This document shows, in pieces, positions 1-64,000 of a stretch of DNA of 64,000 nt. Origin of the DNA: Clostridia bacterium (GTDB taxonomy: Bacteria > Bacillota > Clostridia > Christensenellales > Aristaeellaceae); the NCBI GenBank assembly GCA_045546035.1, contig JAZQCB010000035.1, forward strand, positions 6,445 through 70,444. Reading direction: 5' to 3'. Numbering within the stretch: position 1 is the stretch's first letter; each line of letters starts with the position of its first letter. The translations under genes were made by a program, and so were the position numbers. The notes under the pieces are model-generated. The model made no database searches and was not told the origin of the DNA. It saw only the letters and a program-made list of their open reading frames with translations.

Positions 1-503
1 AGGGGATAGAAGACCGTGCAGCTAGTTCCGGCCACATCCCGGAAACCCTCCAGGGCGGCCTTCCCGGTATCCCCGCTGGTGGCCACCAGGATCGAGACTT
101 CCCTGTTTTCTCCGTTTTTCGCGGCGCTGAGCCGGATCAGGTGGGGAAGGAGCTGCAGGGCCATATCCTTGAAGGCCAGGGTCGGCCCGTGAAACAGCTC
201 CAGCACCCAGGTCTTCCCGTCCAGCTGGCGGAGCGGAGCCACTTCCGGATCATCGAAACGACCTTCCCCGTAGGCGGCGTCCACCGCGCCGGCGACTTCC
301 CGCGAGGAAAAATCCTCCAGAAAAAGCCGGAGGATGCTCTCGGCCCGGCGGGCATAGGGAAGGCTTCCCATCGCGGCGACGGCTTCCGGGGCCACCCCGG
401 GAAACATGGCGGGAACGAAAAGCCCCCCGTCGGGGGCGAGCCCGCGGAGGATCGCCTGGCTAGCGGTTACGCAGGCGCCGCCCCGAGTCGAAAAAAAGGA
501 CAT
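1..503 (-). CDS. thrC: threonine synthase, 5' part (runs off window edge)
   Basis: Hand translation from ATG 503: MSFFSTRG...GLAPDGGLFVP...ELFHGPTLAFKDMALQLLP...VATSGDTGKAA, the hallmark ThrC motifs including the PLP lysine (FKD); GGGAG RBS upstream. Absent from the ORF track because it is partial. Confidence 0.95.
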   Translation of the reverse strand, partial: MSFFSTRGGACVTASQAILRGLAPDGGLFVPAMFPGVAPEAVAAMGSLPYARRAESILRLFLEDFSSREVAGAVDAAYGEGRFDDPEVAPLRQLDGKTWVLELFHGPTLAFKDMALQLLPHLIRLSAAKNGENREVSILVATSGDTGKAALEGFRDVAGTSCTVFYP

Positions 504-643
504 CGCAATTCACGCTCCCTTTGATGACAGAGGGCGGCGCCTTCCGGACGCCGCCCCCGGCCTGTTTCAAATCGGACAATCCGGCCGCGGAACGGGGCGG
601 ACGCCTTCCGGCGCCACCCCTGCCAGGGACGGAAAGACCCGGA

Positions 644-1057
644 TCAGATCAGATACTGTTTCAGGAAGGCGGGCAGCTCTTCCGGATCCGCGCTCAGGGA
701 AAGGACAAAATCGACATTCTGGCGGGCACCCAGCTCCACCAACACGGAAATAACAGGCTCCGCTTCCTCGAGGGAGGAAATGCGGCTCAGCTTCAGGAAG
801 GCGTCGACAAACACCGTTCCAACATCGTAATTGGAGCTGAGGATGCCGCAGAGGAACCCGATAAACATATCCGTCGTCCGGACGTGATAATCGGCGGCGT
901 TTATGAAGCGAACCTTATGGTCCACATCGTACATATAGCGGTTGTCGTCGTCAAGGAAAATGACATCATGCACCGCTTCGTGGGCCGTCGCGTTGGCCAG
1001 GTCGATCAGGCGCTTGGTTTTTCCGGAGCCTTTTTTTCCTGCAATTACCTGTATCAT
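644..1057 (-). CDS. small conserved P-loop protein of unknown function
   Basis: MIQVIAGKKGSGKTKRLID Walker A at the N-terminus, VFVDAF Walker-B-like strand; AGGAGG RBS supports the ATG at 1057 rather than 1066. Confidence 0.8.
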   Translation of the reverse strand: MIQVIAGKKGSGKTKRLIDLANATAHEAVHDVIFLDDDNRYMYDVDHKVRFINAADYHVRTTDMFIGFLCGILSSNYDVGTVFVDAFLKLSRISSLEEAEPVISVLVELGARQNVDFVLSLSADPEELPAFLKQYLI

Positions 1058-1071
1058 GGGGATCAACCTCC

Positions 1072-4000
1072 TTATAGGTTTTCACTGGAAGCATTATACC
1101 GCAATTTTCCCTGCCGCGCAACCGGAGATTTACCCGGGACTTCCGGGGCCGCGGGAGGCTGTTTCTCCGGCGCGCCTTCGGGGGAAGCGGCGGCGTCGGC
1201 AAAGGAGATTCCCTTGTCCAGGGGACGGAAGTCTTCCTTCTGGGGGGCGCAGAAAGACCGGTAGTCGCAGTAGGTGCAGGCGGAAAACCGGTCGCTTTCC
1301 CAGGAAGGGGAAGCCTGGATTTCTCCGGAGCGGATTTTTTCGCACAGGTCGGCGGCCACTCTTCCCGCGGCGTCCATCAGGCCGGAAAGGGTCTTTTCCT
1401 CCAGCGCCCAGCCGGCATTCGCCCGAGGCGTTTTTCCGTCCTTCAGAAAGACGGAATCCAGCGAAAAGGGGGATTTGTCCCGGTCCGTGGCGCGGAGGAT
1501 GCCTTCCTCCCGCAGAACGACGCCCCTGAGCCGGACGCTTTTGAGCCTTTCGCTTTCCGCGTCCTCGGGGGAGAGAGCGTCCACCTCCTCGTCGGTGACG
1601 GGGAAATAGAAGGCGCCGGCGGGCCTGGCGGCGGGATTGTTCCCAAGGGCGGCCTTCAGATAGATCATCAGCTGGAGCTGCTCCCCCCGGATCATTTTGG
1701 CGGGATCCAGGGCCCGGGGGGAGCTTTTCAGATCCAGAATCCGAAGATACTCCCCATCGGGCCCGCGCCAGGCGTCCATTCGGTCGATTTTGCCCCGGAG
1801 GGCCACCCGGCTTCCGTCCGAAAGGGTCAGGATCATCGGAGGCAGCCCCTCGGGGGAGCCGAATTCCATTTCGGTTCCGACGACCCGGAAATCGCTGTTG
1901 GCGGCAAATCGGGTCAGAACATCCGCGGCGTGCCGGGCCCGTCGGAGCAGATCTTCCCCTTTCCAGAGGCCGGCGGCGCCGGCGGTCAGGGGACTGTCGG
2001 CCCATTCCTCCGCCAGATGGGTCAGGATCCCGTCCATCAGGCGGTTTACCTTTTCCTCCGAAAGCCGGGGCCAGTCCGCCTCCCGCGACGCGCGGTCGAT
2101 AAACCGCTGGAGCGCCAGATGAAAGAAGTCACCGGCATCGAGGGCGGAAAAATCAAAGGCCTCCGGCAGCCTGGGCCGCAGCCCGTAGGTCAGAAAATGC
2201 TTATAGGGACAGGAGGCGTAGCATTCCAGGCGGGAGATGGAGATCCGGTTCCCGTGGAAGAGGCGGAGGGCGGTTTCCGGCGGAATTCGCCCGGGCGAGG
2301 GCTGGCGCTCCGCCCGGCGAACCATCTCCCGGACGGCGGGAGTATCAGGCCAGAGAGCGCGCAGGGCGCCGCGCCAGGGGCGGTCCAGGTCCTCCGTCTC
2401 GCCCGCCATCAGCTGGCGCAGGCGGCCACCCAGCCCTTCCAGCGCCTGGGAGCGCGTCCGCGGGGAAGTGGCGCCTTCGGAAAAGGAAAGGCCGCCTTCC
2501 TGGGACAGGAGGGGGAAGAGGCGGCGCAGCTCGGCCACGGGCTCGCCGGGCAGCAGCCCCGCCCCGTTTTCATCCCGCAGGCAGAAGCTGACCCGCAGGC
2601 GCTTTTCCGGCAGGGTCATGGCCCGGTAGTAATCGGAACGGAGAAGCAGCCCCCGCCGGACCCGGTCCAGCCCCACGGTTTTGCCGGTCCGGTCCTTGAG
2701 AGCCTTCCGCTCCCGATCGCTCAGCAGTCCATCGTCTCCGGGAGAAAGAACGCCGTCGTTCATCCCGGAAAGGATCAGCGCGTCGATTTCGCCGGGGAGC
2801 ATATGGCCGATCTCTCCCAGAAGAACGCCCTCCTCTTCCTCGGGCAGCGCGTTCAGGCGGGCCCGATCCAGCGCGCCGGACAGGAGAAGATGCATTTCCT
2901 TCAGGCTGGCCCGACGTTCCCCCAGCAGGGCCCAGAGCTGGTCGAGCAGGTTCATCAGCAAATCCCAGACCTGGCGATCCACCACGGCTTCGGCATACAG
3001 CTCCCGGGAAAGAAGATCCTCCTGGCGGGCGGTGAGCTGCGCGTGAACGCCGGTTTCCTCCAGAAAGCGGAAGACGGCCTCCACGCCCGCGGAGGCGTCC
3101 CGCGCGCCCAGGAGGGCATCATGGAGCCGCTCCACCGGGGCAATCAGCTTTTCCCGCAGGGGCTCCATTTCCGCAGCGTCGTCCCCCCGGCGGAAGGGCC
3201 GCTTCCATCCGCCATGCTCAATGCCGTGCGCCCGGGCGTAATTGGCCAGGCGTGATCCTTCCTCCCGGGAGAGGGGACCGAAACCGCAGCAGGCCATTTC
3301 CAGCACCGTGTCCGAGACGAAGCCCGAGGCGGCGCAGGCCAGCGCTCCGATCAGAAGCCGGCTGACTCCATGGCGGGAAACCGCGTCCTTGCGGCTGTAG
3401 AAGAAAGGAATCCGGCTGGCTCGAAGGGCGGCGGCCAGGGCGCTGCCAAAGGCGGAGGCACCGGGCAGGGCCACCGCCATCCGCTTCCAGGGAATGCCCT
3501 CCCCATGCCAGGTCTGGAGGACAGAAACGGCGCTGAGCGCCTCGGCGGTGGGATGGGAGGCGGCAAACAGGGACAGCTCCCCGCAAAGAGGGGCGGGAAA
3601 CGTTTCCGAGGCGTCGGAGAAAAGATGCCCTTCCAGAAAACTCAGGGGATCCGCGGCGCCGGGATGCGGCTCCTGCAAATAAGCCAAATCGCAGGGGATG
3701 CCTTTTTCCTCCAGCAGACGCGTCAGGTTTTCTGCGCTGTCCCGCTGAACCTGGAAAATCCGGCCGGAGGGGGAGGCCGCGGGCGCCATGGTCAGGGCCA
3801 CGGAAACGGAGAAACACAGGGGCGCGGCGCTGAGAATCATCTCCCGAAGGTCGGGCCGGACCGTATCGAACCCGTAGACATACAGATCGATCCCGTCCCA
3901 GAGACGGGCGGAAGGGAGCCTTTCGCAAAGATCGCTCCAGACCCGGGCCGGATCGTCAAACCGGCCGCCGATCAGGTTTTCATAGGCCTGCCAGATCAGG

Positions 4001-4467
4001 CCGAGGTCATGATATTTGGCCTGACCGGCGCCGCGGCTGTCCCGGCTCATTTCGGCCAGACGCTCGGGCGTAAAGTCCTCCTCCCGGAGCTCCTCCAGGG
4101 TTTGCTCCATACGCGGAACCGTTCCGGAGGAGACGCCGGGATTTTTATAAAAGAGGAGATCCGCCGCGCATTCGTTCATGGCGCGGTGCAGCGCCATGGC
4201 GCGGCCGGCGCCGTCCAGCTCGCGCAATCCGGAGGCGCCCGCCCGCTCGCGGATCAGGGTTTTCCACTTTGTCGGGCTGAGCACATCCAGATCCAGCAGG
4301 CCGGGAAGATTCAGCCCCGCCATCAGATCCCGCTCGGCCTGGAGGGTATACTGCTCCGGCACGAAGACCGTCACTCTCCGGCCGGCGGCCCGGCTTTCCG
4401 CGACCCTGCGGAGGAGCCAGGGGCGAAGGGTCCCGCTGCGCCCGCCGACGATATGAACAGAAGCCAT
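1072..4467 (-). CDS. addB: AddB/RexB-type helicase-nuclease subunit B
   Basis: VPEQYTLQAERDL and VYGFD motifs; C-terminal PD-(D/E)xK nuclease (GKIDRMD, ILDLKSS) with Fe-S cysteines (CPYK...CTYCDYRSFC); AAGGAGG RBS before ATG 4467. Confidence 0.9.
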   Translation of the reverse strand: MASVHIVGGRSGTLRPWLLRRVAESRAAGRRVTVFVPEQYTLQAERDLMAGLNLPGLLDLDVLSPTKWKTLIRERAGASGLRELDGAGRAMALHRAMNECAADLLFYKNPGVSSGTVPRMEQTLEELREEDFTPERLAEMSRDSRGAGQAKYHDLGLIWQAYENLIGGRFDDPARVWSDLCERLPSARLWDGIDLYVYGFDTVRPDLREMILSAAPLCFSVSVALTMAPAASPSGRIFQVQRDSAENLTRLLEEKGIPCDLAYLQEPHPGAADPLSFLEGHLFSDASETFPAPLCGELSLFAASHPTAEALSAVSVLQTWHGEGIPWKRMAVALPGASAFGSALAAALRASRIPFFYSRKDAVSRHGVSRLLIGALACAASGFVSDTVLEMACCGFGPLSREEGSRLANYARAHGIEHGGWKRPFRRGDDAAEMEPLREKLIAPVERLHDALLGARDASAGVEAVFRFLEETGVHAQLTARQEDLLSRELYAEAVVDRQVWDLLMNLLDQLWALLGERRASLKEMHLLLSGALDRARLNALPEEEEGVLLGEIGHMLPGEIDALILSGMNDGVLSPGDDGLLSDRERKALKDRTGKTVGLDRVRRGLLLRSDYYRAMTLPEKRLRVSFCLRDENGAGLLPGEPVAELRRLFPLLSQEGGLSFSEGATSPRTRSQALEGLGGRLRQLMAGETEDLDRPWRGALRALWPDTPAVREMVRRAERQPSPGRIPPETALRLFHGNRISISRLECYASCPYKHFLTYGLRPRLPEAFDFSALDAGDFFHLALQRFIDRASREADWPRLSEEKVNRLMDGILTHLAEEWADSPLTAGAAGLWKGEDLLRRARHAADVLTRFAANSDFRVVGTEMEFGSPEGLPPMILTLSDGSRVALRGKIDRMDAWRGPDGEYLRILDLKSSPRALDPAKMIRGEQLQLMIYLKAALGNNPAARPAGAFYFPVTDEEVDALSPEDAESERLKSVRLRGVVLREEGILRATDRDKSPFSLDSVFLKDGKTPRANAGWALEEKTLSGLMDAAGRVAADLCEKIRSGEIQASPSWESDRFSACTYCDYRSFCAPQKEDFRPLDKGISFADAAASPEGAPEKQPPAAPEVPGKSPVARQGKLRYNASSENL

Positions 4468-4627
4468 GAAAGAATGCGCCTCCTTCTTCCGGAAATGGAA
4501 CGGCGGCGGGGGACGGAAAAAGACCCTCCGCCGGAAAACACGGATTTGTGGGGGATAATGCCGGGTCGGCCCCGATCTTTGATTTCGGATACACTTTCCC
4601 CGTTTTCGGGGAAGCCTCGCGACTGCT

Positions 4628-4656
4628 ATTTTACCATGGGAGGAAAAGGGAAGCAA
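4628..4656 (-). promoter_or_regulatory. sigma-70-type promoter for addB
   Basis: Minus strand TTGCTT-17bp-TAAAAT with TG extension. Confidence 0.55.
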
Positions 4657-4737
4657 GACGGAGAAAAAGCGAAGCGAACCGGTACATCCACCCGGAAGGA
4701 AACGGTTACGCCTTTCCCGGATGAAAAACAGTTACGA

Positions 4738-4766
4738 TTGTCTTTTGGGACGGATACGGGTATAAT
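4738..4766 (+). promoter_or_regulatory. sigma-70-type promoter for the DUF3048 gene
   Basis: TTGTCT-17bp-TATAAT. Confidence 0.65.
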
Positions 4767-4818
4767 GGGATACAAACCTCCGGGGAGACGGAGCGGAGAA
4801 AAAGGGGTGGAACGAAAC

Positions 4819-7185
4819 ATGAAAAGATGGATCAGTCTGCTGCTTTGCCTGGTCATGGCGCTGAGCGCCGCGGCGGGCCTGGCGGAGGAGGGCGTCTCCA
4901 AAGCCGAAAGCGAGGCGGAACGCTGGGTATCGGACTTTCTGGCCGCCCAGAAGGCAAAGCAGAAGGATCCCTGGGTGCTGGCGATCCTGGAAGGCGGCGC
5001 CCGGGAGATCGAGATGACGGAGGAGAGCGTTCGCTTCCGGCTGCGCAGCTTTAATCCGAATCTGGCCGCCATCGGCTCCTACGCCAAGGCGCCGGACAAG
5101 GACGCCTGGCGGAAGGCGGCGATGGAGAACGTTACGGCCTACGGGCTGGAGGTTACCGTGGCGCGCCAGGCGGACGGCGCCGCTTCCGCCAAGAGCGCGG
5201 CCGCGTTCCTGAATACGGTGAAAAGGGAAGCGGGAGCCGCCAAAGGCGCTTTCGGGAAGAAGGAGTTTACCGAGGGGCTGGCCTCCCTGCTGTTCTGCCA
5301 GCCCACGGCGGACAAAAAGCCCACCGCCGCTTCCCTGATGACGGCCAGGGATGAGTTCGCGGCCTTTATCGGCGCGCGGGAGGACATGTTCCCCTGCGAG
5401 AGCCCCGCGGAATGGGCGCCCCTCTTCTATGCCCAGCGGAACGTCCAGTTTACGGTGAAAAACGGTCCGCATAACCTGACGCTCAGATGGGACGGGGTGG
5501 CGCCGGAAAACCTGCTGAACGCCGCCTATGACGCAGCCTCGGCGGAGCTGAGCAGCGTTCCCGCGGCCCAGCGGGCCAAGGAGGACAGCCTTTCCTATCT
5601 GTGGCGCAGCTCCCTGGCCGCGGCGGCGGTCAACGCCAAGAAGGGCCGGCTTCAGACCCAGACCGCGGTTTTCGATATCGACGAGCTGGCGGCCGGCAAG
5701 GTGCCGCAGGGATACAGCGCCTATTTCGGACGGTATAACGCGGGGGAAACCTTCGCGAATCTGGTGGAGGGATACCGGCAGATGCCGGCGGAAGCCTCCC
5801 AGCCGCTGCCGAAAACCGGCGTCATCAGCCAGGTTCAGAAAAAAGGCGTGAGCGTGATCGTCAAGGTGCCCAAGGACGGCCGCAACACCTATGTTCAGCT
5901 GCGGGACGCGGATACCGGCGTAATCCAGGCGGAGGCCTTCATCGCTCCCGGGAAGAACGTGACCATGAAGGTGGCGGAGAGCTTCTATACCGCCCAGTTC
6001 GCGACGGGCTCCACCTGGTATGGGACGGAGGGCGTCTTCGGCCCCCTGGGCAATTATACCTGCACGAATGAGTTTTCCGTTTCCAACCGGAACAAGTGGA
6101 AGCTGACCCCGGAAACCGAACAGCCCGGCATCGAGCTTCACTCCATTACCGCGGCGGACTTCGCGCCCACCGAGGACAAATCCGTTCATCTGATCGGCGT
6201 GCTGGAGGCGGAGGTGCCCCTGGGAGACTATCCGGAAAACAACCCGGTGATCTCCGGGGAAAGCTCCCTGACGGGGCTGGCCGCCTCCGGCGAGGCCTAT
6301 ACGCCGGTGGTCATGGTGCTTGACAACGCGGAGGACGCCTATCCCCACTGGGGCGTTTCCCAGGCTGACCTGATCCTGCAGATTCCCAACGCCGGCGCCG
6401 GCGCCACGAAGCTGCTGGCCGTCTTCGGCAACCAGTATCCGGAGCAGGCGGGCCCCGTCCGCTCCGGCCGGTCCTCCATGCTGCCTGTCGCCCTGAGCTT
6501 TGACGCGGCCTTCGCCTTTGCCGGCCCACCGGCGGTTCACGGCGGACAGGTGGACGTGGAACAGATGCTGGTGGAATTCGGGATGACCCGGTCCCACCGG
6601 GTGTATAACCTGCTGAGCAACAGCGACTATAAGGAGCGGATCAAGAACATCGGCTCCCACAACCTGTCCTGCCATGTGGCGAAGATTCACGGGCATCTGG
6701 CGGACATTGGGGAGGAATTCGAGGAACGGCCCTTCCTGTTTACCGACGAAAAGAGGACGGAGGGCAGGAACGCCAACATCATCCGGGTGCTCCACAGGGG
6801 CGAGAATCCCAAGGGCAACTCCAATTCCGCCAGCCGCGCGGTTTTCCGCTATGTGCCGGAGGAAAACGCCTATACCCGGACCAACTCCAGCGGCGTATAT
6901 GTCGACCGCGAAACCGGCGAAACCGTAACCTTCGCCAACGTCCTGGTGCTGCGGGTGCCGATGGCCTACGAAAAGAACTACATCTACCTGCACAGGCACA
7001 TGGTGGGCTCCGGCAGCCTGGAGATTTTCCAGAGCGGGAAATACGCCCGGGGCGCCTGGGTCCGGGACGAAATCGGCTCCCGGCTGGTGCTTGTGGATGA
7101 AAACGGCGAGGAGCTGAAGCTTCAGCGGGGCAAGACCTTTATCGTCGTGACCAACGAAGTGACCGAAGTCATCTTTACGGAATGA
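4819..7185 (+). CDS. secreted protein with C-terminal DUF3048 (YerB-like) domain
   Basis: Signal peptide MKRWISLLLCLVMALSAAAGLA; C-terminal LTGL...MVLDNAEDAYPHWGVSQADL...GPVRSGR resembles DUF3048. The ORF-track start at 3370 is an overlap artefact. Confidence 0.75.
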   Translation: MKRWISLLLCLVMALSAAAGLAEEGVSKAESEAERWVSDFLAAQKAKQKDPWVLAILEGGAREIEMTEESVRFRLRSFNPNLAAIGSYAKAPDKDAWRKAAMENVTAYGLEVTVARQADGAASAKSAAAFLNTVKREAGAAKGAFGKKEFTEGLASLLFCQPTADKKPTAASLMTARDEFAAFIGAREDMFPCESPAEWAPLFYAQRNVQFTVKNGPHNLTLRWDGVAPENLLNAAYDAASAELSSVPAAQRAKEDSLSYLWRSSLAAAAVNAKKGRLQTQTAVFDIDELAAGKVPQGYSAYFGRYNAGETFANLVEGYRQMPAEASQPLPKTGVISQVQKKGVSVIVKVPKDGRNTYVQLRDADTGVIQAEAFIAPGKNVTMKVAESFYTAQFATGSTWYGTEGVFGPLGNYTCTNEFSVSNRNKWKLTPETEQPGIELHSITAADFAPTEDKSVHLIGVLEAEVPLGDYPENNPVISGESSLTGLAASGEAYTPVVMVLDNAEDAYPHWGVSQADLILQIPNAGAGATKLLAVFGNQYPEQAGPVRSGRSSMLPVALSFDAAFAFAGPPAVHGGQVDVEQMLVEFGMTRSHRVYNLLSNSDYKERIKNIGSHNLSCHVAKIHGHLADIGEEFEERPFLFTDEKRTEGRNANIIRVLHRGENPKGNSNSASRAVFRYVPEENAYTRTNSSGVYVDRETGETVTFANVLVLRVPMAYEKNYIYLHRHMVGSGSLEIFQSGKYARGAWVRDEIGSRLVLVDENGEELKLQRGKTFIVVTNEVTEVIFTE

Positions 7186-7193
7186 TTATCCTG

Positions 7194-7220
7194 CCCCTCC
7201 GCGCCTTCCGCGGAGGGGCG
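7194..7220. terminator. GC-rich hairpin after the DUF3048 gene
   Basis: gcccctccgcg-ccttc-cgcggaggggc, 11-bp stem; U-tract is weak. Confidence 0.5.
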
Positions 7221-7279
7221 AGCTTGATTTGCGGCACCCGGTGGGCGAACCGCGGGAGAGGATGGAACGGAGGCCAGAC

Positions 7280-8224
7280 ATGAAAAACGGCATCGTGGTG
7301 GTCGGAACGGTCTTTGTGGATGTGAAAGGATATCCCCTGGGGAAATATATACCCGCCGGGAGAAACGCCGGACGGGTGGTTCAGGTACACGGGGGCGTCA
7401 GCCGGAACGTGGCGGAGGACATCGCCAATGTGGAGCTGCGCCCGACCTTTCTGACGGTGGTCGACAATGACGCGTCGGGGCACGCGGTGGTGGAGAAGCT
7501 GAAACGGCACAGGGTCAACACCCGCTATATCCGCTCCGCGCCAGGCGGCATGGGCACCTGGCTGGCGGTTTTCGACAACAGCGGGGATGTGGTGGCGTCC
7601 ATTTCCCAGCGGCCGGATCCCTCGATTCTGGGGGACGTGCTGCGGGAGCAGGGGGACGAAATCTTCTCCGAGGCGGACGCCATCGCCGTGGAGGCGGATC
7701 TGGAAGAAACGGTGCTCAAGCCCCTCCTGGATCTGGCGGACCGGCACGGCAAACCGGTTTACGCGCTGGTTTCCAACATGACCATCGCCATCGAGCGGCG
7801 GGATCTTCTGCGGCGGACCTCCTGCTTCGTATGCAACGGGCAGGAGGCGGGGCTGCTTTTCAGCGAGGATTATACCGGCATTCCGCCGGAGAAGCTGGCT
7901 GGGATGCTGCGGGACCGGATCCGGGACGGGGAAATCCGGCGGATGGTGGTCACCCTCGGCGGCGATGGCGCGGTGTACGCCGATCGGGAAGGACACTGCG
8001 GCGTTTGCCCGGCGGTGCCGGTGGACGTGGTGGATACCACCGGATGCGGCGACGCGTTTTTTGCCGGGGTCTGTATCGGAATGACCTATGGGAAAAGCCT
8101 GGCGGAGGCCTGCCAGATCGGCGCCCGGCTGGCCGCCTCGGTCATCGCCACCCGGGAAAACGTCTGTCCCCGGTTCCTGCCGGCGGAGTTCGACCTGCCC
8201 TCCCGGGAGGAGGAAACAGTGTGA
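7280..8224 (+). CDS. PfkB/ribokinase-family kinase (pseudouridine-kinase-like N-terminus)
   Basis: GGVSRNVAEDIA N-terminal motif and DTTGCGDAFFAG PfkB signature; GGAGG RBS before ATG 7280. Confidence 0.85.
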   Translation: MKNGIVVVGTVFVDVKGYPLGKYIPAGRNAGRVVQVHGGVSRNVAEDIANVELRPTFLTVVDNDASGHAVVEKLKRHRVNTRYIRSAPGGMGTWLAVFDNSGDVVASISQRPDPSILGDVLREQGDEIFSEADAIAVEADLEETVLKPLLDLADRHGKPVYALVSNMTIAIERRDLLRRTSCFVCNGQEAGLLFSEDYTGIPPEKLAGMLRDRIRDGEIRRMVVTLGGDGAVYADREGHCGVCPAVPVDVVDTTGCGDAFFAGVCIGMTYGKSLAEACQIGARLAASVIATRENVCPRFLPAEFDLPSREEETV

Positions 8225-8307
8225 AGGAAAAAAATCGGGCTTTTCAAACCGCTTCGGTTATGATAAAATAACAAACGGGCTTTTTGCCCGGAAAGGGAGC
8301 GGAAGGA

Positions 8308-9381
8308 ATGACCGCATCGGAAAAACTGGCGGAAACGCTTCATCTGCAGGCCGGGGAGGCCGTGGTGATCCATGATCCGTCCAACCTGTTCTACCTGACG
8401 GAGGGATACGGGGGCGAAGGCCTGGTCTATCTGTCCGAAGGGAAAAAAGTGATTATTACGGACTTCCGCTACACGGAAGCGGCGGAGCGCCAGGCCCCGG
8501 ATTTCGAAGTGGTCATGACGGACCGGGAGCACACGGCGGATCAGCGCCTCGCGGAGCTCTGCGAAAAGGAAAAAATCCGGGCGCTGCGCTACGAGAGCAA
8601 TTTCGTCTCCGTCGAAACCTATGAGAAGATGCGGGACGCGGTGGGGGAGGAAGTGGCTTTCTCCCCTCTGAACGGGGCGCCCCAGAAGATTCGCGAGATC
8701 AAGACCCCGGCGGAAATCGCCGTGATGCGGAAGGCGGCGGCCATTACCTCGGAGGCCTTCGAGGCGGTTCTGCCGAAGATCCGCGCCGGGATGACGGAAA
8801 AGGAGCTGCGGCTGGAGCTGGAATACATCATGTTCAAGCTGGGGGCTGACGGCCTGGCCTTTGACACGATCATCGCCAGCGGCGAAAACGGCAGCCTGCC
8901 GCACGCGGTTCCCGGCCTTCGGAAGCTGCGCCCGGGCGACATGATTACGATGGATTTCGGCGCCAAGGTCGGCGGATACTGCAGCGACATGACCCGCACG
9001 GTGGCCCTGGGAGAACCTTCCGCCGAGATGCGCCGGGTATACAATACGGTGCTCCGGGCCCAGAGCATGTGCGAGGCCGCGCTGGCCGCCGGGAAGAACT
9101 GCTTTGAGATCGACCGGCTCGCCAGGGACTACATCGATTCCCAGGGATATGCCGGCCGCTTCGGCCACGGGCTGGGGCACTGCGTCGGCATTGATATCCA
9201 CGAATCCCCCCGCCTGAGCCAGACGTGCCACGATACCCTGCGGGCGGGCATGGTGATTACCGTGGAGCCCGGGGTGTATCTGCCGGGGGTGGGCGGCGTC
9301 CGGATCGAGAACACCTGTCTGGTCCGGGAAAACGGCAGCGAGCCGCTGACCACCGCCCGCAAGGAACTGGTTATTCTGTAA
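8308..9381 (+). CDS. Xaa-Pro aminopeptidase (M24B, YqhT/PepP-like)
   Basis: SLPHAVP, DFGA...[26 protein letters not shown] metal ligands; directly upstream of efp, as is common in Firmicutes. Confidence 0.9.
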
Positions 9382-9424
9382 GGGTAATAATGAAGCATAT
9401 GGAAGACGAAGGAGGAACAAACCA

Positions 9425-9982
9425 ATGATTACAGCTGGCGATTTCAAAAAGGGCATTACCGTGGAATGGGACGGCGGCGTCTGGACCATCGTGGACTTTC
9501 AGCATGTGAAGCCCGGCAAGGGCGCGGCCTTCGTGCGGACGAAGATCAAGAACGTCATGACCGGCGCGGTGGTGGAGCGCAGCTTCAACCCCACCGACAA
9601 GATGCCCCGGGCCATCATCGAAACCAAGGAAATGCAGTATGTGTACAACGACGGCGATCTGTACTACTTCATGGACGTGGAGACATATGAGCAGCTGCCC
9701 ATGACCCATGACCAGGTGGAGGACGCGATTCCCTTCGTCAAGGAAGGCACCAATGTGACCATGCGGTTCTTCAAGGGCAAGCCCTTCTCCGTGGAAGCGC
9801 CGAACTTTGTCGTGCTGGAAGTCACGGATACCGAGCCCGGCTTCGCCGGCGATACCGCCTCTAACACCTATAAGCCCGCCACCCTGGAAACCGGCTTCAG
9901 CCTGCAGGTTCCGCTGTTCATCAATACCGGCGACAAGATCCAGATCGACACCCGGACCGGCGAATACCTGAAGCGGGCCTGA
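9425..9982 (+). CDS. efp: elongation factor P
   Basis: [15 protein letters not shown] loop (lysine type) and [21 protein letters not shown]-terminus. Confidence 0.98.
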
Positions 9983-9993
9983 TCGGAGGAAAA

Positions 9994-10422
9994 ATGAGCA
10001 AGCTGACGGATAAAATCAGTTACCTGCGGGGTCTGGCGGAAGGCATGAAGCTGAATCCCGACAAGGATTCTCACCGGCTGATTCTGGGGATCCTGGAGGT
10101 GCTGGGCGAGGTGGGCGACAGCTATGAAGCGCTGGCCGAGTCCCATGGCGAGCTGAGCAACTATGTCGAAAGCATCGACCAGGATCTGGCGGATCTGGAG
10201 GCCGACCTTTTCGACAACGCGGATGAAACGCTGGAGGGCGAGGACGGAAAAGCGGATCCGGAAGGAGACGGGGAAACGGACGGCCCGGGGGACCTGCTCT
10301 ACGAATGCCCTCATTGCCATACGGAAATCCACCTGGATCCGGAATCGCTGGATCTGGATCAGGAGCATCCCTGCCCCGCCTGCGGGAAGGAGCTGTTCCC
10401 GGAGCTGCCGGAAGAGGTATAA
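9994..10422 (+). CDS. CD1247 N-terminal-domain protein with C-terminal zinc ribbon
   Basis: KISYLRGLAEGM N-terminus, acidic linker, CPHC...CPAC; typical efp-downstream gene in Clostridia. Confidence 0.8.
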   Translation: MSKLTDKISYLRGLAEGMKLNPDKDSHRLILGILEVLGEVGDSYEALAESHGELSNYVESIDQDLADLEADLFDNADETLEGEDGKADPEGDGETDGPGDLLYECPHCHTEIHLDPESLDLDQEHPCPACGKELFPELPEEV

Positions 10423-10442
10423 CCTTCGGCAAAAATCATTTT

Positions 10443-10472
10443 CAGGCGCCCAGGCCCGGGCGCCTGTTTTTT
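10443..10472 (+). terminator. intrinsic terminator after efp and the CD1247-like gene
   Basis: caggcgccc-aggccc-gggcgcctg followed by TTTTTT. Confidence 0.75.
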
Positions 10473-10499
10473 CAACAAAGGAATTGGGAGCGAAAGCGC

Positions 10500-11216
10500 A
10501 TGAGGCACATTATGATCTTCGGGGGAACGGGGGGCATCGGGGCGGCCATGGTCCGCAGGTTCGCGGCCGCGGGGGATCGGGTCTCCCTGACATGGAACGC
10601 GGCGGAAGAAAAGGCGGCCTCCCTGGAAAAGGAGACCGGCGCCCGGGCGTATCACGCGGATATCACCCGGCCGGAGCAGGTCCGGGCCGCCGCGGCAGCC
10701 GCGGAGAGCGCCTTCGGCCCCCCGGAGGTCGTGATCTGCGCCGCGGGGGTGGGGCTGAACCGAATGCTGGCGGACACGACGGACGAGGAGTACCGCCGGG
10801 TGATGGATACCAACGTATACGGCCCCTTCTGCGTGATGAGAGAGGTGATGCCCGGCATGTTCTGGCGGAGGAAGGGAGTTATTCTAACAGTTTCCTCCAT
10901 CTGGGGCCAGACGGGCGCCTCCTGCGAGGGGGTTTATTCCGCGGCCAAGGCGGCCGTGATCGGACTGACCCGGGCGGCGGCGAAGGAAGTGGCGGAGAGC
11001 GGCGTGAGGGTCAACTGCATCGCGCCTGGCCTGATCGATACGCCGATGAACGATCACCTTTCGGCGGAGGAAAAGCGGGCGCTGACCGAGGAAATCCCCC
11101 TGGGCCGGGCCGGACTGCCGGCGGAGGTGGCGGAAACCGCCTTCTTTCTGGCGGGGGAGGGCGCGGCCTATATGACCGGACAGGTGATCCCGGTCAACGG
11201 GGGATGGTATATTTAG
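10500..11216 (+). CDS. ymfI: SDR reductase, YmfI-like (EF-P 5-aminopentanone reductase family)
   Basis: GGTGGIG Rossmann motif; VSSIWGQTGASCEGVYSAAK and VNGGW closely match B. subtilis YmfI (VSSIWGETGASCEVLYS..K) as recalled. Confidence 0.7.
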   Translation: MRHIMIFGGTGGIGAAMVRRFAAAGDRVSLTWNAAEEKAASLEKETGARAYHADITRPEQVRAAAAAAESAFGPPEVVICAAGVGLNRMLADTTDEEYRRVMDTNVYGPFCVMREVMPGMFWRRKGVILTVSSIWGQTGASCEGVYSAAKAAVIGLTRAAAKEVAESGVRVNCIAPGLIDTPMNDHLSAEEKRALTEEIPLGRAGLPAEVAETAFFLAGEGAAYMTGQVIPVNGGWYI

Positions 11217-11245
11217 AAAATAATCAAAAAAGTTGAATTTGGTTC

Positions 11246-11274
11246 TTGACAGCGGGGGTGGATTTTGCTATACT
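11246..11274 (+). promoter_or_regulatory. strong sigma-70 promoter of the tRNA pair
   Basis: TTGACA-17bp-TATACT with TG extension. Confidence 0.85.
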
Positions 11275-11299
11275 ACCTCCCGCAGCCAAGAGCTGCTGT

Positions 11300-11370
11300 T
11301 GGGGAATGGTGTAACGGCAGCACCTACGACTCTGACTCGTATTGTCTAGGTTCGAATCCTAGTTCCCCAG
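11300..11370 (+). tRNA. tRNA-Gln (anticodon CTG)
   Basis: Acceptor TGGGGAA/TTCCCCA, anticodon arm TACGA-CTCTGAC-TCGTA, T-arm GGTTCGAATCC; CCA not encoded. Confidence 0.95.
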
Positions 11371-11384
11371 CTTTTCTTTTTTCT

Positions 11385-11457
11385 GGCTCCGTTGTCTAGA
11401 GGCCTAGGACGCCGCCCTCTCAAGGCGGAAACACGGGTTCGAATCCCGTCGGAGCTG
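11385..11457 (+). tRNA. tRNA-Glu (anticodon CTC)
   Basis: Acceptor GGCTCCG/CGGAGCT, anticodon arm CCGCC-CTCTCAA-GGCGG, T-arm GGGTTCGAATCCC; CCA not encoded. Confidence 0.95.
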
Positions 11458-11463
11458 CGCTGG

Positions 11464-11489
11464 ACGGTCCCGCGTGGGCCGTTTTTTTT
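11464..11489 (+). terminator. intrinsic terminator after the tRNAs
   Basis: acggtcc-cgcgt-gggccgt followed by a T run. Confidence 0.75.
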
Positions 11490-11656
11490 GTGCCCTGGCG
11501 GGGACTTCGTATGGGGCCGTGGCCGATGGCTGGGGCGGGGGAATGGATCGCGGCTATTTTACGCGTCTGGCCGCACCGGCCCGGGAGGGGGGAGGATTTG
11601 CCTCGCCTCCGCGGCCGCGACCCTGAAATGTTCACGGGATATTCATCTGGGAACCC

Positions 11657-11685
11657 TTGACGAACAGGACCGCAGGCCTTATGAT
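11657..11685 (+). promoter_or_regulatory. sigma-70 promoter for the PPIase-PPTase genes
   Basis: TTGACG-17bp-TATGAT. Confidence 0.65.
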
Positions 11686-11733
11686 AGCAGCGGTTGTACC
11701 GATGGAATCACGGAAGAAATGAGGATGCTTGCG

Positions 11734-13302
11734 ATGAAGAAGATTACAGGAAGCTTGATGGCGCTGGCCCTGGCGGCCGTGCTGGCTTTCGCCCCCGCTG
11801 TCGTTTCCGCGCGTGCGGAAGGCGAGACCGCTCCGGAAGCGACGGCGACCGCCGAAACCGCCACGGTGATCCCTGATGGGGAGGCAGCCGCCGAAGCGAC
11901 GGCGACCCCTGCGCCCACGGCCGCGCCCGTGCTGCTGGCGACGGTGAACGGCGTTGAAATCTACGACAATGATCCGATCATTCAGGACCTGATCGCCTAT
12001 TACGGCGACTACGGCTACGACGTAACCGATCCCGCCCTCCTGGTTCAGATCAAGGAAGTCGGCCTGAACTGGGCCATCGATGGAGTGCTGTATCGCCAGA
12101 AGGCCCAGGAGCTGAACGTGCCCGAGATGACGGAGGAGCAGAAGAAGAACCTGGAGGCGGAGGCCAAGACGGACTGGGACGGCGCCGTGGAATACTATGC
12201 CACCAGCCTGGCCGGGCTGACCGAAACCTCCACCGAGGAGGAAAAGGCCAACGCCCGGGTGCAGGCCCTGGCCTATATCGAGAGCAATTTCGGCGTGACC
12301 GAGGAGAAATACATCAGCGATTACGTGGAAAGCTCCCGGGACACCACCCTGCGGGAAAACGTGCAGAACGCCGTTCTCGGGGAAATCACCGTTTCCGAGG
12401 AGGATATCACCGCGCATTTCAACGAGATCGTGGACGAGGATCGGGACATGTATGAGGGCAATGTGGCCATGTACGAGTATTATACGCAGTATATGGGACA
12501 GCCCAGCTTCTATATCCCCGAAGGGTATCGGGGCATCACGCATATCCTGCTGAAGGTGGATGACGAGATCCTGAACCGGTATCAGGATCTGTCGGCGAAG
12601 CTGGCCTCCCAGGAGGCGGCCGCCGCCGCCACCGCTGCTCCCGAAACCGATCCCGCGCCGGCCGCGACGGAAGCCGCCGATGCCGCGCCCACGCCGGAGA
12701 CGACCGAGGAGCCGGTCACGGCGGAAATGGTCGAGGAGGCCCGGAAGGCTGTTCTGGACAACGTGCAGTCCAAGGTGGACGAGATCATGGCCAAATATAA
12801 GGCGGGAACTCCCTTCGCGGATCTGATCGCCGAATACGGCGCCGACCCGGGCATGACGGTTGAACCCAACAAAACCGACGGTTACGCGGTACACGCGGAA
12901 AGCATCCTGTGGGATCCGGCCTTTGTGGAGGGCGCCATGACCCTGCAGAAGGTGGGGGACGTCAGCGAGCCGGTCGTCGGCAACACTGGGGTGCATATTC
13001 TGCACTATACCCGGGATATTCCCGCCGGCGCTGTGGAAATGACGCCGGAGATTCATGACCAGCTGAAGGAAGAGATCATGACGGAGGCCAGGGAGGCCGC
13101 CGTAACCGCCATGACGGAAGAATGGCGCAAAACCGCCGAGATCGTCTATACGGAAGAAGGACAGGCCATCGTGAAGGAAGTGGCCGACATGCGCGCGGAG
13201 GAGGAAACCGCCACCGGGGAACAGCCTGAAGCGGAACCCGCGGCGGAAACAGCGGATTCCCCTGCCGCTGAGGAAGAAAACGCGCCCGCCCAGGGCAACT
13301 GA
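11734..13302 (+). CDS. secreted PrsA/SurA-like parvulin peptidyl-prolyl isomerase
   Basis: Signal peptide MKKITGSLMALALAAVLAFA; LATVNG, ITHILL, FADLIAEYG.DPG, GVHILHY parvulin motifs; Ala/Thr/Glu-rich linkers. Confidence 0.8.
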   Translation: MKKITGSLMALALAAVLAFAPAVVSARAEGETAPEATATAETATVIPDGEAAAEATATPAPTAAPVLLATVNGVEIYDNDPIIQDLIAYYGDYGYDVTDPALLVQIKEVGLNWAIDGVLYRQKAQELNVPEMTEEQKKNLEAEAKTDWDGAVEYYATSLAGLTETSTEEEKANARVQALAYIESNFGVTEEKYISDYVESSRDTTLRENVQNAVLGEITVSEEDITAHFNEIVDEDRDMYEGNVAMYEYYTQYMGQPSFYIPEGYRGITHILLKVDDEILNRYQDLSAKLASQEAAAAATAAPETDPAPAATEAADAAPTPETTEEPVTAEMVEEARKAVLDNVQSKVDEIMAKYKAGTPFADLIAEYGADPGMTVEPNKTDGYAVHAESILWDPAFVEGAMTLQKVGDVSEPVVGNTGVHILHYTRDIPAGAVEMTPEIHDQLKEEIMTEAREAAVTAMTEEWRKTAEIVYTEEGQAIVKEVADMRAEEETATGEQPEAEPAAETADSPAAEEENAPAQGN

Positions 13303-13304
13303 GC

Positions 13305-13952
13305 ATGGAGAGATGTGATCTTTATTTCGCGGACGTCCGGGAGCTAAATGCTCCCGGGCGTTTCGCGCTGTGGGAAAGCCGGATGCCGGCCTATCGGCGG
13401 GAGAAGATCCGCTCCTTCCGCTTTGAGGAGGGGCGCAGGCTCTCCCTGGGCGTCGGGGCCCTGCTGTTTCTGGCGCTGGCGGAGCGGGGGATCGATTACG
13501 CCTCCGCCGCTTATGGGGAGGGGGAATACGGCAAGCCGTATCTGCCGGAGCATCCCGGGATTCATTACAGTCTGAGCCATGCGGGCGTCTGGGCCCTGTG
13601 CGCGGTCAGCGCCCTTCCCGTGGGATGCGACGCGGAGGCCGTCGGACGGGGCAGCCCGGCCATCTCGAACCGCTTTTTCCATCCATCGGAGCGGGACGCC
13701 CTGTCCCGGGAAACGGATCCGGCGGCCTGGCAGCGGCTGTTCTGCCGGATCTGGACGCGGAAGGAAAGCTATCTGAAGGCCACGGGCGTCGGCCTGGCCG
13801 GCGGCATGGAGGGCTTCAGCACCCTGGCCGCGACGGAGAACGTTTATTACGCGGAGAGGACGGCGGACAGGGAAACGATGCTGTGCTGCTGCCAGATGGG
13901 ACAGGAGGTCCCGGAGGTCCGCTGGCGGGAAATCCACCTGGGAACCGTATGA
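13305..13952 (+). CDS. Sfp-type 4'-phosphopantetheinyl transferase
   Basis: YGKPY, YSLSHAG, VGCDAE, WTRKESYLKATG motifs; starts 2 nt after the PPIase stop. Confidence 0.9.
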   Translation: MERCDLYFADVRELNAPGRFALWESRMPAYRREKIRSFRFEEGRRLSLGVGALLFLALAERGIDYASAAYGEGEYGKPYLPEHPGIHYSLSHAGVWALCAVSALPVGCDAEAVGRGSPAISNRFFHPSERDALSRETDPAAWQRLFCRIWTRKESYLKATGVGLAGGMEGFSTLAATENVYYAERTADRETMLCCCQMGQEVPEVRWREIHLGTV

Positions 13953-14036
13953 GACAAAAAAACCTCCGGCGGTTGAATGGCCGGAGAGGCAAGCGTCTGA
14001 GAGGCAGAAAAGGATTCTTTCGGCGAGAATACCTGC

Positions 14037-17000
14037 TCACGCGTAATCCCGCCGGGGCAGATGAATGCCGAAATCCCGGGCAGTGGCTTCCAGAAGATCC
14101 AGGGCCCGCTCGATCTGCTCGGGCTTGTGCTCGCTGATGACGCAGAAGCGGAGCCGGGCCTTGCCTTTGGGAACGGCGGGATACATCGCGGGGGGGACGC
14201 TGACGCCCCGCTTTTTCAGCTCGTTGGACAGGAGCCAGGCATCCTCGTCCCGGCCCACCAGCACCGGGAGCACAGCGGTTTCCCCGGCCAGGCAGATGTC
14301 CAGATGCCGCCGGCGGGCGCCTTCGGCGAACGCACGGATGGCGCCGTGAAGCTGCTCCATGATTTCCGGCCGGGTACGCAGCAGGCGGATGGCCTCCAGC
14401 GAAGCGGCGGCCAGCCCGGGACTGATGCCAACCGAGAAGACGAAGCCCGGCAGGTTGTAGCGCAGATACTCGATAAGGGACCGGCTGCCGGCCAGATAGC
14501 CGCCGCAGGTTCCCAGCCCCTTGGAGAGGGTTCCGTATTTGATGTCGATGTCGTCCCCGGCCAGGCCGAAATACTCGTCCACGCCGCCGCCGGTGGGCCC
14601 CAGGACGCAGGCGCTGTGGGCCTCGTCCACCATGAGGAAGCAGCCGTAATCCTTTTTTACCCGGACGAATTCAGGAACGGGAGCGATATCCCCATCCATG
14701 CTGTAGACCCCCTCGATGACGATGAGCACCTTGGCGTAATAGGAACGCTGGGCCCGGAGAATCTGCTCCAGGGCGGCGTAATCGTTATGGGGGAAGGGAC
14801 GGGCCACGGCCTCGGAGAGCCTGCACCCCTGCTCCACGGAGTTATGGGCCAGGGCATCGTAGAGGATCAGATCCCCCTGGCCGCAGAAATTGCCGATAAA
14901 GGTTACGTTGGTGGAATGGCCGCCGACGCAGACCAGAGCGTCCTCGGTATGCTTCCATTCCGCGATGGCCTTTTCCAGATCCTCATGCACCTGCTTTTCG
15001 CCGGCCAGCAGGCGGCTGCCGCTGGCGCTGGTACCATATTTGTCGATGGCGGCCTTGGCGGCTTCCCGGATCTCCTTCCGGCCGCTCATGCCCGCGTAGT
15101 TGTAGCTGCCGAATTCCAGAATTTCCTTTCCGTCGACGATACCCGTATCCAGCAGGGGACTTTCGTGGCGGACGAAATAGGGGTTGTCCCCGCCCCGGGC
15201 CAGATCCTCCTGGCGGCGGCGGAAAGCCTGGTATTCCGGCGTGTCCTCGAAACGGATGAGGGGGATGACCGGCACCCGCTCTTTCGGCGAATCGGCGGCG
15301 CGGCCTTCCATCAGCTGCTGAATATAGCGGGTCATGCCGTTGACCGTCGCGCAGCGGCCGTATTCCTCGGCGGAAAGGGTGACACCCCAGGTCTCCTCGG
15401 CCTTGAGCACCATACCCAGCACCTGGAGGCTGTCGCCTCCCAGGTCGTCGATGAAATGGGCGCCGTCGGGAATCTCGATCGCCGGCTTGCCAAGCGCCTC
15501 TGCGAAGAGCGCGCGGACGCCTTCGCGGATATCGTCCCGGCGGAGGAATTCCTCCTTTTCCTGCCCGGCGACGCTGACCTCGTCGCCTACCGTCCGGGTC
15601 GTCAGATCCAGTTCCCGGCAGGTCAGCCGTTTCGAGGCGCAGAGATGCTTCAGCTCCAGGCGCTTGACCTTGATACCGTTCGACAGGGGAAGCGCCTCCG
15701 GCGTGACCAGCACCCGGCGCACCCGGCTCGCCGCCGGCAGACGATCGTTCCTTTCAGAAACCTTTCCCGCCAGGGAGGAGAGCCACGCCGGGTCGCCGTA
15801 GCGGCTGCCGACGCTGAGAATCAGGGTTACATGTTCATTGCTGTTGACCCCGTGGATCGGGTGCAGCTTGCTGCGTCCGGTCTGGGGCAGGCCGAGGACG
15901 CAGAGCTGATCCACCCCCGGCAGGCCGGCGAAGGGCTCCTCCAGGTCATCCGGATAAATGTTTTCGCCGGATTCGTTGACGATGACGTCCTTCAGGCGGC
16001 CGCGGATATACAGACGGCCCCTGTGATCCATGGTGACCAGATCGCCCGTGGAAAACCAGCCCTCCGCGTCCGTGCCCGGGGGCAGCATCTGCCCGCCGGA
16101 GAGACGCCCGGTATGGATGCCATCGCCCCGGATCTGCAGCTCCTTTTCCGGGGTCATCCGGTATTCGGCGGTTTCCAGGGCCCGGCCCACGCTGCCGCTG
16201 AGACGGACGCCCAGGCGAAGGCTGGTTTCCAGCCCGGTCACAGCGGTTTCGGTCATGCCGTAACCGGTAATGGTGCTGTAGCCCAGGGCGTTAAGCACCT
16301 TCAGGGTATTGCGGGGCGTATGGCCCCCGCCCAGAATGATACACTGCACATCCGTCCCCAGGAGACGCTCGTTTACGCCGGCAAAGAGCCTTTTTTCCGC
16401 GAAGCGAAGCCCTGCCTCCGGGGCGAGCTTCTGCAGCGCCAGGGACAGGGATTTCATGAGACGGAAGGCTGCCCGCTTTCCGAGGGACTCCCGGCTCAGG
16501 CTTTTTTCCAGCTCGCTGACCAGTCTGTTGCCTACCAGAGGAACGACCACCAGCAGCTGGGGCCGGAGGCGCTGACAGGTTTTCAGCAGGGAGGCGGGGG
16601 AACGGTCCGGGAGATAGAGCATCGTCATGCCGAGAAACTCGCCCCAGATCACGTTGGTCATAAAGCCCAGCACATGATGAAAGGGCAGGAAGGCCAGGAA
16701 ACGCCGGTTCTCATTGGCGATCACCCGGGTGTTTTCGCCCATGATCAGGGCGCTGTTCAGCGCCTGGCCGCAGAGGGCCGCGCCGCTGTAGACGAAGACC
16801 CGGGCCCTTCCGGTGGTTCCGCTGGTACACATGGCCACCTGATCGCCCCAGACCGGAACATAGTTTTCGGCCCGCGGGGCGGAAAGCACGGTTTTCGGCT
16901 CAATCTGGCGAAAGGAAGGGGGAAGCTTCCGGGGCCGCCGGGTGATGATCATGCGGCAGCCGGCCTCTTCCATCAGGCTCTGGATCAGGCTGTCGGCGGC

Positions 17001-17309
17001 GGAGGCGTCCAGCAGGAGGACGCTGTGGCCGCTGCGCAGCAGGGCCCAGAACAGCACCGGCCAATCCGGACAGGTTTCCAGCGCCAGGGCCACCCATCCG
17101 CCTTCCCCGGGGGCCAGGGAACAGAGAAGCGAGGCGCAGTCGTCCGAGCGGGAGGCCAGCTCGGCGTAGGTCATGTTCTTTTCGTCGTCCCCCTCCAGCC
17201 AGCGGGCGGCGGCGATGTCGCCGTATTCCCGAAGAATGGAGAAGAGGGTTTCCAGCTTCCGGCTGGCCCGCAGACGCTCCGTTGCGGCGGAAACATCATA
17301 TGCACTCAT
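14037..17309 (-). CDS. trifunctional acyl-AMP ligase + acyl carrier protein + alpha-oxoamine synthase (serine palmitoyltransferase-like)
   Basis: ANL motifs TSGTTG, GYGMTET, TGDL, GRLKDVIV..SGENIYP; ACP LGGDSL (Ser codon about 15429-15431); PLP domain GSYNYAG, AHNS, DEAHS, GTLSKG; GGAGG RBS before ATG 17309. Confidence 0.85.
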   Translation of the reverse strand: MSAYDVSAATERLRASRKLETLFSILREYGDIAAARWLEGDDEKNMTYAELASRSDDCASLLCSLAPGEGGWVALALETCPDWPVLFWALLRSGHSVLLLDASAADSLIQSLMEEAGCRMIITRRPRKLPPSFRQIEPKTVLSAPRAENYVPVWGDQVAMCTSGTTGRARVFVYSGAALCGQALNSALIMGENTRVIANENRRFLAFLPFHHVLGFMTNVIWGEFLGMTMLYLPDRSPASLLKTCQRLRPQLLVVVPLVGNRLVSELEKSLSRESLGKRAAFRLMKSLSLALQKLAPEAGLRFAEKRLFAGVNERLLGTDVQCIILGGGHTPRNTLKVLNALGYSTITGYGMTETAVTGLETSLRLGVRLSGSVGRALETAEYRMTPEKELQIRGDGIHTGRLSGGQMLPPGTDAEGWFSTGDLVTMDHRGRLYIRGRLKDVIVNESGENIYPDDLEEPFAGLPGVDQLCVLGLPQTGRSKLHPIHGVNSNEHVTLILSVGSRYGDPAWLSSLAGKVSERNDRLPAASRVRRVLVTPEALPLSNGIKVKRLELKHLCASKRLTCRELDLTTRTVGDEVSVAGQEKEEFLRRDDIREGVRALFAEALGKPAIEIPDGAHFIDDLGGDSLQVLGMVLKAEETWGVTLSAEEYGRCATVNGMTRYIQQLMEGRAADSPKERVPVIPLIRFEDTPEYQAFRRRQEDLARGGDNPYFVRHESPLLDTGIVDGKEILEFGSYNYAGMSGRKEIREAAKAAIDKYGTSASGSRLLAGEKQVHEDLEKAIAEWKHTEDALVCVGGHSTNVTFIGNFCGQGDLILYDALAHNSVEQGCRLSEAVARPFPHNDYAALEQILRAQRSYYAKVLIVIEGVYSMDGDIAPVPEFVRVKKDYGCFLMVDEAHSACVLGPTGGGVDEYFGLAGDDIDIKYGTLSKGLGTCGGYLAGSRSLIEYLRYNLPGFVFSVGISPGLAAASLEAIRLLRTRPEIMEQLHGAIRAFAEGARRRHLDICLAGETAVLPVLVGRDEDAWLLSNELKKRGVSVPPAMYPAVPKGKARLRFCVISEHKPEQIERALDLLEATARDFGIHLPRRDYA

Positions 17310-17382
17310 TCGTGGTGATCCTCCGAAATCCTTATTCGGCCGCGGCACAGAGCGGATCTGCGCCGTAAAAACGAAACAACTG

Positions 17383-17411
17383 ATTATACCACTGCCTGAA
17401 TCCGCATACAA
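17383..17411 (-). promoter_or_regulatory. sigma-70 promoter for the ligase-ACP-SPT gene
   Basis: Minus strand TTGTAT-17bp-TATAAT with TG extension. Confidence 0.65.
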
Positions 17412-17453
17412 TCGCATCTGATGCACAAGATTGTTCGGATCCTGTTTTTTCGG

Positions 17454-17482
17454 TTGAAAAGATCCGGGGCGGGGAGTATACT
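17454..17482 (+). promoter_or_regulatory. sigma-70 promoter for the TPR/SPFH genes
   Basis: TTGAAA-17bp-TATACT, divergent from the previous promoter. Confidence 0.65.
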
Positions 17483-17541
17483 TTTTGTCAGAAAACAAGC
17501 CCGTCCGGGCAGCTCAAATCTGGAACCGTCGGGAGGAAGCC

Positions 17542-18135
17542 ATGGCTCACAACGTGATGGATATCCGGTGCCCCAACTGCAACGCCGCCGTCGCCCCGGG
17601 GCAGCAGGTCTGCGAATGGTGCCATCAGCCGGTGATCATTACTAGCTTTACAAGCGTTCAGGATATGCCCATGCCCCTGGTCAACAAATACGCCGCCGCT
17701 TATCGGAATATGCTGGGCAGGGATCCGGACAATCCGGCGCTGAACAAATCCGTCGGCTTGTGCTATCTGAAACTGGGGCTGTATGACCGCGCCACCGAGG
17801 CGTTCGGGAAGGCCATGGAGGAGAATTTCGACGATTCCGAGGTGTATTTCTACGCGGCGGTCTGCCTGCTGAAGGGGAAAATGGCTTTTCTGACGCCCCG
17901 GGCCGATATTGACCGGGCGGAGGAATACCTGCGGGCCGCCCTGATGATCGAGCCGAGGGGGATCTATCATTACTTCCTGGCCTATCTGAAACATGACTTT
18001 TTTGAGCGAAAATATCTGTATACCTCTCCCGGCTGGCAGGAATGCCTGCAGGCTTCCCTGGCGGCGGGGCTGTCCTATTACGATGTGGACAGCTTTTATG
18101 CCCTCCTTGGGGTAGCAAAGCCTCCGGTGCTATAA
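17542..18135 (+). CDS. zinc-ribbon + TPR protein
   Basis: CPNC..CEWC at the N-terminus, then TPR-like helices (VGLCYLKLGLYDRATEAFGKAM; VYFYAAVCLL); GGAGG RBS. Confidence 0.8.
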   Translation: MAHNVMDIRCPNCNAAVAPGQQVCEWCHQPVIITSFTSVQDMPMPLVNKYAAAYRNMLGRDPDNPALNKSVGLCYLKLGLYDRATEAFGKAMEENFDDSEVYFYAAVCLLKGKMAFLTPRADIDRAEEYLRAALMIEPRGIYHYFLAYLKHDFFERKYLYTSPGWQECLQASLAAGLSYYDVDSFYALLGVAKPPVL

Positions 18136-18337
18136 ACCGGCACCTTCGTGAAACCCGCGGGAAACGAAGAAACGGATATTCCCGGGAACTCCGGGAGGCG
18201 AAAACGGGGGGAGCTCCGCCGCAGGAAAGCCGGGAACGGAGACCTCATCCGAAAGCGGGACCGGGAGCCTCCGCGGAGCGGGGGGTGAGATACGGCGGCG
18301 GAACCTTGAAGATACAGAAACGTGGGAGGATAGGAAA

Positions 18338-19537
18338 ATGGGATTATTCAGCAGAAATCCGAACGAAGTTCATTATGCCGGAGGGAAAAAACACTGGGCG
18401 GAGGTCATCAAGAATACCGGAGAGGGAAATCTTCTCATCTGGCGGCAGCCGGAGGAGGATTTCAACACGAATTCCACCCTGATCGTGATGCCCGGGGAAA
18501 CGGCGATCTTCGTTCACGGCGGGACGGTGGAACAGGTTTTTGAAAACGGAACCTACCGGCTGTCCACGGAGAACTATCCCTTCATCAGCCGGCTGCGGAA
18601 CGCCTTTACGGGCGGCATCAGCACCTTCAACTGCGTGGTCTATTTCGTGAAAAGCGCCGACAGCCGGGAAATCCGGTGGGGGACGGACAGCCCGATCCAG
18701 GTTCGGGATAAGGTATACGGCGTCCGGACGGCGGCGCGGGTCCGCGCGGCGTACCGGGTCCGGGTCGTCAATCCCGTACAGTTTCTGCAGAAAATGGTCG
18801 GCAGCAACGTGAACGCGCAGGGACTGGGGGATCTGAGCGACTATTTCGCGGGGGAATTCCAGGGAAGGATCAAATCCGCCGTGTCCCGGTATCTGAACAG
18901 CCTGGAACAGGAGCTGATCGGGCTGGATGCCTATATGGACGAAATCTCCGGGCAGATCATGCCCTATATCGACGAGGCGCTGAGCGAATACGGTCTGAAA
19001 TGCGTCCGGTTTACGCTGGCGGGGCTGGACATCGACACCAGCAAGTATGACCGGCTGGACGAGTCCCAGATGCGGATGATTACGAACCAGCGGGGCGTCA
19101 TGAGCCAGCGGGCGGAGCTGGATACCCTGGGGCCGGACTGGGGCCGCGTGCAGGGAGCGGGACTGCTGCGCGATATTGTGAATCATCCCGGGGCCGCCAT
19201 GGGCGCCGGAATGGGCGTGGGACTGGGAGCGGCGGGCGCTGTCGGAACCATCGCCCGGCAGGTTTTCGCGCCGGGGGCCGACGGGTACCCGCCCCAGCAT
19301 GCCGCCGGGGCTTCCACGTTTGCCGGTTCCCAGAACCATCCGGCCGCCGGGGCTGACGGATTCGCCGGCTCTCCGCCGCGGCCCGGTGTCACGGCGTCCG
19401 GTTCCGCCGGTGCCCCGGCCTCATCCGACCGGGTGGCCCGGCTGCGGGAGCTGAAGATGATGCTGGATGAGGGACTGATCGAGCCGGCGGAATATGACGC
19501 CGCCAAAGCGGATATCCTGCGCGAAATGAGAGGGTGA
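18338..19537 (+). CDS. SPFH/band-7 (YdjI-like) protein with C-terminal SHOCT-like helix
   Basis: STLIVMPGETAIFV, VYFV, WGTDSPI pattern; C-terminal RLRELKMMLDEGLIEPAEYDAAKADIL. Confidence 0.8.
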   Translation: MGLFSRNPNEVHYAGGKKHWAEVIKNTGEGNLLIWRQPEEDFNTNSTLIVMPGETAIFVHGGTVEQVFENGTYRLSTENYPFISRLRNAFTGGISTFNCVVYFVKSADSREIRWGTDSPIQVRDKVYGVRTAARVRAAYRVRVVNPVQFLQKMVGSNVNAQGLGDLSDYFAGEFQGRIKSAVSRYLNSLEQELIGLDAYMDEISGQIMPYIDEALSEYGLKCVRFTLAGLDIDTSKYDRLDESQMRMITNQRGVMSQRAELDTLGPDWGRVQGAGLLRDIVNHPGAAMGAGMGVGLGAAGAVGTIARQVFAPGADGYPPQHAAGASTFAGSQNHPAAGADGFAGSPPRPGVTASGSAGAPASSDRVARLRELKMMLDEGLIEPAEYDAAKADILREMRG

Positions 19538-20211
19538 AGAAGATGGATCGCGACAGCCGTCTGACACTGATCCTGGCCTCGGTGTTTATTGCTGTGTTCA
19601 ATATCGTTTTTTTCGCGGCGGCGGGGACGAAGCATCCGGCCTCCGTCTGGCTGGCGTATGTGTGTATCCACCTGGCCTATCTGGCGCTTGCCGCCACCCC
19701 CAGGCTGGTTCGGGGCGGCAGCGGATCCGCGGTTTTCGGTTTCAGCCTTGGGGCCGTTTCCTTCGCGTTTTTTCTGGCGGAGCTTGCGCTGGGCGTGATC
19801 ATCATCCTGCTGAGGCAGGAAAACATTACTTTTTCCCTGATCAGCCAGGCGCTGCTGGCGGGCGCCTGGGCGGCGGTGCTGCTTTCCCATCTGCGGGCCA
19901 ACGAGCGGACGGCGGAAAGCCTGGAGCGGCGGGAAGATGAAATCGCCTTCGTCCGCGGATGCGCCTCCCGTCTTCGGCTGCTGCCGGGGAAGGCGGGGGA
20001 TCCCCAGGCCGACAGGGCGCTGGAGAGACTGTATGATCAGATGAGGGCCAGTCCCTCCCGCTCCAGACCGGAAGTAAGGGATCTGGAAAACTGGATGATC
20101 AACCGGATCACGGATCTGGAAACCGTGGTCTATCAGGGGGATGTCAGGGGCGTTCTGTCCATCTGCGGGGAAATCAGCGGCGCCCTTGAGCAGCGGAACC
20201 GCTCCCTCTGA
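19534..20211 (+). CDS. membrane protein (about 4 TM plus soluble helical tail), unknown function
   Basis: Four hydrophobic segments then a charged helical C-terminus; GTG start overlaps the SPFH stop (GTGA). Confidence 0.7.
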   Translation: MKKMDRDSRLTLILASVFIAVFNIVFFAAAGTKHPASVWLAYVCIHLAYLALAATPRLVRGGSGSAVFGFSLGAVSFAFFLAELALGVIIILLRQENITFSLISQALLAGAWAAVLLSHLRANERTAESLERREDEIAFVRGCASRLRLLPGKAGDPQADRALERLYDQMRASPSRSRPEVRDLENWMINRITDLETVVYQGDVRGVLSICGEISGALEQRNRSL

Positions 20212-20415
20212 GCCTGCGGGCCTGCGCGGCCTTCCCATGCGTTTTTTTCAGCGCGGGGGTTTCCCCGATGGCTCCTCCCTCAGCTCCGCGCGGATGCTCC
20301 CCTGAGGGGAGAAGATGAATCGCCGAATGAAGCGAAGAATCCTGGTCATCTTCTTCTTTTCACAACCGAATCTTTCGTCCCCGCTGAAGGAAAAAAAGAG
20401 CCCCGAGGGCCATGA

Positions 20416-22557
<2,142 letters not shown>

Positions 22558-22653
22558 GCCGGCGAACGGTACGAAGGAAGAAGAACGGGAAGCCGGCGGC
22601 GGGGAAACGGGCGCGGGACGCGTCCGTCGAGAGCCCCATGAGAGGATGGAAAA

Positions 22654-25221
22654 ATGATTCAAGATAAACTGATCCCTGTCAATCTGGAACAGGAAATGAA
22701 AAAGAGCTTCATTTCCTACGCCATGGCGGTCATTGTGGACCGGGCCCTGCCCGACGTCCGCGACGGTCTCAAGCCGGTGCACCGGCGGATCCTTTACGAT
22801 ATGGCGGAGGAGCTGGGCATGACGCCCGACAAGCCCACCCGCAAAAGCGCCCGCGTCGTCGGCGACGTACTGGGTAAATTCCACCCGCATGGGGATTCCT
22901 CGGTCTACGACGCCATGGTTCGCCTGGCCCAGCCCTTTAACATCCGCTATCCGCTCATCGAGGGCCAGGGCAACTTCGGCTCCATCGACGGGGATGGCGC
23001 GGCCGCCATGCGATATACCGAGGCCCGGCTGCAGAAGCTGACCATGCACCTGCTCGACGGGATCGACAAGGATACGGTGGATTTTTATCCCAACTTCGAC
23101 GAGACCCTGCAGCAGCCCTCCGTGCTGCCGGCCCGGTTCCCGAATCTGCTGGTCAACGGCAGCAACGGCATCGCCGTCGGCATGGCGACGAATATCCCGC
23201 CCCATAACCTGCGGGAAACCATCGACGGCGTTATCTGCATGATCGACAATCCCGACTGCACCATTGACGACCTGATGCAGCATATCAAGGGCCCCGATTT
23301 TCCGACCGGCGGCATGATCATGGGGCGCGCCGGCATCCGGGAGGCCTATTACACCGGGCACGGGAAGATTACCGTCCGGGCCAAATCCACCATCGAGGAG
23401 ATGGGCGGAAACCGCAGCCGCATCGTCGTGACCGAGATTCCCTATCAGGTCAACAAGGCCGTTCTCGTGAAAAAAATCGCCGACCTGGTGCACGAGAAAA
23501 AGGTCGAGGGCATCAGCGACATCCGGGACGAATCCAACGACCGGCAGGGAATGCGGATCGTCATCGAGCTGAAAAAGGATGTTCAGCCCCAGGTGGTGCT
23601 GAATACCCTGTATAAGCATACTTCCCTGCAGGAAAACTTCGGTGCCAATATGCTGGCGCTGGTGGACGGGAAGCCCCGGATCCTGAACCTGCGGGAGATG
23701 ATCTACTACTATCTGGAGCACCAGAAGGACGTGCTGACCCGCCGGACCAGATTCGAGCTCAACAAGGCGCAGAACCGGGCCCACATTTTGGAGGGCCTGC
23801 TGAAGGCGCTGGATCATATCGACGAGATCGTCGCCATCATCCGGGCCAGCAAGGATACAGGCACCGCGAAGGAAGCCCTGATGCTCCGCTTTGAATTCTC
23901 CGACCGGCAGGCCCAGGCCATTCTGGACATGCGCCTGGCCCGGCTGACGGGTCTGGAGCGGGAGAGGCTGATGGAGGAATACCAGGAGCTGGAGAAGACC
24001 ATCGCCCGGCTGACCGCCATCCTGGCGGACGAGCATCTGCTGGTCGACGTGATCAAGCAGGAGATTACCGAGATCCGGGATAAATACGGCGACGAGCGGC
24101 GGACGGAGCTGACCGTCGTGGAAAACGAGATCGATATCGAGGATCTGATTCAGGAAGAGAACATGGTGGTGACCCTGACCCATGAGGGCTATGTGAAGCG
24201 GGTCGCCTCCTCCGTCTATCGGGCGCAGCATCGGGGCGGCCGGGGCGTCAGCGGCATGAACATCAAGGAAACCGACTATACGAACCAGCTCTGCGTCGTC
24301 AGCACCCATCAGGAAATCATGTTCTTTACCAACCGGGGCCGGGTATACAGCCTGAAATGCTATCAGATTCCGGAGGCCGGCAGGCAGGCCCGGGGTACGG
24401 CCATCATTAACCTTTTGCAGATCGCGGGGGGCGAAAAAGTATCCACCATGCTGCCCATGCCGAAGGAAACCGAGCAGGAGTACAATCTGGTGATGGCGAC
24501 CCGGAGCGGCATGATCAAGAAGACCGGGCTGGAGGAATTCCGGAACCTGCGGAAAAACGGCCTCATCGCCATCGCGCTCCGGGAGGATGACGAGCTGATC
24601 GGCGTCCGGCTCAGCTCCGGCGAGGACGAGATGCTGCTCAGCAGCCGGAAGGGCATGTCCATCCGCTTCAACGAGAAGCACGTCCGGAAAATGGGGCGCA
24701 ACAGCATCGGCGTCCGCTCCATGCGGCTGCGGGAGGGGGACGAGGTCATCGACATCGCCGTCATCGAGCCGGAAACCACCGTTCTGGCGGTGACCAGCAA
24801 CGGATACGGCAAGCGCACCGATCCCGAGGAATACCGGGAGCAGGGGCGGAACGGCAAGGGCATCCGGGCCATCAACCTGACGGAGAAGACCGGGGATCTG
24901 GCCGCGCTGCTCTTCGTCCATGAAGAGGAGGATATCCTCCTGATCACCGACGACGGCACCATCATCCGCGCCCGGGCGGCCGATATCCGGATTTGCGGCA
25001 GGACGACCCAGGGCGTCCGGATTATGAAGCTGGCGGAGGGAAGCAAGGTGGTGGCCGTCTGCCGGGCGGAAAAGGAAGAGGATGTTCCGGAGGAGGCGGA
25101 GGTGACGGAAACGGAAGAAAGCCCGGCCGAAGCCTCCGGCACCCTGGAGGGCATGGAACTGCCCGGGGCGAATCCTCAGGAGGAAGAATCCGGAGACCAG
25201 GCTCCTGAATCGGAAATCTGA
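22654..25221 (+). CDS. gyrA: DNA gyrase subunit A
   Basis: [27 protein letters not shown] active site, GyrA-box-like QHRGGRG, beta-pinwheel repeats and acidic tail. Confidence 0.95.
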
Positions 25222-25290
25222 GCGGGGAAGCATCACCGGACCGCGCCGGACCCCTCCGAAGTCCGGGACTTTCCCTTCAGACCATAACAG

Positions 25291-25328
25291 AAATGGCCTT
25301 CCCGCAGCGAATTGCGGGAAGGCCATTT
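25291..25328. terminator. bidirectional terminator between gyrA and the CDF gene
   Basis: Perfect 16-bp stem aaatggccttcccgca / tgcgggaaggccattt between convergent genes. Confidence 0.8.
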
Positions 25329-25419
25329 GTTCACTTCTTCCCGGGAGACGCAAGGAGCGCCGTCCCGGAGGAGGGCTTTCGGAGACCGCTTCTGAAACGG
25401 CACATGGGTACGGAGCGAC

Positions 25420-26589
25420 TCAGCTGACGCTGAAATCGGTATCCAGGGCAATCTGCAGGTCGTAATCCGGATAGGCCTTTGCCATTTCCGCGACGATTTC
25501 ACGATGGACGGCGCGGCGGTCCGGCGCCTTGAAGCTGACGACCACGTCGAAGCGGATGGATTTTGGGTTTTCCCGCACATAGAAACCGTGCATCTGCTGC
25601 ACATAGGGATGGGCCATGACCATTTCCCGGATCCGATCCCGCATGAGGGCGGCTTCATCGTGGGAGGTGTTGACGGAATAGATGCTGATGCCCGTCATGG
25701 CCACGTTGTGTTTGGCATAAACCTGAAGGGCAATGTCCCGAAGCAGGGGATCCAGCTCCGCCGCGGTGCAGGTGTCGGGCACCTCGATATGGACGGAGCC
25801 GTTATAGGTGTCCGGGCCGTAATTGTTCAGCACCAGGTCGTAGGCGCCGCTGACGCCGGGGAAGGAGGTAATCGTTTCCCGGATGCCGCGGGCCAGCTCC
25901 GCTTCCGCCCGCTCGCCCAGCAGCCGGGACAGGGTATCCCGCAGCATTTCCACACCGGATTTAATGATAAACAGAGAGATAATGGCGCCCAGCCAGGCTT
26001 CCAGGGACAGGCCGGTAAGCAGGAAAATGACGGCGGCCGCCAGGGTCGAGGCGGAGATAATGGAATCCATCGTGGCGTCCTGGCCGGAGGCGATCAGGGA
26101 ATCGGAATGCACATTTTCTCCGATGGACTTTACGTATCGGCCCAGCAGGATTTTGACCACCACGCCGACGCCGATGATGATCAGGGAGACAGGGGAATAA
26201 TCCGGGGTATCCGGGGAGATGATCTTCTGAATCGACTCGATCAGGGACGTGATGCCGGCGTAAAGGACGATGACCGAAATGACCATGGCGGTCAGATATT
26301 CAATCCGGCCGTAGCCGAAGGGATGCTTCTCGTCCGGCTCCCGGCCGGCCAGCTTCGTGCCGACAATGGTAATCAGGGAGGAGGCCGCGTCGGACAGGTT
26401 GTTGACCGCGTCCATGACGATGGCGATGGAATGGCTCAGGACGCCGACCGCCGCCTTAAATCCCGCCAGGGCCACGTTGGTCAGGATGCCAATGACGCTG
26501 GTCCGGATGATGATCTTATCCCGCTGGGCGGATTCCCCGCTTTTTCCCCGGGGCTTGAGCTTGTTTCTGATTTCCGCGATGGTTCCCAT
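25420..26589 (-). CDS. cation diffusion facilitator (CDF) transporter
   Basis: SIAIVMDAVNNLSD, HPFGYGRIE, six TM segments and duplicated C-terminal dimerisation-like domains; AGGAGG RBS before ATG 26589. Confidence 0.9.
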   Translation of the reverse strand: MGTIAEIRNKLKPRGKSGESAQRDKIIIRTSVIGILTNVALAGFKAAVGVLSHSIAIVMDAVNNLSDAASSLITIVGTKLAGREPDEKHPFGYGRIEYLTAMVISVIVLYAGITSLIESIQKIISPDTPDYSPVSLIIIGVGVVVKILLGRYVKSIGENVHSDSLIASGQDATMDSIISASTLAAAVIFLLTGLSLEAWLGAIISLFIIKSGVEMLRDTLSRLLGERAEAELARGIRETITSFPGVSGAYDLVLNNYGPDTYNGSVHIEVPDTCTAAELDPLLRDIALQVYAKHNVAMTGISIYSVNTSHDEAALMRDRIREMVMAHPYVQQMHGFYVRENPKSIRFDVVVSFKAPDRRAVHREIVAEMAKAYPDYDLQIALDTDFSVS

Positions 26590-26723
26590 GCTGTTTCCTC
26601 CTGGACGATGGTTGGTGTATTCCGGCGGCATGCCCGCTGCTGCTATTTTACCATGCGGCCTTCCGCTTCACAAGACGGCGCCGGGAAAAAGGCAGGCGGG
26701 ACGCGCGGACCGTAAGCGCCGGT

Positions 26724-26752
26724 TTGACAGAAGGAGGGGAAAAAGATACAAT
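26724..26752 (+). promoter_or_regulatory. sigma-70 promoter for the Ig-like gene
   Basis: TTGACA-17bp-TACAAT. Confidence 0.75.
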
Positions 26753-26802
26753 AAAGAACAACGGAAAACCCGTGAAATGCTCTTGAAGTGGAGGCGTATA
26801 TC

Positions 26803-28461
26803 ATGAGAAAAACAGCGTTTTGGCTGAGCCTGCTGCTCGCACTGTGCGTGATAGCCGGCTGCGCGGCGGCGGAGGGCGTCGCCGTGAAGAAGCTGATCCC
26901 GGCGGATAAAAGCGTGACGGCCTATGTGGGGCGGACAACGGAACCGCTGAAGATCAAGATTGCTCCGGCCAACGCCTCGGATCAGACGCTGACCTGGGCT
27001 TCTGAAAACGCGCAGATCGCGGAGGTGAACGACGAGGGCGCGGTGACCGGCGTCGCCGTCGGAAAAACGGTGGTGACCGCTACGGCGGAGGGCGGAAAAA
27101 GCTGCAAAATCACGGTGACCGTCCTGCAGGGGGCGGAGGCGATCACCCTCGATCCGTCGGAACTCTCCGTCGCGAAAGGGAAAAAAGTGAAGGTTACGGC
27201 GAAGGTGTCCCCGGCCGGCGCAGCAAAGACGAAGATCCGCTGGACTTCCTCCGACCCGAAGGTGGCCGTCGTCCGGGACGGAACCGTGACCGGCAAAAAG
27301 GGCGGCTCCGCGGTGATTACCGCCGAAACGGAGGACGGCGGCGCCTCTGCGGAGATCGGGGTCACGGTGGTGGAGCCGGTGACCTCCGTCAAGGTCAAAA
27401 AAAGCAAGCTCACCCTGACGGAAGGGGATGAGACGGTCATCGAGGCGGTGGTGCTGCCTTCTTCGGCGGGCAATCAAAAACTGACGTGGGCCTCTTCGAA
27501 CCAGAAGGTGGCGACGGTTTCCGACGACGGAACCGTTTCCGCGGTGAGCCCCGGGAAAGCGACGATTACGGCGGCCTCCACCGACGGCACGAAGAAATCG
27601 GCGAAGGTTCAGGTCACCGTCGGTACCATTAACGTGGCCACCATCCGGAAAATTGATTTTTACCGCGGGAATTACAATCCCACGATCAAAAACAACTGCG
27701 CAAAGACGATCACCGGCGTCCAGATGTGGTTTACCTCCTATAAACGGGACGGCGAGGTCATCTACACCGGTCTGTATGACTTTGACGACATGAAGCTGAA
27801 GCCAGGGAAATCCACGGACGACTTTTACGCTCCCGTCCAGAACCGCAGCAGCATTGCCTACATCGAGGCGCGGGTCAGCATGGTGACCTTTGCGGACGGA
27901 AGCACAAAAACCATTCCCTTCGACAGAGCCAAGGTCACGACCTACGGCACGAAGCCGAAGACCCTTGCGAACGCGGGCACGTCCACCGGCGCGGGCGCAG
28001 CCGTGAACACCGCTGAAGCGGCGGAGCAAACGGCGGAAGAGCGTGCGGCGGCGGACGCTGCTGAAGAGGCAGGGCAGACGGCGGAGGAGCGTGCCGCGGC
28101 GGAAGCGAAAGCTGCAAAGGAAGCGAAAGCCGCGGACGAAAAAGCGGCTGCCGGGCAAACGGAGGAAGAGCAGGTGGCGGCGCAGATGGCGGCGGATGCC
28201 GGCCTTGCGGGCGCCGGCAGCGCCGGGAATTCGTTTGAGGGAACCTGGAAGGGCAGCGGCGCGACGCTGGAGCTGGCGCAGGACGGAAGCGGGAAGCTGA
28301 CTGTCGCCGGCAGCACCTATCTGCTGACCTGGACGGCGAACGGTTCCACACTGTCCCTGAAGCAGCCGAACAACGCCAACGCTTCTGTCATCAAGGGAAC
28401 CCTCAGCGGCGATACCCTGACCCTGACGATCGCTCAGGCGCAGCTGAAGCTGAAGCGGTAA
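26803..28461 (+). CDS. secreted protein with three Big_2 Ig-like repeats, Ala/Glu-rich linker and small C-terminal beta domain
   Basis: Signal peptide; three LTWASxN/xVAxVxDGxVT repeats; AEQTAEERAAA repeat linker. Confidence 0.8.
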   Translation: MRKTAFWLSLLLALCVIAGCAAAEGVAVKKLIPADKSVTAYVGRTTEPLKIKIAPANASDQTLTWASENAQIAEVNDEGAVTGVAVGKTVVTATAEGGKSCKITVTVLQGAEAITLDPSELSVAKGKKVKVTAKVSPAGAAKTKIRWTSSDPKVAVVRDGTVTGKKGGSAVITAETEDGGASAEIGVTVVEPVTSVKVKKSKLTLTEGDETVIEAVVLPSSAGNQKLTWASSNQKVATVSDDGTVSAVSPGKATITAASTDGTKKSAKVQVTVGTINVATIRKIDFYRGNYNPTIKNNCAKTITGVQMWFTSYKRDGEVIYTGLYDFDDMKLKPGKSTDDFYAPVQNRSSIAYIEARVSMVTFADGSTKTIPFDRAKVTTYGTKPKTLANAGTSTGAGAAVNTAEAAEQTAEERAAADAAEEAGQTAEERAAAEAKAAKEAKAADEKAAAGQTEEEQVAAQMAADAGLAGAGSAGNSFEGTWKGSGATLELAQDGSGKLTVAGSTYLLTWTANGSTLSLKQPNNANASVIKGTLSGDTLTLTIAQAQLKLKR

Positions 28462-28688
28462 GCTGCAACAGGATTCGCTGTGGAAGCGGAGAATCCGCCC
28501 CGGGCGGTGAAAATGCCCGTCGGGGCGGTGAAAGAACCGGATGGGCTTTCAGGAACCTTCCGGGGCGACCAAGGCACAGAACGGAGCGGCGAAAGAACCG
28601 GCGAGCGGGACTTTTCGATCCGGAGGGCGGCGGGCCTTCTTCCAGAGGAAGGAGGTACCCGCCGTTTTTTCACACAGCCCTTTTGATT

Positions 28689-28707
28689 AAACCATTTATA
28701 TTGGTTT
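28689..28707. promoter_or_regulatory. palindromic operator 1, AAACCA-N7-TGGTTT
   Basis: aaacca-tttatat-tggttt; same arms as the site at 28753-28771. Confidence 0.65.
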
Positions 28708-28747
28708 TGGTGCTTCGGATTTCCCGAAAAAAGGCTCTTTTTCCCCG

Positions 28748-28776
28748 TTGACAAACCAAGAATTCTGGTTTAAGAT
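28748..28776 (+). promoter_or_regulatory. sigma-70 promoter of the repressor/mutagenesis cassette with operator 2 in its spacer
   Basis: TTGACA-17bp-TAAGAT; aaacca-agaattc-tggttt (28753-28771) spans the whole spacer. Confidence 0.8.
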
Positions 28777-28780
28777 GTTC

Positions 28781-28846
28781 GCAGAAGCAGAAGCAGAAGC
28801 AGAAGCAGAAGCAGAAGCAGAAGCAGAAGCAGAAGCAGAAGCGGAA
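28781..28846 (+). repeat. (GCAGAA)10 plus GCGGAA hexanucleotide microsatellite
   Basis: Ten perfect units 28781-28840 and one imperfect unit, immediately after the -10 box. Confidence 0.97.
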
Positions 28847-28895
28847 ATCGAAGCGGGCGGCGGCCCGGCGAAAAAGGAAAGAAGGCGGGAATCGG

Positions 28896-29735
28896 ATGAG
28901 CAGAGCGGCGGCCGACGGAGCAAAAAAACGAAACCTCGAAGGATACGGGCTGAAGATCAAGGCCTATCGTAAGAAGGCGGGTCTGTCGGCGGAGGAGCTG
29001 GCCCGGGCGCTGGGGGTGACGGTCGGCTCCGTGCGGAACTGGGAATGCGGGCTTTCCCGCCCCGATCCGGAATCCCTTTTCCGGCTCTTCTCCGCGCTGG
29101 ATGTGGATCCGAACGCATTCTTTGGCATCCGGGGCGTGGGAGCATCCCTGTCGGAAAGGGAAAGAGGCCTGGTGGGGCTTTTCCGTTCCATGGACGAGCG
29201 GGGCCGGGCGGATTTCTTCGCCGTGGGGGAGGCGCTGGCCGGGCGATGCCGCGAGATCCGGCTGCGGGACATCCGGGAAAGGCTGGTGGCCCTGCCGGAC
29301 TTTGGGCGCAGCGCCGCGGCGGGCGCCGGGGACGAATGGCCCCAGCAGGCGGAGGCGGAAACCGTGCTTTTGTACAACAGGCCGGAAACCGCCGGCGCGG
29401 ATGAGATCATTACCGTGACCGGGCACAGCATGGAGCCCGCCTATCATGATCATGACCGGATCCTGGTCCGGCACTGCGCGGAGACGCGGATCGGCCAGGT
29501 TTACGTGTTTTCCCTGCCGGGGCAGGGCATCGTGATCAAGGAAGCGGCGAAGGACCGGCTGCATTCCCGGAACGAGGAATACGAGGATATCATTCCTACG
29601 GAAGAGGGCGCCGGGCTGATCGGCCGGGTGCTGGGGATCATCGATGAGACCATGATTCCGACGGGGGAGGAAAAGGCGCTGTATGAGGAAGCCGTGAGGC
29701 AGGAGGAGGGATGCGGCCATGTTGCTGGCCTGTGA
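28896..29735 (+). CDS. XRE-HTH + S24 peptidase repressor (LexA/CI-like)
   Basis: HTH LSAEELARALGVTVGSVRNWECG; Ala-Gly cleavage site (SAAAG); catalytic Ser (GHSMEP) and Lys (VIKE). Confidence 0.88.
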   Translation: MSRAAADGAKKRNLEGYGLKIKAYRKKAGLSAEELARALGVTVGSVRNWECGLSRPDPESLFRLFSALDVDPNAFFGIRGVGASLSERERGLVGLFRSMDERGRADFFAVGEALAGRCREIRLRDIRERLVALPDFGRSAAAGAGDEWPQQAEAETVLLYNRPETAGADEIITVTGHSMEPAYHDHDRILVRHCAETRIGQVYVFSLPGQGIVIKEAAKDRLHSRNEEYEDIIPTEEGAGLIGRVLGIIDETMIPTGEEKALYEEAVRQEEGCGHVAGL

Positions 29736-29907
29736 AAAATGTCGGTATGTCTTTGCTGTTCAATCGCTTCCGGACCGGTGTCCGGATTGCGGTCATCACC
29801 GCCTTCGCGCCGCGACCCACGAGGAGGAGGACTGGTATTACGACCTGCAGCGGGAAAAGGAAAACTGGCCGCTGCTGGGGACGGCTCCGACGGGAAAGGC
29901 GGGATGA
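29719..29907 (+). CDS. small zinc-ribbon protein
   Basis: CEKC...CPDC; GGAGG RBS; overlaps the repressor stop. Confidence 0.7.
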   Translation: MLLACEKCRYVFAVQSLPDRCPDCGHHRLRAATHEEEDWYYDLQREKENWPLLGTAPTGKAG

Positions 29908-29910
29908 AGC

Positions 29911-30177
29911 GTGGCGGATCGGATTTATGTCAGAGTGAATTCCGACTTTGACAATACCGGGTTCATGCAGCCCCGATCCATTACCTGGAGGGATGGCCGC
30001 GTCTTCAAGATCGATCAGGTAACCGATTTTCGCCCCGCCTCCTCCGTGGGTATGGGCATCCGGGGGGACTGCTATACCGTCGTCATCCGGAACGAAAAGA
30101 AGCATCTGTTCTTTGAACGGGCGGATTCCCGGTTCGACAACAGCGTGGGCCGCTGGTTTGTGGAAGCGGCCGATTAA
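29911..30177 (+). CDS. small conserved protein associated with Y-family polymerase loci
   Basis: GTG start 3 nt after the previous stop; pattern PRSITWRDGRVFKID..DFRPA...LFFE...RWFVE recalled from clostridial dinB/umuC neighbours. Confidence 0.65.
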   Translation: MADRIYVRVNSDFDNTGFMQPRSITWRDGRVFKIDQVTDFRPASSVGMGIRGDCYTVVIRNEKKHLFFERADSRFDNSVGRWFVEAAD

Positions 30178-30236
30178 AGAGCCGCGGCGCCAGGGAAAAA
30201 TGAGGGCAGGAAACGCCGGAAAGGAGGGAAACGGGG

Positions 30237-31880
30237 GTGCGGAAAACCTTTGTGGCCATCGACCTGAAATCCTATTACGCCAGCGTCGAGCTGGCGGACC
30301 GGAACTTCGATCCCCTGTCGACGAACCTGGTGGTGGCGGACGAATCCAGAACGGAAAAAACGATCTGCCTGGCCGTATCCCCCTCCCTGAAGGCGCACGG
30401 AATTTCCGGAAGGGCCCGGCTGTTCGAGGTGATCCAGCGGGTTCGGGAGATCAACGCGCAGCGAATGAAAAACGCCGTCCGGCAGGGCCTCCTTCCGAAA
30501 GGGGAGGACGGACAGTATCATTTTACCGGCAGCTCCTTTAACGCGGCGGAGCTGGAAAAGGATCCGACCCTGGAGCTGACCTATATCGTCGCGCCGCCCC
30601 GGATGAAGCTGTATGAGGAAATCTCCACCCGGATCTTCGGCATCTATATGAAATACATCAGCGACGAGGACATCCATGTATACAGCATCGACGAATGCTT
30701 CATGGACGTGACGGGTTATCTGAAAACCTACGGCATGACGGCGCACGAGCTGGCCATGAAAATGATCCGGGAGGTGCTGTATACCACCCGGATTACCGCC
30801 ACGGCCGGGATCGGCAGCAATCTGTATCTGGCCAAGATCGCCATGGACATCGTGGCCAAGCATGTGCCGGCGGACAAGGACGGGGTCCGGATCGCGGAAC
30901 TGGACGAGACGAGCTATCGGCGTCTGCTCTGGTGCCACCGGCCGCTGACGGATTTCTGGCGCGTGGGGCACGGGATCGCCGCGAGGGTGGCGGCGCTGGG
31001 ATGCTTTACCATGGGGGATATCGCCCGGCTCAGCGAGATCAACGAGGATCTGCTGTACCGGGCCCTGGGGATCAACGCGGAGCTGCTGATCGACCACGCC
31101 TGGGGATGGGAACCGACGGAAATCGCGGCCATCAAGGCCTATCGCCCGGAAACCAGCAGCCTGTCCTCCGGGCAGGTGCTGTCGGAGCCGTATAACGCCG
31201 CGGACGGGAAGCTGATCGTCCGGGAGATGACGGAGCTGCTGGCGCTGGACCTGGTCCGGAAAAACCTGGTGACCCGGCAGGTGACCCTGACAATTGGCTA
31301 TGACCGGGAGAGCCTGATCGTTCTGAGCCCCGGAAAAGGCATGAAGGATACGGTTTACGGCGTGGCAAAAACCGGGAAGGCCTACGCGGGAGCGGTGGTG
31401 TCCGATCCATACGGCCGGCCCCAGCCGAAGCACGCCCACGGGACCGGCAACCTGGATCACTATACCTCCTCCACCCGGGCTATCCGCGAAGCAATGATGG
31501 CGCTGTATGACCGGATCGTGGATCCGGATCTTCTGATCCGAAGGGTGATCCTGGCCGCCTGCAACCTGATCCGGCCGGATGATGTCCCGGAGGAGGGGCC
31601 GCGGCAGCTGGATTTCTTTACGGATTACGAGGAAGAGGCCCGGCGGAAGGAAGCGGAAAGGGCCGCGGAGGCCAAGGAGAACCGGCTGCAGCGGGCGACC
31701 CTGATCATGCAGGAGCGCTTCGGAAAAAACGCGGTGCTCAAGGGCATGAACCTGGAGGAAAAGGGAACCACCGTCGCCCGGAATCAGCAGATCGGCGGGC
31801 ATCGATCCGGAGAGGAAAAGCCAAAGAAGGAGGGAAAACGCCATGGCGAAGGGAATCACCGGGAAGGAGCCGGATCCTGA
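30237..31880 (+). CDS. Y-family (UmuC/ImpB/UvrX-like) translesion DNA polymerase
   Basis: IDLKSYYASVE, YSIDECFMD catalytic motif, AGIGSNLYLAK, FWRVGHG; C-terminal QLDFF clamp-binding-like motif and ERFGKNAV. Confidence 0.92.
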   Translation: MRKTFVAIDLKSYYASVELADRNFDPLSTNLVVADESRTEKTICLAVSPSLKAHGISGRARLFEVIQRVREINAQRMKNAVRQGLLPKGEDGQYHFTGSSFNAAELEKDPTLELTYIVAPPRMKLYEEISTRIFGIYMKYISDEDIHVYSIDECFMDVTGYLKTYGMTAHELAMKMIREVLYTTRITATAGIGSNLYLAKIAMDIVAKHVPADKDGVRIAELDETSYRRLLWCHRPLTDFWRVGHGIAARVAALGCFTMGDIARLSEINEDLLYRALGINAELLIDHAWGWEPTEIAAIKAYRPETSSLSSGQVLSEPYNAADGKLIVREMTELLALDLVRKNLVTRQVTLTIGYDRESLIVLSPGKGMKDTVYGVAKTGKAYAGAVVSDPYGRPQPKHAHGTGNLDHYTSSTRAIREAMMALYDRIVDPDLLIRRVILAACNLIRPDDVPEEGPRQLDFFTDYEEEARRKEAERAAEAKENRLQRATLIMQERFGKNAVLKGMNLEEKGTTVARNQQIGGHRSGEEKPKKEGKRHGEGNHREGAGS

Positions 31881-32331
31881 GGTGGTTTACGGGGATATTT
31901 TTCATCATCCCCACTGGCGCTCGCCGAAGCACCCGCCCATGAGCCTGTATGACCGGGCGGCGCAGTTTGCCCCCTTCGCGGCGCTGACCGGATACGAGGA
32001 CATGATTGACGAGGAGGCCCGACAGGTGGACCGCCGGATTGAACTGGGCGAGGAGGAGATGGAAGCCCTGAACGAGGCGCTGTCGGGCGTCCGGAAGGCG
32101 CTGGAGGCGGGGAAAAGGCCGGAGGTTCTGCTGACCTGGTTTATCCAGGATCCCCTGAAAGCCGGAGGACGGTATGAAACGGCCCGGGAAAAGGTCAAAG
32201 GCTTTGACCCAGCGGGAGGCCGGCTGATTCTGGAGCGGAAAAGCGGGCGATCCGGCGCGAACGCGGAAATCCGCCTGGAAGATATCCTGACGATGGAGGC
32301 CGCCTTGACAGAACGGGGAAAAGAGGTATGA
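31843..32331 (+). CDS. YolD-like protein (Gram-positive UmuD analogue)
   Basis: MSLYDRAAQFAPFAALTGY motif; overlaps the polymerase end. Confidence 0.8.
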   Translation: MAKGITGKEPDPEVVYGDIFHHPHWRSPKHPPMSLYDRAAQFAPFAALTGYEDMIDEEARQVDRRIELGEEEMEALNEALSGVRKALEAGKRPEVLLTWFIQDPLKAGGRYETAREKVKGFDPAGGRLILERKSGRSGANAEIRLEDILTMEAALTERGKEV

Positions 32332-32433
32332 TAGGAGAAGAACGGCAAAGGGCGCCGCGGCGGTTCGCGGATACGGGAGATCCCCTTTGCCGGGCGGAGC
32401 CAACGCCGACGGGCAGCAAGAGGAAGTGACGGA

Positions 32434-33777
32434 ATGGCCGCGGTTCAGACGGATTTTGCCCAGGGCTCGGTGAAACGGTTGATTCTTTCCCAGGCGCTGC
32501 CGCTGACGCTGGCCCAGATGGTGCAGCTGCTGTACAATATCGTGGATCGGGTGTATATCGGCCATCTGGAGGGCGTGGGAGATCTGGCCCTGACCGGATT
32601 GGGGATTACGTTTCCGGTCATCGTTCTGATCGCCGCCTTTACCAATCTGTACGGCAGCGGCGGGGCGACGCTCTTTGCCATCGCCCGGGGCCGGGGACAG
32701 ACGGACGAGGCGGAAAACATTCTCGGCAATGTTTTTGCCCTGCAGCTGGGGACGGCGCTGGTGCTGACGGTCTTTTGCTACGCGCTGCGCAGGCCGATTC
32801 TTTTTCTTTTCGGCGCCAGCGAGCAGTCATTCTTCTACGCGGATCAATATCTTCGCGTCTATCTGATCGGGACGGCTTTTTCCATGCTGGGAACCGGCCT
32901 GAACAGCTATATCAACGCCCAGGGGTTTCCCCGGATCGGCATGATGACGACGGTTCTGGGGGCGGTCATCAATATCGCCCTGGATCCGGTTTTTATTTTT
33001 TCGCTCAACATGGGGGTCCGGGGCGCGGCACTGGCGACGGTGATCAGCCAGAGTGTGTCCGCGGCGTGGGTGCTGCGCTTTCTGACGGGGAAAAAGGCCC
33101 TGCAGAAGCTCCGGCTGTCCAGAATCCATATTCAGCGGGAGCGGACGGGCCGAATCCTGAGCCTGGGCTTTCCGGGCTTTGTCATGCAGGCGACCAACAG
33201 CCTGGTCAACATCGTCTGCAATACCCAGCTGCAAAGCTGGGGCGGGGATCTGTATGTGGAAATCATGACGGTGCTCAACTCCGTGCGCGAGATGACGGCC
33301 CTGCCGGTGCAGGGAATCACCGCCGGATCCCAGCCGGTGCTGGGCTTCAACTATGGCGCGAGACGGGGTGAAAGGGTGAAGGAAGGCATCCGGTTTACCG
33401 CGGCGCTTGGCTTTGGCTATACGCTGATCACCTGGATCCTGGTCATGCTTTTCCCGAAGCCGCTGATCGGCATCTTCTCGGAGGATCCGGAAACCATCGC
33501 CGTGGGCGCCAGGATGCTGAACATCTATTTCTTCGGCTTCGTGTTCATGGCCTTCCAGTTCTGCGGTCAGACCACCTTCCAGGCCCTGGGAAAGGCCCGG
33601 TACGCCATTTTCTTTTCGCTGCTGCGGAAGGTCATCATCGTCGTTCCTCTGACGTTGGCGCTGCCGGCCATGGGGCTCGGCGTACGGGGCGTTTTCCTGG
33701 CGGAGCCCATCTCCAACCTCATCGGCGGCCTGGCCTGCTTCCTGACCATGTGGCGGGTGGTATACCGGAGGCTGTAG
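32434..33777 (+). CDS. MATE family efflux transporter
   Basis: QLLYNIVDRVYIG, INIALDPVFIF, GVRGAALATVISQ; about 12 TM segments. Confidence 0.92.
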   Translation: MAAVQTDFAQGSVKRLILSQALPLTLAQMVQLLYNIVDRVYIGHLEGVGDLALTGLGITFPVIVLIAAFTNLYGSGGATLFAIARGRGQTDEAENILGNVFALQLGTALVLTVFCYALRRPILFLFGASEQSFFYADQYLRVYLIGTAFSMLGTGLNSYINAQGFPRIGMMTTVLGAVINIALDPVFIFSLNMGVRGAALATVISQSVSAAWVLRFLTGKKALQKLRLSRIHIQRERTGRILSLGFPGFVMQATNSLVNIVCNTQLQSWGGDLYVEIMTVLNSVREMTALPVQGITAGSQPVLGFNYGARRGERVKEGIRFTAALGFGYTLITWILVMLFPKPLIGIFSEDPETIAVGARMLNIYFFGFVFMAFQFCGQTTFQALGKARYAIFFSLLRKVIIVVPLTLALPAMGLGVRGVFLAEPISNLIGGLACFLTMWRVVYRRL

Positions 33778-33894
33778 CGCGGGCGGCGCGACGTGCCCGA
33801 AGACCAAAAACACGCTTTCCCGCATTTCAAAAACGCGGGACGGGTTCGGCCTCGCGGAGGCCGGCGCCGGGAGAAAGATCAAGAGAAAAAACGG

Positions 33895-35025
33895 ATGAAA
33901 AAGAACGTAAAAAAACGAATTCTGCGGATGATGGCCCTAGCGGCCGTGCTGCTGATGCTGGGCGGCGCCGAAGCCTCGGGAACCTGGTACCTGTTTGACG
34001 TGGATCATGTGCCGGAAAACCTGGGCTTCCGGGTCAGTGAGTACAGCGGGACGGTGAAGATGACGTTCCTGGGCGACTGCACCCTGGGCGGAGAGGAATC
34101 CTCCAGAGGCAGCCGCCTGGGCTTCGTCCGGCGGATTCAGGAAAACGGCCTGGATTTTCCCATGCGGTATCTCTCCCGCCTGACGGCGGAGGACGATGTG
34201 TCCGTGGCCAACCTGGAGGGAGTGCTGACGGACCGGAAGCTGCCGAAGGTCGAAAAAACCTATAATTTCAGCGGGCCTACCGCCTATACCGGCATCCTGA
34301 CCGGAGCGGGCATCGAATGCGTGACCCTGGCCAACAACCATTCCCGGGATTACGGCGAGGCGGGATACCGGGATACGAAGGAAGCCCTGGATCGGGCAGG
34401 GGTCGCCTATTTCGGGACCGACTGCGTGGCAGTCTGGGAAAACGAGGACGGACTGCTGATCGGCTTTACCGGCGCCTACATGTCCGCCAACGGAAACCGG
34501 GGGAAGGCGTATGCCCGCCAGGTGGAATGCCTGAAGAGGATCGGCTGCGCCGCCGTGATTACCGTGATGCACGCGGGGCAGGAGTATGTCTATACTCCCA
34601 CGGGATACCAGAAAAACATCGCCCGAAGGGCGGCGGAGATGGGTGTGACGCTGCTGGTGGGCCATCATCCCCATGTGGTGCAGGGATACGATTTTGTGGA
34701 GGGTATGCCGGTAGTCTACAGCCTGGGCAACTGCTCCTTCGGGGGAACCACCCATGCCGAGGATTCCGATGCCCTGATTCTGCAGGCGGAGCTGCGTTTC
34801 GAGGACAGCGAGCTGCGGGAAACGACCCTGCGCTTTTTCCCGATTTCCATTACCAGCGATCCGCGGTACAATAACTATTCTCCTCGCTTTCTGACGGGGA
34901 AGGACGCGGAGCGCGTGCTGACCAAAATGGAAAAATCCACCGGCAGGGGGGTTGACGGCTTCGACGAAGGAACGGGCGCCGTCGTGTCCGCCCCGGTGAA
35001 CGCGCCATCAGGCCGAGGAACATAA
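33895..35025 (+). CDS. CapA-family secreted metallophosphoesterase
   Basis: Signal peptide; GDC, ANLEG, LANNHSRDYG, MHAG.E, GHHPHVVQ, YSLGN. Confidence 0.85.
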   Translation: MKKNVKKRILRMMALAAVLLMLGGAEASGTWYLFDVDHVPENLGFRVSEYSGTVKMTFLGDCTLGGEESSRGSRLGFVRRIQENGLDFPMRYLSRLTAEDDVSVANLEGVLTDRKLPKVEKTYNFSGPTAYTGILTGAGIECVTLANNHSRDYGEAGYRDTKEALDRAGVAYFGTDCVAVWENEDGLLIGFTGAYMSANGNRGKAYARQVECLKRIGCAAVITVMHAGQEYVYTPTGYQKNIARRAAEMGVTLLVGHHPHVVQGYDFVEGMPVVYSLGNCSFGGTTHAEDSDALILQAELRFEDSELRETTLRFFPISITSDPRYNNYSPRFLTGKDAERVLTKMEKSTGRGVDGFDEGTGAVVSAPVNAPSGRGT

Positions 35026-35066
35026 AAAGACCGCCGGGCGGAATCGCCAGGCAGTCATGCTTTTGA

Positions 35067-36632
35067 TCAGGTTTCGGAAAAGGTCTTCCAGAAGGCTTCT
35101 TCCGCCCTGCGGACGGCGTCGGCTTCCCAGTTCAGGCGGCCGTAGCGGCGGGTGGCCTCGAAAATTTCCCGGCTTTTTTCTTCCGTCAGGAAGCCGGGAG
35201 CCAGACGCCAGAACCAGTTGTTTTCCAGCCGGGAGGGCTCGTTGATCCGGGCCTCGTGGCCCAGATCCAGCCAGTCCTGCAGAGCGATGACGCAGGTATT
35301 CGCCCGGCTCATCAGGGCGGCCCGGACGAAGACCCGGCTGATGCGGTCGGCCGGGACATTTTCCGCGCCGAAATAGGTCCGGACCTGATGCTGCTGCGCT
35401 TCCGTCAGGGAGACGAACCAGCCGTTGACGGGATCGTTGTCATGGGTGCCGGGATAGACGACGCAGTGCTCCGGGATATTGTGGAGGAGATAGTCGTTGG
35501 AGGCGCCGAAATCCTTCTCGTCAAAGCCGAACTGGAGCACCTTCATGTTGGGGAAGCCGGTATCCCGCACCATGGCGCGGACGGAATCCGTCATGAACCC
35601 CAGATCCTCCACGATTACCGGCTTATAGCCCATGTTTTCCCACATCTGGCGGAAAAGATCCATGCCGGGGCCCTTTTCCCAATGGCCGTTCTTCGCCAGG
35701 GGCCGGTCGGCGGGGATGGAGAAATATTCGTCCAGCCCGCGGAAGTGGTCGATGCGCAGCATGTCGCACTGCTGGAAATTCATCCACAGCCGGGCCATCC
35801 ACCAGCCGAAGCGATCCCCCCGGTGGGCGTCCCAGCGGTAAAGGGGCGTTCCCCAGACCTGGCCGTCGGCGGAGAAGGCGTCCGGCGGGCAGCCGGCCAC
35901 CGCCGTCTGGCGGCCGTCTTCTCCCAGCTGGAACAGGTTCGGATGGGCCCAGACGTCGGCGCTGTCGTAGGCCACATAGATGGGGATGTCTCCGATGATG
36001 CGGATATGCTTGCTGTTGGCGTAGGTCTTCAGGGCGTACCATTGGGTAAAGAAGACAAACTGGGTATATTTGTGGAATTCCACATCGAAATACAGCTTCC
36101 GATGATAATAATCCAGGGCGAAGTCCCAGTGGTGACGGATGTCCGTGGGCCAGTCGGACCAGACCTGATCCCCGAAGAAGGCCTTCAGGGACATGAACAG
36201 GGCGTAGTCGTCCAGCCACCATCCGTTATCCCGGATGAAGCGCTGGAATTCCGGATTCTCGGCGATCCGGCTCCGCTCATAGGCCTTCCGCAGCAGGGGA
36301 AGACGACGGGTGTAGAGTTTGTCGTAATCCACCCGGGAAGGATCGTTCCCGAAATCAACCGCATCCACCTCTTCCCGGGTCAGAACCCCTTCGGCCACAA
36401 GGGCGTCCAGATCAATATACCAGGGATTGCCTGCAAAGGCGGAGAAGGACTGATACGGGGTATCAAAGGATAGCGTATGGTTCGGCGGGTTCAGGGGCAG
36501 AATCTGCCAGAAGGTCTGGCCGGAGCGCTCCAGAAAATCCACAAAGGCGTAGGTCTCCTTGCCAAAGGAACCGATTCCGTATTTTCCGGGAAGGGCGGAA
36601 ACGGGCATCAGAATACCGGCGGAACGATTCAT
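35067..36632 (-). CDS. malQ: 4-alpha-glucanotransferase (amylomaltase, GH77)
   Basis: GILMPVSALPG, IIGDIPIYV, LRIDHFRG, VEDLG, YPGTHDND. Confidence 0.95.
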   Translation of the reverse strand: MNRSAGILMPVSALPGKYGIGSFGKETYAFVDFLERSGQTFWQILPLNPPNHTLSFDTPYQSFSAFAGNPWYIDLDALVAEGVLTREEVDAVDFGNDPSRVDYDKLYTRRLPLLRKAYERSRIAENPEFQRFIRDNGWWLDDYALFMSLKAFFGDQVWSDWPTDIRHHWDFALDYYHRKLYFDVEFHKYTQFVFFTQWYALKTYANSKHIRIIGDIPIYVAYDSADVWAHPNLFQLGEDGRQTAVAGCPPDAFSADGQVWGTPLYRWDAHRGDRFGWWMARLWMNFQQCDMLRIDHFRGLDEYFSIPADRPLAKNGHWEKGPGMDLFRQMWENMGYKPVIVEDLGFMTDSVRAMVRDTGFPNMKVLQFGFDEKDFGASNDYLLHNIPEHCVVYPGTHDNDPVNGWFVSLTEAQQHQVRTYFGAENVPADRISRVFVRAALMSRANTCVIALQDWLDLGHEARINEPSRLENNWFWRLAPGFLTEEKSREIFEATRRYGRLNWEADAVRRAEEAFWKTFSET

Positions 36633-36663
36633 GAATCAAATACCTCCTCAGAAGTCCCTGGGA

Positions 36664-37584
36664 TTATCCCAGGGCGGCGTAGGCGACGGCGGTTTCCGCG
36701 GCCAGCCGGGCGTTGTTGTAGACCAGGCGGATGTTGGATTCCAGGCTGTCGCCGCCGGTCAGCTCCGCCACCCGGGCCAGCAGGAAGGGGGTAATTTTCT
36801 TGCCCTTGACGCCCTGGGCGACGGATTCGGCCACGGCCTGATCGATGGCCCGGTTGATGACATCGTCATCCATGGCGTAGGCCTCGGGAATGGGGTTGGT
36901 TACCAGCATGCCGCCCCGCAGCCCCATGGCGCGCTGGGCATGGAAGGCGCGGGCGATTTCCTCGGGCGAATCCACCTGATAATCCACCTCCAGGCCCGAA
37001 CGGCGGGAATAGAAGGCGGGCAGCTCCTTCGTCCGATATCCCAGGACGGGGACGCCGTGGGTCTCCAGATATTCCAGAGTCAGGGCCAGATCCAGGATGG
37101 CCTTGGCCCCCGCGCAGACGACGGTTACCGGCGTCTGGGCCAGCTCCTCCAGATCGGCGGAAATATCCATGGTGGTTTCCGCCCCCCGATGGACGCCGCC
37201 GATGCCGCCGGTGGCGAAGAAGGAGATCCCCGCCATATGGGCGATCATCATGGTCGTGGTCACGGTGGTGGCGCCGTCCTCCCCGCGGGCGCAGAGCATG
37301 GCGATATCCCGGCGGCTGGCCTTGGCGATGGCCTGGCCCTTTTTGCCGAAATACTCAATTTCCTCCGGGGTCAGCCCCGCCTTCAGCCGGCCGCCGATGA
37401 TCGCGACAGTGGCCGGGATGGCGCCGGCGTCCCGGATGATTTTTTCCACATTCAGGGCGGTTTCCACGTTCTGGGGATAGGGCATGCCGTGAGAGATGAT
37501 GGTGGATTCCAGGGCTACGACGGGTTTTCCGGCGGCCAGGGCTTCCGCAACCTCCGGTTTGACATCCAGATAACAGTTTTTCAT
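36664..37584 (-). CDS. psuG: pseudouridine-5'-phosphate glycosidase
   Basis: VALESTIISHGMPYPQN, ATGGIGGVHRG, DISADLEEL, AGAKAILD. Confidence 0.95.
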   Translation of the reverse strand: MKNCYLDVKPEVAEALAAGKPVVALESTIISHGMPYPQNVETALNVEKIIRDAGAIPATVAIIGGRLKAGLTPEEIEYFGKKGQAIAKASRRDIAMLCARGEDGATTVTTTMMIAHMAGISFFATGGIGGVHRGAETTMDISADLEELAQTPVTVVCAGAKAILDLALTLEYLETHGVPVLGYRTKELPAFYSRRSGLEVDYQVDSPEEIARAFHAQRAMGLRGGMLVTNPIPEAYAMDDDVINRAIDQAVAESVAQGVKGKKITPFLLARVAELTGGDSLESNIRLVYNNARLAAETAVAYAALG

Positions 37585-37678
37585 GGGTGCTCCTCCTTTT
37601 GATGCTTTGCCGGCGCCTGACGGGGCAGGGAACAGCCGGCCTTTTGTGATGAAAATCCGGGCAGCGCCTGAAGCGCGA

Positions 37679-38611
37679 TCAGCCCGGACGCGCGCGCAGA
37701 CGGGCTGCCAGCGTATCCGGGTTCAGATCCGGATGGATGGCGCCGGGAGCCTCCACGGCGATGCTGGCGGCGGCGGACGCAGCCCGCGCTTTTTCGGCCA
37801 AATCGCCGCCCCGCAGATGGCTCCAGACCAGTCCGGCGACGAACGCGTCCCCGGCGCCGGTCATGTTCCGCGGACGGGCGGGAAAGCAGGGGATCCACAG
37901 ATGGCGCCCCGGCTCCGCCGCAAAAACGCCGTCTCCGCCCAGGGAGATATAGACCTCGCCCAGGCCGGTTTTCAGCAGCGCCTCGGCGGCGGCGGCCAGC
38001 TCCGGCTCCGTCCGGGTGGGAAGACCGGTCATGAGCTCCGCCTCCAGCCGGTTGGGTTTGAAGGCCCGGAGCTTTCCCAGAACGGGACGGAGCTTTTCCG
38101 ATTTGGCCACGGAAACCGGATCGGCAAAGAGCGGAGCCGTACAGCTTTCCGCCAGAAAACGGATGGTTTCCGCCGGAAGATTAGCGTCCAGCACCACCGC
38201 GGCGGCCCGGTTCAGCAGGGGAAGCCGGGCTTCGACGAAGCCCGGGGTGAGCCGCTGGCAAATCGCCATGTCGGAGACCGCCAGGCGCATATCCCCCTTT
38301 TCATCGGCGATAAAGAGATAGGCAGAGGAGGGCTCTTCCGGGGACCGGAGTGCCAGGGACATATCGATCCCCGCCTCCCGGCAGTCCGCCTCCAGCCGGG
38401 CGCCGAAGGCATCCTGCCCCAGGGCGGTCAGAAAAACCGTACGGAGGCCCAGCTGCGCCAGATTCCGGGCGATATTGTGCCCGACGCCGCCGGGGGAGAG
38501 GCGGATCCGGCCCGGATTGGAATCCCGCTCCAGAAGGGGATGATCCGGCTTGGCGCCGATATCCATGTTGATGCCGCCGACCACGGCGACAAAGGGATCC
38601 TCCCGCGCCAT
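37679..38611 (-). CDS. psuK: pseudouridine kinase (PfkB family)
   Basis: GGVGHNIARNL, KPNRLEAE, NMTGAGDAF; directly upstream of psuG. Confidence 0.85.
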   Translation of the reverse strand: MAREDPFVAVVGGINMDIGAKPDHPLLERDSNPGRIRLSPGGVGHNIARNLAQLGLRTVFLTALGQDAFGARLEADCREAGIDMSLALRSPEEPSSAYLFIADEKGDMRLAVSDMAICQRLTPGFVEARLPLLNRAAAVVLDANLPAETIRFLAESCTAPLFADPVSVAKSEKLRPVLGKLRAFKPNRLEAELMTGLPTRTEPELAAAAEALLKTGLGEVYISLGGDGVFAAEPGRHLWIPCFPARPRNMTGAGDAFVAGLVWSHLRGGDLAEKARAASAAASIAVEAPGAIHPDLNPDTLAARLRARPG

Positions 38612-38802
38612 TTTTCTCCTCCTCGCTTCGGCGGCCCGGCAAAAGCACCGCGATCCTTGTCAGATTTATGCCGCGGGAGCGTTTTCCGGCGGCAAAAAGA
38701 AAGGGCCCTTTCGCCGCTGAACTCCGACGAAGAAAGGGGCTTTTCCGCCTTTCAGTGTACCATTATCCGCGGAGAAACGCAAGCTTCGGCTTTCGTGCTT
38801 CC

Positions 38803-38831
38803 TTGACAAGCGGCGGCGGACAGAGTACAAT
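38803..38831 (+). promoter_or_regulatory. sigma-70 promoter for the tandem CorC/HlyC genes
   Basis: TTGACA-17bp-TACAAT. Confidence 0.75.
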
Positions 38832-38880
38832 CATTTCCGTTATTTTATCCGGTGGAACCGGGAATGGGGGATTTATTTTC

Positions 38881-40167
38881 GTGGACGCAGGCGGCTCACC
38901 GTGGCCATGGATCCTTTCGGTACTTTGCATTCTGTTCGCGAATTATATCGCCATCGCGGAGACATCCATCGCTTCTGTTTCAAAAACGAGAATACGATCT
39001 TTGGCGGAGCGGGGGGACCGGCGGGCCAAAATGGTGCAGAAGGCCCTGGATCATTTTGATCGGACGATTTCCACGATACTGATCTGCACGAATATTGCCC
39101 ATCTGGCGGCGGCGTCCCTGATTACCGTGGCGGTGACCCGGCGGTGGGGCCTCAACGCCGTGACCCTTTCCACGCTGATTACCTCCATGACGGTTTTTTT
39201 CTTCGGGGAGATGCTGCCCAAATCCCTGGCCAAGAAGTATCCCGAGAAGCTGAGCCTTTTGAGCATTACGCCCCTGACCTGGCTGGATCATTTTTTTGCC
39301 CCGCTCTCCAAACTGCTGGCCATGATCGGCCGGGCGGCGGGCCGGCATTCCGAGGGGGACAACCCGGTTACGGCCACGGAAGAGGAAATTCACGATATCA
39401 TCGACAGCATGACGGAGGAGGGCACCCTGGACGAGGAACACGGGGATCTGATTTCCTCCGCCCTTCGCTTTGACGACATCACGGTCGAAAGCATCCTGAC
39501 CCCACGGGTCGACGTTACGGCCATCGACATCGCCTCCTCCCCGGCGGAGATTCTGGATCTGATCAAAAAGCAGAACCACTCCCGGCTGCCGGTTTACGAG
39601 GGCTCCATCGACAACGTGATCGGGGTTTTGCGGATCCGGCGGTACCTGCGGGCCTACCTGCATCAGGGGGAAAACGTGAACCTTCGCCGGCTTCTGGATG
39701 AACCGATGTTTGTGACCGACAGCGTCAAGATCGACGACCTCTTTCTTCAGATGACCAGGGCGAAGCAGAGCCTGGCGGTGGTAACGGATCATTATGGGGG
39801 AACCGTCGGCATCGTGACCACCGAGGACATTCTTGAAACCCTGGTGGGGGATATCTGGGACGAGGAGGACGTGGTGGAAACCCCGGTGGTGGATCTGAAA
39901 AACGGCAGCTTCATGGTGGACGCGGAAGAATGCGTCGGAGACGTTTTCGACGAAATCGGCTTCGAGGATCCCGAGGAGGATGCCGAGCTGCGCGGAAAGC
40001 GGGTGGGCGAATGGGTTTTCGAGCATTTTCCCTCCATCCCCAGGACGCAGGAGCACTTCGATTATCACGGCCTGCGGGTTTATGTGGCCCGGATGGAGCA
40101 TAACCGGATCCGGAAGGCCATGTTCCGGCTGCCCGAAAAAGCGGCGGAGAAGGAGGAAAAGAAATGA
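38881..40167 (+). CDS. HlyC/CorC (CNNM-like: DUF21 + CBS + CorC) transporter, copy 1
   Basis: AETSIAS, FFGEMLPKSLA, ILTPRVDV, HSRLPVY, VVTDHYGGTVGIVTTEDILE; GTG start inferred downstream of the promoter. Confidence 0.88.
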   Translation: MDAGGSPWPWILSVLCILFANYIAIAETSIASVSKTRIRSLAERGDRRAKMVQKALDHFDRTISTILICTNIAHLAAASLITVAVTRRWGLNAVTLSTLITSMTVFFFGEMLPKSLAKKYPEKLSLLSITPLTWLDHFFAPLSKLLAMIGRAAGRHSEGDNPVTATEEEIHDIIDSMTEEGTLDEEHGDLISSALRFDDITVESILTPRVDVTAIDIASSPAEILDLIKKQNHSRLPVYEGSIDNVIGVLRIRRYLRAYLHQGENVNLRRLLDEPMFVTDSVKIDDLFLQMTRAKQSLAVVTDHYGGTVGIVTTEDILETLVGDIWDEEDVVETPVVDLKNGSFMVDAEECVGDVFDEIGFEDPEEDAELRGKRVGEWVFEHFPSIPRTQEHFDYHGLRVYVARMEHNRIRKAMFRLPEKAAEKEEKK

Positions 40168-41453
40168 CGCCTTTTCTGCTGATCGTGGGAGTCGTGCTCT
40201 GCGTTGTGCTGAGCCACTTTTTCTCCGGGGCGGAGATGAGCTATTCCAGCTGCAACCGGCTGCGGCTGGAAAACGAAAAGGAATCCGGCAACCGGAAGGC
40301 CGCCGTGGCCCTGTGGATTGTCGATCGGTTTGACGACGCCCTGGGGGCCATCCTGATCGGGAACAACCTGGTGAATATCGCGGCCTCCTCCATGGCCACC
40401 ACCAGCGCCTTCCTGCTGGCGGGGAACGAAAACTACAGCGCTCTGGCCACCGCCCTGGTGACCATCGCGGTCATCATCTTCGGGGAAACGATCCCGAAGA
40501 TCACGGCCAAGAAGGGCGCCAACCGGGTCGCCATGCAGGACGCCTACCCGCTGCGGGGGCTGATGATCCTGTTCTGGCTGCCCGTCAGGGCGGTTGTGGG
40601 GCTGGTCAACCTGATCCTGAAGCCCTTCCCCGGGGAAAAGGCCGAGGAGGAGCCGGAGGAGAAGGTCGAGGAGCTGACCACCCTGATCGACACGGCGGAG
40701 GATGAATCCGTCATCGACGAAAACGAGAGCGAGCTGGTTAAGGCGGCCATCGATTTTCCGGATATTTCCGCCTCCGAGGCCATGACGGCCCGGGTGGACG
40801 TAATCGCGATCGACATCGACGACAGCTGGGAGGAAATCCTCTCCGTCATCGAAAGGTCCCGCTATACCCGGATTCCCGTGTATGAAGGATCCATCGATCA
40901 TGTAATCGGCACGCTGCATCTGAACCGGTTTCTGAAGGCCCTGACGGAGAACAAGCATCCGGATCTGCGGAGCCTGCTGATGGAGCCCTGCTATGTCTAC
41001 AAGACGATGAAGCTGCCCCAGGTGCTGAAAACCCTGCGGAAGAAGCGGCAGCATCTGGCCATCGTGGTGGATGAATACGGCGGCACCCTGGGCATCATTT
41101 CCATGGAGGATGTGCTGGAGATGGTGGTGGGGGACATCTGGGACGAGAACGACACGGTGCAGAATTACCTGGTCCGCCGGAACGAGCGGGAATACGAGAT
41201 CGACGGCGACACGCCCCTTTCCGACCTGCAGGAGCTGTTCCGCCTTCCGGACGAGGAATTCGCCTTTGAGAGCGAAACCGTCGGCGGATGGACCATCGAG
41301 ATGTACGGCGCTTTCCCGGAGGCCGGGAATCAATTCCGCTTCCGGGACGCGGTGGTCACCGTTCTGGCTGTGGACGAACGGCGGGTGGAGAAGATCCTGG
41401 TGACCTTCGACCCGCCGGAGAACGAGAAGAAATCAGAAGGCCCCGCCGGATAA
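40164..41453 (+). CDS. HlyC/CorC (CNNM-like) transporter, copy 2
   Basis: FFSGAEMS, ILIGNNLVNI, FGETIPK, AMTARVD, YTRIPVY, VVDEYGGTLGIISMED; ATGA overlap with copy 1. Confidence 0.92.
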   Translation: MTPFLLIVGVVLCVVLSHFFSGAEMSYSSCNRLRLENEKESGNRKAAVALWIVDRFDDALGAILIGNNLVNIAASSMATTSAFLLAGNENYSALATALVTIAVIIFGETIPKITAKKGANRVAMQDAYPLRGLMILFWLPVRAVVGLVNLILKPFPGEKAEEEPEEKVEELTTLIDTAEDESVIDENESELVKAAIDFPDISASEAMTARVDVIAIDIDDSWEEILSVIERSRYTRIPVYEGSIDHVIGTLHLNRFLKALTENKHPDLRSLLMEPCYVYKTMKLPQVLKTLRKKRQHLAIVVDEYGGTLGIISMEDVLEMVVGDIWDENDTVQNYLVRRNEREYEIDGDTPLSDLQELFRLPDEEFAFESETVGGWTIEMYGAFPEAGNQFRFRDAVVTVLAVDERRVEKILVTFDPPENEKKSEGPAG

Positions 41454-41464
41454 CCGGCGGGGCC
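41439..41464. terminator. hairpin at the convergence of the CorC and AKR genes
   Basis: ggccccgccgg-ataa-ccggcggggcc. Confidence 0.5.
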
Positions 41465-41584
41465 GCGTATATTGCTTTACGGTAAAATGGCCTTGGATCG
41501 AAGGGATTCCCTTGCCGGGAGGCATCCGCCCTCCGACGGAGCTTTGCGTGTTCGATCTTTTCGCGGGAAACCGGCCGGGCCGCG

Positions 41585-42571
41585 TCAGCTGTTCTGGTCG
41601 ATGTAGGCCAGCTCCTCGGCTGTAAAGGAAAGGTTTTCCGTGCATTTCAGGCTGTCCAGGATCTGCTCGGGGCGGGAGGCGCCCACCAGAACGCTGGTCA
41701 CCACCTCGTCCCGCAGCACCCAGGCCAGGGCCATCTGGGCCAGGGACTGGCCCCGCTGCTGTGCCAGCTCGTTCAGCGCGCGGATTTTCCGCAGCACCTC
41801 CTCCGTCAGATAAGCCTCCTTCAGGAAGCGGCCGTCGGTCCGGACACGGGAATCCTCGGGGATGCCGTTCAGATAGCGATTCGTCAACATGCCCTGGGCC
41901 AGGGGCGAGAAGGTGATGATCCCCTTGCCGCATTCGGCGGCAGCTTCCTTCAGACCGTTGCGCTCGATGGAACGGTCAAAGATGGAATAACGGTTCTGGT
42001 TGATGACGAAGGGAACCCGCATCTCCTGCAGCAGGGCGGCGGCTTCCTTCATCCGGGGGCCGTCATAATTGGACAGGCCGACATACAGCGCCTTGCCGGA
42101 GAGGACGATGTCCCGGAGGGCCAGCATCGTTTCCTCCAGGGGCGTTTCCGGATCCGGCCGGTGATGATAGAAGATGTCCACATAGTCCAGCCCCATGCGG
42201 CGGAGGCTCTGATCCAGGCTGGCCATCAGATACTTCCGGCTGCCGAAATCCCCGTAGGGTCCGGGCCACATGGTATAGCCGGCCTTGGTGGAAATCAGAA
42301 TCTCATCCCGGTAGGCGCCCAGATCCTCCTTCAGAATCCGGCCGAAATTGATTTCGGCGCTGCCCTCCTCCGGGCCGTAATTGTTGGCAAGGTCGAAATG
42401 GGTAATGCCGGCGTCGAAGGCGGTGAGACACATCTTCCGCATGGTGTCGAAGCACCCGGTGGAACCGAAATTGTGCCACAGCCCCAGGGAAACGGCGGGC
42501 AGCTTCAGGCCGCTGCGGCCGCTGCGGCGGAAGACCGCGGCATCATAGCGGGAATCGTTGGCGAGATACAT
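41585..42571 (-). CDS. aldo/keto reductase (L-glyceraldehyde-3-phosphate reductase/YghZ-like)
   Basis: LGLWHNFG, HFDLANNYG, ISTKAGY, DIFYHHRPD, FSPLAQG. Confidence 0.92.
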   Translation of the reverse strand: MYLANDSRYDAAVFRRSGRSGLKLPAVSLGLWHNFGSTGCFDTMRKMCLTAFDAGITHFDLANNYGPEEGSAEINFGRILKEDLGAYRDEILISTKAGYTMWPGPYGDFGSRKYLMASLDQSLRRMGLDYVDIFYHHRPDPETPLEETMLALRDIVLSGKALYVGLSNYDGPRMKEAAALLQEMRVPFVINQNRYSIFDRSIERNGLKEAAAECGKGIITFSPLAQGMLTNRYLNGIPEDSRVRTDGRFLKEAYLTEEVLRKIRALNELAQQRGQSLAQMALAWVLRDEVVTSVLVGASRPEQILDSLKCTENLSFTAEELAYIDQNS

Positions 42572-42633
42572 GAATTGTTCCTCCTTTTTTGTTGGTCGTG
42601 AAAAACAGACGACGCGCGGGGGAAAAGCGTGTT

Positions 42634-43272
42634 CTACAGAACCACCACCCTGGGGTGGCAGTCCAGATCACCTTTGGTTACCCGGAGAGCCTCTCCTCCG
42701 GAGCGGACAGAGGCCGGATCGAAGCGGGAGAGGAAATCCTCCGCCGACGCGATGGGCCAGTCCTCGTTGTACTTCGTTTTGTAATGCATGGGCAGGATGA
42801 TCCGGGCCTCCAGCGCCTCGGCGGTTTCGAAGGCCTGGGCGGCGTCGATGGTATAGAACCCTCCGACCGGAACCATCAGGATGTCCGCCGGGTTCAGCAG
42901 GGCCAGCTCCTCCGCGTTCAGCCCGCGCCCCAGGTCCCCCAGATGGACCACCCGCAGTCCTTCCGCCTCCAGCAGGAAGAGCAGGCTTTTGCCCCGCTTC
43001 GCGCCGCCGGCGTCGTCGTGATCCGAGAGGATGCCCGTGACCCGGACGCCGGGAGCAAAGGTGTGGACGCCGGCGAAATCGATGATCTGGGGATGGCCGG
43101 AGATGTTTTCCACCGCGTCGTGATCATGATGATGATGGGAAACCAGGACGCCGTCCGCCAAAAGACTCCGGACGGGGTAGCCGGTGGAGGCGTCGTAGGG
43201 ATCCGTCACGATCCGCAGCCCGCATTCCAATGTGATCAGAAACTCGCTGTGACCGATGTGCTCAAAAAGCAT
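42634..43272 (-). CDS. MBL-fold metallo-hydrolase
   Basis: GHSEF, DPY, SHHHHDHD, HLGDLG, PVGG, PMHY. Confidence 0.88.
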   Translation of the reverse strand: MLFEHIGHSEFLITLECGLRIVTDPYDASTGYPVRSLLADGVLVSHHHHDHDAVENISGHPQIIDFAGVHTFAPGVRVTGILSDHDDAGGAKRGKSLLFLLEAEGLRVVHLGDLGRGLNAEELALLNPADILMVPVGGFYTIDAAQAFETAEALEARIILPMHYKTKYNEDWPIASAEDFLSRFDPASVRSGGEALRVTKGDLDCHPRVVVL

Positions 43273-43340
43273 GGTGATTCCTCCTCCATTTGCAAATAGC
43301 CTGCCGCGGACGCGGGATAAAAGAACCCGGCCGCCCGGTC

Positions 43341-43817
43341 TTATCGGAAGAAATCCGGGGAGAGGGCGGGAAGGGGAAGACCCAGACGAAGGCGGCGGGC
43401 AAAATCCCGATGCAGGGTGCGGCAGGCGGCCTCAAAGGCGGCGGGGCCTTCCTCCGCGGCCTTGATCAGAAGAAAGGACGCCTCCCGGCTTTCCGCCCCG
43501 CCGGGATGGCGGGACAGCAGGCTTTCGCAGCAGGCGGCCTCCTCCCCCGGCGGAAAGGGGCGGAACCCTTCGGGAGGGTCGGAAAGGGGCCTGCGAAGCT
43601 CCAGCCAGCCGCCCGAAAGACAGGTTTCCCAGCCCGCGGCCTCCGCCTTTTGCCGGAAGGAGGCCAGGGCCTCCGGCGGGGCGAAGGAAGGGAGATCCGA
43701 GGCAAAGAGAAAATCCGGCCTCCGGCTGCGGCGCAGGGCCGCCGGCCGGGGCAGCGCCTGATCCGCCAGCAGATTCCGCAACTCCCGGCGGAGGGCGCTT
43801 TGGGGAGGCGTCACCAT
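43341..43817 (-). CDS. hypothetical protein
   Basis: Fills the gap between flanking minus-strand genes; ATG overlaps the phosphoesterase stop; no clear family. Confidence 0.55.
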   Translation of the reverse strand: MVTPPQSALRRELRNLLADQALPRPAALRRSRRPDFLFASDLPSFAPPEALASFRQKAEAAGWETCLSGGWLELRRPLSDPPEGFRPFPPGEEAACCESLLSRHPGGAESREASFLLIKAAEEGPAAFEAACRTLHRDFARRLRLGLPLPALSPDFFR

Positions 43818-44494
43818 ATGACCTCCCGGCCGGGGACGCTGCGGCGCTCCAGGAAGAAGCGGCCCATTCGGGTGGGGGATCCGGCGGGCGCCCAGTCGGC
43901 GGGAAAATCGTATTCAAAGCTGCCGCAGGCGTTGATCACGGGGATGCCGCCGAATTCCCGCTCCCGGGTGAACCTGTGGCCGGAGTAACCCTGGTGAACG
44001 TGGCCGTGGAACATGACGGCGGGACGGTAGCGGTTCAGAAGAGGCTTGAAGCACTCGAAGCCCCGATGGGCGGGATCCTCCTGATCACCGACGCCCGCGA
44101 TGGGGGAATGGGTCAGGAGAATATCAAAGCCGCCCGCGGAGCGGATTTCCCGGCGAAGCCGGCGGATCCGCCGGGCCATCTCCTCCTCGGAATACATGCA
44201 GGGGCCGGGGCGATAACGGATGGAACCGCCCAGCCCCAGGATCCGGAGCCCTCCCACCAGCACCACATGCCCGTCGGCACAGACGCAGCCCTCCGGCGGC
44301 TTCTTTTCATAGGCCGTGTCGTGGTTCCCGTGAACATAAACCACCGGCGCGGAGGAAAAACAGGTGATATAGTTCAGGTAGGCGGCGGGAAGATCCCCGC
44401 AGGAGAGAATCAGTTCCACGCTTTGCAGGGTTTCCTTTCCGTATTCGCTCCAGAGCCGGTTTACCGGCTCATCGGCCAGGGCCAGGATCCGCAT
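43811..44494 (-). CDS. calcineurin-like metallophosphoesterase
   Basis: LADE, SCGDL, VHGNHD, LLTHSP, FHGHVH. Confidence 0.9.
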   Translation of the reverse strand: MRILALADEPVNRLWSEYGKETLQSVELILSCGDLPAAYLNYITCFSSAPVVYVHGNHDTAYEKKPPEGCVCADGHVVLVGGLRILGLGGSIRYRPGPCMYSEEEMARRIRRLRREIRSAGGFDILLTHSPIAGVGDQEDPAHRGFECFKPLLNRYRPAVMFHGHVHQGYSGHRFTREREFGGIPVINACGSFEYDFPADWAPAGSPTRMGRFFLERRSVPGREVIW

Positions 44495-44642
44495 ATGGGT
44501 TTCCTCCGCTTCTGTATGATGCTGAGATTGCTTCAGGGAAATGATTCAACCCGGGATCCGGCGGAAGCGGGGCGCTTTCCCCTCTTCGGGCCGGCGGGTT
44601 TTCCGATTCCGGGGCGATGATCCCCGAAAGGCGGCCCGGCGT

Positions 44643-46580
44643 TCAGCTTTTCTCGTTCCAGGAAATGGCGCTGACGTCGGACTTGGCCAGGCTGCCGATG
44701 CCCTGGCTCTGGGCCAGGGGACGGGCTTCGGGGGTCAGCTCCTCCAGGGAGGGAAGGGAACCCACCACGTTGTCCGCCAGATAATCCATGCAGAGGATTT
44801 CCGCCGGGGTCAGCCGCTGATCCGGAGCGCAGCGGAGGATTCCCTGCTGGTCCTTCATCTCCCCTTCGAAGGGGGTAAAGGCCTGATCCCGGAACTGGGC
44901 CTGGAGGATTTTGATCAGGCGGACGGCGGCGGGATCCATCCGGGAGGAGAAGACCACGTCCAGGGTGTCCGCGCTGATCCCCCACCAGTAGGCCAGGGAG
45001 GAGGAGCTGCTTTCGGAGGCAGCGTCCATGACGCCCTTGAGCATCAGCTCCATGATATGCTGATAGAAGACGCCCCACCGGGGCACCAGGGTCGCGATGG
45101 AGCGGATTTCCCCATCCTGGCGGACATAAAGGCCGGAATCCCGGGAGGAGGGATTGGGGGCGGTCAGATCCCGGTTGCAGATGACCTGGATCGAGGGATC
45201 GTGGAAGGGCTCCACCGGGTCAAAGCTGAGAAGGGAAGTCCAGTTGAGGTAGATGTGGGCGTCCGGGTTCACCATGCGGGCCCCCACGGCGAAAGAGTTG
45301 ATCATGCTGGGGGTTCCGTAAATCGGATAATCGGCGATGTAGCCGATTTTTCCGTTTTTGGCCAGCAGCCCCGCCGCCATGCCCAGCAGGAACTTGGCCT
45401 CGAAGAAGCGGAGGTAATAGGTGGGCACATGGTGATAACCCGTCAGCTGGCTGCAGACCAGCAGCTTTTTATCCGGATGGCGCAGGGAGGGCTCGATGAA
45501 GCTGTTGAGCATCAGCGGCGAGGTGGCGAAAATCAGCTGTACCCCGTCCTTGATGAGCCGCTCGATCTCCTCCTCCGTTTCCGCCCGGGAGGGCGTAATC
45601 CGGTTCAGGGTTTCCACCCGGTCCCCCAGCTTTTCCTGAGCCTCCAGCCGGCCCATATCGTGCCAGTAATTCCAGGCGGAGTCGGGGATGGAGCGGGTAT
45701 AGAGGAAGGCCGCCTTGATCTTGGAGGGATGGAAGAGGGCGTTGATCAGCGTCGGGGCGGGATCATTTTCCCGATGATCCATGACCAGACTCATCTCATC
45801 CTCCCGGAGGAGGAACTCCTCCTGCATCAGGCGGACATTCTTTTCCACGTCCGAAAGGCTCATATCCCGGACATCCTCATAGCCGAAGGCCAGCAGCCAC
45901 CGGAGAAAGGCGTCCCCGCAGGGAATGAGGGCCTTTTCCTGCCCCATGTTCCGATAGACAGAATAGAAATAATGGTACAGCTTCTTCAGACTCAGGGTAT
46001 CGTCTTGGGACCAGGTATCGCCGCTTTTCATCCCCGGCAGGGAGGAGAGCCGGTCATAGGAGCCGGGCTTGGTCAGGAAGAGGTCATAGAGGCCGCTGGC
46101 CTTGGAAAAGTCGCAGTATTCATAATAGACGACGACGGCGGGATCCTCCGTCCGCACCGGGAGGGCCCGGGTCACGTCCGCGTCGATGTACTCCGCGTCC
46201 AGGAATTTCAGGACGCTGGTCCGCTTATTGCCCTCCACCAGATAGTAATACCCCATGTATTCCACCATCTTGGCCGGATCGCGCATGCCGTCCTTTTCGA
46301 TGGAGTCATAAAGGAGGGACCATTTGGTGCAGAATTCGGAGTTCATCTCCAGAATCGGCATAAAGTTGTTGGCAAAGGCGTAGGACCGGCCACGGGAAAC
46401 GGAGCCCACCACCCGATCCAGGGGGATGGACTGGACGCCCAGGGAAACCCGGGTCAGGGAATTCAGGGCCGGCACCTTCTCCTCCAGCACCGGGAGATAG
46501 GGATCCGTATTGTTCCGGGTTGCCTGTCCGAAAGCCCGAAGGCCCTTCTGGCGGGCGCGGGCATAGTATTTCACATCCAT
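44643..46580 (-). CDS. ParB/Srx-like N-terminal domain fused to a BMP/PnrA-like ligand-binding domain, no signal peptide
   Basis: IPLDRVVGS...YYLVEGNKRTSV (ParB-like); DSAWNYWHDMGR, GKIGYIADYPI, INSFAVGARMVNP (BMP-like). Confidence 0.7.
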   Translation of the reverse strand: MDVKYYARARQKGLRAFGQATRNNTDPYLPVLEEKVPALNSLTRVSLGVQSIPLDRVVGSVSRGRSYAFANNFMPILEMNSEFCTKWSLLYDSIEKDGMRDPAKMVEYMGYYYLVEGNKRTSVLKFLDAEYIDADVTRALPVRTEDPAVVVYYEYCDFSKASGLYDLFLTKPGSYDRLSSLPGMKSGDTWSQDDTLSLKKLYHYFYSVYRNMGQEKALIPCGDAFLRWLLAFGYEDVRDMSLSDVEKNVRLMQEEFLLREDEMSLVMDHRENDPAPTLINALFHPSKIKAAFLYTRSIPDSAWNYWHDMGRLEAQEKLGDRVETLNRITPSRAETEEEIERLIKDGVQLIFATSPLMLNSFIEPSLRHPDKKLLVCSQLTGYHHVPTYYLRFFEAKFLLGMAAGLLAKNGKIGYIADYPIYGTPSMINSFAVGARMVNPDAHIYLNWTSLLSFDPVEPFHDPSIQVICNRDLTAPNPSSRDSGLYVRQDGEIRSIATLVPRWGVFYQHIMELMLKGVMDAASESSSSSLAYWWGISADTLDVVFSSRMDPAAVRLIKILQAQFRDQAFTPFEGEMKDQQGILRCAPDQRLTPAEILCMDYLADNVVGSLPSLEELTPEARPLAQSQGIGSLAKSDVSAISWNEKS

Positions 46581-46625
46581 GTTTTCATTACCTCCATTCC
46601 GGGAGAGAACGCCCGAAGGCGCGGA

Positions 46626-47381
46626 TCAGGGCCGCGTCAGGTCGTACATCATGACGGCGGCGGCGACGGCCGCGTTCAGGGATTCGGCGCCGCCCCGCAT
46701 GGGCAGGCGCAGATGATGGGTGGCTTCCCGCCGGACCGCGGGGGAGACGCCGTTTCCCTCGTTTCCCACCACCAGCACCAGTTTATCACAAACGCCGCTT
46801 CTTTCATAGAAGGGATCTCCATCCAGCTGGGAGGAAAGGACCGAATAGCCCTCTTCCCGAAGCCGGGCCAGCTCCTCAGGCAGAGAGGCGGGAAAGGCGA
46901 GGCCCACCCGGAAAATGCTGCCCATGGTGGCCCGAAGGGTTTTCGGGGAAAAGACGTCGGCGCAGTCGGGACTGAGCAGAACGCCCCCGAAGCCGGCCGC
47001 GTCCGCCGTACGCACAATGGTACCCACGTTTCCCGGATCCTGGAGACCGTCCAGGGCGATGAGCTTTTCCCCGGCCATGGGGACGGAGCGCATCTCCACC
47101 GCCGCGGCGATGCCCTGGGGCGTTCTGGTATCGCAGACCGCCGCCAAAACCTCCTCCGGCATCACGCAGACCGGCAGATCCTCCGGCAGCCCCTCGGGGA
47201 GAGGATGATTCTCCCGCACAAGCAGGCAGCGGACGGAAAACCCGGAGGACAAGGCCTCGGCGGTCATTTTCTCCCCCTCCACCAGGAAGAGACCCGTCTC
47301 CTTCCGACCCTTCCGATCCTTCAGGGAGCGGAGAAGCCGCACCCGGGGGTTTTTCAGGGAAGACAGTTTTTCGATCCTCAT
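46626..47381 (-). CDS. TrmH/SpoU family RNA 2'-O-methyltransferase
   Basis: LQDPGNVGTIVRTA, VGNEGNG, ESLNAAVAAA; ATG 1 nt after the giant ORF's stop. Confidence 0.92.
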   Translation of the reverse strand: MRIEKLSSLKNPRVRLLRSLKDRKGRKETGLFLVEGEKMTAEALSSGFSVRCLLVRENHPLPEGLPEDLPVCVMPEEVLAAVCDTRTPQGIAAAVEMRSVPMAGEKLIALDGLQDPGNVGTIVRTADAAGFGGVLLSPDCADVFSPKTLRATMGSIFRVGLAFPASLPEELARLREEGYSVLSSQLDGDPFYERSGVCDKLVLVVGNEGNGVSPAVRREATHHLRLPMRGGAESLNAAVAAAVMMYDLTRP

Positions 47382-47382
47382 T

Positions 47383-50300
47383 TCAGGCAAAACCCTCCCG
47401 CAGGATATCCATCAGCAGCCCCGGAAACGCGCTGAGGGCGGAATAGGGCCGGGGCGCTTCCCCTCTCCCGGCGAAGGCCGCCTGGCCCGCCTGCAGGATA
47501 GCCTGGCGGCCAAAGGGAGTAAAGGGATCATAGTAATCATTGGCATACAGGCCGGGGAAGAGCAGGGCCGCCTCCTGGGGAAATTCCCGGCGGAAGCGGA
47601 CGAGAAATTCCGGCAGGAGCTCCTCCGGGCGGACCGAAATGGACGCGGGCACCGCGGAGGGCCGGGGAACGCCGGCGGTGGTTTCCCCCACGAGGGAAAG
47701 GCCCACCGGGATTTCCAGCTTTTTCTCCGCCGAGAAGACCAGATAAAGGGAGGAGACCCGGGGGTTGCGGAACATGGTAAGGAAATGCCAGAGGGCGGTT
47801 TTGACCGGCGGACTCATCCGCTCGATCCATCCGGCGCCCCGGCCCGCCAGGAAAAGGGTCATGCTTTCCGGCAGGGTATCGTTGCGCTGGCTGTCGCCGG
47901 CGATCTGGAGCAGCACCAGGCCGCAGAGCATCATCAGCCATCCGGCGTAAAAGAGCACCAGTGCGCCGGAGCGGCCGGGGGCGCCATCGGCGCGGCGCTG
48001 GGCCAGGGCGGAAAGAAGCATATCCTCGTGATCGGCCACCAGGGCGTCCAGGGCATAGCGGGCCTGGCGCAGGGCGGCGGCACCCGACCTGGCCCGGTCC
48101 AGCACGGCCCGGAAGGCGGCCAGGTCCTCCTGGAGCAGGGGATCGGGGATGAAGCCGAAATCGCTCCCGATCAGATCCGGATCCCGCAGGAGATCGGGCA
48201 GGAGCATATTATGGAAGCCCAGGGGCAGCTGGCAGGTACGGGCGGCGGCTTCCCGGCCCCGCAGGAACAGGGAGATATCCGCCGTATCGGCCCCCAGATC
48301 CAGCGTCATGAACCCGCCGCGGGCGTCCTCCGGGGAGCAGAAGCGGAAATAGGCGCCCAGCGCGCTGCTTTCCGGGGCGAACAGCACGGGAGGAGCTTTG
48401 GGGGGCAGGGGCAGCCCGCTTTCCTCCCGGATTTTTTCCGCCAGGGAATGGAAAAGATCCGCCAGCCTGCCCCGGCCCTCGGAGGCCATCTCATCCGGCA
48501 GGGCGGCCCGCCATCCCAGGGAGGCGGCGCCGGCCAGCCGGGCCTGCAGCGCGGCCATGAGCATGATCTGATGGAGACAGAGCCGGACGGAACGGCCCTT
48601 CTCGCCGTTCCATTTCAGATCGGTATACAGCGCCTCCGGGGGAACATCCAGCACGTCCCGCAGGGAGGAGGACATGAAGACGCAGCTGTCCCGGAAGGGA
48701 AGATCCCCGGCGCCGGGCTCGTTCCGGAAAATGCGGAGGGCGGCGGGAAGCAGCGCCGAAACCGGCACCGCCGGCAGGAACTCCCGCCAGAGCAGATCCT
48801 CCGCGGCGGCGGGGCTGCGCAAAATGGTCCGGACGGAAACGGGCCCTTGGAGGGGGAAGCGGCGGCTGCCCTCGGTAAAGATCACCGAGAGGGCCGAGGC
48901 GCCGAAATCGATGCAGGCCGTCCAGTCCCCGCCGGCGGGCAGATCCGGGGCGGGCAGGAGATTCGGCAGGGCGCCGACGCTTCGCCCTCCCTTTCGGAAA
49001 AGATAGCACAGGGGAAAGGCCAGGGTGCAGGCGGAAAAGCGCGGGGCGCTGCCGCCGACGGGGATGATCTCCTTCCCGGTGCACAGGGAAATCTGGAGAT
49101 CCTCCGGGCAATGGGCATAGGTAAAATAGGCCCGCCATTTTTCCGGATCGAAGGGCAGGGAGGGCCAGAGAGCGACGGTGGGCAGATCATGCGCGTAGAA
49201 GGGAATGATCTCCTCCCCGGCATAGACGCGGGTCAGCTTCAGGGTAAAGGCACCCTCCAGCGTCAGGGACGCACGGATACGGCTTCCCTCGGCGGAGAAG
49301 GACAGAAACCCGTCCCGGATCAGGGTTCGGCCGCGGGGCGTCCGGCACAGCATGGCGGCAAAATCCGGATCCAGCGGGGGCAGCGCCGCGTCGGAACGGA
49401 CGGCGGCTGCGGGCGCCCGTTCCTGTTCCTGAAAATCCGCCGCGGGTTCGCCGGAGGATTCCGTATTTTCCGCTTCGGCGGGAGCGTCGGCTTCCCGGGA
49501 GATCAGACAGAGGGAGGACAGCAGCGCGTCGCCGATGACCTCGCCTCCCCGGGCGGGAATCAGGGCCAGGGCCTCGCTGAAGGGCCGCAGGGCGGCGGAG
49601 GCCAGCTCCGGCCCCAGGCATTCGGTCAAAATCGTCTGGACCGAGGCGGAAACCGTATCCCAGGGCCAGGTCAGCTCGGTGACTTCCTCCCGGATCGGTT
49701 CCTTCGCCTCCTCCAGCAGCTTCCGCGCGACGGCGGTGGCCTGGGGATCGGCGCCGGGGTAGCGGGCCAGCAGTTCCTCCAGCCCGGCGGCCAGCGCCTC
49801 ATGATAATCGTCGGAGGAGTGCTCCAGAATATCGCACTCGGTGTTCAGGGAGGCCAGGAGGGTCTCCTCCTCCGGCGCGTGCGCGCTTTCCAGAAGGAAA
49901 ACGGCGCTTTCCCGGGCGAGGGGGGTGCCCCGGAAGGTATAAAGCACATCCTCGGACACCTTCGCCTGGGCCGCGGCAAAGGAAGGGCTTCCGCTCAGGG
50001 CGGCGCAGACGGCGTCCGCCTCCAGGCCGGATTCAAAGCGGGACACTGCCCGGGAGAGCTCCTTCTGCCAGATGGGCAGACGGGTCAGCCCGCAGGCGAT
50101 CCGAAGCCGGAGGGAAAGGGAAGGATCCTCCTGGTGGCCGGGACGGGCGTGGACGATGTCCTGATGCCAGTCCGCCAGAAAATCCAGGAAGGGCTTGCTG
50201 CAAGCGTCCTTCATGTCCGCCCGCATGCGGGTCAGCTGCTCCGTGAGAATCCGGCGGTCCCCCTCGCTCAGATACAGGCAGGGATCCCGGAATTCGGCGG

Positions 50301-52599
50301 TTTCCCGATCCGCCCAGACGGCAAAGGAGGGAATGAGATCCGTATCCGCTTTCATCAGATGCGCGGGCTCCAGCCCCAGACCCGGCAGCAGCACAGCCAC
50401 CGGCGCCCGGCGGCTTTCCCGGCAGAGGCAGGCGATGAACGCGCCTTTGGCCCCCCGGGAGGAAAGATAGACCTGGGAAAGGGGCGCGTCCCCCGGGGAA
50501 ATGGGAAGGAGCTCGAGGGATGCGTCCGCCCCGGCGCGGCGCCGGTATTCCCGCAGGATCAGAAGGGCCAGCAGCCCCCGGCGGACATGGGTGCGATCCG
50601 GCTCCACGGGGGCGATCAGCCGGCCCGCGGCGGCGGACAGGGGGAAGAAACGGCTTTCCCCCCGAAGATCCGGCAGCAGCGGCACGGCGGGCACATCCCC
50701 GGCGCTCTGGAAGCGGACGCCGGACACCTCCACCCCGCAGACGGAGAAGACCCCTTCCATCAGGCTGCGCAGGGGAGCTTCGGCATCCGGCCGGCGGCAC
50801 ACCGTCAGCAGGTTTTTCAGCAGCATCCGGCTGTCGTTCATGGGATAGCCCTTCAGGAGCGAACCCAGCCCGTCCCGCAGGGCCCGGGCGGCGTTTTCCG
50901 ATTCCTCGCCGGAGGCGGTCAGCATCGTAAAGGCGTTTTCCGCCAGGGCGGGATCCAGAATCTCTCCGGCAAAGGGAGAAGAGGGGCGCCGGGAGCCGGG
51001 CACGAAAAGCGCTTCTCTTTCGCAGGCAGCCTCCAGATCCCGCAGACAGCGCTCCACCGCGGCTTTCAGCATGCGGACCCGCCGCTCCTGCAGACCCAGG
51101 GCGTAGCGCTCCTCGGCAGAGCCGGCGGGCAGCAGCACCAGCTTTTCCCGGGCACTGACCTCCGCCACCCGGCAGCGGGCCAGACAGTCCTCCAGCGCCT
51201 GGCGGGCGCGGAAGCCCCCCAGGGCGCGGAACACGCCGGCGCGCTCGCCTTCCGCGGCGGAGAGCGTGGCCGCCATCCGGTCCAGCTTGCGGAGCTGCTC
51301 CTCCTCGGCGGTGTCGCTCATGGAGGCCCGATGCACGGGCTGCACCTTATCGAGGCCGGAATCCTCGGCCTCCTTCCGGCTGACATCGTATTCGGAGCCC
51401 ACCGTCACAGTCCGCCCGCAGGCGCGCACCGCCTCCTGCCAGAGGGCCGTGGCCTGATCCGCCTCCCGCAGGGGGGCGGGCAGGGCCCGGATCAGCGTCA
51501 GAATCTGCAGACAGATGGCTTTCAGCGCCCGCTCCACCGTGTCCAGCTCCCGCGGGAAAGACACGCCCCCCTCCCCGGAACGGAAAATCCGGCGGAAAAG
51601 GCCGCCCCGCGAGGCGGGCGCCAGGGAGCGGAGCAGGGCGGGATGATCGAAAAACTGGCGGAGGGAGGGAAACAGATCGCTCAGGCACCAGAAGGCGCCC
51701 CGGAGAAAGGCGGCGGCGGGCCGGGCCTGCTGATCCAGGGCCTGCAGGGTCAGGATGCCGGGAGCCTCGCGGGTGTGGAGCCCGGCGGAGGGCACCTTTG
51801 GCCCGCCCAGCGCTTCCCCCAGCACCCGGGCCGCGGCCCAGTCCATGAGACGCCGGGACTCCTCCCCGTCGACCAGGGAGGCGGGCAGGCCCAGCAGCCA
51901 GCAGGCGTCGGCGCCCGTGGTTTCCCGATCGTCCGAGGGGCGAACGAGCTGGCGGTCGCTGAGGGCGGAAAGGGCGGAGCGGGCGTCGCCCAGGGCGCCC
52001 TCTGCGCTGTCGCGGACTTCGGCAATCAGCCCAAGGAAGGGGGCTTTTTCCGGAAAGGAACGGCGGAAAAAGCGCAGGACGGCGCAGGCCAGCCCCGCGG
52101 CGAATCCGTCGGTCAGGTCGCACAGGAGCATGACCCGGACATCCTCGCCCCGGGCCAATAAGAGGGCCATCTCGTCCTTCATCCGCAGGAGCGGAGCGCA
52201 GGCGTCCCCGCCCTCCTCCAGCAGGGCGGAAAGGGCCCATTCGGCGGCTTCCCGATCCGTCCGGAAGGAAAGGGGCTGGTTTTCTCCCCGCAGGGCGGAG
52301 AGAAGCAGCGCGGAGGCCTCGTTTCCGATCAGGCGGGAGCGCTCCGGCAGCTCCGGCTGCCAGACCTCGGAGGAGAAAGAAGCGCGGAAAAGGGAAAAAG
52401 CGTCCTTTCCGGCAAAAAAACGATGGCAGGCGTTGATATCCTCCATCATGGCGCCGGCCAGGGAGTCGGGGGCGGAGGGCAGGATCCGCAGCATGGAAAC
52501 CTCGGGCACTTCCCGAACCGCGCCGCAGCTGAAGGCGGCCAGAATGGCGGGAAGGGACCGGTCGGCCGCCTCGCCCAGCGGAAGGAAATATGCTTTCAA
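47383..52599 (-). CDS. 1738-aa protein: degenerate tubulin-like N-terminus, helical middle, actin/Hsp70-fold C-terminus
   Basis: TTG start with AGAGGGG RBS; IDFGAS (about 48900), LDLGADTAD (about 48290) and LAGRGA (about 47840) fit the actin-fold phosphate-1, phosphate-2 and adenosine motifs; the N-terminus patterns like Tubulin_2. The CDS is likely real, the domain call is tentative. Confidence 0.6.
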   Translation of the reverse strand: MKAYFLPLGEAADRSLPAILAAFSCGAVREVPEVSMLRILPSAPDSLAGAMMEDINACHRFFAGKDAFSLFRASFSSEVWQPELPERSRLIGNEASALLLSALRGENQPLSFRTDREAAEWALSALLEEGGDACAPLLRMKDEMALLLARGEDVRVMLLCDLTDGFAAGLACAVLRFFRRSFPEKAPFLGLIAEVRDSAEGALGDARSALSALSDRQLVRPSDDRETTGADACWLLGLPASLVDGEESRRLMDWAAARVLGEALGGPKVPSAGLHTREAPGILTLQALDQQARPAAAFLRGAFWCLSDLFPSLRQFFDHPALLRSLAPASRGGLFRRIFRSGEGGVSFPRELDTVERALKAICLQILTLIRALPAPLREADQATALWQEAVRACGRTVTVGSEYDVSRKEAEDSGLDKVQPVHRASMSDTAEEEQLRKLDRMAATLSAAEGERAGVFRALGGFRARQALEDCLARCRVAEVSAREKLVLLPAGSAEERYALGLQERRVRMLKAAVERCLRDLEAACEREALFVPGSRRPSSPFAGEILDPALAENAFTMLTASGEESENAARALRDGLGSLLKGYPMNDSRMLLKNLLTVCRRPDAEAPLRSLMEGVFSVCGVEVSGVRFQSAGDVPAVPLLPDLRGESRFFPLSAAAGRLIAPVEPDRTHVRRGLLALLILREYRRRAGADASLELLPISPGDAPLSQVYLSSRGAKGAFIACLCRESRRAPVAVLLPGLGLEPAHLMKADTDLIPSFAVWADRETAEFRDPCLYLSEGDRRILTEQLTRMRADMKDACSKPFLDFLADWHQDIVHARPGHQEDPSLSLRLRIACGLTRLPIWQKELSRAVSRFESGLEADAVCAALSGSPSFAAAQAKVSEDVLYTFRGTPLARESAVFLLESAHAPEEETLLASLNTECDILEHSSDDYHEALAAGLEELLARYPGADPQATAVARKLLEEAKEPIREEVTELTWPWDTVSASVQTILTECLGPELASAALRPFSEALALIPARGGEVIGDALLSSLCLISREADAPAEAENTESSGEPAADFQEQERAPAAAVRSDAALPPLDPDFAAMLCRTPRGRTLIRDGFLSFSAEGSRIRASLTLEGAFTLKLTRVYAGEEIIPFYAHDLPTVALWPSLPFDPEKWRAYFTYAHCPEDLQISLCTGKEIIPVGGSAPRFSACTLAFPLCYLFRKGGRSVGALPNLLPAPDLPAGGDWTACIDFGASALSVIFTEGSRRFPLQGPVSVRTILRSPAAAEDLLWREFLPAVPVSALLPAALRIFRNEPGAGDLPFRDSCVFMSSSLRDVLDVPPEALYTDLKWNGEKGRSVRLCLHQIMLMAALQARLAGAASLGWRAALPDEMASEGRGRLADLFHSLAEKIREESGLPLPPKAPPVLFAPESSALGAYFRFCSPEDARGGFMTLDLGADTADISLFLRGREAAARTCQLPLGFHNMLLPDLLRDPDLIGSDFGFIPDPLLQEDLAAFRAVLDRARSGAAALRQARYALDALVADHEDMLLSALAQRRADGAPGRSGALVLFYAGWLMMLCGLVLLQIAGDSQRNDTLPESMTLFLAGRGAGWIERMSPPVKTALWHFLTMFRNPRVSSLYLVFSAEKKLEIPVGLSLVGETTAGVPRPSAVPASISVRPEELLPEFLVRFRREFPQEAALLFPGLYANDYYDPFTPFGRQAILQAGQAAFAGRGEAPRPYSALSAFPGLLMDILREGFA

Positions 52600-52915
52600 A
52601 AGGAACCCCTCTTTTCAGAAAAAGGCTTTTTATCGAACCGCGCCAGGGGAAACCGCGGAAGGTTTGGCCGGAGCGCGGGAAAAAGAAAGGAAGACGGCAG
52701 CGGGCGCAACCTTCGCCGCACGGGCCGCGAACCGGGAAAAAAAGAACGGCAGCGGGCGAAATCTTTGGCGCGCAGGCCGAGGACGGGGAACGGAATTCCC
52801 GGCAAACCACAGACCATAAACATTTCTCCGCGGAGGAGCTGAATCCCTGCTTTTTGCAGGCACTGTTTGTATGCTATACTGCCCGGGAGAGCGCTTCCGA
52901 AACGTGGCGCGATGG

Positions 52916-53040
52916 GGGCGACCGTCCCATCATCGTGCCGGTGAAAAGCGCTGGGCCCGGCGAGGGGCGCGATGGCCGCGGGCGACCGTCCCATCATCGT
53001 GCCGATGAAAAGCGCAGGGCCCGGCGGGGCGCGACGGCCG
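52916..53040 (+). repeat. near-perfect 64-bp tandem duplication in an intergenic leader
   Basis: Units start at 52916 and 52980 (gggcgaccgtcccatcatcgtgccg...ggccg); 3 substitutions and one 2-nt indel. Confidence 0.9.
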
Positions 53041-53074
53041 AGAGCTTTATTTTCGGGGAAAGGAAAACGAAGAG

Positions 53075-53308
53075 ATGAAAAAGGAAAACGTGCTGCCGGC
53101 GATGGGCGCGGCGCTGTGGATTCTGGGACTGATTCTGGCGATTGTGGGGCTGAATATTCGGAGCGACGCAGGCCGGGGGCTCGCGGTGGCCGGAAACATC
53201 CTGTTCCTCGTCGGGCTTGGCATCGAGGGCGTGGTCTGGGTCCGGAAAAAGAAAACGGAGGACGAAAAGACGCCGGCTGACGGAAAAACGAGCAGAAAAA
53301 CGCAGTAA
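53075..53308 (+). CDS. small two-TM membrane protein
   Basis: Two hydrophobic helices and a Lys-rich tail (77 aa). Confidence 0.7.
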   Translation: MKKENVLPAMGAALWILGLILAIVGLNIRSDAGRGLAVAGNILFLVGLGIEGVVWVRKKKTEDEKTPADGKTSRKTQ

Positions 53309-53608
53309 GCAGGGCAGCAAGAAACATAACCGGGCGCTTGAAAAAATATTTCCAAAGTTTGCAGGAAATGGCAGACTCTTTCCCGAAATATACAAACGGA
53401 AACCAAAAGGAAAGGGCGTGGTGCCCATGGCACAGGAGAAGGAGCGAAGCGGCGGCGGATAACCGGCGCTTTGCGAAGCAGCCCGATCAGGCGCTTTTGA
53501 AAACGGCCGCGGCGGGAAAAACCGGACGCTTCCGGGGGAAAAGACTCCCGGCGGGAAGCAGGGCACCCGGCGCGGCGGAAACAAACGAAAGGAGACCGAC
53601 CAGATTTT

Positions 53609-54142
53609 ATGAAGCTGATCATTAACGCGAGAAACATGTCCGTCACCCCCGGGATTACCAAACGGGTGGAAAAGAAAACCAATACCATGAGCCGCTATCT
53701 GCTTCCCGAAACCGAGATGCAGGTTCGGATGCGGAAGGAAAAGGACGAGAAGCGGGTTGTGGAGATTACGGTTCCCATGGGAAACAACGTGATTCTTCGG
53801 AGCGAGGCGGCCGATCAGAACCTGTTCGTGGCCATCGACCAGGCGCTGGCCAAGATTGAGCGCCAGATCCGTAAGCACAGGACCAAGCTGGCCAAGCGCC
53901 TCCGGGAAGACGCGTTTGTGGAAGTACCGGAGTATTACGAGGAGGAAACGGAGGAAGAGGATCGGAAGGTCGTCCGGCGGAAGACCTTCCCGGTTCGCCC
54001 CATGAGCGTGGAAGACGCGATTATCGAGATGGAAATGCTGGGGCACAATTTCTTCGCTTTTGTCAATATCGATACCGAGCGGACCAACGTCCTGTACCTG
54101 CGCAAGGACGGGAACCTGGGTCTGCTGGAACCCGAAGCGTAA
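53609..54142 (+). CDS. hpf: ribosome hibernation promoting factor (long HPF)
   Basis: NLFVAIDQALAKIERQIRKHRTK and KTFPVRPMSVEDAIIEMEMLGHNFFAF C-terminal domain; AAGGAG RBS. Confidence 0.95.
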   Translation: MKLIINARNMSVTPGITKRVEKKTNTMSRYLLPETEMQVRMRKEKDEKRVVEITVPMGNNVILRSEAADQNLFVAIDQALAKIERQIRKHRTKLAKRLREDAFVEVPEYYEEETEEEDRKVVRRKTFPVRPMSVEDAIIEMEMLGHNFFAFVNIDTERTNVLYLRKDGNLGLLEPEA

Positions 54143-54260
54143 GCGGAAACGGGGAGCTGTTTTCGGCCCCCGACAGGTGTTCATAACGGAAAAAGCCATT
54201 TTCTCCGGCGGAGCGGGAAACGGATCTCCCCTCCGCCTTTTTTGCGCGCTTTCTCCCCCC

Positions 54261-54289
54261 TTGAACAAAGGAAAAAGCTTTGCTATAAT
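54261..54289 (+). promoter_or_regulatory. sigma-70 promoter
   Basis: TTGAAC-17bp-TATAAT with TG extension. Confidence 0.7.
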
Positions 54290-54317
54290 GCGCTTTGGCC
54301 CGCGGGAGGGGCAGGAA

Positions 54318-54569
54318 ATGAGATGCGGATGCAAGGTATGTGAAGCGTTCATGGTTCATGCGGAAAGCGATCGGCTGGGCTGCGTGTGCCCGGCCTGCGG
54401 CTATCGGTGCACGGACTGCCTGGGAACGGATACGGTGGTTTCCCGGGATCATCTGGCCTCCCTGGCGGCGGATCCCCGTTTTTCCCCGGAAAGCCTGGAG
54501 GCGGCCTTCGCGCCGCGGGAGGCGGAGGACGGGGATGTCAGCGACGACGACCGCTGGCGCGGACTGTAA
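54318..54569 (+). CDS. small Cys-rich (putative Zn-binding) protein
   Basis: MRCGCKVC...GCVCPACGYRCTDCLG, eight Cys; own promoter and GGAGG RBS. Confidence 0.7.
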   Translation: MRCGCKVCEAFMVHAESDRLGCVCPACGYRCTDCLGTDTVVSRDHLASLAADPRFSPESLEAAFAPREAEDGDVSDDDRWRGL

Positions 54570-54778
54570 CTGGAAGCGGAGCCGCCATTCCGGCCGATTG
54601 CAATGAAGAATCGGCTTCGGCCGCTGCGGGCGGGGGAAGCAACCGGAAGCGGGACTGCCATTCCGGCCGCCCGGGGCGAGGACATGGCCTCGGCCGCCGC
54701 GGAAAGGCGGAATCGCGGCCTCCGGCGAATTCGCGGGAGGTCCTGTGAACGACAAAATGGATGGAGGAAAAGAAGCAA

Positions 54779-55654
54779 ATGAAGTGGTTTATGGATGTGC
54801 TGCGGGGCATGGTGATCGGCCTGGCCAACGTGATTCCCGGGGTGTCCGGCGGAACGATGATGGTTTCCATGGGCATCTATGACAAGCTGATCTGGTCGAT
54901 CAATCACCTGTTTACGAAGTTTAAGGAATGCATCAAGGTGCTGCTGCCCTATCTGGTGGGCATGGTGCTGGCCATCGCCCTGGGGGCGATTGGACTGAAG
55001 GCGGCCTTCGCCAACTTCCCCCTGCCGACCAACGCGCTGTTCATCGGCCTGATTCTGGGCAGCCTGCCCTTCATCCTCAAGGAAATGAAGGGGGAGAAGA
55101 TCGGCTGGCAGGGCGTGGTCGTCTTCGTACTGTTCTTCGCGCTGGTGGTGGTGCTCAAGGCCGTGGAGGCGAACAACAAGGCCGCCATCGAGCTGAACGT
55201 CCTGGAGGTTATCAAGCTCCTGTGCCTGGGCGCCATCGCCTCCGCCACCATGGTCATCCCCGGCGTGTCCGGCAGCATGATCCTGAAAACCCTGGGGTAT
55301 TATGAGCCCATCGTGACCGAGGCGATCCCCGCCCTGCTCAAGGGAATCTCCTCCGGAAACGGCGATATGATCCTGCACAATGTGGGCATTCTGCTGCCCT
55401 TCGGCATCGGCATCGTCGTGGGCATCTTCGGCATCGCGAAGCTGATCGCCTTCCTGATGAAGAAATGGAAGGGCCGGACCTATTGCGCGATTCTGGGCAT
55501 GGTGGCCGCGTCCCCGGTGGTGATTCTGATGGATCCTTCCATCTACGAGGGATTCAATGTGTGGATCTGCGTGGCGTCGGTGGTGTGCCTGGCGCTGGGC
55601 GTGTTCGTGGCCTTCAAGCTGGGCGGCGATCCGGAACCCGCGAAGGAAGCATAA
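54779..55654 (+). CDS. DUF368 protein (undecaprenyl-phosphate translocase family)
   Basis: Duplicated motifs ANVIPGVSGGT and MVIPGVSGS; multi-TM. Start may be 54761. Confidence 0.9.
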   Translation: MKWFMDVLRGMVIGLANVIPGVSGGTMMVSMGIYDKLIWSINHLFTKFKECIKVLLPYLVGMVLAIALGAIGLKAAFANFPLPTNALFIGLILGSLPFILKEMKGEKIGWQGVVVFVLFFALVVVLKAVEANNKAAIELNVLEVIKLLCLGAIASATMVIPGVSGSMILKTLGYYEPIVTEAIPALLKGISSGNGDMILHNVGILLPFGIGIVVGIFGIAKLIAFLMKKWKGRTYCAILGMVAASPVVILMDPSIYEGFNVWICVASVVCLALGVFVAFKLGGDPEPAKEA

Positions 55655-55666
55655 CTTCATCTGTTT

Positions 55667-55694
55667 AGCCCGGCGCGAAGGCGCCGGGCTTTTT
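55667..55694 (+). terminator. intrinsic terminator
   Basis: agcccggcgc-gaag-gcgccgggct followed by TTTT. Confidence 0.8.
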
Positions 55695-55809
55695 CAGACC
55701 ATTGTAAAAAGGCTTTCCGGCGCCTGCAAGCGCGCGTTCTCTTCGGCCTCCGGAAGAGAAGGGGGCTTTCCCGCGAAGGATGGGGCGATTTGAATTCCTG
55801 AAAAAAGGC

Positions 55810-55838
55810 TTTACAATCAGGTGGAGAAGCGGTATAAT
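55810..55838 (+). promoter_or_regulatory. sigma-70 promoter of the sugar ABC operon
   Basis: TTTACA-17bp-TATAAT. Confidence 0.7.
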
Positions 55839-55892
55839 TTTTCCATCCAAGGCGGACGACCGCCGAACAGTTAAAAAAGGAGGTTTCCCTGT

Positions 55893-57149
55893 ATGAAAAA
55901 GCTGCTTTCCCTGTTGCTGGCCTGCGCGCTGATGCTGGGATGCATGTCCTTCGCGGCCGCGGAGGATGTGGTGCTGGATGTGATTATCGCCCAGTACGGC
56001 CCCGCGACGGAAGACTGGTTCCTGGGCAAGGGAATGGACGGGTCCAACTTCGTGGCGAAGTTTGAGGCCGCCAATCCCGGCATCAAGCTGAACCTGCAGG
56101 TCGTTTCCTGGAACGATCTGTCCACCGAGGTTTCCACCCGGATCGAGAACAAGAACGCTCCTGACATCCTGAACATCGACACCTTCGCCCAGTATCAGGC
56201 GGACGGGCTGCTGCTCCCCGTGAGCGATTACTGCCCGGAAGAACTGTTCAAGGATTTCTTCCCCTCCTTCATTGACCAGAGCGTCGTGGACGGCGTCTGC
56301 TGGGCCGTGCCGGATCTGGCTTCCGCCCGCGCGCTGTATTACAACGTGGACATGCTGAAGGAAGCCGGCGTCGAAGTGCCGACTACCTGGGCCGAGCTCG
56401 AGGACGCCTGCCAGGCGATCATCGACTTCTACGGCGGTGAGGTTTATCCCTGGGGCATCGATATGACCACCGATGAAGGCCAGGCGGCCTTTGCCTACTA
56501 TACCTGGGGCAACGGCGGCGGCTTCGTGGACGCCGACGGGAAGTGGGCCCTGAACAGCGACGCCAACGTCGAGGCGATTAACTTCGCCGTGGGCCTGGTA
56601 AAGAAGGGCTACACCAACCCCAATCCCGCCACCCAGACCCGGTATGACCTGCAGGATATGTTCGGCGCCGGCAAGCTGGCGATGATGATCGGCCCGAACC
56701 AGATCCCCAGCTACCTGAAGGAAAAGGGATATACCATCAACTGCGCGACCGCGGCCATTCCCGCCAACGAGGGCAAGGTGGCCAGCTCCGTCGGCGTCAT
56801 GGACCGGATCATGGCCTTCCGCGATGACTCCGCCCCCGATCAGGCGGCCCGGAACGCGGCTATCGGCAAGTTCCTGACCTTCTTCTATGATCCCGAAAAC
56901 TACGTGCCGTGGGTCTCCATGGAAGGCTTCCTGCCGGCGGTGAACTCCGCGGTTGGCGCCCTGGTGGCGGCGGATCCCTCCTTCGAGGCCTGGCTGAGCG
57001 TGCTGGATACGGCGAAGTTCTATCCGCTGACCGAATCCAAGTGGGCGGATGTGAAGACCGGCGTCATCGCCGTGGAGCAGAACGCCCTGACCGGCGGCGA
57101 CGTGAAGACCCTGCTGGACGATCTCCAGAAGAACATCGCCGGGGATTGA
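55893..57149 (+). CDS. carbohydrate ABC transporter substrate-binding protein (CUT1)
   Basis: Signal peptide; APDILN, AVPDLASARALYYN, PTTWAEL, FGAGKLAMMI. Confidence 0.9.
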   Translation: MKKLLSLLLACALMLGCMSFAAAEDVVLDVIIAQYGPATEDWFLGKGMDGSNFVAKFEAANPGIKLNLQVVSWNDLSTEVSTRIENKNAPDILNIDTFAQYQADGLLLPVSDYCPEELFKDFFPSFIDQSVVDGVCWAVPDLASARALYYNVDMLKEAGVEVPTTWAELEDACQAIIDFYGGEVYPWGIDMTTDEGQAAFAYYTWGNGGGFVDADGKWALNSDANVEAINFAVGLVKKGYTNPNPATQTRYDLQDMFGAGKLAMMIGPNQIPSYLKEKGYTINCATAAIPANEGKVASSVGVMDRIMAFRDDSAPDQAARNAAIGKFLTFFYDPENYVPWVSMEGFLPAVNSAVGALVAADPSFEAWLSVLDTAKFYPLTESKWADVKTGVIAVEQNALTGGDVKTLLDDLQKNIAGD

Positions 57150-57162
57150 TTTCTGATTCCCT

Positions 57163-57197
57163 CCGGGGAGGCCGAAGGCCGGCCTCCCCGGTTTTTT
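57163..57197 (+). terminator. stem-loop after the SBP gene (mRNA stabiliser/partial terminator)
   Basis: ccggggaggcc-7nt-ggcctccccgg followed by TTTTTT. Confidence 0.7.
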
Positions 57198-57218
57198 GGA
57201 TAAGGGGAGGAGTGGCCT

Positions 57219-58106
57219 TTGAATAACGTTTTTATGCGGCACAAGTGGGAGCCCTATGTCTGGATCCTGCCCAGCATCTTGCTGATGCTGATTTTTGTGC
57301 TGTTTCCCATCGGCATCGTGTTCCATCTGGCCTTCAGCAGCATCAGCCGCTCGGGCGTGGTGGGCGGATTTATCGGCCTGAAGAACTTCCAGGACGCGGT
57401 GGCTTTGCCCGCCTTCCCCCAGGTCATGCTGAACACGCTGATCTGGGTGGTTTCGGTGGTGGGGCTGTCGACGCTGATCGGGTTCATTTGCGCCCTGGTG
57501 CTGAACCAGCGCTTCCGGGGCCGGAAGATCGCCCGGTCGATCATGGTGTTCCCCTGGGCGGCGTCCCTGGTGATCCAGGCTTCGGTCTGGAACTACATCA
57601 TCAAATTGGAATACGGGCATCTGAACAACCTGCTGCTGAACACGGGCCTGCTGACCCAGGCGGTCAACTGGCGCTCCAGCTGGCAGATTGAGTTCGTATG
57701 GGAATGCGCGGTGGGCATTATCGTGACCATCCCCTTCGTGACCTTTACGGTGCTGTCCGGACTGCAGTCCATCGACAAGGCCTATTACGAGGCGGCGAAG
57801 GTGGACGGGGCCTCCTTCTGGCAGAAGCTGTTCAACATTACGGTTCCCCTGGTGAAGCCCTCCCTGACGGTCAGCACGGTGCTGAACATCATCTATGTTT
57901 TCAACTCTTTCCCCATCATCTATACCATCACCAAGGGCGCGCCGGCCAACAAGACCGACACCATGGTGACCTGGCTGTATATGCTGGCCTTCTATGATCA
58001 GAAAAAAGGCCCGGCCACGGCGCTGTCCGTCATCGGGTTCCTGATCCTGGCGGTGGCCTCCGGGCTGTATATGCTCATCACCATGCGAGGGGAGGAGGAT
58101 CTGTGA
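57219..58106 (+). CDS. carbohydrate ABC transporter permease
   Basis: TTG start; EAA motif SIDKAYYEAAKVDGASFWQ..ITVPLVKP. Confidence 0.92.
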   Translation: MNNVFMRHKWEPYVWILPSILLMLIFVLFPIGIVFHLAFSSISRSGVVGGFIGLKNFQDAVALPAFPQVMLNTLIWVVSVVGLSTLIGFICALVLNQRFRGRKIARSIMVFPWAASLVIQASVWNYIIKLEYGHLNNLLLNTGLLTQAVNWRSSWQIEFVWECAVGIIVTIPFVTFTVLSGLQSIDKAYYEAAKVDGASFWQKLFNITVPLVKPSLTVSTVLNIIYVFNSFPIIYTITKGAPANKTDTMVTWLYMLAFYDQKKGPATALSVIGFLILAVASGLYMLITMRGEEDL

Positions 58107-59650
58107 TGCGCCGGACAACAGCCTTCCTGATCGCCCTCGTCTGCGCCCTTGCGGCGGCGATGGTGTTGGCGCTGCCGTTGATGCGCTTTACGGCGGCGCT
58201 GGAGACCAAAAGATCCCCCAACACCTTTGTCGGGGACGAAAACTATCTGTCTGCCCGGCAGGAGATGGAGGAGAAGCGGGCCGCCTACGCCGCGGAAGGG
58301 ATTTCCACGGAGGTCACGGAGGAGGTCATCGAGCGGACGAACAGCAAGGGCGTCAAAACCTCGCTGGTGGTTTTCCGGCTCAACAGCGAAAATACCCGCA
58401 CCGGCTTCCAGATGATGGGCGCGGGGCTGGGGGTTTCCCGGGTGATGATCGCCCTGCTGGTCTGTCTGGGGCTGGCTGCGGCCTGCCTGGGGCTGGGGCT
58501 TCGGGAAAACGGGAAAAGACGCCCCCTGACATCCGTCGGAGTGGCCTTCTCCCTTGCGATTCCCGTGATGATCATCGCGGTTCCCATGATGTTCAACCTG
58601 GATTTTTCCCGGAAGGCCACGCTGCTGGCGGGGGGACATTTCCCCGGGGATCCGGCTCCCTATCTGGCGCAGATGGATCGATTTCTTTTTGACGGCGCCG
58701 CGGGAGACCGGACGGAGAGTATGCTGACCAGCATGAGCTGCGGAATGAGCGGTCTGTGGTGGCTGACGCTGCTGCCGGCGGCGGGGCTACTGCTCTGCGC
58801 GCTGTATCTGCGGAAGGATCAGGTGAAGGAGCCGCTGGGCCGGGTCGCCCTGTATACGGTGGTCATCCTGTTTTCCGTGTTCATCCTCTATCCCTTCGCG
58901 GTCATGCTCTTTACCGCCTTCCGCAGCAACGCGGAGGCCACGGACATGTATTTCCTGCATATCATGCCCAGCATCTGGCAGTGGAACAACCTGACGGAAA
59001 CCCTGGAGCGCGGGGTGCTACGGTATCTGGGAAACTCCCTGTTGATTTCCTTCGGTGCCACGGGCGTCGCCATGCTCTGCGGCATTCCCGCGGCCTACGC
59101 CATGGCCCGGATGCGCTTCCGGGGACGGAAGGTCTACCTGGGCTTCGTGATCATGAGCCAGATGTTCTCCCCGGTGGTGCTGCTGGTGGGCATTTCCCGG
59201 CTGATGACCACGATTCACCTGAACGATACCCTGGTGGGGCTGATGTTCATCAACGCGGCGTTCAATCAGGCCTTCGCCATCTGGCTTCTGCGCGGAACCT
59301 TTGTCTCCATCTCCTCCGAGATGGAGCAGGCGGCCTGCATCGACGGATGCAACACCCTGCAGGCCCTGATCCGCATCCTGCTGCCCATGGCGGCGCCGGG
59401 CATCGTGACCACCCTGATTTTCGTGTTCATCAACTCCTGGAACGAATACACGATCTCCACCATCCTGATTTCCACCCAGCAGAATCGGCCCATTACCGTT
59501 GGCATTACCCAGTTCTCCTCCTTCAACATGATCGAGTGGCAGTATCTGTTCATGGCGGCGCTGCTGGCGACGATCCCGGTGGTGATCCTTTTCATCCTGA
59601 TCGAGAAGCACCTGGCGGAGGGATTGACCGCCGGCGGCGTGAAAGGGTAA
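58103..59650 (+). CDS. carbohydrate ABC permease with a long N-terminal membrane extension
   Basis: C-terminal half has SISSEMEQAACIDG (EAA) and FINSWNEY; about 240 extra N-terminal residues with several TM segments. Confidence 0.85.
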   Translation: MMRRTTAFLIALVCALAAAMVLALPLMRFTAALETKRSPNTFVGDENYLSARQEMEEKRAAYAAEGISTEVTEEVIERTNSKGVKTSLVVFRLNSENTRTGFQMMGAGLGVSRVMIALLVCLGLAAACLGLGLRENGKRRPLTSVGVAFSLAIPVMIIAVPMMFNLDFSRKATLLAGGHFPGDPAPYLAQMDRFLFDGAAGDRTESMLTSMSCGMSGLWWLTLLPAAGLLLCALYLRKDQVKEPLGRVALYTVVILFSVFILYPFAVMLFTAFRSNAEATDMYFLHIMPSIWQWNNLTETLERGVLRYLGNSLLISFGATGVAMLCGIPAAYAMARMRFRGRKVYLGFVIMSQMFSPVVLLVGISRLMTTIHLNDTLVGLMFINAAFNQAFAIWLLRGTFVSISSEMEQAACIDGCNTLQALIRILLPMAAPGIVTTLIFVFINSWNEYTISTILISTQQNRPITVGITQFSSFNMIEWQYLFMAALLATIPVVILFILIEKHLAEGLTAGGVKG

Positions 59651-59689
59651 AAAAAGCCCCCGGCCGGAAAGCATGGCCGGGGGCTTTTT
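59651..59689. terminator. bidirectional terminator
   Basis: aaaaagcccccggcc-9nt-ggccgggggcttttt. Confidence 0.8.
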
Positions 59690-59865
59690 CAACAGCAGCA
59701 TAAACAAGGGAAGAAAACCGGGGACACTGCCCGCCTGCGGTGGAATGCCCGCGCGTGTCAGGGAAGGGACTTATGCCGCAGAGACCAGCATTGCCACAAG
59801 CAGGGTATGCCCGCCCGCGTCAGGGGCCGGATCACCCTCCGCTTTGACGTGGCTGCTCTGCCGCG

Positions 59866-60948
59866 TCAGAGGATGGACTGCATCTCTTCCCAATGCTCCT
59901 CCATACGGCGAAGAAGCGTCATCTGCGCGCGGGCCCGGTCGAGATTATGATCCTTCCTGTGCACGGCGTAATAGACGTCCCCATTCAGATAATCCGCCAG
60001 GAAGCGCATGGCGTTTTCCAGCGTCATCATCCGGGCGCCCCGGGGCAGGGACTGCATTTCCTCCCGGGTCATGGTGTCGCCCAGCTGAGAAAGGAAACCT
60101 TCCGCATAGGCCCGATACAGGGGAAGGGACAGCTGGATTTTCGACAGATCCCGCTCGTCCTCCGGAGCGGTACAGGCGCCGGTCCGGACGGCCTCGCCGA
60201 AATCGTAGGCGGCCAGGCCGGGCATCACCGTATCCAGATCCACGACGCAGAGGGCCTCCCCGGTTTCCTGATCCAGCAGGACGTTGTTCAGCTTTGTGTC
60301 GTTATGCGTGACCCGCAGGGGCAGCTTTCCCGCCGCCAGCTGATCCGTCAGAAGAGAGGTCTCCGCGGCCCGGGAAAGGCAGAAATCCAGCTCATCCCGG
60401 ACGGAGGACAGCCGCCCTGCAGAGTCCTTCCGCGCGGCCTCCTCCAGCTGGCGCAGACGGCCGGGCGTATCATGGAAGGCGGGAATGACCTCGTGGAGAG
60501 TGGCCGCCGGGAAGTCCGCCAGCATCCGCTGGAACCGGCCGAAGGCCCGTCCGCACTCGGCGAACATCTCCGGGCTTTCCGGAAGATCCCGGCTGAAGGA
60601 GGCGGAGATAAGCGGGAACATCCGCCACCATCCGCCCTCCGGATCCCGATAATAGGATCTTCCGTCCCTGGACGGGATCACGCGGAGGGTTTCCCGTTCC
60701 GGATCCCCGCCGGCCTCGATGATTTTCTGGCGAAGATGAGCGGTCACCGCCTGAATGTTTTCCTGCACCTGATCCGGATGGGGAAAAACGTGATCATTGA
60801 TCCTTTGCAGGAGCCAGCGCTCCTCCCGCCCGGGGATGGAGATGGCGTAGGTTTTGTTGATATGCCCGTTGCCGAAGGGCTCGGCGGAAAGCGGGCCGGA
60901 GGGCAAATCGAAGGCTTCCGCCGCACGGATGATCTGTGAATCGTTCAT
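59866..60948 (-). CDS. APH/choline-kinase-fold phosphotransferase, N-acetylhexosamine 1-kinase-like
   Basis: GNGHINKTY, LQRIN, RVTHNDTKLNN, VVDLDTVMPG, DFGE; RBS before ATG 60948. Confidence 0.8.
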   Translation of the reverse strand: MNDSQIIRAAEAFDLPSGPLSAEPFGNGHINKTYAISIPGREERWLLQRINDHVFPHPDQVQENIQAVTAHLRQKIIEAGGDPERETLRVIPSRDGRSYYRDPEGGWWRMFPLISASFSRDLPESPEMFAECGRAFGRFQRMLADFPAATLHEVIPAFHDTPGRLRQLEEAARKDSAGRLSSVRDELDFCLSRAAETSLLTDQLAAGKLPLRVTHNDTKLNNVLLDQETGEALCVVDLDTVMPGLAAYDFGEAVRTGACTAPEDERDLSKIQLSLPLYRAYAEGFLSQLGDTMTREEMQSLPRGARMMTLENAMRFLADYLNGDVYYAVHRKDHNLDRARAQMTLLRRMEEHWEEMQSIL

Positions 60949-61357
60949 GGTCTGATCGCCGCCTTTGAGCGGCATGCCTCCCTGGAAGGATGATGCTGGC
61001 GCCAAAACGCCTTCCCACACAGCTGGTTCTGAAAACGCCTATGTCCGGCGAACGCAAGCGCGCGAAACAGGGAAAGGAGTATTGACGCTTCGGATTTTAT
61101 TATAAAACTTTTTCCGGGGGAAACGCAACGCTCTCCGAGGCCTTTTTCACTGTATCCAGTGATGCTGGAAACAAAAGCCCATTTGGTGAGAAACCGTTAT
61201 GAAGATCGTTGGCGTATAGGGCTTACTGCGACGAGCGAAGCGAAAGAATACTCTTTGAAGCCTTAATCATCGCATTGGGTACCGGGAAAAGAAACGATCG
61301 TCCGGATGCGAAAGCGGAAAAACGAAGACATTCGGGAGATAATCATCCTCAAATCGG

Positions 61358-61386
61358 TTGAAGTATCCGGGAAGAGACGATATAAT
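61358..61386 (+). promoter_or_regulatory. sigma-70 promoter of xpt
   Basis: TTGAAG-17bp-TATAAT. Confidence 0.75.
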
Positions 61387-61441
61387 GCCCTTATCCTTTG
61401 AAAATGTTCGCAGCTTTGTAAACCGGGAAGGGGTGTCCGTC

Positions 61442-62020
61442 GTGAGAGAACTGTGGGAAGCCGTTCAGCGGGAAGGATGGGGAATCGGATCCGATGTTGT
61501 GAAGGTGGACATGTTCCTGAACCACCGGATCGACACGAAGCTGCTGTTTGCCATGGGGAAAGCCTGGGCGGAGGAGTTCCGGGAGGAAAAGCCGGATCTG
61601 ATCCTGACGGTCGAGGCCAGCGGCATCGCCCTGGCGGTGGCTGCGGCCCACGCCATGGGGGATCTGCCGGTGGTATTCGCCAAAAAGAGCGCGACTGTGA
61701 CCCAAAGCCCCGACATTGTTCAGGCGCCGGTGTATTCCTTTACCCATAAGACCCGGAACATGATCCGGATTGATAGGAAATACCTGCCGGAGGGGAGCCG
61801 GGTGCTGATCATCGACGACTTCCTGGCGGAGGGCGAGGCCACCCACGGGATGATGAAGCTCTGCGAGCATCAGAAAGCTCAGGTGGTAGGCGTCGGAATA
61901 GCCGTCGAAAAGGGCTTTCAGTCCGGAGGAAAGCGCCTGCGGGAGGCAGGGATCCATCTGAAATCCCTGATCATCGTAGACGCCATCGAGGACGGGAAAT
62001 TGGTCTTTCACGAGGGATAA
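61442..62020 (+). CDS. xpt: xanthine phosphoribosyltransferase
   Basis: VKVDMFLNHRID, ILTVEASGIA, VFAKK, VLIIDDFLAEG PRPP motif; GTG start downstream of the promoter. Confidence 0.9.
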   Translation: MRELWEAVQREGWGIGSDVVKVDMFLNHRIDTKLLFAMGKAWAEEFREEKPDLILTVEASGIALAVAAAHAMGDLPVVFAKKSATVTQSPDIVQAPVYSFTHKTRNMIRIDRKYLPEGSRVLIIDDFLAEGEATHGMMKLCEHQKAQVVGVGIAVEKGFQSGGKRLREAGIHLKSLIIVDAIEDGKLVFHEG

Positions 62021-62115
62021 ATCGTCAAGGGAACTCCGCGGAGGGAAAACGGAGAAGGATCGTTTCCGCCGCGCTGAGCCATAGAAAACAGGGAGAAAAA
62101 GAAGGCGGCTGCCTG

Positions 62116-62916
62116 GTGCTGAACATGATCGGCAACAGCAGCATGCCGGGGTTTCTGATCGCCCTGCTGGACATTCTGGGCTCCCTGGCCGTCGGCATGG
62201 GAATGGGGCTGATTTACGCCTTCCTTACGGTGACCCTGCGGGCGAATCAGAACGTGACGGGCCTCGCTCTGCCGACCTTCGGGGCCGGACTGATGAAGGC
62301 GCTCATGAACCGGGCGGATGCGGTGATCTATCTGGTCGGCCGAAGGCGCTGTACCGCTTTCCGCTTGCCGCGCGGCATGACAGCCTGCAACGGCTGGGCG
62401 TGCTGTTTTTCCTGGCGATGGCGGTGGCGATTCTGGCCAGCTGGGTGCTGTTCCGGACGAAGGTGGGGCTGAATCTGCGGGCCGTGGGGGAAAGCCCCGC
62501 CACCGCGGACGCCGTCGGCATCAACGTGACCCGGTACAAATATGCCGCCACCTGCATCGGCAGCGGCATCGCCGGGCTGGGCGGGTTCTATTACATCATC
62601 GACTATATGGCTTCCCAGGAGGCGTATCTGAGCATTGAGGCCTTCGGATGGCTGAGCATCGCCCTGGTGATCTTCGCCCTGTGGCGGCCTCATCTGACCA
62701 TCCTGGGCTCCACGGTTTTCGGCCTGCTCTTTTCCTGCAGCAGCTGTATCGCCAACATCCCCGGCGTTCAGCTGACCATGGCCGCAAAGCCCCTGCTGAA
62801 AATGCTGCCCTATGTGGTCACCATTATCGTCCTGATTAATCACCTCCATCCGCAACAAGCGGGAAAACCAGCCCCCGGCCTCCCTGGGACAGAATTATTT
62901 CCGGGAAGAACGGTAA
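62116..62916 (+). pseudogene. fragmented nucleoside/simple-sugar ABC permease (BMP-associated type)
   Basis: Frame 1 gives LIYAFLTVTLRANQNVTGLAL; frame 2 gives NLRAVGESPATADAVGINV...KMLPYVVTIIVLI; frame 3 gives ITSIRNKRENQPPASLGQNYFREER* ending 62916. At least two frameshifts and an apparently truncated N-terminus. Confidence 0.8.
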
Positions 62917-63039
62917 AGCGGGATTGGGCTGCGGAAGCGGTTTTTCAAGAAGGAGAAAGGATCGAGCCGAGAGAAGCGGCTTTGACCAAAAGGAAAGCAA
63001 TATCGGATCCCGTAAAAGGGTTTCGATCATCAAGATTGC

Positions 63040-63072
63040 AAGAGGCGCCCCAAAGCCGGGGCGCCTCTTTTT
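63040..63072. terminator. intrinsic terminator
   Basis: aagaggcgcccc-aaagcc-ggggcgcctctt followed by TTT. Confidence 0.75.
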
Positions 63073-63203
63073 GCGAAACTGTTACGCAAATTTAATATGC
63101 CCAAAAGCAGGATCGGGGGGGGTACAGCGAATCTATAAAAACGACTGTGATGCCGAATAAGCATCCTCCAGAAAGTTTATTCCGGAAAGGAAGGAAAAGG
63201 GAA

Positions 63204-64000
63204 ATGAAGAAAGGGATTGCATTGTTGCTGGCGTTGATGATGATCGGGATGGTGGGCCTGGCTTTGGCGGAGAGTGAGACGATTCATCATGACGATGGGT
63301 CAACCGAGAATATTAGGTATAACGATGACGGAAGCAAAGCCTGGTCCGAAAGAATTTATCCCGACGGATCATCTGAGTATCTTGACTACTATAATGGAAA
63401 AGTAAGCTGGTCGAGAAAATCCACCTCCGATGGATCATATGAATCCTTCAGTTATGATGAGAACGGGAAAGTGGTGTGGTCATCCAAAGGAACAGTTGAG
63501 CGTGATGAGAATGGCCGCATTTTGAGCAGTGTTGGATATGAGTATGATGAAAACGGAAAGCTGTCTTATATTGAGGTTGAAGACAGTAATGGATACGTAT
63601 CATTTGATGCTGACGGTACATTGATTAATGGATGGATGAATGATGGTACCGTTGAATACGATGCAGAGACAGGGAAATGGTTCGAGGTTCTTGGATGGGA
63701 TGATGAATATTATCATCCTATTTACGGCGATGAAGTCTCTGCTCCTGACCTGTCCGCTTATCTGAGAAAAGCTGGCTTCAATGTCAAGCCTGATGTCACC
63801 TGGTACACCCACAACACCGTTGGTGTTATTGGTGTGTCCCTGCGGGATGAGTATCCGACCCTGACCAAGAAGTGGTATAACGTACTGCCAGTTGATCTGA
63901 GCAAGGATGGCAGCCAGACTTTCCAGCTGGTGGCTTCCAACATGTACTATGTGGGTACCGTGACGGTGACCGTCAGCGGCGACAGCGTGACCACGACCTA
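63204..64000 (+). CDS. secreted protein with YDENGK-type repeats, 3' truncated by window edge
   Basis: Hand translation MKKGIALLLALMMIGMVGLALAESETIHHDDGS...YDENGK...RDENGR...YDENGK...WYTHNTVGVIG...; open to 64000; purine-rich RBS; visibly lower GC. Confidence 0.8.
   Translation, partial: MKKGIALLLALMMIGMVGLALAESETIHHDDGSTENIRYNDDGSKAWSERIYPDGSSEYLDYYNGKVSWSRKSTSDGSYESFSYDENGKVVWSSKGTVERDENGRILSSVGYEYDENGKLSYIEVEDSNGYVSFDADGTLINGWMNDGTVEYDAETGKWFEVLGWDDEYYHPIYGDEVSAPDLSAYLRKAGFNVKPDVTWYTHNTVGVIGVSLRDEYPTLTKKWYNVLPVDLSKDGSQTFQLVASNMYYVGTVTVTVSGDSVTTT

What the first reader, a model, noticed from the sequence alone, without database searches (positions are those of the whole stretch)
13305..17309. 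Single-chain acyl-ACP synthetase + ACP + SPT-like enzyme with an adjacent PPTase: candidate sphingoid/amino-ketone lipid pathway in a Firmicute
Seen: one ORF of about 1090 aa carries a fatty-acyl adenylation domain (TSGTTG, GYGMTET, TGDL), an ACP with intact GGDSL serine, and a PLP alpha-oxoamine synthase (GSYNYAG, DEAHS, GTLSKG). It has its own promoter and converges on an Sfp-type PPTase. Established: in sphingolipid-making proteobacteria (Caulobacter/Sphingomonas type) SPT uses a dedicated ACP loaded by a dedicated acyl-ACP synthetase, encoded as separate genes; the GxYNY motif is typical of SPTs, whereas BioF has SNDY. Inference: this is that three-gene module fused into one assembly line that condenses a fatty acid with serine or another small amino acid. 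Sphingoid lipids are not a textbook feature of Clostridia-like bacteria.
Basis: partly seen in the sequence, partly recalled or inferred. Interest (0 to 1): 0.85.

Follow-up and report, generated by a model that had tools for sequence, protein, structure and literature searches.

The report
Self-loading sphingoid-type aminoketone synthase gene
A rumen Clostridia chromosome encodes a single 1,090-residue enzyme that should activate a carboxylic (probably fatty) acid, hold it on its own carrier domain and join it to a small amino acid, which is the first step of sphingolipid-base-like synthesis and has not been shown in this bacterial group.

Summary
Window 14037-17309 (-) is an intact 1,090-aa adenylation / carrier / alpha-oxoamine-synthase (AOS) protein, tail-to-tail with an Sfp-type PPTase (13305-13952, +). 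All catalytic motifs are about 100% conserved in 174 homologues from gut and rumen Clostridia.

The interpretation needs three corrections.
1. The PLP domain is not a fused proteobacterial SPT. It forms a 100%-bootstrap clade with carrier-protein-fused AOS domains at the ends of type I PKS and A-ACP-AOS proteins. Stand-alone SPT, ThAOS, Kbl and BioF lie outside at 30-36% identity.
2. The PPTase adjacency is confined to this strain lineage (0 of 66 related loci).
3. The conserved partner is an SDR whose best curated match is 3-ketodihydrosphingosine reductase KdsR. It is adjacent in 23 of 29 loci outside the window's clade and 0 of 37 inside it. An orthologue sits elsewhere in two window-clade genomes.

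The acid substrate cannot be assigned: the fold neighbours are MenE, MatB, FadD13 and aryl-acid ligases. No biotin genes are linked.

The most likely function is a self-loading synthase of a long-chain 2-amino-3-ketone (sphingoid-base precursor). No paper describing this in Clostridia turned up in the ten searches of the held library. I rate it a new variant of a known kind, interest about 0.6.

The parts
14037..17309 (-). Gene for the 1,090-aa tri-domain protein (adenylation, carrier, alpha-oxoamine synthase); stop codon at 14037-14039
   Evidence: ORF and translation; Pfam domains; more than 500 homologues of the same length; AlphaFold model with mean pLDDT 81.5
15576..17309 (-). Adenylation (ANL) domain, residues 1-578. 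Motifs: A3 TSGTTG 162-167, A4-like PFHHV 209-213, A5 GYGMTET 349-355, A7 TGDL 421-424, A8 hinge GRLKD 437-441, A10 lysine K547
   Evidence: Pfam PF00501; motifs about 100% conserved in 174 sequences; model pLDDT 89.8, with fold neighbours MenE, MatB, FadD13, CahJ and EntE at 17-22% identity
15306..15542 (-). Carrier (ACP/PCP) domain, residues 590-668. The phosphopantetheine-accepting Ser627 in LGGDSL is encoded at nt 15429-15431
   Evidence: Pfam PF00550; D626, S627 and L628 are 98-100% conserved
14040..15245 (-). PLP-dependent alpha-oxoamine synthase domain, residues 689-1090. Key residues: His822, Asp895, His898, Schiff-base Lys930 (nt 14520-14522), Arg1054
   Evidence: Pfam PF00155; alignments to SPT and ThAOS structures; residues 99-100% conserved; phylogeny; Foldseek top hits are SPT, ThAOS and KBL
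13305..13952 (+). Sfp-type 4'-phosphopantetheinyl transferase (215 aa), convergent with the tri-domain gene. It is the likely activator of Ser627
   Evidence: Pfam ACPS; the best curated matches are the NCBIfam HetI and AusB models, both below cut-off; best PDB hit is Sfp at 72 bits with catalytic motifs kept; the same arrangement occurs in the 99% identical strain L153, where the apparent frameshift is a scaffold N-gap
17383..17411 (-). Promoter-like site: TTGTAT, a 17-nt spacer that ends in TG one base before the -10 hexamer (extended -10 TGgTATAAT, 17391-17383), then TATAAT
   Evidence: Read directly from the sequence. It was not called by the consensus scan and is untested
17319..17324 (-). 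Ribosome-binding site GGAGGA, 9 nt before the ATG at 17309
   Evidence: Read from the sequence

Best explanation
The gene encodes a self-contained, self-loading alpha-oxoamine synthase. The proposed steps are below; all chemistry is inferred.
1. The Sfp-type PPTase encoded tail-to-tail converts Ser627 of the carrier domain to the holo form.
2. The N-terminal ANL domain adenylates a free carboxylic acid. It is not an alpha-amino acid and is most likely a long-chain fatty acid. The domain then transfers it in cis to the phosphopantetheine thiol.
3. The C-terminal PLP domain (Lys930) binds a small amino acid, serine being most likely and alanine or glycine possible. It carries out a decarboxylative Claisen condensation with the tethered acyl thioester.
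4. This releases a 2-amino-3-ketone, a 3-ketosphinganine-like long-chain base precursor.
5. A KdsR-like short-chain reductase reduces the ketone to the amino alcohol. This reductase is adjacent in most relatives and unlinked in this clade.

Shown here: domain order, intact and conserved catalytic residues, family relationships and gene neighbourhoods. Inferred: every chemical step, the chain length, the amino acid and the fate of the product.
For: - **Architecture:** three domains in the order A-ACP-AOS.
- **Conservation:** all catalytic motifs are about 100% conserved in 174 homologues. The AOS domain is the most constrained, at mean 80% identity to the window against 53% for A and 55% for ACP.
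- **A domain:** it carries the acyl/aryl-ligase-type PFHH motif instead of the FDxS of amino-acid A domains. The A8 hinge and A10 lysine are kept.
- **AOS domain:** it lies in a 100%-bootstrap clade with AOS domains that sit directly behind carrier domains in PKS and A-ACP-AOS proteins, that is, enzymes fed by a tethered acyl group.
- **Active-site motifs:** GSYNY, GSR, EGVYSM and VDEAHS match SPT rather than Kbl, ThAOS or BioF.
- **Fold:** the top Foldseek hits of the model are SPTs.
- **Partner reductase:** outside the window clade, 23 of 29 loci (17 of 21 with both flanks) have an adjacent same-strand SDR. Its top curated match is 3-ketodihydrosphingosine reductase KdsR at 189-320 bits.
- **Independent confirmation:** a motif scan recovered dozens more SDR / A-ACP-AOS pairs.
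- **Position of the window clade:** it is nested inside these SDR-linked clades.
- **Unlinked orthologue:** two window-clade genomes (the MAGs of L014 and L036) encode an orthologous SDR on another contig, 49-57% identical over its full length to the linked ones.
- **PPTase:** an Sfp-type PPTase is adjacent.
- **Transcription:** metatranscriptome contigs cover the gene at low depth.
Against: - No curated SPT model is met (288/640, 272/500, 230/670 bits).
- Grouping with stand-alone SPTs has only 55% bootstrap.
- The acid substrate is not assignable. Sequence and fold neighbours include MenE, MatB and aryl-acid ligases as well as FadD13, all at 17-22% identity.
- No KdsR-like reductase, ceramide synthase or other lipid gene lies in the 64-kb window.
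- The window clade has no adjacent KdsR-like reductase in 0 of 37 loci.
- The unlinked reductase was seen in only two MAGs, and binning errors are possible.
- The RNA evidence comes from assembled contigs at depth 2-11 and cannot exclude DNA carry-over.
- The reviews read in the held library list bacterial sphingolipid producers without any Clostridia.
Confidence: 0.6

Rival explanations
1. Same chemistry but a non-lipid product. The A domain activates a short, branched, dicarboxylic or aromatic acid. The aminoketone, or the pyrazine or hydroxyketone derived from it, then serves as a signal or as a secondary-metabolite building block, as with CqsA/LqsA autoinducers or the AOS off-loading steps of PKS lines.
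For: - The nearest AOS relatives are PKS and NRPS-type off-loading domains.
- The A-domain fold neighbours are dominated by MenE, MatB and aryl-acid ligases.
- The carrier motif LGGDSL and the Sfp-type PPTase are typical of secondary metabolism.
- The window clade lacks a linked reductase.
Against: - The gene sits among housekeeping genes (gyrBA, mnmG, efp) with no other biosynthetic genes.
- The partner SDR's best curated match is the long-chain KdsR.
- The family is very widespread and its AOS domain highly conserved (55-100% identity to the window, mean 80%), which is unusual for strain-specific natural products.
- The CqsA-type model scores lowest of the AOS families, 162 bits against a cut-off of 428.
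Confidence: 0.25
2. It is a biotin-pathway enzyme. The A domain activates pimelate, and the AOS domain is a BioF that condenses pimeloyl-ACP with alanine to give 8-amino-7-oxononanoate.
For: - The highest NCBIfam score is the bioF model TIGR00858, 340 bits.
- JGI names homologues '8-amino-7-oxononanoate synthase/acyl carrier protein'.
- A natural BioW-BioF fusion exists (PMC9544090).
Against: - The bioF score is below the cut-off of 426 and does not discriminate. A genuine Sphingomonas SPT scores 319 on the same model.
- Identity to E. coli BioF is 29.5%, the lowest of all references, and BioF is the outgroup in every tree.
- No BioB homologue lies in the window or in any of the family loci searched.
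- The conserved neighbour is a ketoreductase, which has no role in biotin synthesis.
Confidence: 0.03
3. The FabG/YmfI-like SDR at 10500-11216 (+) is the real partner reductase in this sub-clade. It would replace the KdsR-like enzyme, so that the locus SDR ... PPTase -> <- synthase is the functional unit.
For: Orthologues of this SDR (63-68% identical) lie directly tail-to-tail with the tri-domain gene in the three closest relatives L154, L235 and L236. In the window only two tRNA genes, a PpiC-domain gene and the PPTase gene separate the two.
Against: - The SDR passes NCBIfam's equivalog cut-off for the EF-P 5-aminopentanone reductase YmfI (243 against 238 bits). It sits next to efp, whose product has the KPGKGAAF loop.
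- It scores only 108 bits on the partner-SDR profile, where true partners score 300-394.
- It is absent from the other 37 window-clade loci.
- Synteny among such close relatives is expected by descent. gyrB is conserved there too.
Confidence: 0.1

Closest known systems
Carrier-protein-fused AOS domains at the C-terminus of type I PKS and A-ACP-AOS proteins (the class that, from my own knowledge, includes RedL, RedN, PigH and SxtA; surveyed in silico in PMC3870968)
   Same: - The AOS domain lies immediately behind a carrier domain.
- Identity is 43-51%, and the joint clade has 100% bootstrap support.
- The motifs SSYNYLG, GTSxSxSR, EGVYSMDGD, VDEAHS, GFVFSVGISP and YPAV are shared.
- The A-CP-AOS architecture was already listed for Microscilla, Blastopirellula and Synechococcus.
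   Different: - The Firmicute family is its own monophyletic branch (100% bootstrap).
- Its A domain shows only generic ANL similarity (22-28% identity) to the A domains of the other tri-domain proteins.
- It is a solitary chromosomal gene with no KS or AT modules.
- Its partner is a KdsR-like reductase.
Rhodobacteria sphingolipid start module: SPT + dedicated ACP (AcpR) + acyl-ACP synthetase (AasR) (PMC9386255)
   Same: The logic is the same: ATP-dependent loading of a fatty acid on a dedicated carrier, followed by PLP-dependent condensation with an amino acid. Active-site motifs are shared with alpha-proteobacterial SPT (GxYNY, EGVYSM, VDEAHS).
   Different: - Here there is one polypeptide rather than three genes.
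- The AOS domain is only 32-34% identical to SPT, and no SPT model cut-off is met.
- SPT Arg378 is replaced by Met.
- Common descent of the A and ACP parts could not be tested.
Bacteroides-type SPT plus 3-ketodihydrosphingosine reductase KdsR (NCBIfam NF047600 and NF049977)
   Same: An AOS enzyme is paired with a classical SDR ketoreductase. The partner SDRs of the Firmicute family have KdsR as their best curated match.
   Different: - The SDR scores of 189-320 bits are below the cut-off of 400.
- Bacteroidetes-type SPT, as seen in Sphingobacterium, has GSNSY and VDDAHS and no fused loader.
- In the window clade the SDR is not linked.
Sulfonolipid start enzymes: cysteate acyl-ACP transferase (SulA) of Alistipes (PMC9304779; PDB 7u7h, 28eh)
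   Same: It is an AOS-family enzyme of a gut anaerobe that takes its acyl group from an ACP rather than from CoA.
   Different: It is a more distant relative (167-179 bits, against 209-219 for SPT and ThAOS). It has no fused loader or carrier, and its amino-acid substrate is cysteate.
ThAOS, the broad-specificity Thermus AOS (PDB 7poa; PMC11906848), and KBL
   Same: ThAOS is the highest pairwise score among solved structures (217-219 bits, 36% identity). The C-terminal loop YPAVPKGKARLR resembles that of Kbl.
   Different: Both are stand-alone and CoA-dependent. They carry SNNY, (A/S)VR and DDAHG/DDSHA motifs, and they lie outside the carrier-fused clade.

Membership tests
Alpha-oxoamine synthase (AOS) family of fold-type I PLP enzymes | PLP-binding lysine, stacking His, Asp to the pyridine N, His to O3', and carboxylate-binding Arg in the conserved motifs; AOS fold | tested here: met
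   H822, D895, H898, K930 and R1054 align with SPT H159, D231, H234, K265 and R390, and are 99-100% conserved. Foldseek TM about 0.85 to SPT, ThAOS and KBL.
Serine palmitoyltransferase (bacterial SPT) | Score above the curated equivalog cut-offs (NF047600 CFB, NF047599 beta, NF047603 alpha) | tested here: not met
   288/640, 272/500 and 230/670 bits. A true Sphingomonas SPT scores 762 on its own model.
Serine palmitoyltransferase (bacterial SPT) | Phylogenetic grouping with characterised SPTs | tested here: inconclusive
   The family groups with SpSPT and SmSPT against ThAOS, Kbl and BioF at only 55% bootstrap. The robust grouping (100%) is with carrier-fused AOS domains.
Serine palmitoyltransferase (bacterial SPT) | Uses L-serine and a C16-type acyl thioester to give 3-ketodihydrosphingosine | not testable with these tools
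   In SPT the serine hydroxyl is read through the PLP phosphate and water molecules (PMC10196870), so sequence cannot settle the substrate.
Serine palmitoyltransferase pathway | Co-occurrence with a 3-keto-long-chain-base reductase | tested here: inconclusive
   A KdsR-like SDR is adjacent in 23 of 29 loci outside the window clade and in 0 of 37 inside it. None lies in the window. Unlinked orthologues exist in two window-clade MAGs.
BioF (8-amino-7-oxononanoate synthase) | TIGR00858 cut-off met and linkage to bioA, bioD and bioB | tested here: not met
   340 bits against a cut-off of 426. 29.5% identity to E. coli BioF. No BioB homologue in the window or in any of the family loci searched.
ANL adenylate-forming enzymes | Core motifs A3, A5, A7, the A8 hinge and the A10 lysine; two-subdomain fold | tested here: met
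   Motifs present and conserved. Model pLDDT 89.8, TM 0.65-0.77 to MenE, CahJ and EntE.
Fatty acyl-AMP ligase (FAAL) | FAAL-specific insertion in the N-terminal subdomain before the hinge, which blocks CoA use | tested here: not met
   About 65 residues separate A5 (349-355) from A7 (421-424), a length I take from my own knowledge to be ordinary for ANL enzymes. E. coli FAAL 3pbk is a weak hit (E 4e-5). The extra helices at 257-315 lie elsewhere.
Amino-acid-activating NRPS A domain | A4 FDxS motif with the Asp that binds the alpha-amino group | tested here: not met
   The position reads LPFHHV, as in acyl and aryl ligases. The TIGR01733 score is only 67 bits against a cut-off of 317.
Sfp-type phosphopantetheinyl transferase | About 220-aa two-lobed enzyme with the (V/I)G(I/V)D(I/x)E and W(S/T)xKE(S/A)xxK motifs | tested here: met
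   VGCDAE and WTRKESYLK align with Sfp (72 bits, E 4e-19). Pfam ACPS hit.
Carrier-protein-fused (assembly-line) AOS domains | AOS domain directly C-terminal to a phosphopantetheine carrier domain; shared clade | tested here: met
   Domain order. The nearest non-family relatives are AOS domains at the C-terminus of KS-AT-(DH-KR)-ACP and A-ACP proteins. The joint clade has 100% bootstrap support.

The most novel reading that the evidence does not exclude
Many Gram-positive gut and rumen anaerobes make sphingoid-type long-chain bases. The groups named in the record titles are Christensenellales, Oscillospiraceae, Lachnospiraceae, Tissierellia and some Clostridium species. They would use a route separate from both the Bacteroidetes and the proteobacterial pathways. 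The route is a carrier-dependent AOS of assembly-line ancestry, self-loaded from free fatty acid by a fused adenylation domain, plus a KdsR-like reductase. That would add a large, unrecognised source of sphingolipid-like molecules to the gut ecosystem.
Probability: 0.35. Interest if true: 0.8.

Novelty: new variant of a known kind. Interest (0 to 1): 0.6.

Why it matters
- **Current view.** The reviews held here credit bacterial sphingolipids to Bacteroidetes and some Proteobacteria. These lipids are known to modulate host immunity and lipid metabolism.
- **What would change.** If this widespread, strongly conserved Clostridia enzyme and its KdsR-like partner make long-chain bases, the set of gut and rumen producers would be much larger. 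Marker-gene surveys that count only Bacteroides spt would miss them.
- **Physiological logic.** The enzyme would show how bacteria that, from my own knowledge, lack long-chain acyl-CoA pools feed an SPT-like reaction: the loader and carrier are fused to the synthase.
- **Biocatalysis.** A single protein that goes from free acid, ATP and amino acid to an alpha-aminoketone without CoA is attractive. This echoes the interest in ThAOS and BioWF.
- **Testability.** Cultured carriers of the module exist (Clostridium thermarum, Clostridium sp. 19966, and Helcococcus bovis for the AOS + SDR form), so the question can be tested directly.

Tried and rejected
1. **PPTase synteny as a family trait.** tblastn and phmmer with the window PPTase found nothing within 10 kb in 66 related loci. 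Rejected.
2. **The window SDR (10305-11216) as the missing ketoreductase.** It is a FabG/YmfI-type enzyme next to efp and scores 108 bits on the partner profile, against 300-394 for true partners. Kept only as a minor rival, because its orthologue abuts the synthase gene in three close relatives.
3. **An apparent frameshift of the PPTase in the 99% identical contig L153.** It is a scaffold gap of ten Ns.
4. **Biotin reading.** Rejected.
5. **Homology of the A and ACP parts to the proteobacterial AasR and AcpR.** Six Sphingomonadaceae spt loci (+-8 kb) contain no ANL gene, so the test failed for lack of a comparator.
6. **Genome scan with an 8-sequence SDR alignment.** With 3 sequences it returned mostly generic SDRs of other phyla. 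A hand-made motif pattern (PFQGAYxAxKHA) worked.
7. **Riboswitch or T-box upstream that might reveal the amino acid.** None found near the gene in the window or in three relatives.
8. **Other reductases next to the few non-window-clade loci without the SDR (L041, L042, L046, L057).** Nothing consistent. There is one NAD-epimerase-family gene and one DegV-family gene in L041.
9. **Literature.** Ten full-text searches found no paper on this fusion or on sphingolipid synthesis in Clostridia. Three of them (and, partly, 24) were badly framed and returned noise. The Stankeviciute 2022 paper is not held.
10. **Substrate of the A domain from sequence or fold.** Not assignable.

Full report
**What is there**

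The window has about 62% G+C, so both strands carry long ORFs over 14.0-17.5 kb. Codon-position G+C (GC3 0.79) and homology identify the minus-strand frame as the gene. With the ATG at 17309, preceded by GGAGGA, the product is 1,090 aa, matching the length and start of its homologues.

Pfam finds three domains: AMP-binding (29-393), PP-binding (597-663) and Aminotran_1_2 (729-1071).

The convergent plus-strand gene 13305-13952 encodes a 215-aa Sfp-type phosphopantetheinyl transferase. Its best solved relative is Sfp (E 4e-19), with the metal-binding and WxxKES motifs kept.

An exact extended -10 box (TGgTATAAT) lies about 75 nt upstream of the start. It is only a consensus match, and the scan tool did not call it.

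**Is it functional?**

An alignment of 174 full-length homologues shows about 100% conservation of:
- the ANL core motifs A3, A5, A7, the A8 hinge and the A10 lysine;
- the carrier serine;
- the AOS catalytic His, Asp, His, Lys and Arg.

The AOS domain is far more constrained than the others. Mean identity to the window is 80%, against 53% for the A domain and 55% for the carrier.

AlphaFold models are confident: pLDDT 81.5 for the whole protein and 89.8 for the A domain.

Assembled contigs of four bovine and sheep gut metatranscriptomes cover the gene at depth 2-11. The same runs give 60-235 for efp (5 in the shallow sheep run) and 10-164 for the start of gyrB. This fits low expression but does not exclude DNA carry-over.

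**Whose gene is it?**

- Homologues number more than 500 clusters at 90% identity. Almost all come from uncultured Clostridia and Christensenellales of ruminant and other guts.
- gyrB and gyrA beside the gene are 83-97% identical to those of such MAGs.
- Cultured carriers of more distant members include Clostridium sp. 19966 and Clostridium thermarum.
- Public names are generic: 'aminotransferase class I/II-fold PLP-dependent enzyme' or '8-amino-7-oxononanoate synthase/acyl carrier protein'.

**What kind of AOS?**

No curated family model is met. The bioF model gives the top score (340 bits, cut-off 426), but a genuine Sphingomonas SPT scores 319 on it. The ranking therefore carries no information.

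Among solved structures the order is ThAOS (about 218 bits), SPTs (about 208), KBL (about 195), SulA (about 178), ALAS and then BioF (about 150-163). Foldseek puts SPTs first.

Motif by motif, against the reference enzymes:

| Motif in the family | Shared with | Others have |
|---|---|---|
| GSYNY | alpha-proteobacterial SPT | Sphingobacterium SPT: GSNSY |
| EGVYSM | alpha-proteobacterial SPT | TDG(V/I)FSM; BioF TEGVFSM |
| VDEAHS | alpha-proteobacterial SPT | VDDAHS, DDAHG, DDSHA |
| GSR | both SPTs | Kbl and ThAOS: (S/A)VR; BioF: GSG |
| C-terminal loop YPAVPKGKARLR | Kbl-like | SPT Arg378 corresponds to Met here |

With five references, the family is monophyletic (100% bootstrap) but joins the two SPTs at only 55%.

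The decisive result came from the exhaustive profile-free search of 1.84 billion representatives.
- After about 23 family clusters, the next-best matches (43-51% identity) are AOS domains at the C-terminal end of proteins of 1,000-2,800 aa.
- Thirty of these were sampled. All have the AOS domain; 16-18 also have KS domains, 15 AT, 16 a carrier domain, 9-11 DH or KR, and 6 an AMP-binding domain.
- In a tree, the Firmicute family plus these carrier-fused domains separate from SPT, ThAOS, Kbl and BioF with 100% support.
- Their consensus carries the same YNY, DEAHS and GFVFSVGISP motifs.

So the domain is an assembly-line-type AOS, built to take a tethered acyl group. It is not a proteobacterial SPT that acquired partners.

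The A domains do not share this history. The window's A domain is only 22-28% identical to those of the other tri-domain proteins.

**The loader**

The A domain has the acyl/aryl-ligase PFHH motif rather than the FDxS of amino-acid A domains. It has no FAAL-type insertion before the hinge.

The closest sequences and folds are MenE, MatB, FadD13, CahJ, feruloyl- and coumaroyl-CoA ligases, EntE and FscC, and the Thermus long-chain ligase. All are at 17-22% identity. The substrate is a carboxylic acid. 'Fatty' is an inference, not a finding.

**Neighbourhood**

The PPTase is adjacent only in this lineage. It is present in the 99% identical contig L153, where its apparent disruption is a scaffold gap. 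It is absent within 10 kb in all 66 related genome loci.

The window's surroundings are housekeeping genes:
- pepP-like peptidase, efp and a YmfI-type SDR;
- tRNA-Gln and tRNA-Glu;
- a PpiC-domain protein;
- the PPTase and the synthase;
- TPR and SPFH proteins, then gyrB and gyrA.

The informative neighbour appears in relatives. Outside the window's own clade, 23 of 29 loci (17 of 21 with both flanks present) have a roughly 265-aa classical SDR directly beside the gene on the same strand. This holds whether the synthase is:
- tri-domain (Limiplasma, Avichristensenella, Clostridium, and MAGs labelled Lachnospiraceae and Clostridiales);
- ACP-AOS (Oscillospiraceae);
- or AOS alone (Helcococcus, Tissierellia).

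The top curated match of these SDRs is 3-ketodihydrosphingosine reductase KdsR, at 189-320 bits against a cut-off of 400. A motif scan of all species genomes recovered dozens more such pairs.

The window clade is nested within these SDR-linked clades, yet it has the SDR beside the gene in 0 of 37 loci. The reductase is not lost, however. Two window-clade MAGs (those of L014 and L036) encode a full-length orthologue on another contig. It is 49-57% identical to the linked ones and scores 300-317 bits on their profile, where generic SDRs score 80-130.

Whether the window's own genome has one cannot be told from 64 kb. None lies in the window.

**Rivals**

- *Biotin synthesis* is excluded as far as sequence can go.
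- *A non-lipid aminoketone* (signal or natural-product precursor) remains possible. The acid is unassigned and the AOS ancestry is from PKS lines. Against it stand the housekeeping context, the wide distribution, the strong conservation and the KdsR-like partner.
- *The YmfI-like SDR of the window.* Its orthologue lies tail-to-tail with the synthase gene in the three closest relatives. It is more simply explained as the EF-P aminopentanone reductase, retained by synteny.

**Literature**

The held library documents:
- the separate SPT, AcpR and AasR genes of Rhodobacteria, with the statement that bacterial sphingolipids occur in Bacteroidetes and Proteobacteria (PMC9386255);
- an in-silico list of A-CP-AOS proteins in other phyla (PMC3870968);
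- the BioW-BioF fusion (PMC9544090).

Nothing on this Clostridia family was found in ten searches. The library lacks most subscription journals, so absence is not proof.

**Verdict**

Three points change:
1. The evolutionary story: the domain is an assembly-line AOS, not a fused proteobacterial module.
2. The supposed PPTase linkage: it is specific to this lineage.
3. The 'fatty acid / serine' specifics: they are not established.

The new and stronger argument for a sphingoid-type product is the conserved KdsR-like reductase partner. I rate the mechanism 'self-loading synthase of a long-chain 2-amino-3-ketone' at about 0.6. The generic chemistry alone would rate about 0.85. It is a new variant of a known kind, with interest 0.6.

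Noticed in passing
window 11300-11371 and 11385-11458 (+): tRNA-Gln(CTG) and tRNA-Glu(CTC) lie between the YmfI-like SDR and the PpiC-domain gene. The mechanical 636-aa ORF 11392-13302 overlaps the second tRNA, so the gene must start later, at about 11737 as called in L153. Metatranscriptome contigs end at 11458.
   Followed up: partly
window 9425-9982 (efp) and 10500-11216 (SDR), + strand: EF-P has a KPGKGAAF loop. Next to it lies an SDR that just passes NCBIfam's cut-off for the EF-P 5-aminopentanone reductase YmfI (243 against 238 bits). This hints that the Bacillus-type 5-aminopentanol modification of EF-P may exist in this Clostridia lineage.
   Followed up: partly
window 47383-52599 (-): A 1,738-aa ORF in a 68-71% G+C stretch with good coding signature but no Pfam hit. 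Its C-terminal part has a DLGADTADISLF motif reminiscent of actin/HSP70-like ATPases.
   Followed up: no
window 14061-17318 (+): A 1,085-aa shadow ORF lies opposite the synthase gene. It is a high-GC artefact that naive ORF callers could pick up.
   Followed up: yes
L154 11412-12167, L235 8377-9132, L236 11693-12448: In the three closest relatives the order is synthase -> <- YmfI-like SDR -> a 251-aa Exo_endo_phos family protein (86-90% identical among them). That superfamily includes sphingomyelinases as well as nucleases. No homologue lies in the window.
   Followed up: partly
L041 8700-9782 and 14426-15325: In one Christensenellales MAG that lacks the KdsR-like SDR, an NAD-epimerase/3beta-HSD-family gene lies directly upstream of the synthase gene and a DegV-family gene downstream. 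From my own knowledge, DegV proteins are the FakB-type fatty-acid-binding family.
   Followed up: no
L054 7525-11241 and L056 9142-12875: Two MAGs show the order SDR, then a separate shortened A-domain ORF, then an ACP-AOS ORF. The total is about 135 residues shorter than the fusion. This is either a genuine split variant or a shared assembly frameshift.
   Followed up: no
L153 (reverse complement) about 3975-4065: The public contig of the 99% identical strain carries about 80 foreign bases plus a run of ten Ns inside the PPTase gene. This made the gene caller emit a 306-aa product with no Pfam hit. It is a scaffolding artefact.
   Followed up: yes
window 3370-7185 (+) and 26788-28461 (+): Large predicted surface proteins: one of 1,271 aa with a C-terminal DUF3048 domain, and one of 557 aa with three Big_2 repeats. 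Big_2 proteins also recur next to the synthase gene in window-clade relatives.
   Followed up: no

What the first reader, a model, noticed from the sequence alone, without database searches (positions are those of the whole stretch)
28689..32331. Self-regulated mutagenesis cassette with a readable operator: AAACCA-N7-TGGTTT occurs twice at the promoter of an HTH-S24 repressor
Seen: two 19-bp palindromes with identical arms (28689-28707 and 28753-28771, 64 bp apart, about six helical turns). The second fills the spacer of a TTGACA-17-TAAGAT promoter. Downstream in one direction lie an HTH-S24 repressor (Ala-Gly site, Ser/Lys dyad), a Zn-ribbon protein, a small conserved protein, a Y-family polymerase and a YolD-like gene. 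Established: S24 repressors self-cleave on activated RecA; YolD plus a UmuC-like polymerase is the Gram-positive Pol V-like pair; the Firmicute LexA box is GAAC-N4-GTTC, which is different. Inference: a LexA-independent, autorepressed SOS-mutagenesis operon with a new operator, possibly using DNA looping.
Basis: partly seen in the sequence, partly recalled or inferred. Interest (0 to 1): 0.7.

Follow-up and report, generated by a model that had tools for sequence, protein, structure and literature searches.

The report
Self-repressed error-prone DNA polymerase operon
A rumen Clostridia bacterium carries a five-gene operon for a damage-bypass (mutagenic) DNA polymerase whose first gene encodes a LexA/lambda-CI-like self-cleaving repressor, and that repressor's predicted 19-bp binding site sits inside its own promoter and is conserved in relatives; this is a new variant of a design already known from streptococci, not a new principle.

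Summary
AAACCA-N7-TGGTTT occurs exactly twice in 64 kb (28689-28707 and 28753-28771), and the second copy fills the spacer of a TTGACA-17-TAAGAT promoter.

Comparative data support the operator reading. In 21 of 25 loci whose repressor is at least 46% identical, a (A/T)(A/T)(A/G)CCA-N7-TGG(T/C)TT dyad lies in the -35/-10 spacer (17 loci) or exactly 14 bp past the -10 (4 loci). This is a 32-fold enrichment over background.

The repressor keeps an invariant Ala142-Gly143, Ser178 and Lys215. Downstream lie a 62-aa Zn-ribbon gene (real by strain-level synonymous variation), an 88-aa all-beta protein, a UvrX/YqjW-type Y-family polymerase, and a 162-aa protein. The 162-aa protein is only a remote YolD relative: sub-threshold in Pfam, with an SH3/Sm-like predicted barrel.

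Rumen metatranscriptome contigs bridge the gene junctions. No LexA box is present.

The same p88-pol-p162 module elsewhere sits behind a LexA paralogue with a different dyad, or behind LexA-box-like sites with no repressor gene.

The concept is already established for HdiR cassettes in Streptococcaceae and UmuDAb in Acinetobacter. New here are the operator, the Clostridial clade and the p88 partner. The spacing data are mixed, so DNA looping is only weakly supported.

The parts
28622..28670 (+). Intrinsic terminator of the upstream Big_2 gene (GC-rich hairpin followed by U6). It marks the 5' boundary of the cassette's control region.
   Evidence: RNA fold -32.8 kcal/mol, z = -5.06, 0 of 200 shuffles as stable. 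The consensus scan did not call it, probably because the stem has an internal bulge.
28689..28707 (.). Auxiliary operator O1: AAACCA-tttatat-TGGTTT, 64 bp upstream of O2.
   Evidence: Exact match. Auxiliary upstream sites with at most 1 mismatch recur in L007/8, L009, L021, L024 and L027. No strain variants fall inside it in 4 metagenomes.
28748..28776 (+). Sigma-70-type promoter TTGACA-17-TAAGAT of the operon.
   Evidence: 10/12 consensus match. TTGAC plus an AnnnT -10 at the same position relative to the dyad in 17 related loci. RNA contig depth is zero at 28500-28773 in 4 metatranscriptomes.
28753..28771 (.). Primary operator O2: AAACCA-agaattc-TGGTTT, filling the -35/-10 spacer.
   Evidence: Unconstrained flanking positions 1-3 and 17-19 are A/A/A(G) and T(C)/T/T in 13-17 of 19 non-redundant sites. 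No strain variants fall inside it.
28781..28846 (+). (GCAGAA)x11 perfect hexanucleotide repeat in the predicted 5' leader. Its role is unknown and it is specific to this window.
   Evidence: TRF score 125, 98% matches. Absent from the leaders of 18 related loci. Assemblies break here in 4 DNA runs.
28896..29735 (+). Repressor (279 aa): XRE-type HTH (residues 21-73) plus an S24 autopeptidase domain (139-245). Predicted cleavage site Ala142-Gly143, with Ser178 and Lys215.
   Evidence: Pfam HTH_3 E 2.3e-13, Peptidase_S24 E 2.6e-13. A142, G143, S178 and K215 are invariant in 23 homologues. The N-terminal domain matches P22 C2, 434 and ImmR; the C-terminal domain matches LexA, UmuD and CI. 28% identical (E 4e-16) to the streptococcal cassette repressor.
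29719..29907 (+). 62-aa Zn-ribbon protein (CxxC-N12-CxxC), overlapping the repressor's 3' end by 17 nt. Specific to this window.
   Evidence: Weak rubredoxin-like hit, E 6e-5, below cutoff. GGAGGAGG Shine-Dalgarno 9 nt upstream. 4 of 5 strain variants are synonymous in this frame and non-synonymous in both other frames. No counterpart between repressor and polymerase in relatives.
29911..30177 (+). p88: 88-aa all-beta protein of unknown function, a constant partner of this polymerase subfamily.
   Evidence: No Pfam or NCBIfam family. 6098 homologous clusters, all unnamed. AlphaFold pLDDT 81.5 with six strands. No PDB fold match, best E 0.17. Found as p88-pol-p16x in 13 loci regardless of the upstream regulator.
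30237..31880 (+). Y-family DNA polymerase (547 aa) of the YqjW/UvrX-like type.
   Evidence: IMS E 7e-26, IMS_C E 3e-10. Full-length tblastn matches to SPbeta UvrX (24%) and streptococcal UmuC (27%). QLDFF clamp motif, RecA-N-terminus-like stretch and ...RNxQIGGHR tail align with those proteins. AAAGGAGG Shine-Dalgarno.
31843..32331 (+). p162: remote YolD-like small subunit candidate (162 aa), overlapping the polymerase's 3' end by 38 nt.
   Evidence: No Pfam hit of its own. 6 of 17 family members hit YolD PF08863 below threshold, best E 3.4e-4. The model shows a low-confidence (mostly pLDDT <70) N-terminus (1-60) with the conserved DRAAQFAPFAALTGY motif, a helix, and a 5-stranded barrel that matches SH3/Sm/WYL folds with E 0.03-0.3. 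3011 homologous clusters, all unnamed.

Best explanation
This is a self-contained, autorepressed SOS-type translesion-synthesis operon of an uncultured rumen Clostridia bacterium.

A dimer of the lambda-CI/HdiR-like repressor (XRE HTH + S24 domain) is proposed to bind the dyad AAACCA-N7-TGGTTT. O2 fills the -35/-10 spacer of the only promoter, so bound repressor would exclude RNA polymerase. O1, 64 bp upstream, probably adds cooperative binding.

After DNA damage, RecA filaments would stimulate self-cleavage at Ala142-Gly143 by Ser178/Lys215. This would separate the DNA-binding domain from the dimerisation domain and derepress one transcript that encodes the repressor, a Zn-ribbon protein, p88, a UvrX/YqjW-type Y-family polymerase and a remote YolD-like small subunit.

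The polymerase would be recruited through its QLDFF clamp motif and its RecA-N-terminus-like motif. New repressor made from the same transcript would shut the operon off again.

Shown here: the dyads and the promoter; conservation of the dyad and its co-occurrence with this repressor clade; the conserved catalytic residues; the gene content; and transcription with junction-spanning RNA contigs.

Inferred: that the repressor binds the dyads, RecA dependence, damage induction, mutagenic output, and the roles of p88, the Zn-ribbon protein and p162.
For: The dyads are exact and unique in 64 kb. O2 lies within the promoter spacer.

NNNCCA-N7-TGGNNN occurs at 5.29 per kb upstream of 25 repressor genes, against 0.167 per kb in 215 kb of flanking DNA. 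It sits in the promoter spacer in 17 loci and exactly 14 bp after the -10 in 4 loci. The unconstrained flanking bases are conserved.

The dyad is absent from the 29-37% identical repressor clade, which has a different conserved promoter core. It is also absent from modules behind a LexA paralogue or with no repressor.

A142, G143, S178 and K215 are invariant. The spacings AG->Ser = 35 and Ser->Lys = 37 resemble LexA (comparison from memory).

No strain variants fall in the operators or hexamers, although 5 lie in the adjacent intergenic DNA.

Genes are tightly packed or overlapping with strong Shine-Dalgarno sequences. No internal promoter or + strand terminator is predicted.

RNA contigs 30078-30599, 31667-32030 and 31700-31927 bridge the gene junctions, and no RNA contigs lie upstream of the promoter.

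An orthologous module in L076 has LexA-box-like sites over its promoter, which ties the module to the SOS response.

The streptococcal cassette in phi29854 has the same architecture. Published precedent: PMC8565304, PMC9578287, PMC3901139.
Against: There is no direct evidence of binding, cleavage or induction.

The metatranscriptome 'RNA' contigs can contain DNA, and their depth is uninformative.

The CCA/TGG core is invariant by construction of the search, so only the flanks and the position count as independent evidence.

Four of 25 related loci show no dyad.

Some LexA-like proteins are not RecA-dependent, for example IrvR (PMC7101444), and HdiR needs ClpP for full derepression (PMC8565304).

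The YolD assignment is below threshold.

The rest of the genome is unseen, so a host LexA and indirect LexA control cannot be excluded.
Confidence: 0.75

Rival explanations
1. The repressor is the immunity (CI/ImmR-type) repressor of a prophage or integrative element, and the dyads are its lysogeny operators. The polymerase genes are merely cargo, as UvrX-YolD are in SPbeta or UmuC is in the phi1207.3/Tn1207.3 elements.
For: The N-terminal domain resembles P22 C2, 434 and ICEBs1 ImmR. Homologous polymerases occur on phage or ICE records and on 'Bacteriophage sp.' gut contigs. One related module (L074) sits beside HTH_17 and AAA_13 genes and iteron-like repeats. The cassette lies in different genomic contexts in different organisms.
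Against: Neighbours in the window are housekeeping-type genes: cation efflux, Big_2 surface protein, MATE and PGA_cap. No integrase, recombinase or phage gene was seen in the neighbouring genes examined, roughly 25.4-35.0 kb of the window. The cassette's GC content equals its flanks. In more than 20 loci the repressor is directly upstream of and co-oriented with the polymerase module, with no divergent lytic-type operon.
Confidence: 0.07
2. The operon is autorepressed through the dyads as proposed, but the inducing signal is not RecA-stimulated cleavage. It could instead be proteolysis by Clp or another protease, another stress, or an accessory protein such as p88 or the Zn-ribbon protein acting as co- or anti-repressor.
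For: There are precedents. IrvR is a LexA-like protein that works without RecA (PMC7101444). HdiR responds to heat and needs ClpP (PMC8565304). UmuDAb needs the small co-repressor DdrR (PMC7273328, PMC11332147). In L012, L050 and L052, p88 follows a repressor homologue with no polymerase detected.
Against: The Ala-Gly, Ser and Lys residues are strictly conserved with LexA-like spacing. The cargo is an SOS-type polymerase with a RecA-binding-type motif. An orthologous module carries LexA-box-like sites. p88 stays with the polymerase when the repressor is replaced or absent, which fits a polymerase partner better than a co-repressor.
Confidence: 0.13
3. Only O2 is a functional operator. O1 is a fortuitous or vestigial copy next to the upstream terminator, and no cooperative binding or looping takes place.
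For: Auxiliary-site spacings in relatives are heterogeneous: 63-64, 86-87, 111 and 119-120 bp, equal to 6.0-6.1, 8.2-8.3, 10.6 and 11.4 turns at 10.5 bp per turn. The 111- and 119-120-bp values are not integral. Several loci have only one site (L005, L013, L014, L028, L049).
Against: A second 12/12 match within 300 bp has a chance expectation of roughly 1e-5 to 1e-4. Sites with at most 1 mismatch recur upstream in at least 6 other loci. Three independent loci share the 63-64 bp spacing. O1 carries no strain variants, whereas three variant positions lie 2-9 bp downstream of it.
Confidence: 0.3

Closest known systems
HdiR-regulated SOS-mutagenesis cassette of Streptococcaceae (S. uberis, Varhimo et al. 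2007, cited in PMC8565304 and PMC3901139; L. lactis HdiR, Savijoki et al. 2003). An annotated example is the cassette on S. pyogenes phi29854/Tn1207.3 (L068).
   Same: An XRE-HTH + S24 repressor sits directly upstream of, and co-oriented with, a UmuC/UvrX-type Y-family polymerase, with tiny ORFs in between and small accessory ORFs after it. The repressors are homologous over both domains (28% identity, E 4e-16). The polymerases share the clamp motif, RecA-NT-like motif and IGGH tail. Both are LexA-independent minimal SOS-like regulons (literature).
   Different: The repressor is 50 aa longer and only 28% identical. The operator sequence is different and is newly inferred here. The streptococcal cassette has a DUF5960 protein and lacks p88 and the Zn-ribbon protein. 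Its 122-aa accessory protein is not detectably related to p162 beyond a weak C-terminal match (hhalign probability 7%). The host is an anaerobic rumen Clostridia lineage. I could not read the Varhimo paper itself because it is not held.
B. subtilis YqjW-YqjX and SPbeta UvrX-YolD, the proposed Gram-positive Pol V-like mutasome (PMC6511836, PMC12926913).
   Same: A Y-family polymerase with a RecA-NT-like motif and conserved tail, encoded next to a small protein that has an unstructured N-terminal arm and an SH3-like barrel.
   Different: Those operons are controlled by host LexA through GAAC-N4-GTTC boxes and carry no repressor of their own. The gene order is yolD then uvrX, whereas here the small subunit follows the polymerase. 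p162 is 50 aa longer than YolD and fails the Pfam YolD threshold. Those operons have no p88.
UmuDAb (+DdrR) of Acinetobacter (PMC7273328, PMC11332147, PMC4807011).
   Same: A dedicated S24 self-cleaving repressor that controls error-prone polymerase genes in place of LexA, with unusual operators and a small accessory regulator.
   Different: UmuDAb is a UmuD derivative, not an XRE/CI-type protein. It regulates several unlinked umuDC loci, and it belongs to a different phylum with a different polymerase type.
Non-canonical XRE-type 'LexA' of Bacteroidetes (PMC8565304).
   Same: A CI-like HTH + S24 architecture, dyad operators with fixed spacers, and RecA-type cleavage determinants.
   Different: Those proteins control a full SOS regulon, form a Bacteroidetes-restricted clade, and use different motifs (e.g. 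GGA-N5-TCC). Here the only sites seen in 64 kb are at the repressor's own promoter.
Lambda CI / P22 C2 phage repressors.
   Same: The domain architecture and the principle of paired operators with cooperative binding. Cooperative binding across 5-7 integral helical turns has been described for lambda repressor (from memory, Hochschild and Ptashne 1986).
   Different: There is no phage context here, and the repressed promoter drives the repressor's own operon rather than lytic genes.

Membership tests
S24 self-cleaving transcriptional repressors (LexA / CI / HdiR type) | N-terminal DNA-binding domain plus C-terminal Peptidase_S24 domain | tested here: met
   Pfam HTH_3 E 2.3e-13 (residues 21-73) and Peptidase_S24 E 2.6e-13 (139-245). 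PDB profile hits to P22 C2 and 434 (N-terminal) and to LexA, UmuD and CI (C-terminal).
S24 self-cleaving transcriptional repressors (LexA / CI / HdiR type) | Ala-Gly scissile bond and Ser/Lys catalytic dyad | tested here: met
   A142, G143, S178 (in GHSMEP) and K215 are invariant across 23 homologues of 26-65% identity.
S24 self-cleaving transcriptional repressors (LexA / CI / HdiR type) | RecA*-stimulated autocleavage | not testable with these tools
   This needs biochemistry or genetics. It is inferred only from the conserved residues.
S24 self-cleaving transcriptional repressors (LexA / CI / HdiR type) | Dyad operator overlapping its own promoter (autoregulation) | tested here: met
   O2 lies in the -35/-10 spacer. 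The dyad is conserved at the promoter in 21 of 25 related loci, a 32-fold enrichment. It co-occurs only with this repressor clade. Physical binding was not tested.
HdiR-type streptococcal SOS-mutagenesis cassette | XRE/S24 repressor gene adjacent to and co-oriented with a UmuC-like polymerase gene and small accessory ORFs | tested here: met
   Window gene order compared with phi29854: repressor, 51 aa, 42 aa, polymerase, 122 aa, 99 aa. Repressors are 28% identical, E 4e-16.
HdiR-type streptococcal SOS-mutagenesis cassette | Orthology of the accessory genes | tested here: not met
   The streptococcal 99-aa protein is DUF5960 (E 9e-32), and the window has no such protein. The 122-aa protein against the p162 family gives hhalign probability 7%. 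p88 and the Zn-ribbon protein have no streptococcal counterpart.
HdiR-type streptococcal SOS-mutagenesis cassette | Induction by DNA damage and UV mutagenesis | not testable with these tools
   Only baseline presence in rumen metatranscriptomes was seen.
YolD family (Pfam PF08863) | Match to the family profile at the curated threshold (27.5 bits) | tested here: not met
   The window's p162 has no hit even at E <= 10. 6 of 17 family members hit below threshold, best E 3.4e-4. hhalign against SPbeta YolD gives probability 2%.
YolD family (Pfam PF08863) | Unstructured N-terminal arm followed by an SH3/Sm-like beta-barrel (PMC6511836, PMC12926913) | tested here: inconclusive
   The model has a low-confidence (mostly pLDDT <70) N-terminus (1-60) carrying the most conserved motif, a helix at 70-88, and a 5-strand barrel with pLDDT 84-88. 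Foldseek hits to bL19, Gemin6/7 and the WYL proteins BrxR, CapW and PafBC have probability up to 0.98 but E only 0.03-0.3. The arm motif DRAAQFAPFAALTGY against YolD DRGTIKWTSMMLPEH was aligned by eye only.
YolD family (Pfam PF08863) | Encoded next to a YqjW/UvrX-type polymerase | tested here: met
   The gene overlaps the polymerase's 3' end. This adjacency is kept in more than 25 loci.
YqjW / UvrX / UvrX-like Y-family polymerases | IMS catalytic core with the acidic catalytic residues | tested here: met
   IMS E 7e-26 and IMS_C E 3e-10. The motifs AIDLKSYYASVE and SIDECFMDVT are present in the translation (reading them as the catalytic Asp/Glu motifs is from knowledge of the family).
YqjW / UvrX / UvrX-like Y-family polymerases | C-terminal clamp-binding motif, RecA-NT-like motif and conserved tail | tested here: met
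   QLDFF, ENRLQRATLIMQERFGKNAVLKG and ARNQQIGGHR align with SPbeta UvrX and streptococcal UmuC and are conserved in about 30 relatives. tblastn runs to the last residues of UvrX. There was no Pfam DUF4113 hit at E <= 0.01.
Canonical Firmicute LexA regulon member | CGAAC-N4-GTTCG LexA box at the promoter | tested here: not met
   No site with at most 2 mismatches lies in 28400-28900. The window total is 20 against 35.7 expected. By contrast the repressor-less orthologous module in L076 has two such sites over its promoter.

The most novel reading that the evidence does not exclude
p88-pol-p162 may be a widespread three-gene translesion module of gut and rumen Clostridia that has not been described before. 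In this reading p88 (about 6,100 protein clusters, no Pfam family, no PDB fold match) is a new obligatory subunit or regulator of a Gram-positive Pol V-like mutasome. The module would be 'plug-and-play' with respect to control: the same genes are found behind an XRE/S24 repressor with AAACCA-N7-TGGTTT, behind a more distant XRE/S24 clade with a different promoter motif, behind a dedicated LexA paralogue with GGAGC-N5-GCTCC dyads, or behind host-type LexA boxes.
Probability: 0.35. Interest if true: 0.6.

Novelty: new variant of a known kind. Interest (0 to 1): 0.45.

Why it matters
The principle is already known: an error-prone polymerase kept silent by its own RecA-sensitive S24 repressor. This locus therefore adds breadth and not a new mechanism. 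It contributes three things.

(1) It gives a precise, experimentally addressable operator (consensus AAACCA-N7-TGGTTT in the promoter spacer) for a large clade of uncultured gut and rumen Clostridia repressors. No operator for this clade was found in the literature I searched.

(2) It shows that a very common polymerase module in these bacteria always carries an uncharacterised 88-aa beta-protein and a 160-aa remote YolD-like protein. Both are good candidates for new mutasome subunits.

(3) It is a natural example of regulator swapping on one conserved module, which is useful for studying how stress-induced mutagenesis is wired in gut anaerobes.

Tried and rejected
- A single-sequence locus scan with the repressor found only HTH-only relatives. 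It was replaced by an alignment-based scan.
- The Varhimo 2007 paper is not held, so the streptococcal operator sequence could not be compared.
- hhalign of the p162 family against the single sequences of SPbeta YolD and the streptococcal 122-aa protein gave probabilities of 2% and 7%. This is underpowered and not decisive.
- A PDB sequence-profile search with the p162 family found nothing significant.
- The p88 fold search found no match.
- Rfam found nothing at 28300-32600, so the leader repeat and the upstream repeats belong to no known RNA family.
- The question of (GCAGAA)n repeat-length polymorphism could not be answered, because contigs break in the repeat in all four DNA runs.
- A search for Zn-ribbon mini-ORFs between repressor and polymerase in 14 relatives found none. 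The only weak hit is the N-terminus of a 451-aa protein downstream of the L074 module.
- Helical phasing of the auxiliary sites was tested and is not uniform, so looping is not endorsed.
- tblastn with a LexA paralogue found no LexA in the window. This is uninformative for the whole genome.
- Mobile-element carriage in the window was considered and rejected: GC content equals the flanks and the neighbours are housekeeping genes.

Full report
OBSERVATION.

The two 19-bp dyads are real and sit at the stated coordinates: 28689-28707 (AAACCAtttatatTGGTTT, O1) and 28753-28771 (AAACCAagaattcTGGTTT, O2). They are the only exact matches in the window. The 8-base core ACCA-N7-TGGT also occurs only there, against 0.36 expected by chance, and 3 of 100 shuffles reach two matches.

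O2 fills the 17-bp spacer of TTGACA(28748)-TAAGAT(28776), a 10/12 sigma-70-type match. O1 lies directly after a strong hairpin followed by U6 (28622-28670; -32.8 kcal/mol, z = -5.1). That hairpin ends the upstream Big_2 surface-protein gene. The control region is therefore a compact 100 bp between a terminator and the promoter.

It occupies most of the predicted 5' leader.

GENES.

28896-29735 encodes a 279-aa HTH_3 + Peptidase_S24 protein, with each domain at E ~2e-13. In an alignment of 23 homologues (26-65% identity), Ala142-Gly143, Ser178 (in GxSMEP) and Lys215 are invariant. Its N-terminal domain resembles P22 C2, 434 repressor and ICEBs1 ImmR. Its C-terminal domain resembles LexA, UmuD and lambda CI.

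29719-29907 is a 62-aa CxxC-N12-CxxC ORF. It has a strong GGAGGAGG ribosome-binding site. No relative has a counterpart at that position. It still behaves as a gene: of five strain-level variants seen in metagenomes, four are synonymous in its frame and non-synonymous in both other frames.

29911-30177 (p88) has no Pfam or NCBIfam family. It belongs to about 6,100 unnamed protein clusters. It is predicted with pLDDT 81.5 as a six-stranded all-beta protein, and it has no significant PDB fold match.

30237-31880 is a Y-family polymerase (IMS E 7e-26, IMS_C E 3e-10). It aligns end to end with SPbeta UvrX (24%) and with the streptococcal element-borne UmuC (27%). Its C-terminus carries a QLDFF clamp-type motif, a RecA-N-terminus-like stretch (ENRLQRATLIMQERFGKNAVLKG) and an ...RNQQIGGHR tail. 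These are shared with UvrX, UmuC and about 30 relatives. They are the hallmarks that Timinskas and Venclovas describe for the YqjW/UvrX/UvrX-like groups (PMC6511836).

31843-32331 (p162) overlaps the polymerase's end by 38 nt and has an AAGGAGG ribosome-binding site.

IS p162 'YolD-LIKE'?

By the family's own criterion it is not. The window protein has no Pfam YolD hit even at E <= 10. Only 6 of 17 homologues hit PF08863, all below the gathering score, with a best E of 3.4e-4. hhalign against SPbeta YolD gives 2% probability.

Three lines of evidence still point to a remote relationship. First, the sub-threshold matches are colinear with the YolD profile. Second, the model shows a low-confidence, probably unstructured N-terminus that carries the family's most conserved motif (DRAAQFAPFAALTGY), then a helix, then a five-stranded barrel. 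That barrel hits SH3/Sm/WYL-type folds: bL19, Gemin6/7, BrxR, CapW and PafBC, with probability up to 0.98 but E only 0.03-0.3. This is the fold class predicted for YolD (PMC6511836). Third, the gene always abuts a UvrX-type polymerase gene.

A 2026 survey reports that small subunits of this polymerase type are linked only by a homologous unstructured N-terminal arm (PMC12926913). p162 fits that picture. I therefore treat it as working like YolD, with family membership unproven.

IS THE DYAD AN OPERATOR?

This was the key test. An alignment-based scan retrieved 59 loci, mostly rumen and gut Clostridia MAGs, in addition to contigs found through protein look-ups.

Upstream of the 25 repressor genes that are at least 46% identical to the window's, the relaxed pattern NNNCCA-N7-TGGNNN occurs 45 times in 8.5 kb. 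In 215 kb of flanking DNA it occurs 36 times. That is 5.29 against 0.167 per kb, a 32-fold enrichment.

In 17 loci the dyad fills the spacer of a TTGACAA(A)-dyad-AnnAT promoter exactly as in the window. In 4 loci (L016, L018, L024, L026) its centre lies exactly 14 bp past the end of the -10. Four loci show none.

The CCA/TGG core is fixed by the search, so it carries no independent weight. The unconstrained flanks do: positions 1-3 are A/A/A(G), and positions 17-19 are T(C)/T/T in 13-17 of 19 non-redundant sites. The 7-bp spacer is 69% A+T. The DNA around these sites, including leaders and upstream regions, is not alignable. The conservation is therefore not simple inheritance.

The dyad also tracks the repressor and not the cargo. 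It is absent from the 29-37% identical repressor clade, whose promoters share a different core, TTTACA-nn-CGCA-N6-TGTG-nTATnnT. It is absent from copies of the same polymerase module that have another regulator or none.

Within the species, four metagenome strains show five variants in the intergenic DNA around the operators, and none inside either dyad or either promoter hexamer. This is consistent with constraint, but the numbers are small.

OPERON STRUCTURE AND EXPRESSION.

The genes overlap or are separated by 3-60 nt, and each has a strong Shine-Dalgarno sequence. No promoter or + strand terminator is predicted inside the cassette.

The region occurs in sheep, goat and bovine gut metagenomes and in rumen metatranscriptomes. 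RNA-run contigs of at least 99% identity cover about 28911-32600. They bridge p88->pol (30078-30599) and pol->p162 (31667-32030 and 31700-31927). None lies at 28500-28773, upstream of the promoter.

Contig depth is a poor measure of expression, and DNA carry-over cannot be excluded. This is supportive evidence and not proof.

Contigs also bridge p162 into the downstream MATE gene (32188-32505 and 32292-32460), and no terminator separates the two. A TTGACA-16-TATGAT promoter-like site lies at 32305-32332.

LexA INDEPENDENCE.

No CGAAC-N4-GTTCG site with at most 2 mismatches lies near the promoter, and the window holds fewer such sites than chance would give (20 against 35.7). Only 64 kb of the genome is visible, so a host LexA cannot be excluded.

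A useful contrast emerged. The trio p88-pol-p16x is a constant unit, and the regulator in front of it varies.
- In L070/71 it is the XRE/S24 repressor with the dyad.
- In L072/73 it is a 207-aa divergent LexA paralogue (TIGR00498, E 5e-23, below cutoff). Its TTGACA...TATAGT promoter is bracketed by two perfect GGAGC-N5-GCTCC dyads.
- In L076/77 there is no repressor gene, but two LexA-box-like sites (cGAACaaatGTgC and aGAACaattaTTCG) overlap a TTTACA...TATCAT promoter.

This ties the module to the SOS response. It also shows that the window's version has a private repressor in place of LexA control.

LOOPING.

Auxiliary sites are clearly non-random. Sites with at most 1 mismatch to the 12 specified bases recur upstream in at least six other loci. 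Their distances from the primary site are 63-64 bp (window, L009, L021), 86-87 bp (L007/8, L027), 111 bp (L016, L022, L024) and 119-120 bp (L010, L029). Some loci have a further site 28-31 bp from the primary site (downstream in most, upstream in L012).

At 10.5 bp per turn these distances are 6.0-6.1, 8.2-8.3, 10.6 and 11.4 turns, which are not uniformly in phase. Cooperative binding to two sites is plausible in the window, where 64 bp is close to 6 turns. A general looping architecture is not supported.

COMPARISON WITH WHAT IS KNOWN.

The design is established. It consists of an XRE/S24 'LexA-like' repressor that regulates itself and an error-prone polymerase. HdiR does this in Lactococcus and Streptococcus, and in S. 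uberis it regulates only a mutagenic cassette. UmuDAb plays the same role in Acinetobacter. Bacteroidetes use CI-like S24 proteins as their LexA (PMC8565304, PMC9578287, PMC3901139).

An annotated streptococcal example (phi29854/Tn1207.3) has the order repressor, 51 aa, 42 aa, Y-family polymerase, 122 aa, 99 aa. Its repressor is 28% identical to the window's over both domains (E 4e-16).

The differences are as follows. The accessory genes are not orthologous: the streptococcal 99-aa protein is DUF5960, and its 122-aa protein is not detectably related to p162. The streptococcal cassette lacks p88 and the Zn-ribbon protein. The operator is different.

I found no paper describing this Clostridial clade, its operator or the p88 family. 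This rests on a full-text search of an open-access library and is not proof of absence.

VERDICT.

YolD is a remote relationship below threshold, and the spacing data for looping are mixed.

It is a new variant of a known kind. Interest is moderate and lies mainly in three things: the directly testable operator, the uncharacterised p88 and p162 partners of a very common gut-anaerobe polymerase, and the evidence for regulator swapping on a conserved module.

Noticed in passing
window 28781-28846: A perfect (GCAGAA)x11 hexanucleotide repeat fills the 5' leader between the -10 and the repressor's ribosome-binding site. No related locus has it, and metagenome assemblies break inside it in all four DNA runs examined. 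Copy-number variation, and any effect on mRNA stability or translation, are therefore unknown.
   Followed up: partly
window 28500-28601: Three direct copies of a ~20-nt unit (CGGGGCGGTGAAAGAACCGG and variants), plus an inverted repeat (28496-28508 / 28555-28567), lie in the 3' untranslated stretch between the Big_2 gene's stop codon and its terminator. There is no Rfam match.
   Followed up: partly
window 32305-33777: A MATE efflux gene follows p162 with no terminator between them. RNA contigs bridge the junction, and a TTGACA-16-TATGAT promoter-like site lies inside the end of p162. From memory, E. coli dinF is a MATE gene co-transcribed with lexA. No relative has a MATE gene in this position, so the adjacency may be coincidental.
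   Followed up: partly
L072/L073 3730-3825 and 3845-4468: The same p88-pol-p16x module sits behind a divergent 207-aa LexA paralogue. Its promoter is flanked by two perfect GGAGC-AAAAC-GCTCC dyads about 69 bp apart. This is a second private repressor/operator pair for this module.
   Followed up: partly
L076 4420-4480: A repressor-less copy of the module has two Firmicute LexA-box-like sites (cGAACaaatGTgC and aGAACaattaTTCG) overlapping its TTTACA...TATCAT promoter.
   Followed up: partly
L042 7184-8041: Here the p162-family protein is 285 aa long. A YolD-like N-terminal arm region is fused to a full SRAP (SOS response-associated peptidase) domain (Pfam E 2.8e-31). This links two kinds of proposed Y-family polymerase partners in one polypeptide. 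A frameshift or assembly artefact was not excluded.
   Followed up: partly
L006 3168-3731, L007 4228-4746, L052 6138-7312: A YpsA/SLOG-family gene (E 3e-25 to 3e-30) follows the short-polymerase cassettes. In L052 it follows repressor, p88 and a protein with a LexA_DNA_bind domain, with no polymerase present. Repressor homologues therefore control other cargo as well.
   Followed up: partly
L074/L075 4200-4400: Upstream of a repressor-less p88-pol-p164 module lies a stretch of iteron-like GGAACA(A/G)G repeats. HTH_17, AAA_13 and RstR-like genes are nearby, which suggests that this copy rides on a plasmid or integrative element.
   Followed up: no
L030-L054, promoters about 60-110 bp upstream of the repressor start: The 29-37% identical repressor clade shares a different promoter-embedded motif, TTTACA-nn-CGCA-N6-TGTG-nTATnnT. 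This may be its own imperfect dyad operator overlapping an extended -10.
   Followed up: partly
window 30178-30236: The 59-bp spacer between p88 and the polymerase gene carries 6 strain-level variants. It is the most variable stretch of the cassette, and in one metagenome contig it is replaced by unrelated sequence (joint 30164/30238).
   Followed up: no

Follow-up and report, generated by a model that had tools for sequence, protein, structure and literature searches.

The locus examined here raises the question of whether a single bacterial protein can carry both a tubulin-like and an actin/Hsp70-like domain and, if so, how such a chain arose and what it might do. The window, a stretch of 64,000 nucleotides from a Clostridia bacterium contig (JAZQCB010000035.1), contains on its minus strand a giant open reading frame (47383..52599) of 1738 codons plus stop. 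A first-pass annotation, made from the sequence alone, had described a 1738-residue ORF with a TTG start and a good ribosome-binding site. This description was confirmed, as AGAGGGG, read from the sequence, lies 6 nt 5' of the TTG (52606..52612, minus strand) and, of 26 homologous loci with an aligned start codon, 21 have TTG as the equivalent first codon. The GC content of the frame is 72, 51 and 82% at the first, second and third codon positions, and 75 full-length homologues, 39-98% identical, were found in MAGs of ruminant-gut Clostridia. Because of these homologues and of the coding GC3 signature, we conclude that 47383..52599 is a real, conserved gene coding for 1738 residues. It is single-copy and was found across 39 species-level genomes of a single lineage. 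A long plus-strand ORF in the same region (47785..52161, 1458 codons) was rejected as an antisense shadow, being rich in G, P and Q, of the wrong composition, and conserved in the opposite frame. Low-depth metatranscriptome contigs span the giant gene, these being assembled contigs in which DNA carry-over is possible, and Rfam and promoter/terminator scans returned nothing relevant near it. The hosts of the fused gene are abundant uncultured ruminant-gut Clostridia.

Searches of the whole protein against Pfam, NCBIfam, PADLOC and PDB sequences gave no match, even at E-value limits of 1-10. Profile HMMs of either half returned only noise from PDB sequences, and word-indexed homologue searches with the C-terminal and split-partner alignments re-found only the fused family or fragments of it. 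The kinship of the window protein to tubulin and to Hsp70/actin, unseen by sequence methods, was seen by structure models. In an AF2 model of aa 2-1045 (pLDDT 87.5), aa ~1-320 (51640..52599, minus strand) fold into an alpha/beta domain resembling tubulin/FtsZ of the FtsZl1/Tubulin_2 type, with Rossmann-like alternation of beta-strands and alpha-helices to about aa 275, followed by a 34-residue, H7-like helix. Foldseek against the PDB retrieved gamma-tubulin, Odin/Asgard tubulin, FtsZ, TubZ, BtubA and CetZ with a probability of ~1.0 over 270-310 columns, and phage tubulin and PhuZ led the matches in BFVD, a second, independent library. The best matches in both libraries were almost exclusively tubulin, FtsZ, TubZ, CetZ and PhuZ, at modest E-values (3.8e-3 in the PDB, 8.9e-4 in BFVD) and TM-scores of 0.27-0.43. 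The model thus supports a tubulin/FtsZ fold for aa ~1-320, as the first-pass annotation had proposed, and relatives of the protein match Pfam Tubulin_2 or Tubulin. The window protein itself has no match to PF00091 or PF13809 at E<=1, and hhalign of the family profile against B. subtilis FtsZ aligned nothing. Among 21 relatives reached through the family's own profile, seven match PF13809 Tubulin_2 (best E 2.6e-11) and four match PF00091 Tubulin, P0201 reaching 27.7 bits where the cut-off is 27. The Pfam link of the window protein to tubulin is transitive only, through these relatives.

The C-terminal third was likewise recognised by its structure. The model of aa ~1225-1738 (47386..48927, minus strand; pLDDT 86.6) resembles the ASKHA (actin/Hsp70-NBD-like) ATPase fold, and Foldseek against the PDB returned DnaK/Hsp70 NBDs, actin, ParM and BeeR with a probability of 1.0 and E-values down to 4e-8, with 733 matches at E<=1e-3, so that the ASKHA fold claimed at first pass was recovered. 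The three actin-fold motifs reported earlier were all found, in the correct order and on the minus strand: PHOSPHATE-1 ACIDFGAS (aa 1228-1235, 48895..48918) in the beta1-beta2 hairpin, PHOSPHATE-2 LDLGADTAD (aa 1433-1441, 48277..48303) in the first hairpin of the second lobe, and ADENOSINE LAGRGAG (aa 1584-1590, 47830..47850) at a strand-to-helix junction. In addition, a CONNECT-1-like motif of the Hsp70/MreB kind, FAPESSALGAYFR (aa 1407-1419, 48343..48381, minus strand), sits at a strand-to-helix junction. D1231xG, E1410, D1434xGxxT and G1586xG are all placed at the expected elements of the AF2 model. At the sequence level, the window protein has no Pfam match to PF00012 (HSP70) at E<=1, the C-terminal family profile matched none of the Hsp70 sequences in the PDB, and hhalign paired only the PHOSPHATE-1 motif with that of the E. 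coli DnaK NBD (E 0.003, 10% probability). SrfB proteins (PF07520) are large bacterial proteins said to bear an actin-like ATPase fold. The SrfB label suggested at first pass was abandoned, since PF07520 matched neither the window protein at E<=1 nor four split partners at E<=0.01. No membrane-spanning segment was predicted in the giant protein; its sole hydrophobic stretch (aa 1545-1568), considered as a membrane anchor, was discarded because the AF2 model places it with high confidence in a buried helix of this fold.

An exhaustive search with the family profile sorted the homologues into three size classes: one of full-length proteins (~1700 aa); one of ~625-680 aa, whose members match query residues 1-630 (15 among the matches listed); and one of ~1020-1270 aa, whose members match query residues ~655-1045 with their N-terminus (about 45 among the matches listed). 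The latter two classes, the more distant relatives, correspond to a split module of related Clostridia, in which gene 1 (~625-700 aa, several products matching Pfam Tubulin_2 or Tubulin) encodes a tubulin-fold domain, long coiled-coil-like helices and a helical domain, and gene 2 (~1050-1230 aa) encodes an alpha/beta domain, a beta domain and a C-terminal, actin-like ASKHA fold. The partner at locus L041 aligns with query residues 674-1713 at 28% identity (E 2e-98), and the gene-1 product P0169 with residues 127-614 at 25% identity (E 1e-14). Each of the eight split loci examined (L040-L042 and L044-L048) has the two genes side by side, bearing out the earlier proposal that partners usually encoded separately are joined here. 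Their coding regions overlap by 1-4 nt, with an ATGA/TGATG junction after GGAGG, in 7/7 split loci where the junction was read, and the paired genes are translationally coupled. Since the split and fused forms share a neighbourhood, the giant gene arose by fusion in place, where the stop of gene 1 and the start of gene 2 overlap in an ATGA-type arrangement.

The middle of the giant protein carries the imprint of this fusion. Conservation within the family peaks in an extended helical, coiled-coil-like region of the AF2 model (aa ~330-530, 51010..51612; this and the following features are on the minus strand), at the block ACGRxVTVxSEYDV...PVHRxSxxDTEEE (aa 393-434). This region precedes an alpha-helical domain (aa ~549-625, 50725..50955), the counterpart of the domain with which the gene-1 product ends in the split relatives. 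At the fusion junction (aa ~626-673, 50581..50724), PLLPD matches the FLPD that stands at the N-terminus of the stand-alone partners. Beyond it, AF2 and the profile alignment delineate a partner-derived, mixed alpha/beta middle domain (aa ~674-1030, 49510..50580) with the motifs WPWD (978-981, invariant) and FPARGGExIGD, followed by a variable acidic low-complexity linker (aa ~1031-1075, 49375..49509; pLDDT <50) whose length differs among homologues, and by an all-beta domain in the AF2 model (aa ~1095-1215, 48955..49317). The middle had been described as helical and coiled-coil-like, and this holds for the long helices at ~285-530 and the helical domain to ~625 but fails for residues 675-1030, which are mixed alpha/beta, and 1095-1215, which are all-beta.

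The two halves differ in the state of their nucleotide sites. Neither the glycine-rich T1 loop (GxGxxG) nor the T4 signature GGGTG(S/T)G is present in the window protein; the fused clade reads PLGEAADR and CDLTDGFAAG where many split relatives read GGxGxR/K and GGTGAAG-type sequences (GGTG loops are found, for instance, in P0169 and the L046 gene-1 product), and this comparison with loop-keeping relatives substantiates the loss of glycine loops announced at first pass. The T4-loop equivalent LLCDLTDGFAAG (aa 158-169, 52093..52128, minus strand) is degenerate, with D161 kept in 71/75 and G169 in 75/75 homologues; this string and GADACWLLGLPAS (aa 229-241), N-terminal strings quoted earlier, were both found in the giant protein. 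The T7 loop and the C-terminal tubulin/FtsZ beta domain, which head-to-tail polymerisation with GTPase activation requires, are likewise absent: only helices follow the H7-like helix until ~aa 690 in the AF2 model, and the conserved segment past H7 reads HPAxLRSLAP, not NxDxxD/E. Polar residues are kept in the former GTP pocket (R104, D115, E117, D161, D231 and H275) and could serve a new ligand or activity instead of a mere scaffold. In the ASKHA half, all 75 homologues share D1231, G1233, D1434, G1436, G1586 and G1588, 72/75 retain T1439 and D1441, and 69/75 retain E1410, with D at that site in four more; the split partners, at ~25% identity, also keep LDxGGGS and GRG. Such invariance over a range of 39-98% identity is hard to explain without nucleotide binding, and the ASKHA half, which keeps all its nucleotide-binding signatures, is predicted to have an intact ATP site. 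Thus, the earlier verdict that both halves are probably catalytically dead fits the tubulin half, whose T1 and T4 loops have decayed, but is not supported for the actin-fold half, whose site residues are invariant.

Downstream of the giant gene lies a gene for a SpoU/TrmH-family RNA 2'-O-methyltransferase (46626..47381, or to 47390 with an upstream TTG, minus strand; PF00588 E 4e-36, plus an MRM3-like substrate-binding domain). Its ATG is in frame, 1 nt past the TGA of the giant gene, and GGGAGGG lies within the last codons of the latter; the alternative upstream TTG would give an 8-nt overlap. Tight coupling is real with either start, and the translational coupling to a TrmH gene claimed at first pass is therefore upheld. 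The neighbours in the window and in the 39 fused loci are the SpoU methylase, HPF and sugar-nucleotide genes, the HPF gene lying upstream in the closest relatives and the methylase directly 3' in 34/34 fused-clade loci having downstream DNA. Phosphoglycosyl transferase, nucleotidyl transferase, epimerase and Und-P translocase genes recur, and the upstream order Bac_transf - NTP_transferase - Epimerase is found in the fused locus L008 as well as in the split loci L045-L047, the genes being 47-77% identical. The module diverges faster than these neighbours (25-30% identity versus 69-77% for the flanking epimerase and NTP-transferase). The set of neighbours varies: it differs from the envelope type in L041, L042 and L048, and among the six split loci with downstream DNA, other genes follow in L041, L042, L045 and L046, the pair is followed by genes of an FtsZl1-vWA-type system in L044, and a YitT gene stands between the pair and the SpoU methylase in L047.

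In the divisome, FtsZ and FtsA are tubulin- and actin-superfamily (ASKHA) proteins, respectively, encoded by adjoining genes and acting as direct partners. The module studied here likewise combines a tubulin-superfamily and an ASKHA protein from adjoining genes, and by analogy the two may be direct partners. The gene order is opposite, as ftsA precedes ftsZ whereas the tubulin-like gene comes first here. No sequence similarity to FtsZ-FtsA was found, the GTP loops are degenerate, and the giant protein is a single fused chain in which additional coiled-coil, alpha/beta and beta domains take up ~900 aa. With Hsp70/DnaK NBDs, ParM, MreB and BeeR, the modelled C-terminal half shares the two-lobed ASKHA fold and the four motifs in the right structural places, but it has no Pfam or HMM match to Hsp70 or bacterial actins, and family-specific alpha/beta and beta domains precede its ASKHA domain. 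The likeness to the filament-forming actins ParM, MreB, FtsA and BeeR is one of fold only. The closest described architecture is that of FtsZl1, defined as an FtsZ-like domain with an extended coiled coil and an alpha-helical C-terminal domain (Makarova & Koonin 2010, PMC2875224), and the giant protein reproduces it with an alpha/beta domain at 1-320, long helices at 330-530 and a helical domain at 549-625. Like FtsZl1, it shows no T7 loop and nothing recognisable as the C-terminal domain of tubulin/FtsZ; split N-terminal relatives reach Tubulin_2 PF13809 (at the best E-value given above), and the L044 pair sits within a canonical FtsZl1-vWA locus. Unlike FtsZl1, the window protein has neither the GGGTG(S/T)G signature nor a PF13809/PF00091 match, and it is covalently joined to an ASKHA partner that is absent from the 2010 description (PMC2875224). 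FtsZl1 operons carry a vWA-domain protein, a divergent GTPase and membrane proteins (PMC2875224), but no vWA, GTPase or OmpA partner was found near the window gene, and vWA was seen in L044 only.

Taken together, these data favour, with a probability of about 0.6, a natural fusion of a split module in which a decayed tubulin-like scaffold and an ATP-driven ASKHA domain form an obligate 1:1 pair, with a weak link to the envelope. The N-terminal module would have lost the role of a GTP-driven polymer and would act, by way of its coiled coil, as a structural or oligomerising scaffold, the ASKHA domain would provide an ATP-dependent conformational or assembly cycle, and the two modules would work as an obligate 1:1 pair, as tubulin-like FtsZ does with actin-like FtsA. 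Recurring neighbours give a weak hint that the protein takes part in envelope or glycopolymer biogenesis or in shaping the cell, a link drawn from a gene neighbourhood that itself varies. Our best guess for the fused protein is an ATP-driven, FtsZ-FtsA-like scaffold, possibly tied to the cell envelope. If both NTPase folds were inert, the protein would be a scaffold of purely structural function, a reading that agrees with the clearly degenerate T1 and T4 loops and with the failure of sequence models of any active family to recognise either half; we nonetheless hold it unlikely, given that the PHOSPHATE-1, PHOSPHATE-2 and ADENOSINE residues are invariant in the 75 homologues and kept in split partners at ~25% identity. 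The ATPase fold could instead belong to an Hsp70-type chaperone machine, with the N-terminal coiled coil as a built-in co-chaperone or exchange factor. DnaK/Hsp70 NBDs are indeed the top Foldseek matches, CONNECT-1 (E-S-S-A-L-G-A-Y) and PHOSPHATE-2 (DLGADTAD; DxGGGS in split partners) resemble Hsp70 motifs, and a 1083-aa Chloroflexus gene beside an FtsZl1 gene, a candidate homologue only, is labelled COG0576 GrpE (PMC2875224 supplement). However, actin, ParM and BeeR score nearly as high, the Hsp70 substrate-binding domain is absent, the ASKHA fold forming the extreme C-terminus, PF00012 is not matched, and no DnaJ or GrpE gene lies in the neighbourhood, making a chaperone quite improbable.

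The genomic context bears on two other readings. An anti-phage or conflict sensor or effector, in which the two NTPase folds would serve as switch and scaffold, had been suggested at first pass; the L044 pair does lie among a vWA protein, another Tubulin_2 protein, an S8 peptidase and large uncharacterised proteins, multi-NTPase/vWA assemblies have been discussed as conflict systems, and the module diverges faster than the genes flanking it. Against this, the gene is single-copy and keeps the same position beside housekeeping genes in 34/34 fused loci with downstream DNA and in split relatives, it is not patchy across the 39 species-level genomes of its lineage, no integrase, transposase, toxin or nuclease domain lies nearby, and PADLOC-DB v2 gives no component match at E<=1. 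The suggestion was thus not sustained, and we give a defence role little chance. The constant methylase neighbour, with its 1-nt stop/start gap in the window, and the HPF gene upstream in the closest relatives might speak for a partner of the TrmH/SpoU methylase in rRNA/tRNA modification or ribosome biogenesis. Yet genes other than the methylase follow in four of the six split loci with downstream DNA, FtsZl1-vWA genes follow in L044 and YitT intervenes in L047, no RNA-binding domain was detected, and the linkage is explained by synteny inherited within one lineage. We regard this partnership as very improbable, the faintest of the readings considered. A bolder proposal, which we put forward tentatively and consider doubtful, is that the split pair and its fusion constitute a new two-component cytoskeletal or remodelling machine of Clostridia, a second, independent counterpart of FtsZ-FtsA whose tubulin-superfamily protein and actin-superfamily ATPase would depend on each other as obligate partners, and in which the fused clade would combine a pseudo-GTPase scaffold with an active actin-like motor.

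The two great families of cytomotive proteins are the tubulin-fold and the actin-fold NTPases. We know of no dedicated tubulin-fold/actin-fold gene pair apart from FtsZ-FtsA and, to our knowledge, no described protein unites the two folds in a single chain. In the literature searched, neither a pairing nor a fusion of tubulin-like and ASKHA proteins is described, and no experiments on FtsZl1 were found. The present analysis gives a fold and a family assignment to about 200 clusters of 'hypothetical' proteins, which carry no Pfam or NCBIfam annotation except weak Tubulin_2 matches on some gene-1 relatives, and ties a hidden ASKHA partner to a branch of the FtsZl1/Tubulin_2 family. In conclusion, the family provides an evolutionary series, from split genes with GTP loops, through split genes with decayed loops, to a fusion with decayed loops, and this series opens an experimental route to the role of an FtsZ-like protein after the loss of GTP binding.

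The giant gene (47383..52599, minus strand) starts at TTG and specifies a protein of 1738 residues; an AGAGGGG ribosome-binding site lies 6 nt 5' of the start codon. Within a region of 68-71% G+C, its frame displays the expected coding signature (GC1/2/3 of 72/51/82%), and a search of 5.8 billion proteins returned 75 full-length homologues of 1700-1890 aa (39-98% identity), all from Clostridia MAGs and every one unnamed or "hypothetical". With each species represented by a single genome, the gene was found in 39 species-level genomes, all of them ruminant or other gut MAGs labelled Clostridia, Clostridiales, Christensenellales or Oscillospiraceae. In the homologous loci L001-L038, TTG is the aligned first codon in 21 of the 26 with a start codon there (ATG in three, GTG in two). 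The weak start codon is thus itself conserved, which suggests that infrequent initiation of translation has been selected for in so large a protein. In four ruminant-gut (bovine, sheep) metatranscriptomes, parts of the gene are covered by contigs of low depth, which is weak evidence for its transcription. With its 75 homologues, GC3 of 82% and conserved start, the ORF noticed in the first-pass annotation is a real gene, and every motif string quoted there was found, in the relative positions given. A 1458-codon ORF on the opposite, plus strand (47785..52161) has a G/P/Q-rich translation and was rejected as an antisense shadow.

The whole protein had no match in Pfam, NCBIfam, PDB sequences or PADLOC. 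It was split for modelling at a variable acidic linker (aa ~1031-1075), and each part was modelled with family alignments. The model of aa 2-1045 (pLDDT 87.5, pTM 0.81) shows a Rossmann-like strand/helix alternation to about aa 275 and then a 34-residue helix, followed by long helices (aa ~330-530), a helical domain extending to aa ~625 and a mixed alpha/beta domain (aa ~675-1030). The best 50 Foldseek matches in the PDB belong nearly all to the tubulin/FtsZ superfamily, including gamma-tubulin, Asgard and Odin tubulins, FtsZ, TubZ, BtubA and CetZ, with probabilities of ~1.0 over 270-310 aligned columns; the length of the query (1044 residues) keeps the E-values modest (3.8e-3 to 3e-2). In an independent library of viral models, the only high-probability matches were phage tubulin, PhuZ and FtsZ (best E 8.9e-4). 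Pfam was scanned with 21 sequences: 17 split-type relatives, three further members of the fused clade and this N-terminal part itself. Seven matched Tubulin_2 (best E 2.6e-11) and four the canonical Tubulin/FtsZ family PF00091 (best 1.7e-6); one relative, P0201, exceeds the gathering threshold of Tubulin_2. These matches tie the N-terminal half to the superfamily by sequence besides fold, and bear out the tubulin-like domain originally proposed there.

The model of aa 1046-1738 (pLDDT 86.6, pTM 0.88) gave 733 Foldseek matches in the PDB at E<=1e-3, the best of which are all ASKHA (actin/Hsp70/sugar-kinase) proteins: DnaK/Hsp70 nucleotide-binding domains (E 4e-8, probability 1.0), the BeeR filament, actin and ParM. 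The predicted actin/Hsp70 fold was thereby recovered, preceded by an all-beta domain (aa ~1095-1215). In the model, the classical ASKHA motifs occupy exactly the places that the fold requires, with D1231-F-G1233 at the first beta-hairpin, E1410-S-S-A-L-G-A-Y and G1586-R-G1588 at strand-to-helix junctions, and D1434-L-G-A-D-T1439-A-D at the first hairpin of lobe II. D1231, G1233, D1434, G1436, G1586 and G1588 are invariant among the 75 homologues; T1439 and D1441 are conserved in 72, and E1410 in 69, with D in its place in four more. This invariance is the signature of a maintained, predicted nucleotide site, and argues against the "dead" actin-fold half supposed at first; the SrfB label given to that half is unsupported.

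An exhaustive HMM search with a profile of the N-terminal part over 1.84 billion representatives returned 208 proteins at E<=1e-3. Among the matches listed, 15 proteins of 624-680 aa cover query residues 1-630, and about 45 proteins of 1020-1270 aa match residues ~655-1045 with their own N-termini. The short tubulin-like gene lies directly upstream of the long gene in 8/8 loci examined (L040, L041, L042, L044, L045, L046, L047 and L048). In the seven loci whose junction was read, stop and start codons run together as ATGA or TGATG, an overlap of 1-4 nt, and GGAGG stands just upstream; L045, whose junction is not among these, has a 55-nt gap. The long-gene product of L041 aligns with query residues 674-1713 (28% identity, E 2e-98), all ASKHA motifs included, and its short neighbour, P0169, with residues 127-614 (25% identity, E 1e-14). 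The relatives of the giant gene thus form a two-gene module, and the fusion of normally separate partners proposed by the first-pass annotation holds.

Direct alignment of split and fused forms demonstrates the loss of the GGTG glycine loops reported by the first-pass annotation. In many split proteins both loops persist, the T1-type as GGxGxR/K and the T4-type as, for example, CGASFGGTGAAG or GSLCGGTGAAG; some split proteins already have no GTP loops (for example GAMEDAMSAAG). The entire fused clade carries PLGEAADR and CDLxD(P/G)F(S/A)AG in place of the T1 and T4 loops, together with clade-specific conserved polar residues in this region (R104, D115, E117, D161, D231 and H275).

The chromosomal slot is shared by split and fused forms. 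Many fused-clade loci (L008-type) have, upstream on the same strand, genes for an epimerase, an NTP-transferase and a Bac_transf phosphoglycosyl transferase. All three are also found ahead of the split genes in L046 and L047, and the epimerase only in L045. Compared with their counterparts in the split loci, the L008 proteins show 72-77% (epimerase), 69% (NTP-transferase) and 47-58% (Bac_transf) identity. Downstream of the split pair, L047 carries a SpoU methylase (50% identical to that of the window) and a Metallophos_2 gene, the same kinds of gene that follow the giant gene. From this common slot and these neighbours, we conclude that the giant gene arose when two coupled genes fused in place. 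Across the module, identity between the split and the fused form is just 25-30%, against 69-77% for the flanking epimerase and NTP-transferase (L008 versus L045-L047; window versus L041); the module therefore evolves at an unusual speed. P0117 (1635 aa), another fused form and a much more divergent one, has divergent tubulin-like loops (GKTGER, ADLSEDTDLSG) and some deviating ASKHA motifs (DPGESGT, DFGHAAT), and may represent an early branch or an independent fusion.

The surroundings of the gene hold further features. A ~470-nt region upstream contains, within 52694-53045, two pairs of near-tandem direct repeats, 52916-52969/52980-53033 (54 nt, 93% identity) and 52694-52738/52746-52790 (45 nt, 80% identity). 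This region matched nothing in Rfam and yielded no convincing promoter; across the window, Rfam matched just two adjacent tRNA genes (11300-11457, plus strand). A small, unannotated-looking ORF of 77 aa (53075-53308, plus strand), with two hydrophobic helices (MKKENVLPAMGAALWILGLILAIVGLN...GNILFLVGLGIEGVVWVRKKK), separates the giant gene from a divergent gene for a long-form ribosome hibernation factor, HPF (53609-54142, plus strand), whose contigs are about 10-fold deeper than those of the giant gene in one metatranscriptome. A VCA0040-like/DUF368 undecaprenyl-phosphate translocase gene (54761-55654, plus strand) is also divergent. HPF is likewise upstream in eight of the closest fused-clade loci, and DUF368 in three. 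Downstream of the methylase, a 645-aa protein (44643-46580, minus strand) has a Bmp/PnrA-like substrate-binding domain at residues 288-448 only; the ~290 residues N-terminal to this domain match no Pfam family. The protein is conserved beside the methylase in seven loci. L030 is the only fused-clade locus where giant gene and methylase are not immediate neighbours: an insert of about 1.4 kb (13157-14593), which holds a 464-aa minus-strand ORF, lies between them.

The SpoU/TrmH methylase is the downstream neighbour of the giant gene, its likely ATG lying 1 nt past the TGA behind GGGAGGG, and a functional link between the two is not supported outside the fused clade. The defence role raised by the first-pass annotation, whose interpretation was largely right, is unlikely, since the gene sits in a stable housekeeping context and has no PADLOC match. 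The recurrent phosphoglycosyl transferase, nucleotidyl transferase and epimerase, joined in the window by the undecaprenyl-phosphate translocase, point weakly to a cell-envelope or shape function; the giant protein has no predicted membrane-spanning segment. The tubulin-like and coiled-coil half would serve as a scaffold for oligomerisation, not as a polymer driven by GTP; an ATP-dependent switch or assembly step would come from the ASKHA half; and gene overlap, and later fusion, would enforce 1:1 stoichiometry. FtsZ and FtsA, tubulin-fold and actin-fold proteins encoded by adjacent genes, act together, and may be the closest functional analogy for this module.

The Pfam family Tubulin_2 is equivalent to the "FtsZ-like" families that Makarova and Koonin described in 2010 (PMC9871819; PMC2875224). 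FtsZl1 (FtsZ-like 1), in which an FtsZ-like domain is followed by an extended coiled coil and an alpha-helical domain, and no T6-H7 or C-terminal FtsZ domain is identifiable (PMC2875224), shares the architecture modelled for the N-terminal 625 residues of the giant protein. Its operons encode vWA proteins, a divergent GTPase and the uncharacterised families B1-B9, and its predicted role is membrane remodelling (PMC2875224), with which the envelope or shape pointer agrees. L044 (700-23182) resembles these FtsZl1-vWA operons: its split pair (696 and 1233 aa) is embedded in a large locus beside a vWA protein and a second, 1207-aa Tubulin_2 protein, along with an S8 peptidase and three unknown proteins of 697-825 aa. 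A 1083-aa "GrpE" gene adjoining a 763-aa FtsZl1 in Chloroflexus aggregans (supplementary table, PMC2875224) may be the same pair as the split module. We found neither the ASKHA-containing partner, nor its tight coupling to a Tubulin_2 branch, nor the fusion in the FtsZl1 description (PMC2875224) or the other literature searched. With this partner and fusion, the giant protein extends the FtsZl1/Tubulin_2 systems, a kind defined purely by computation.
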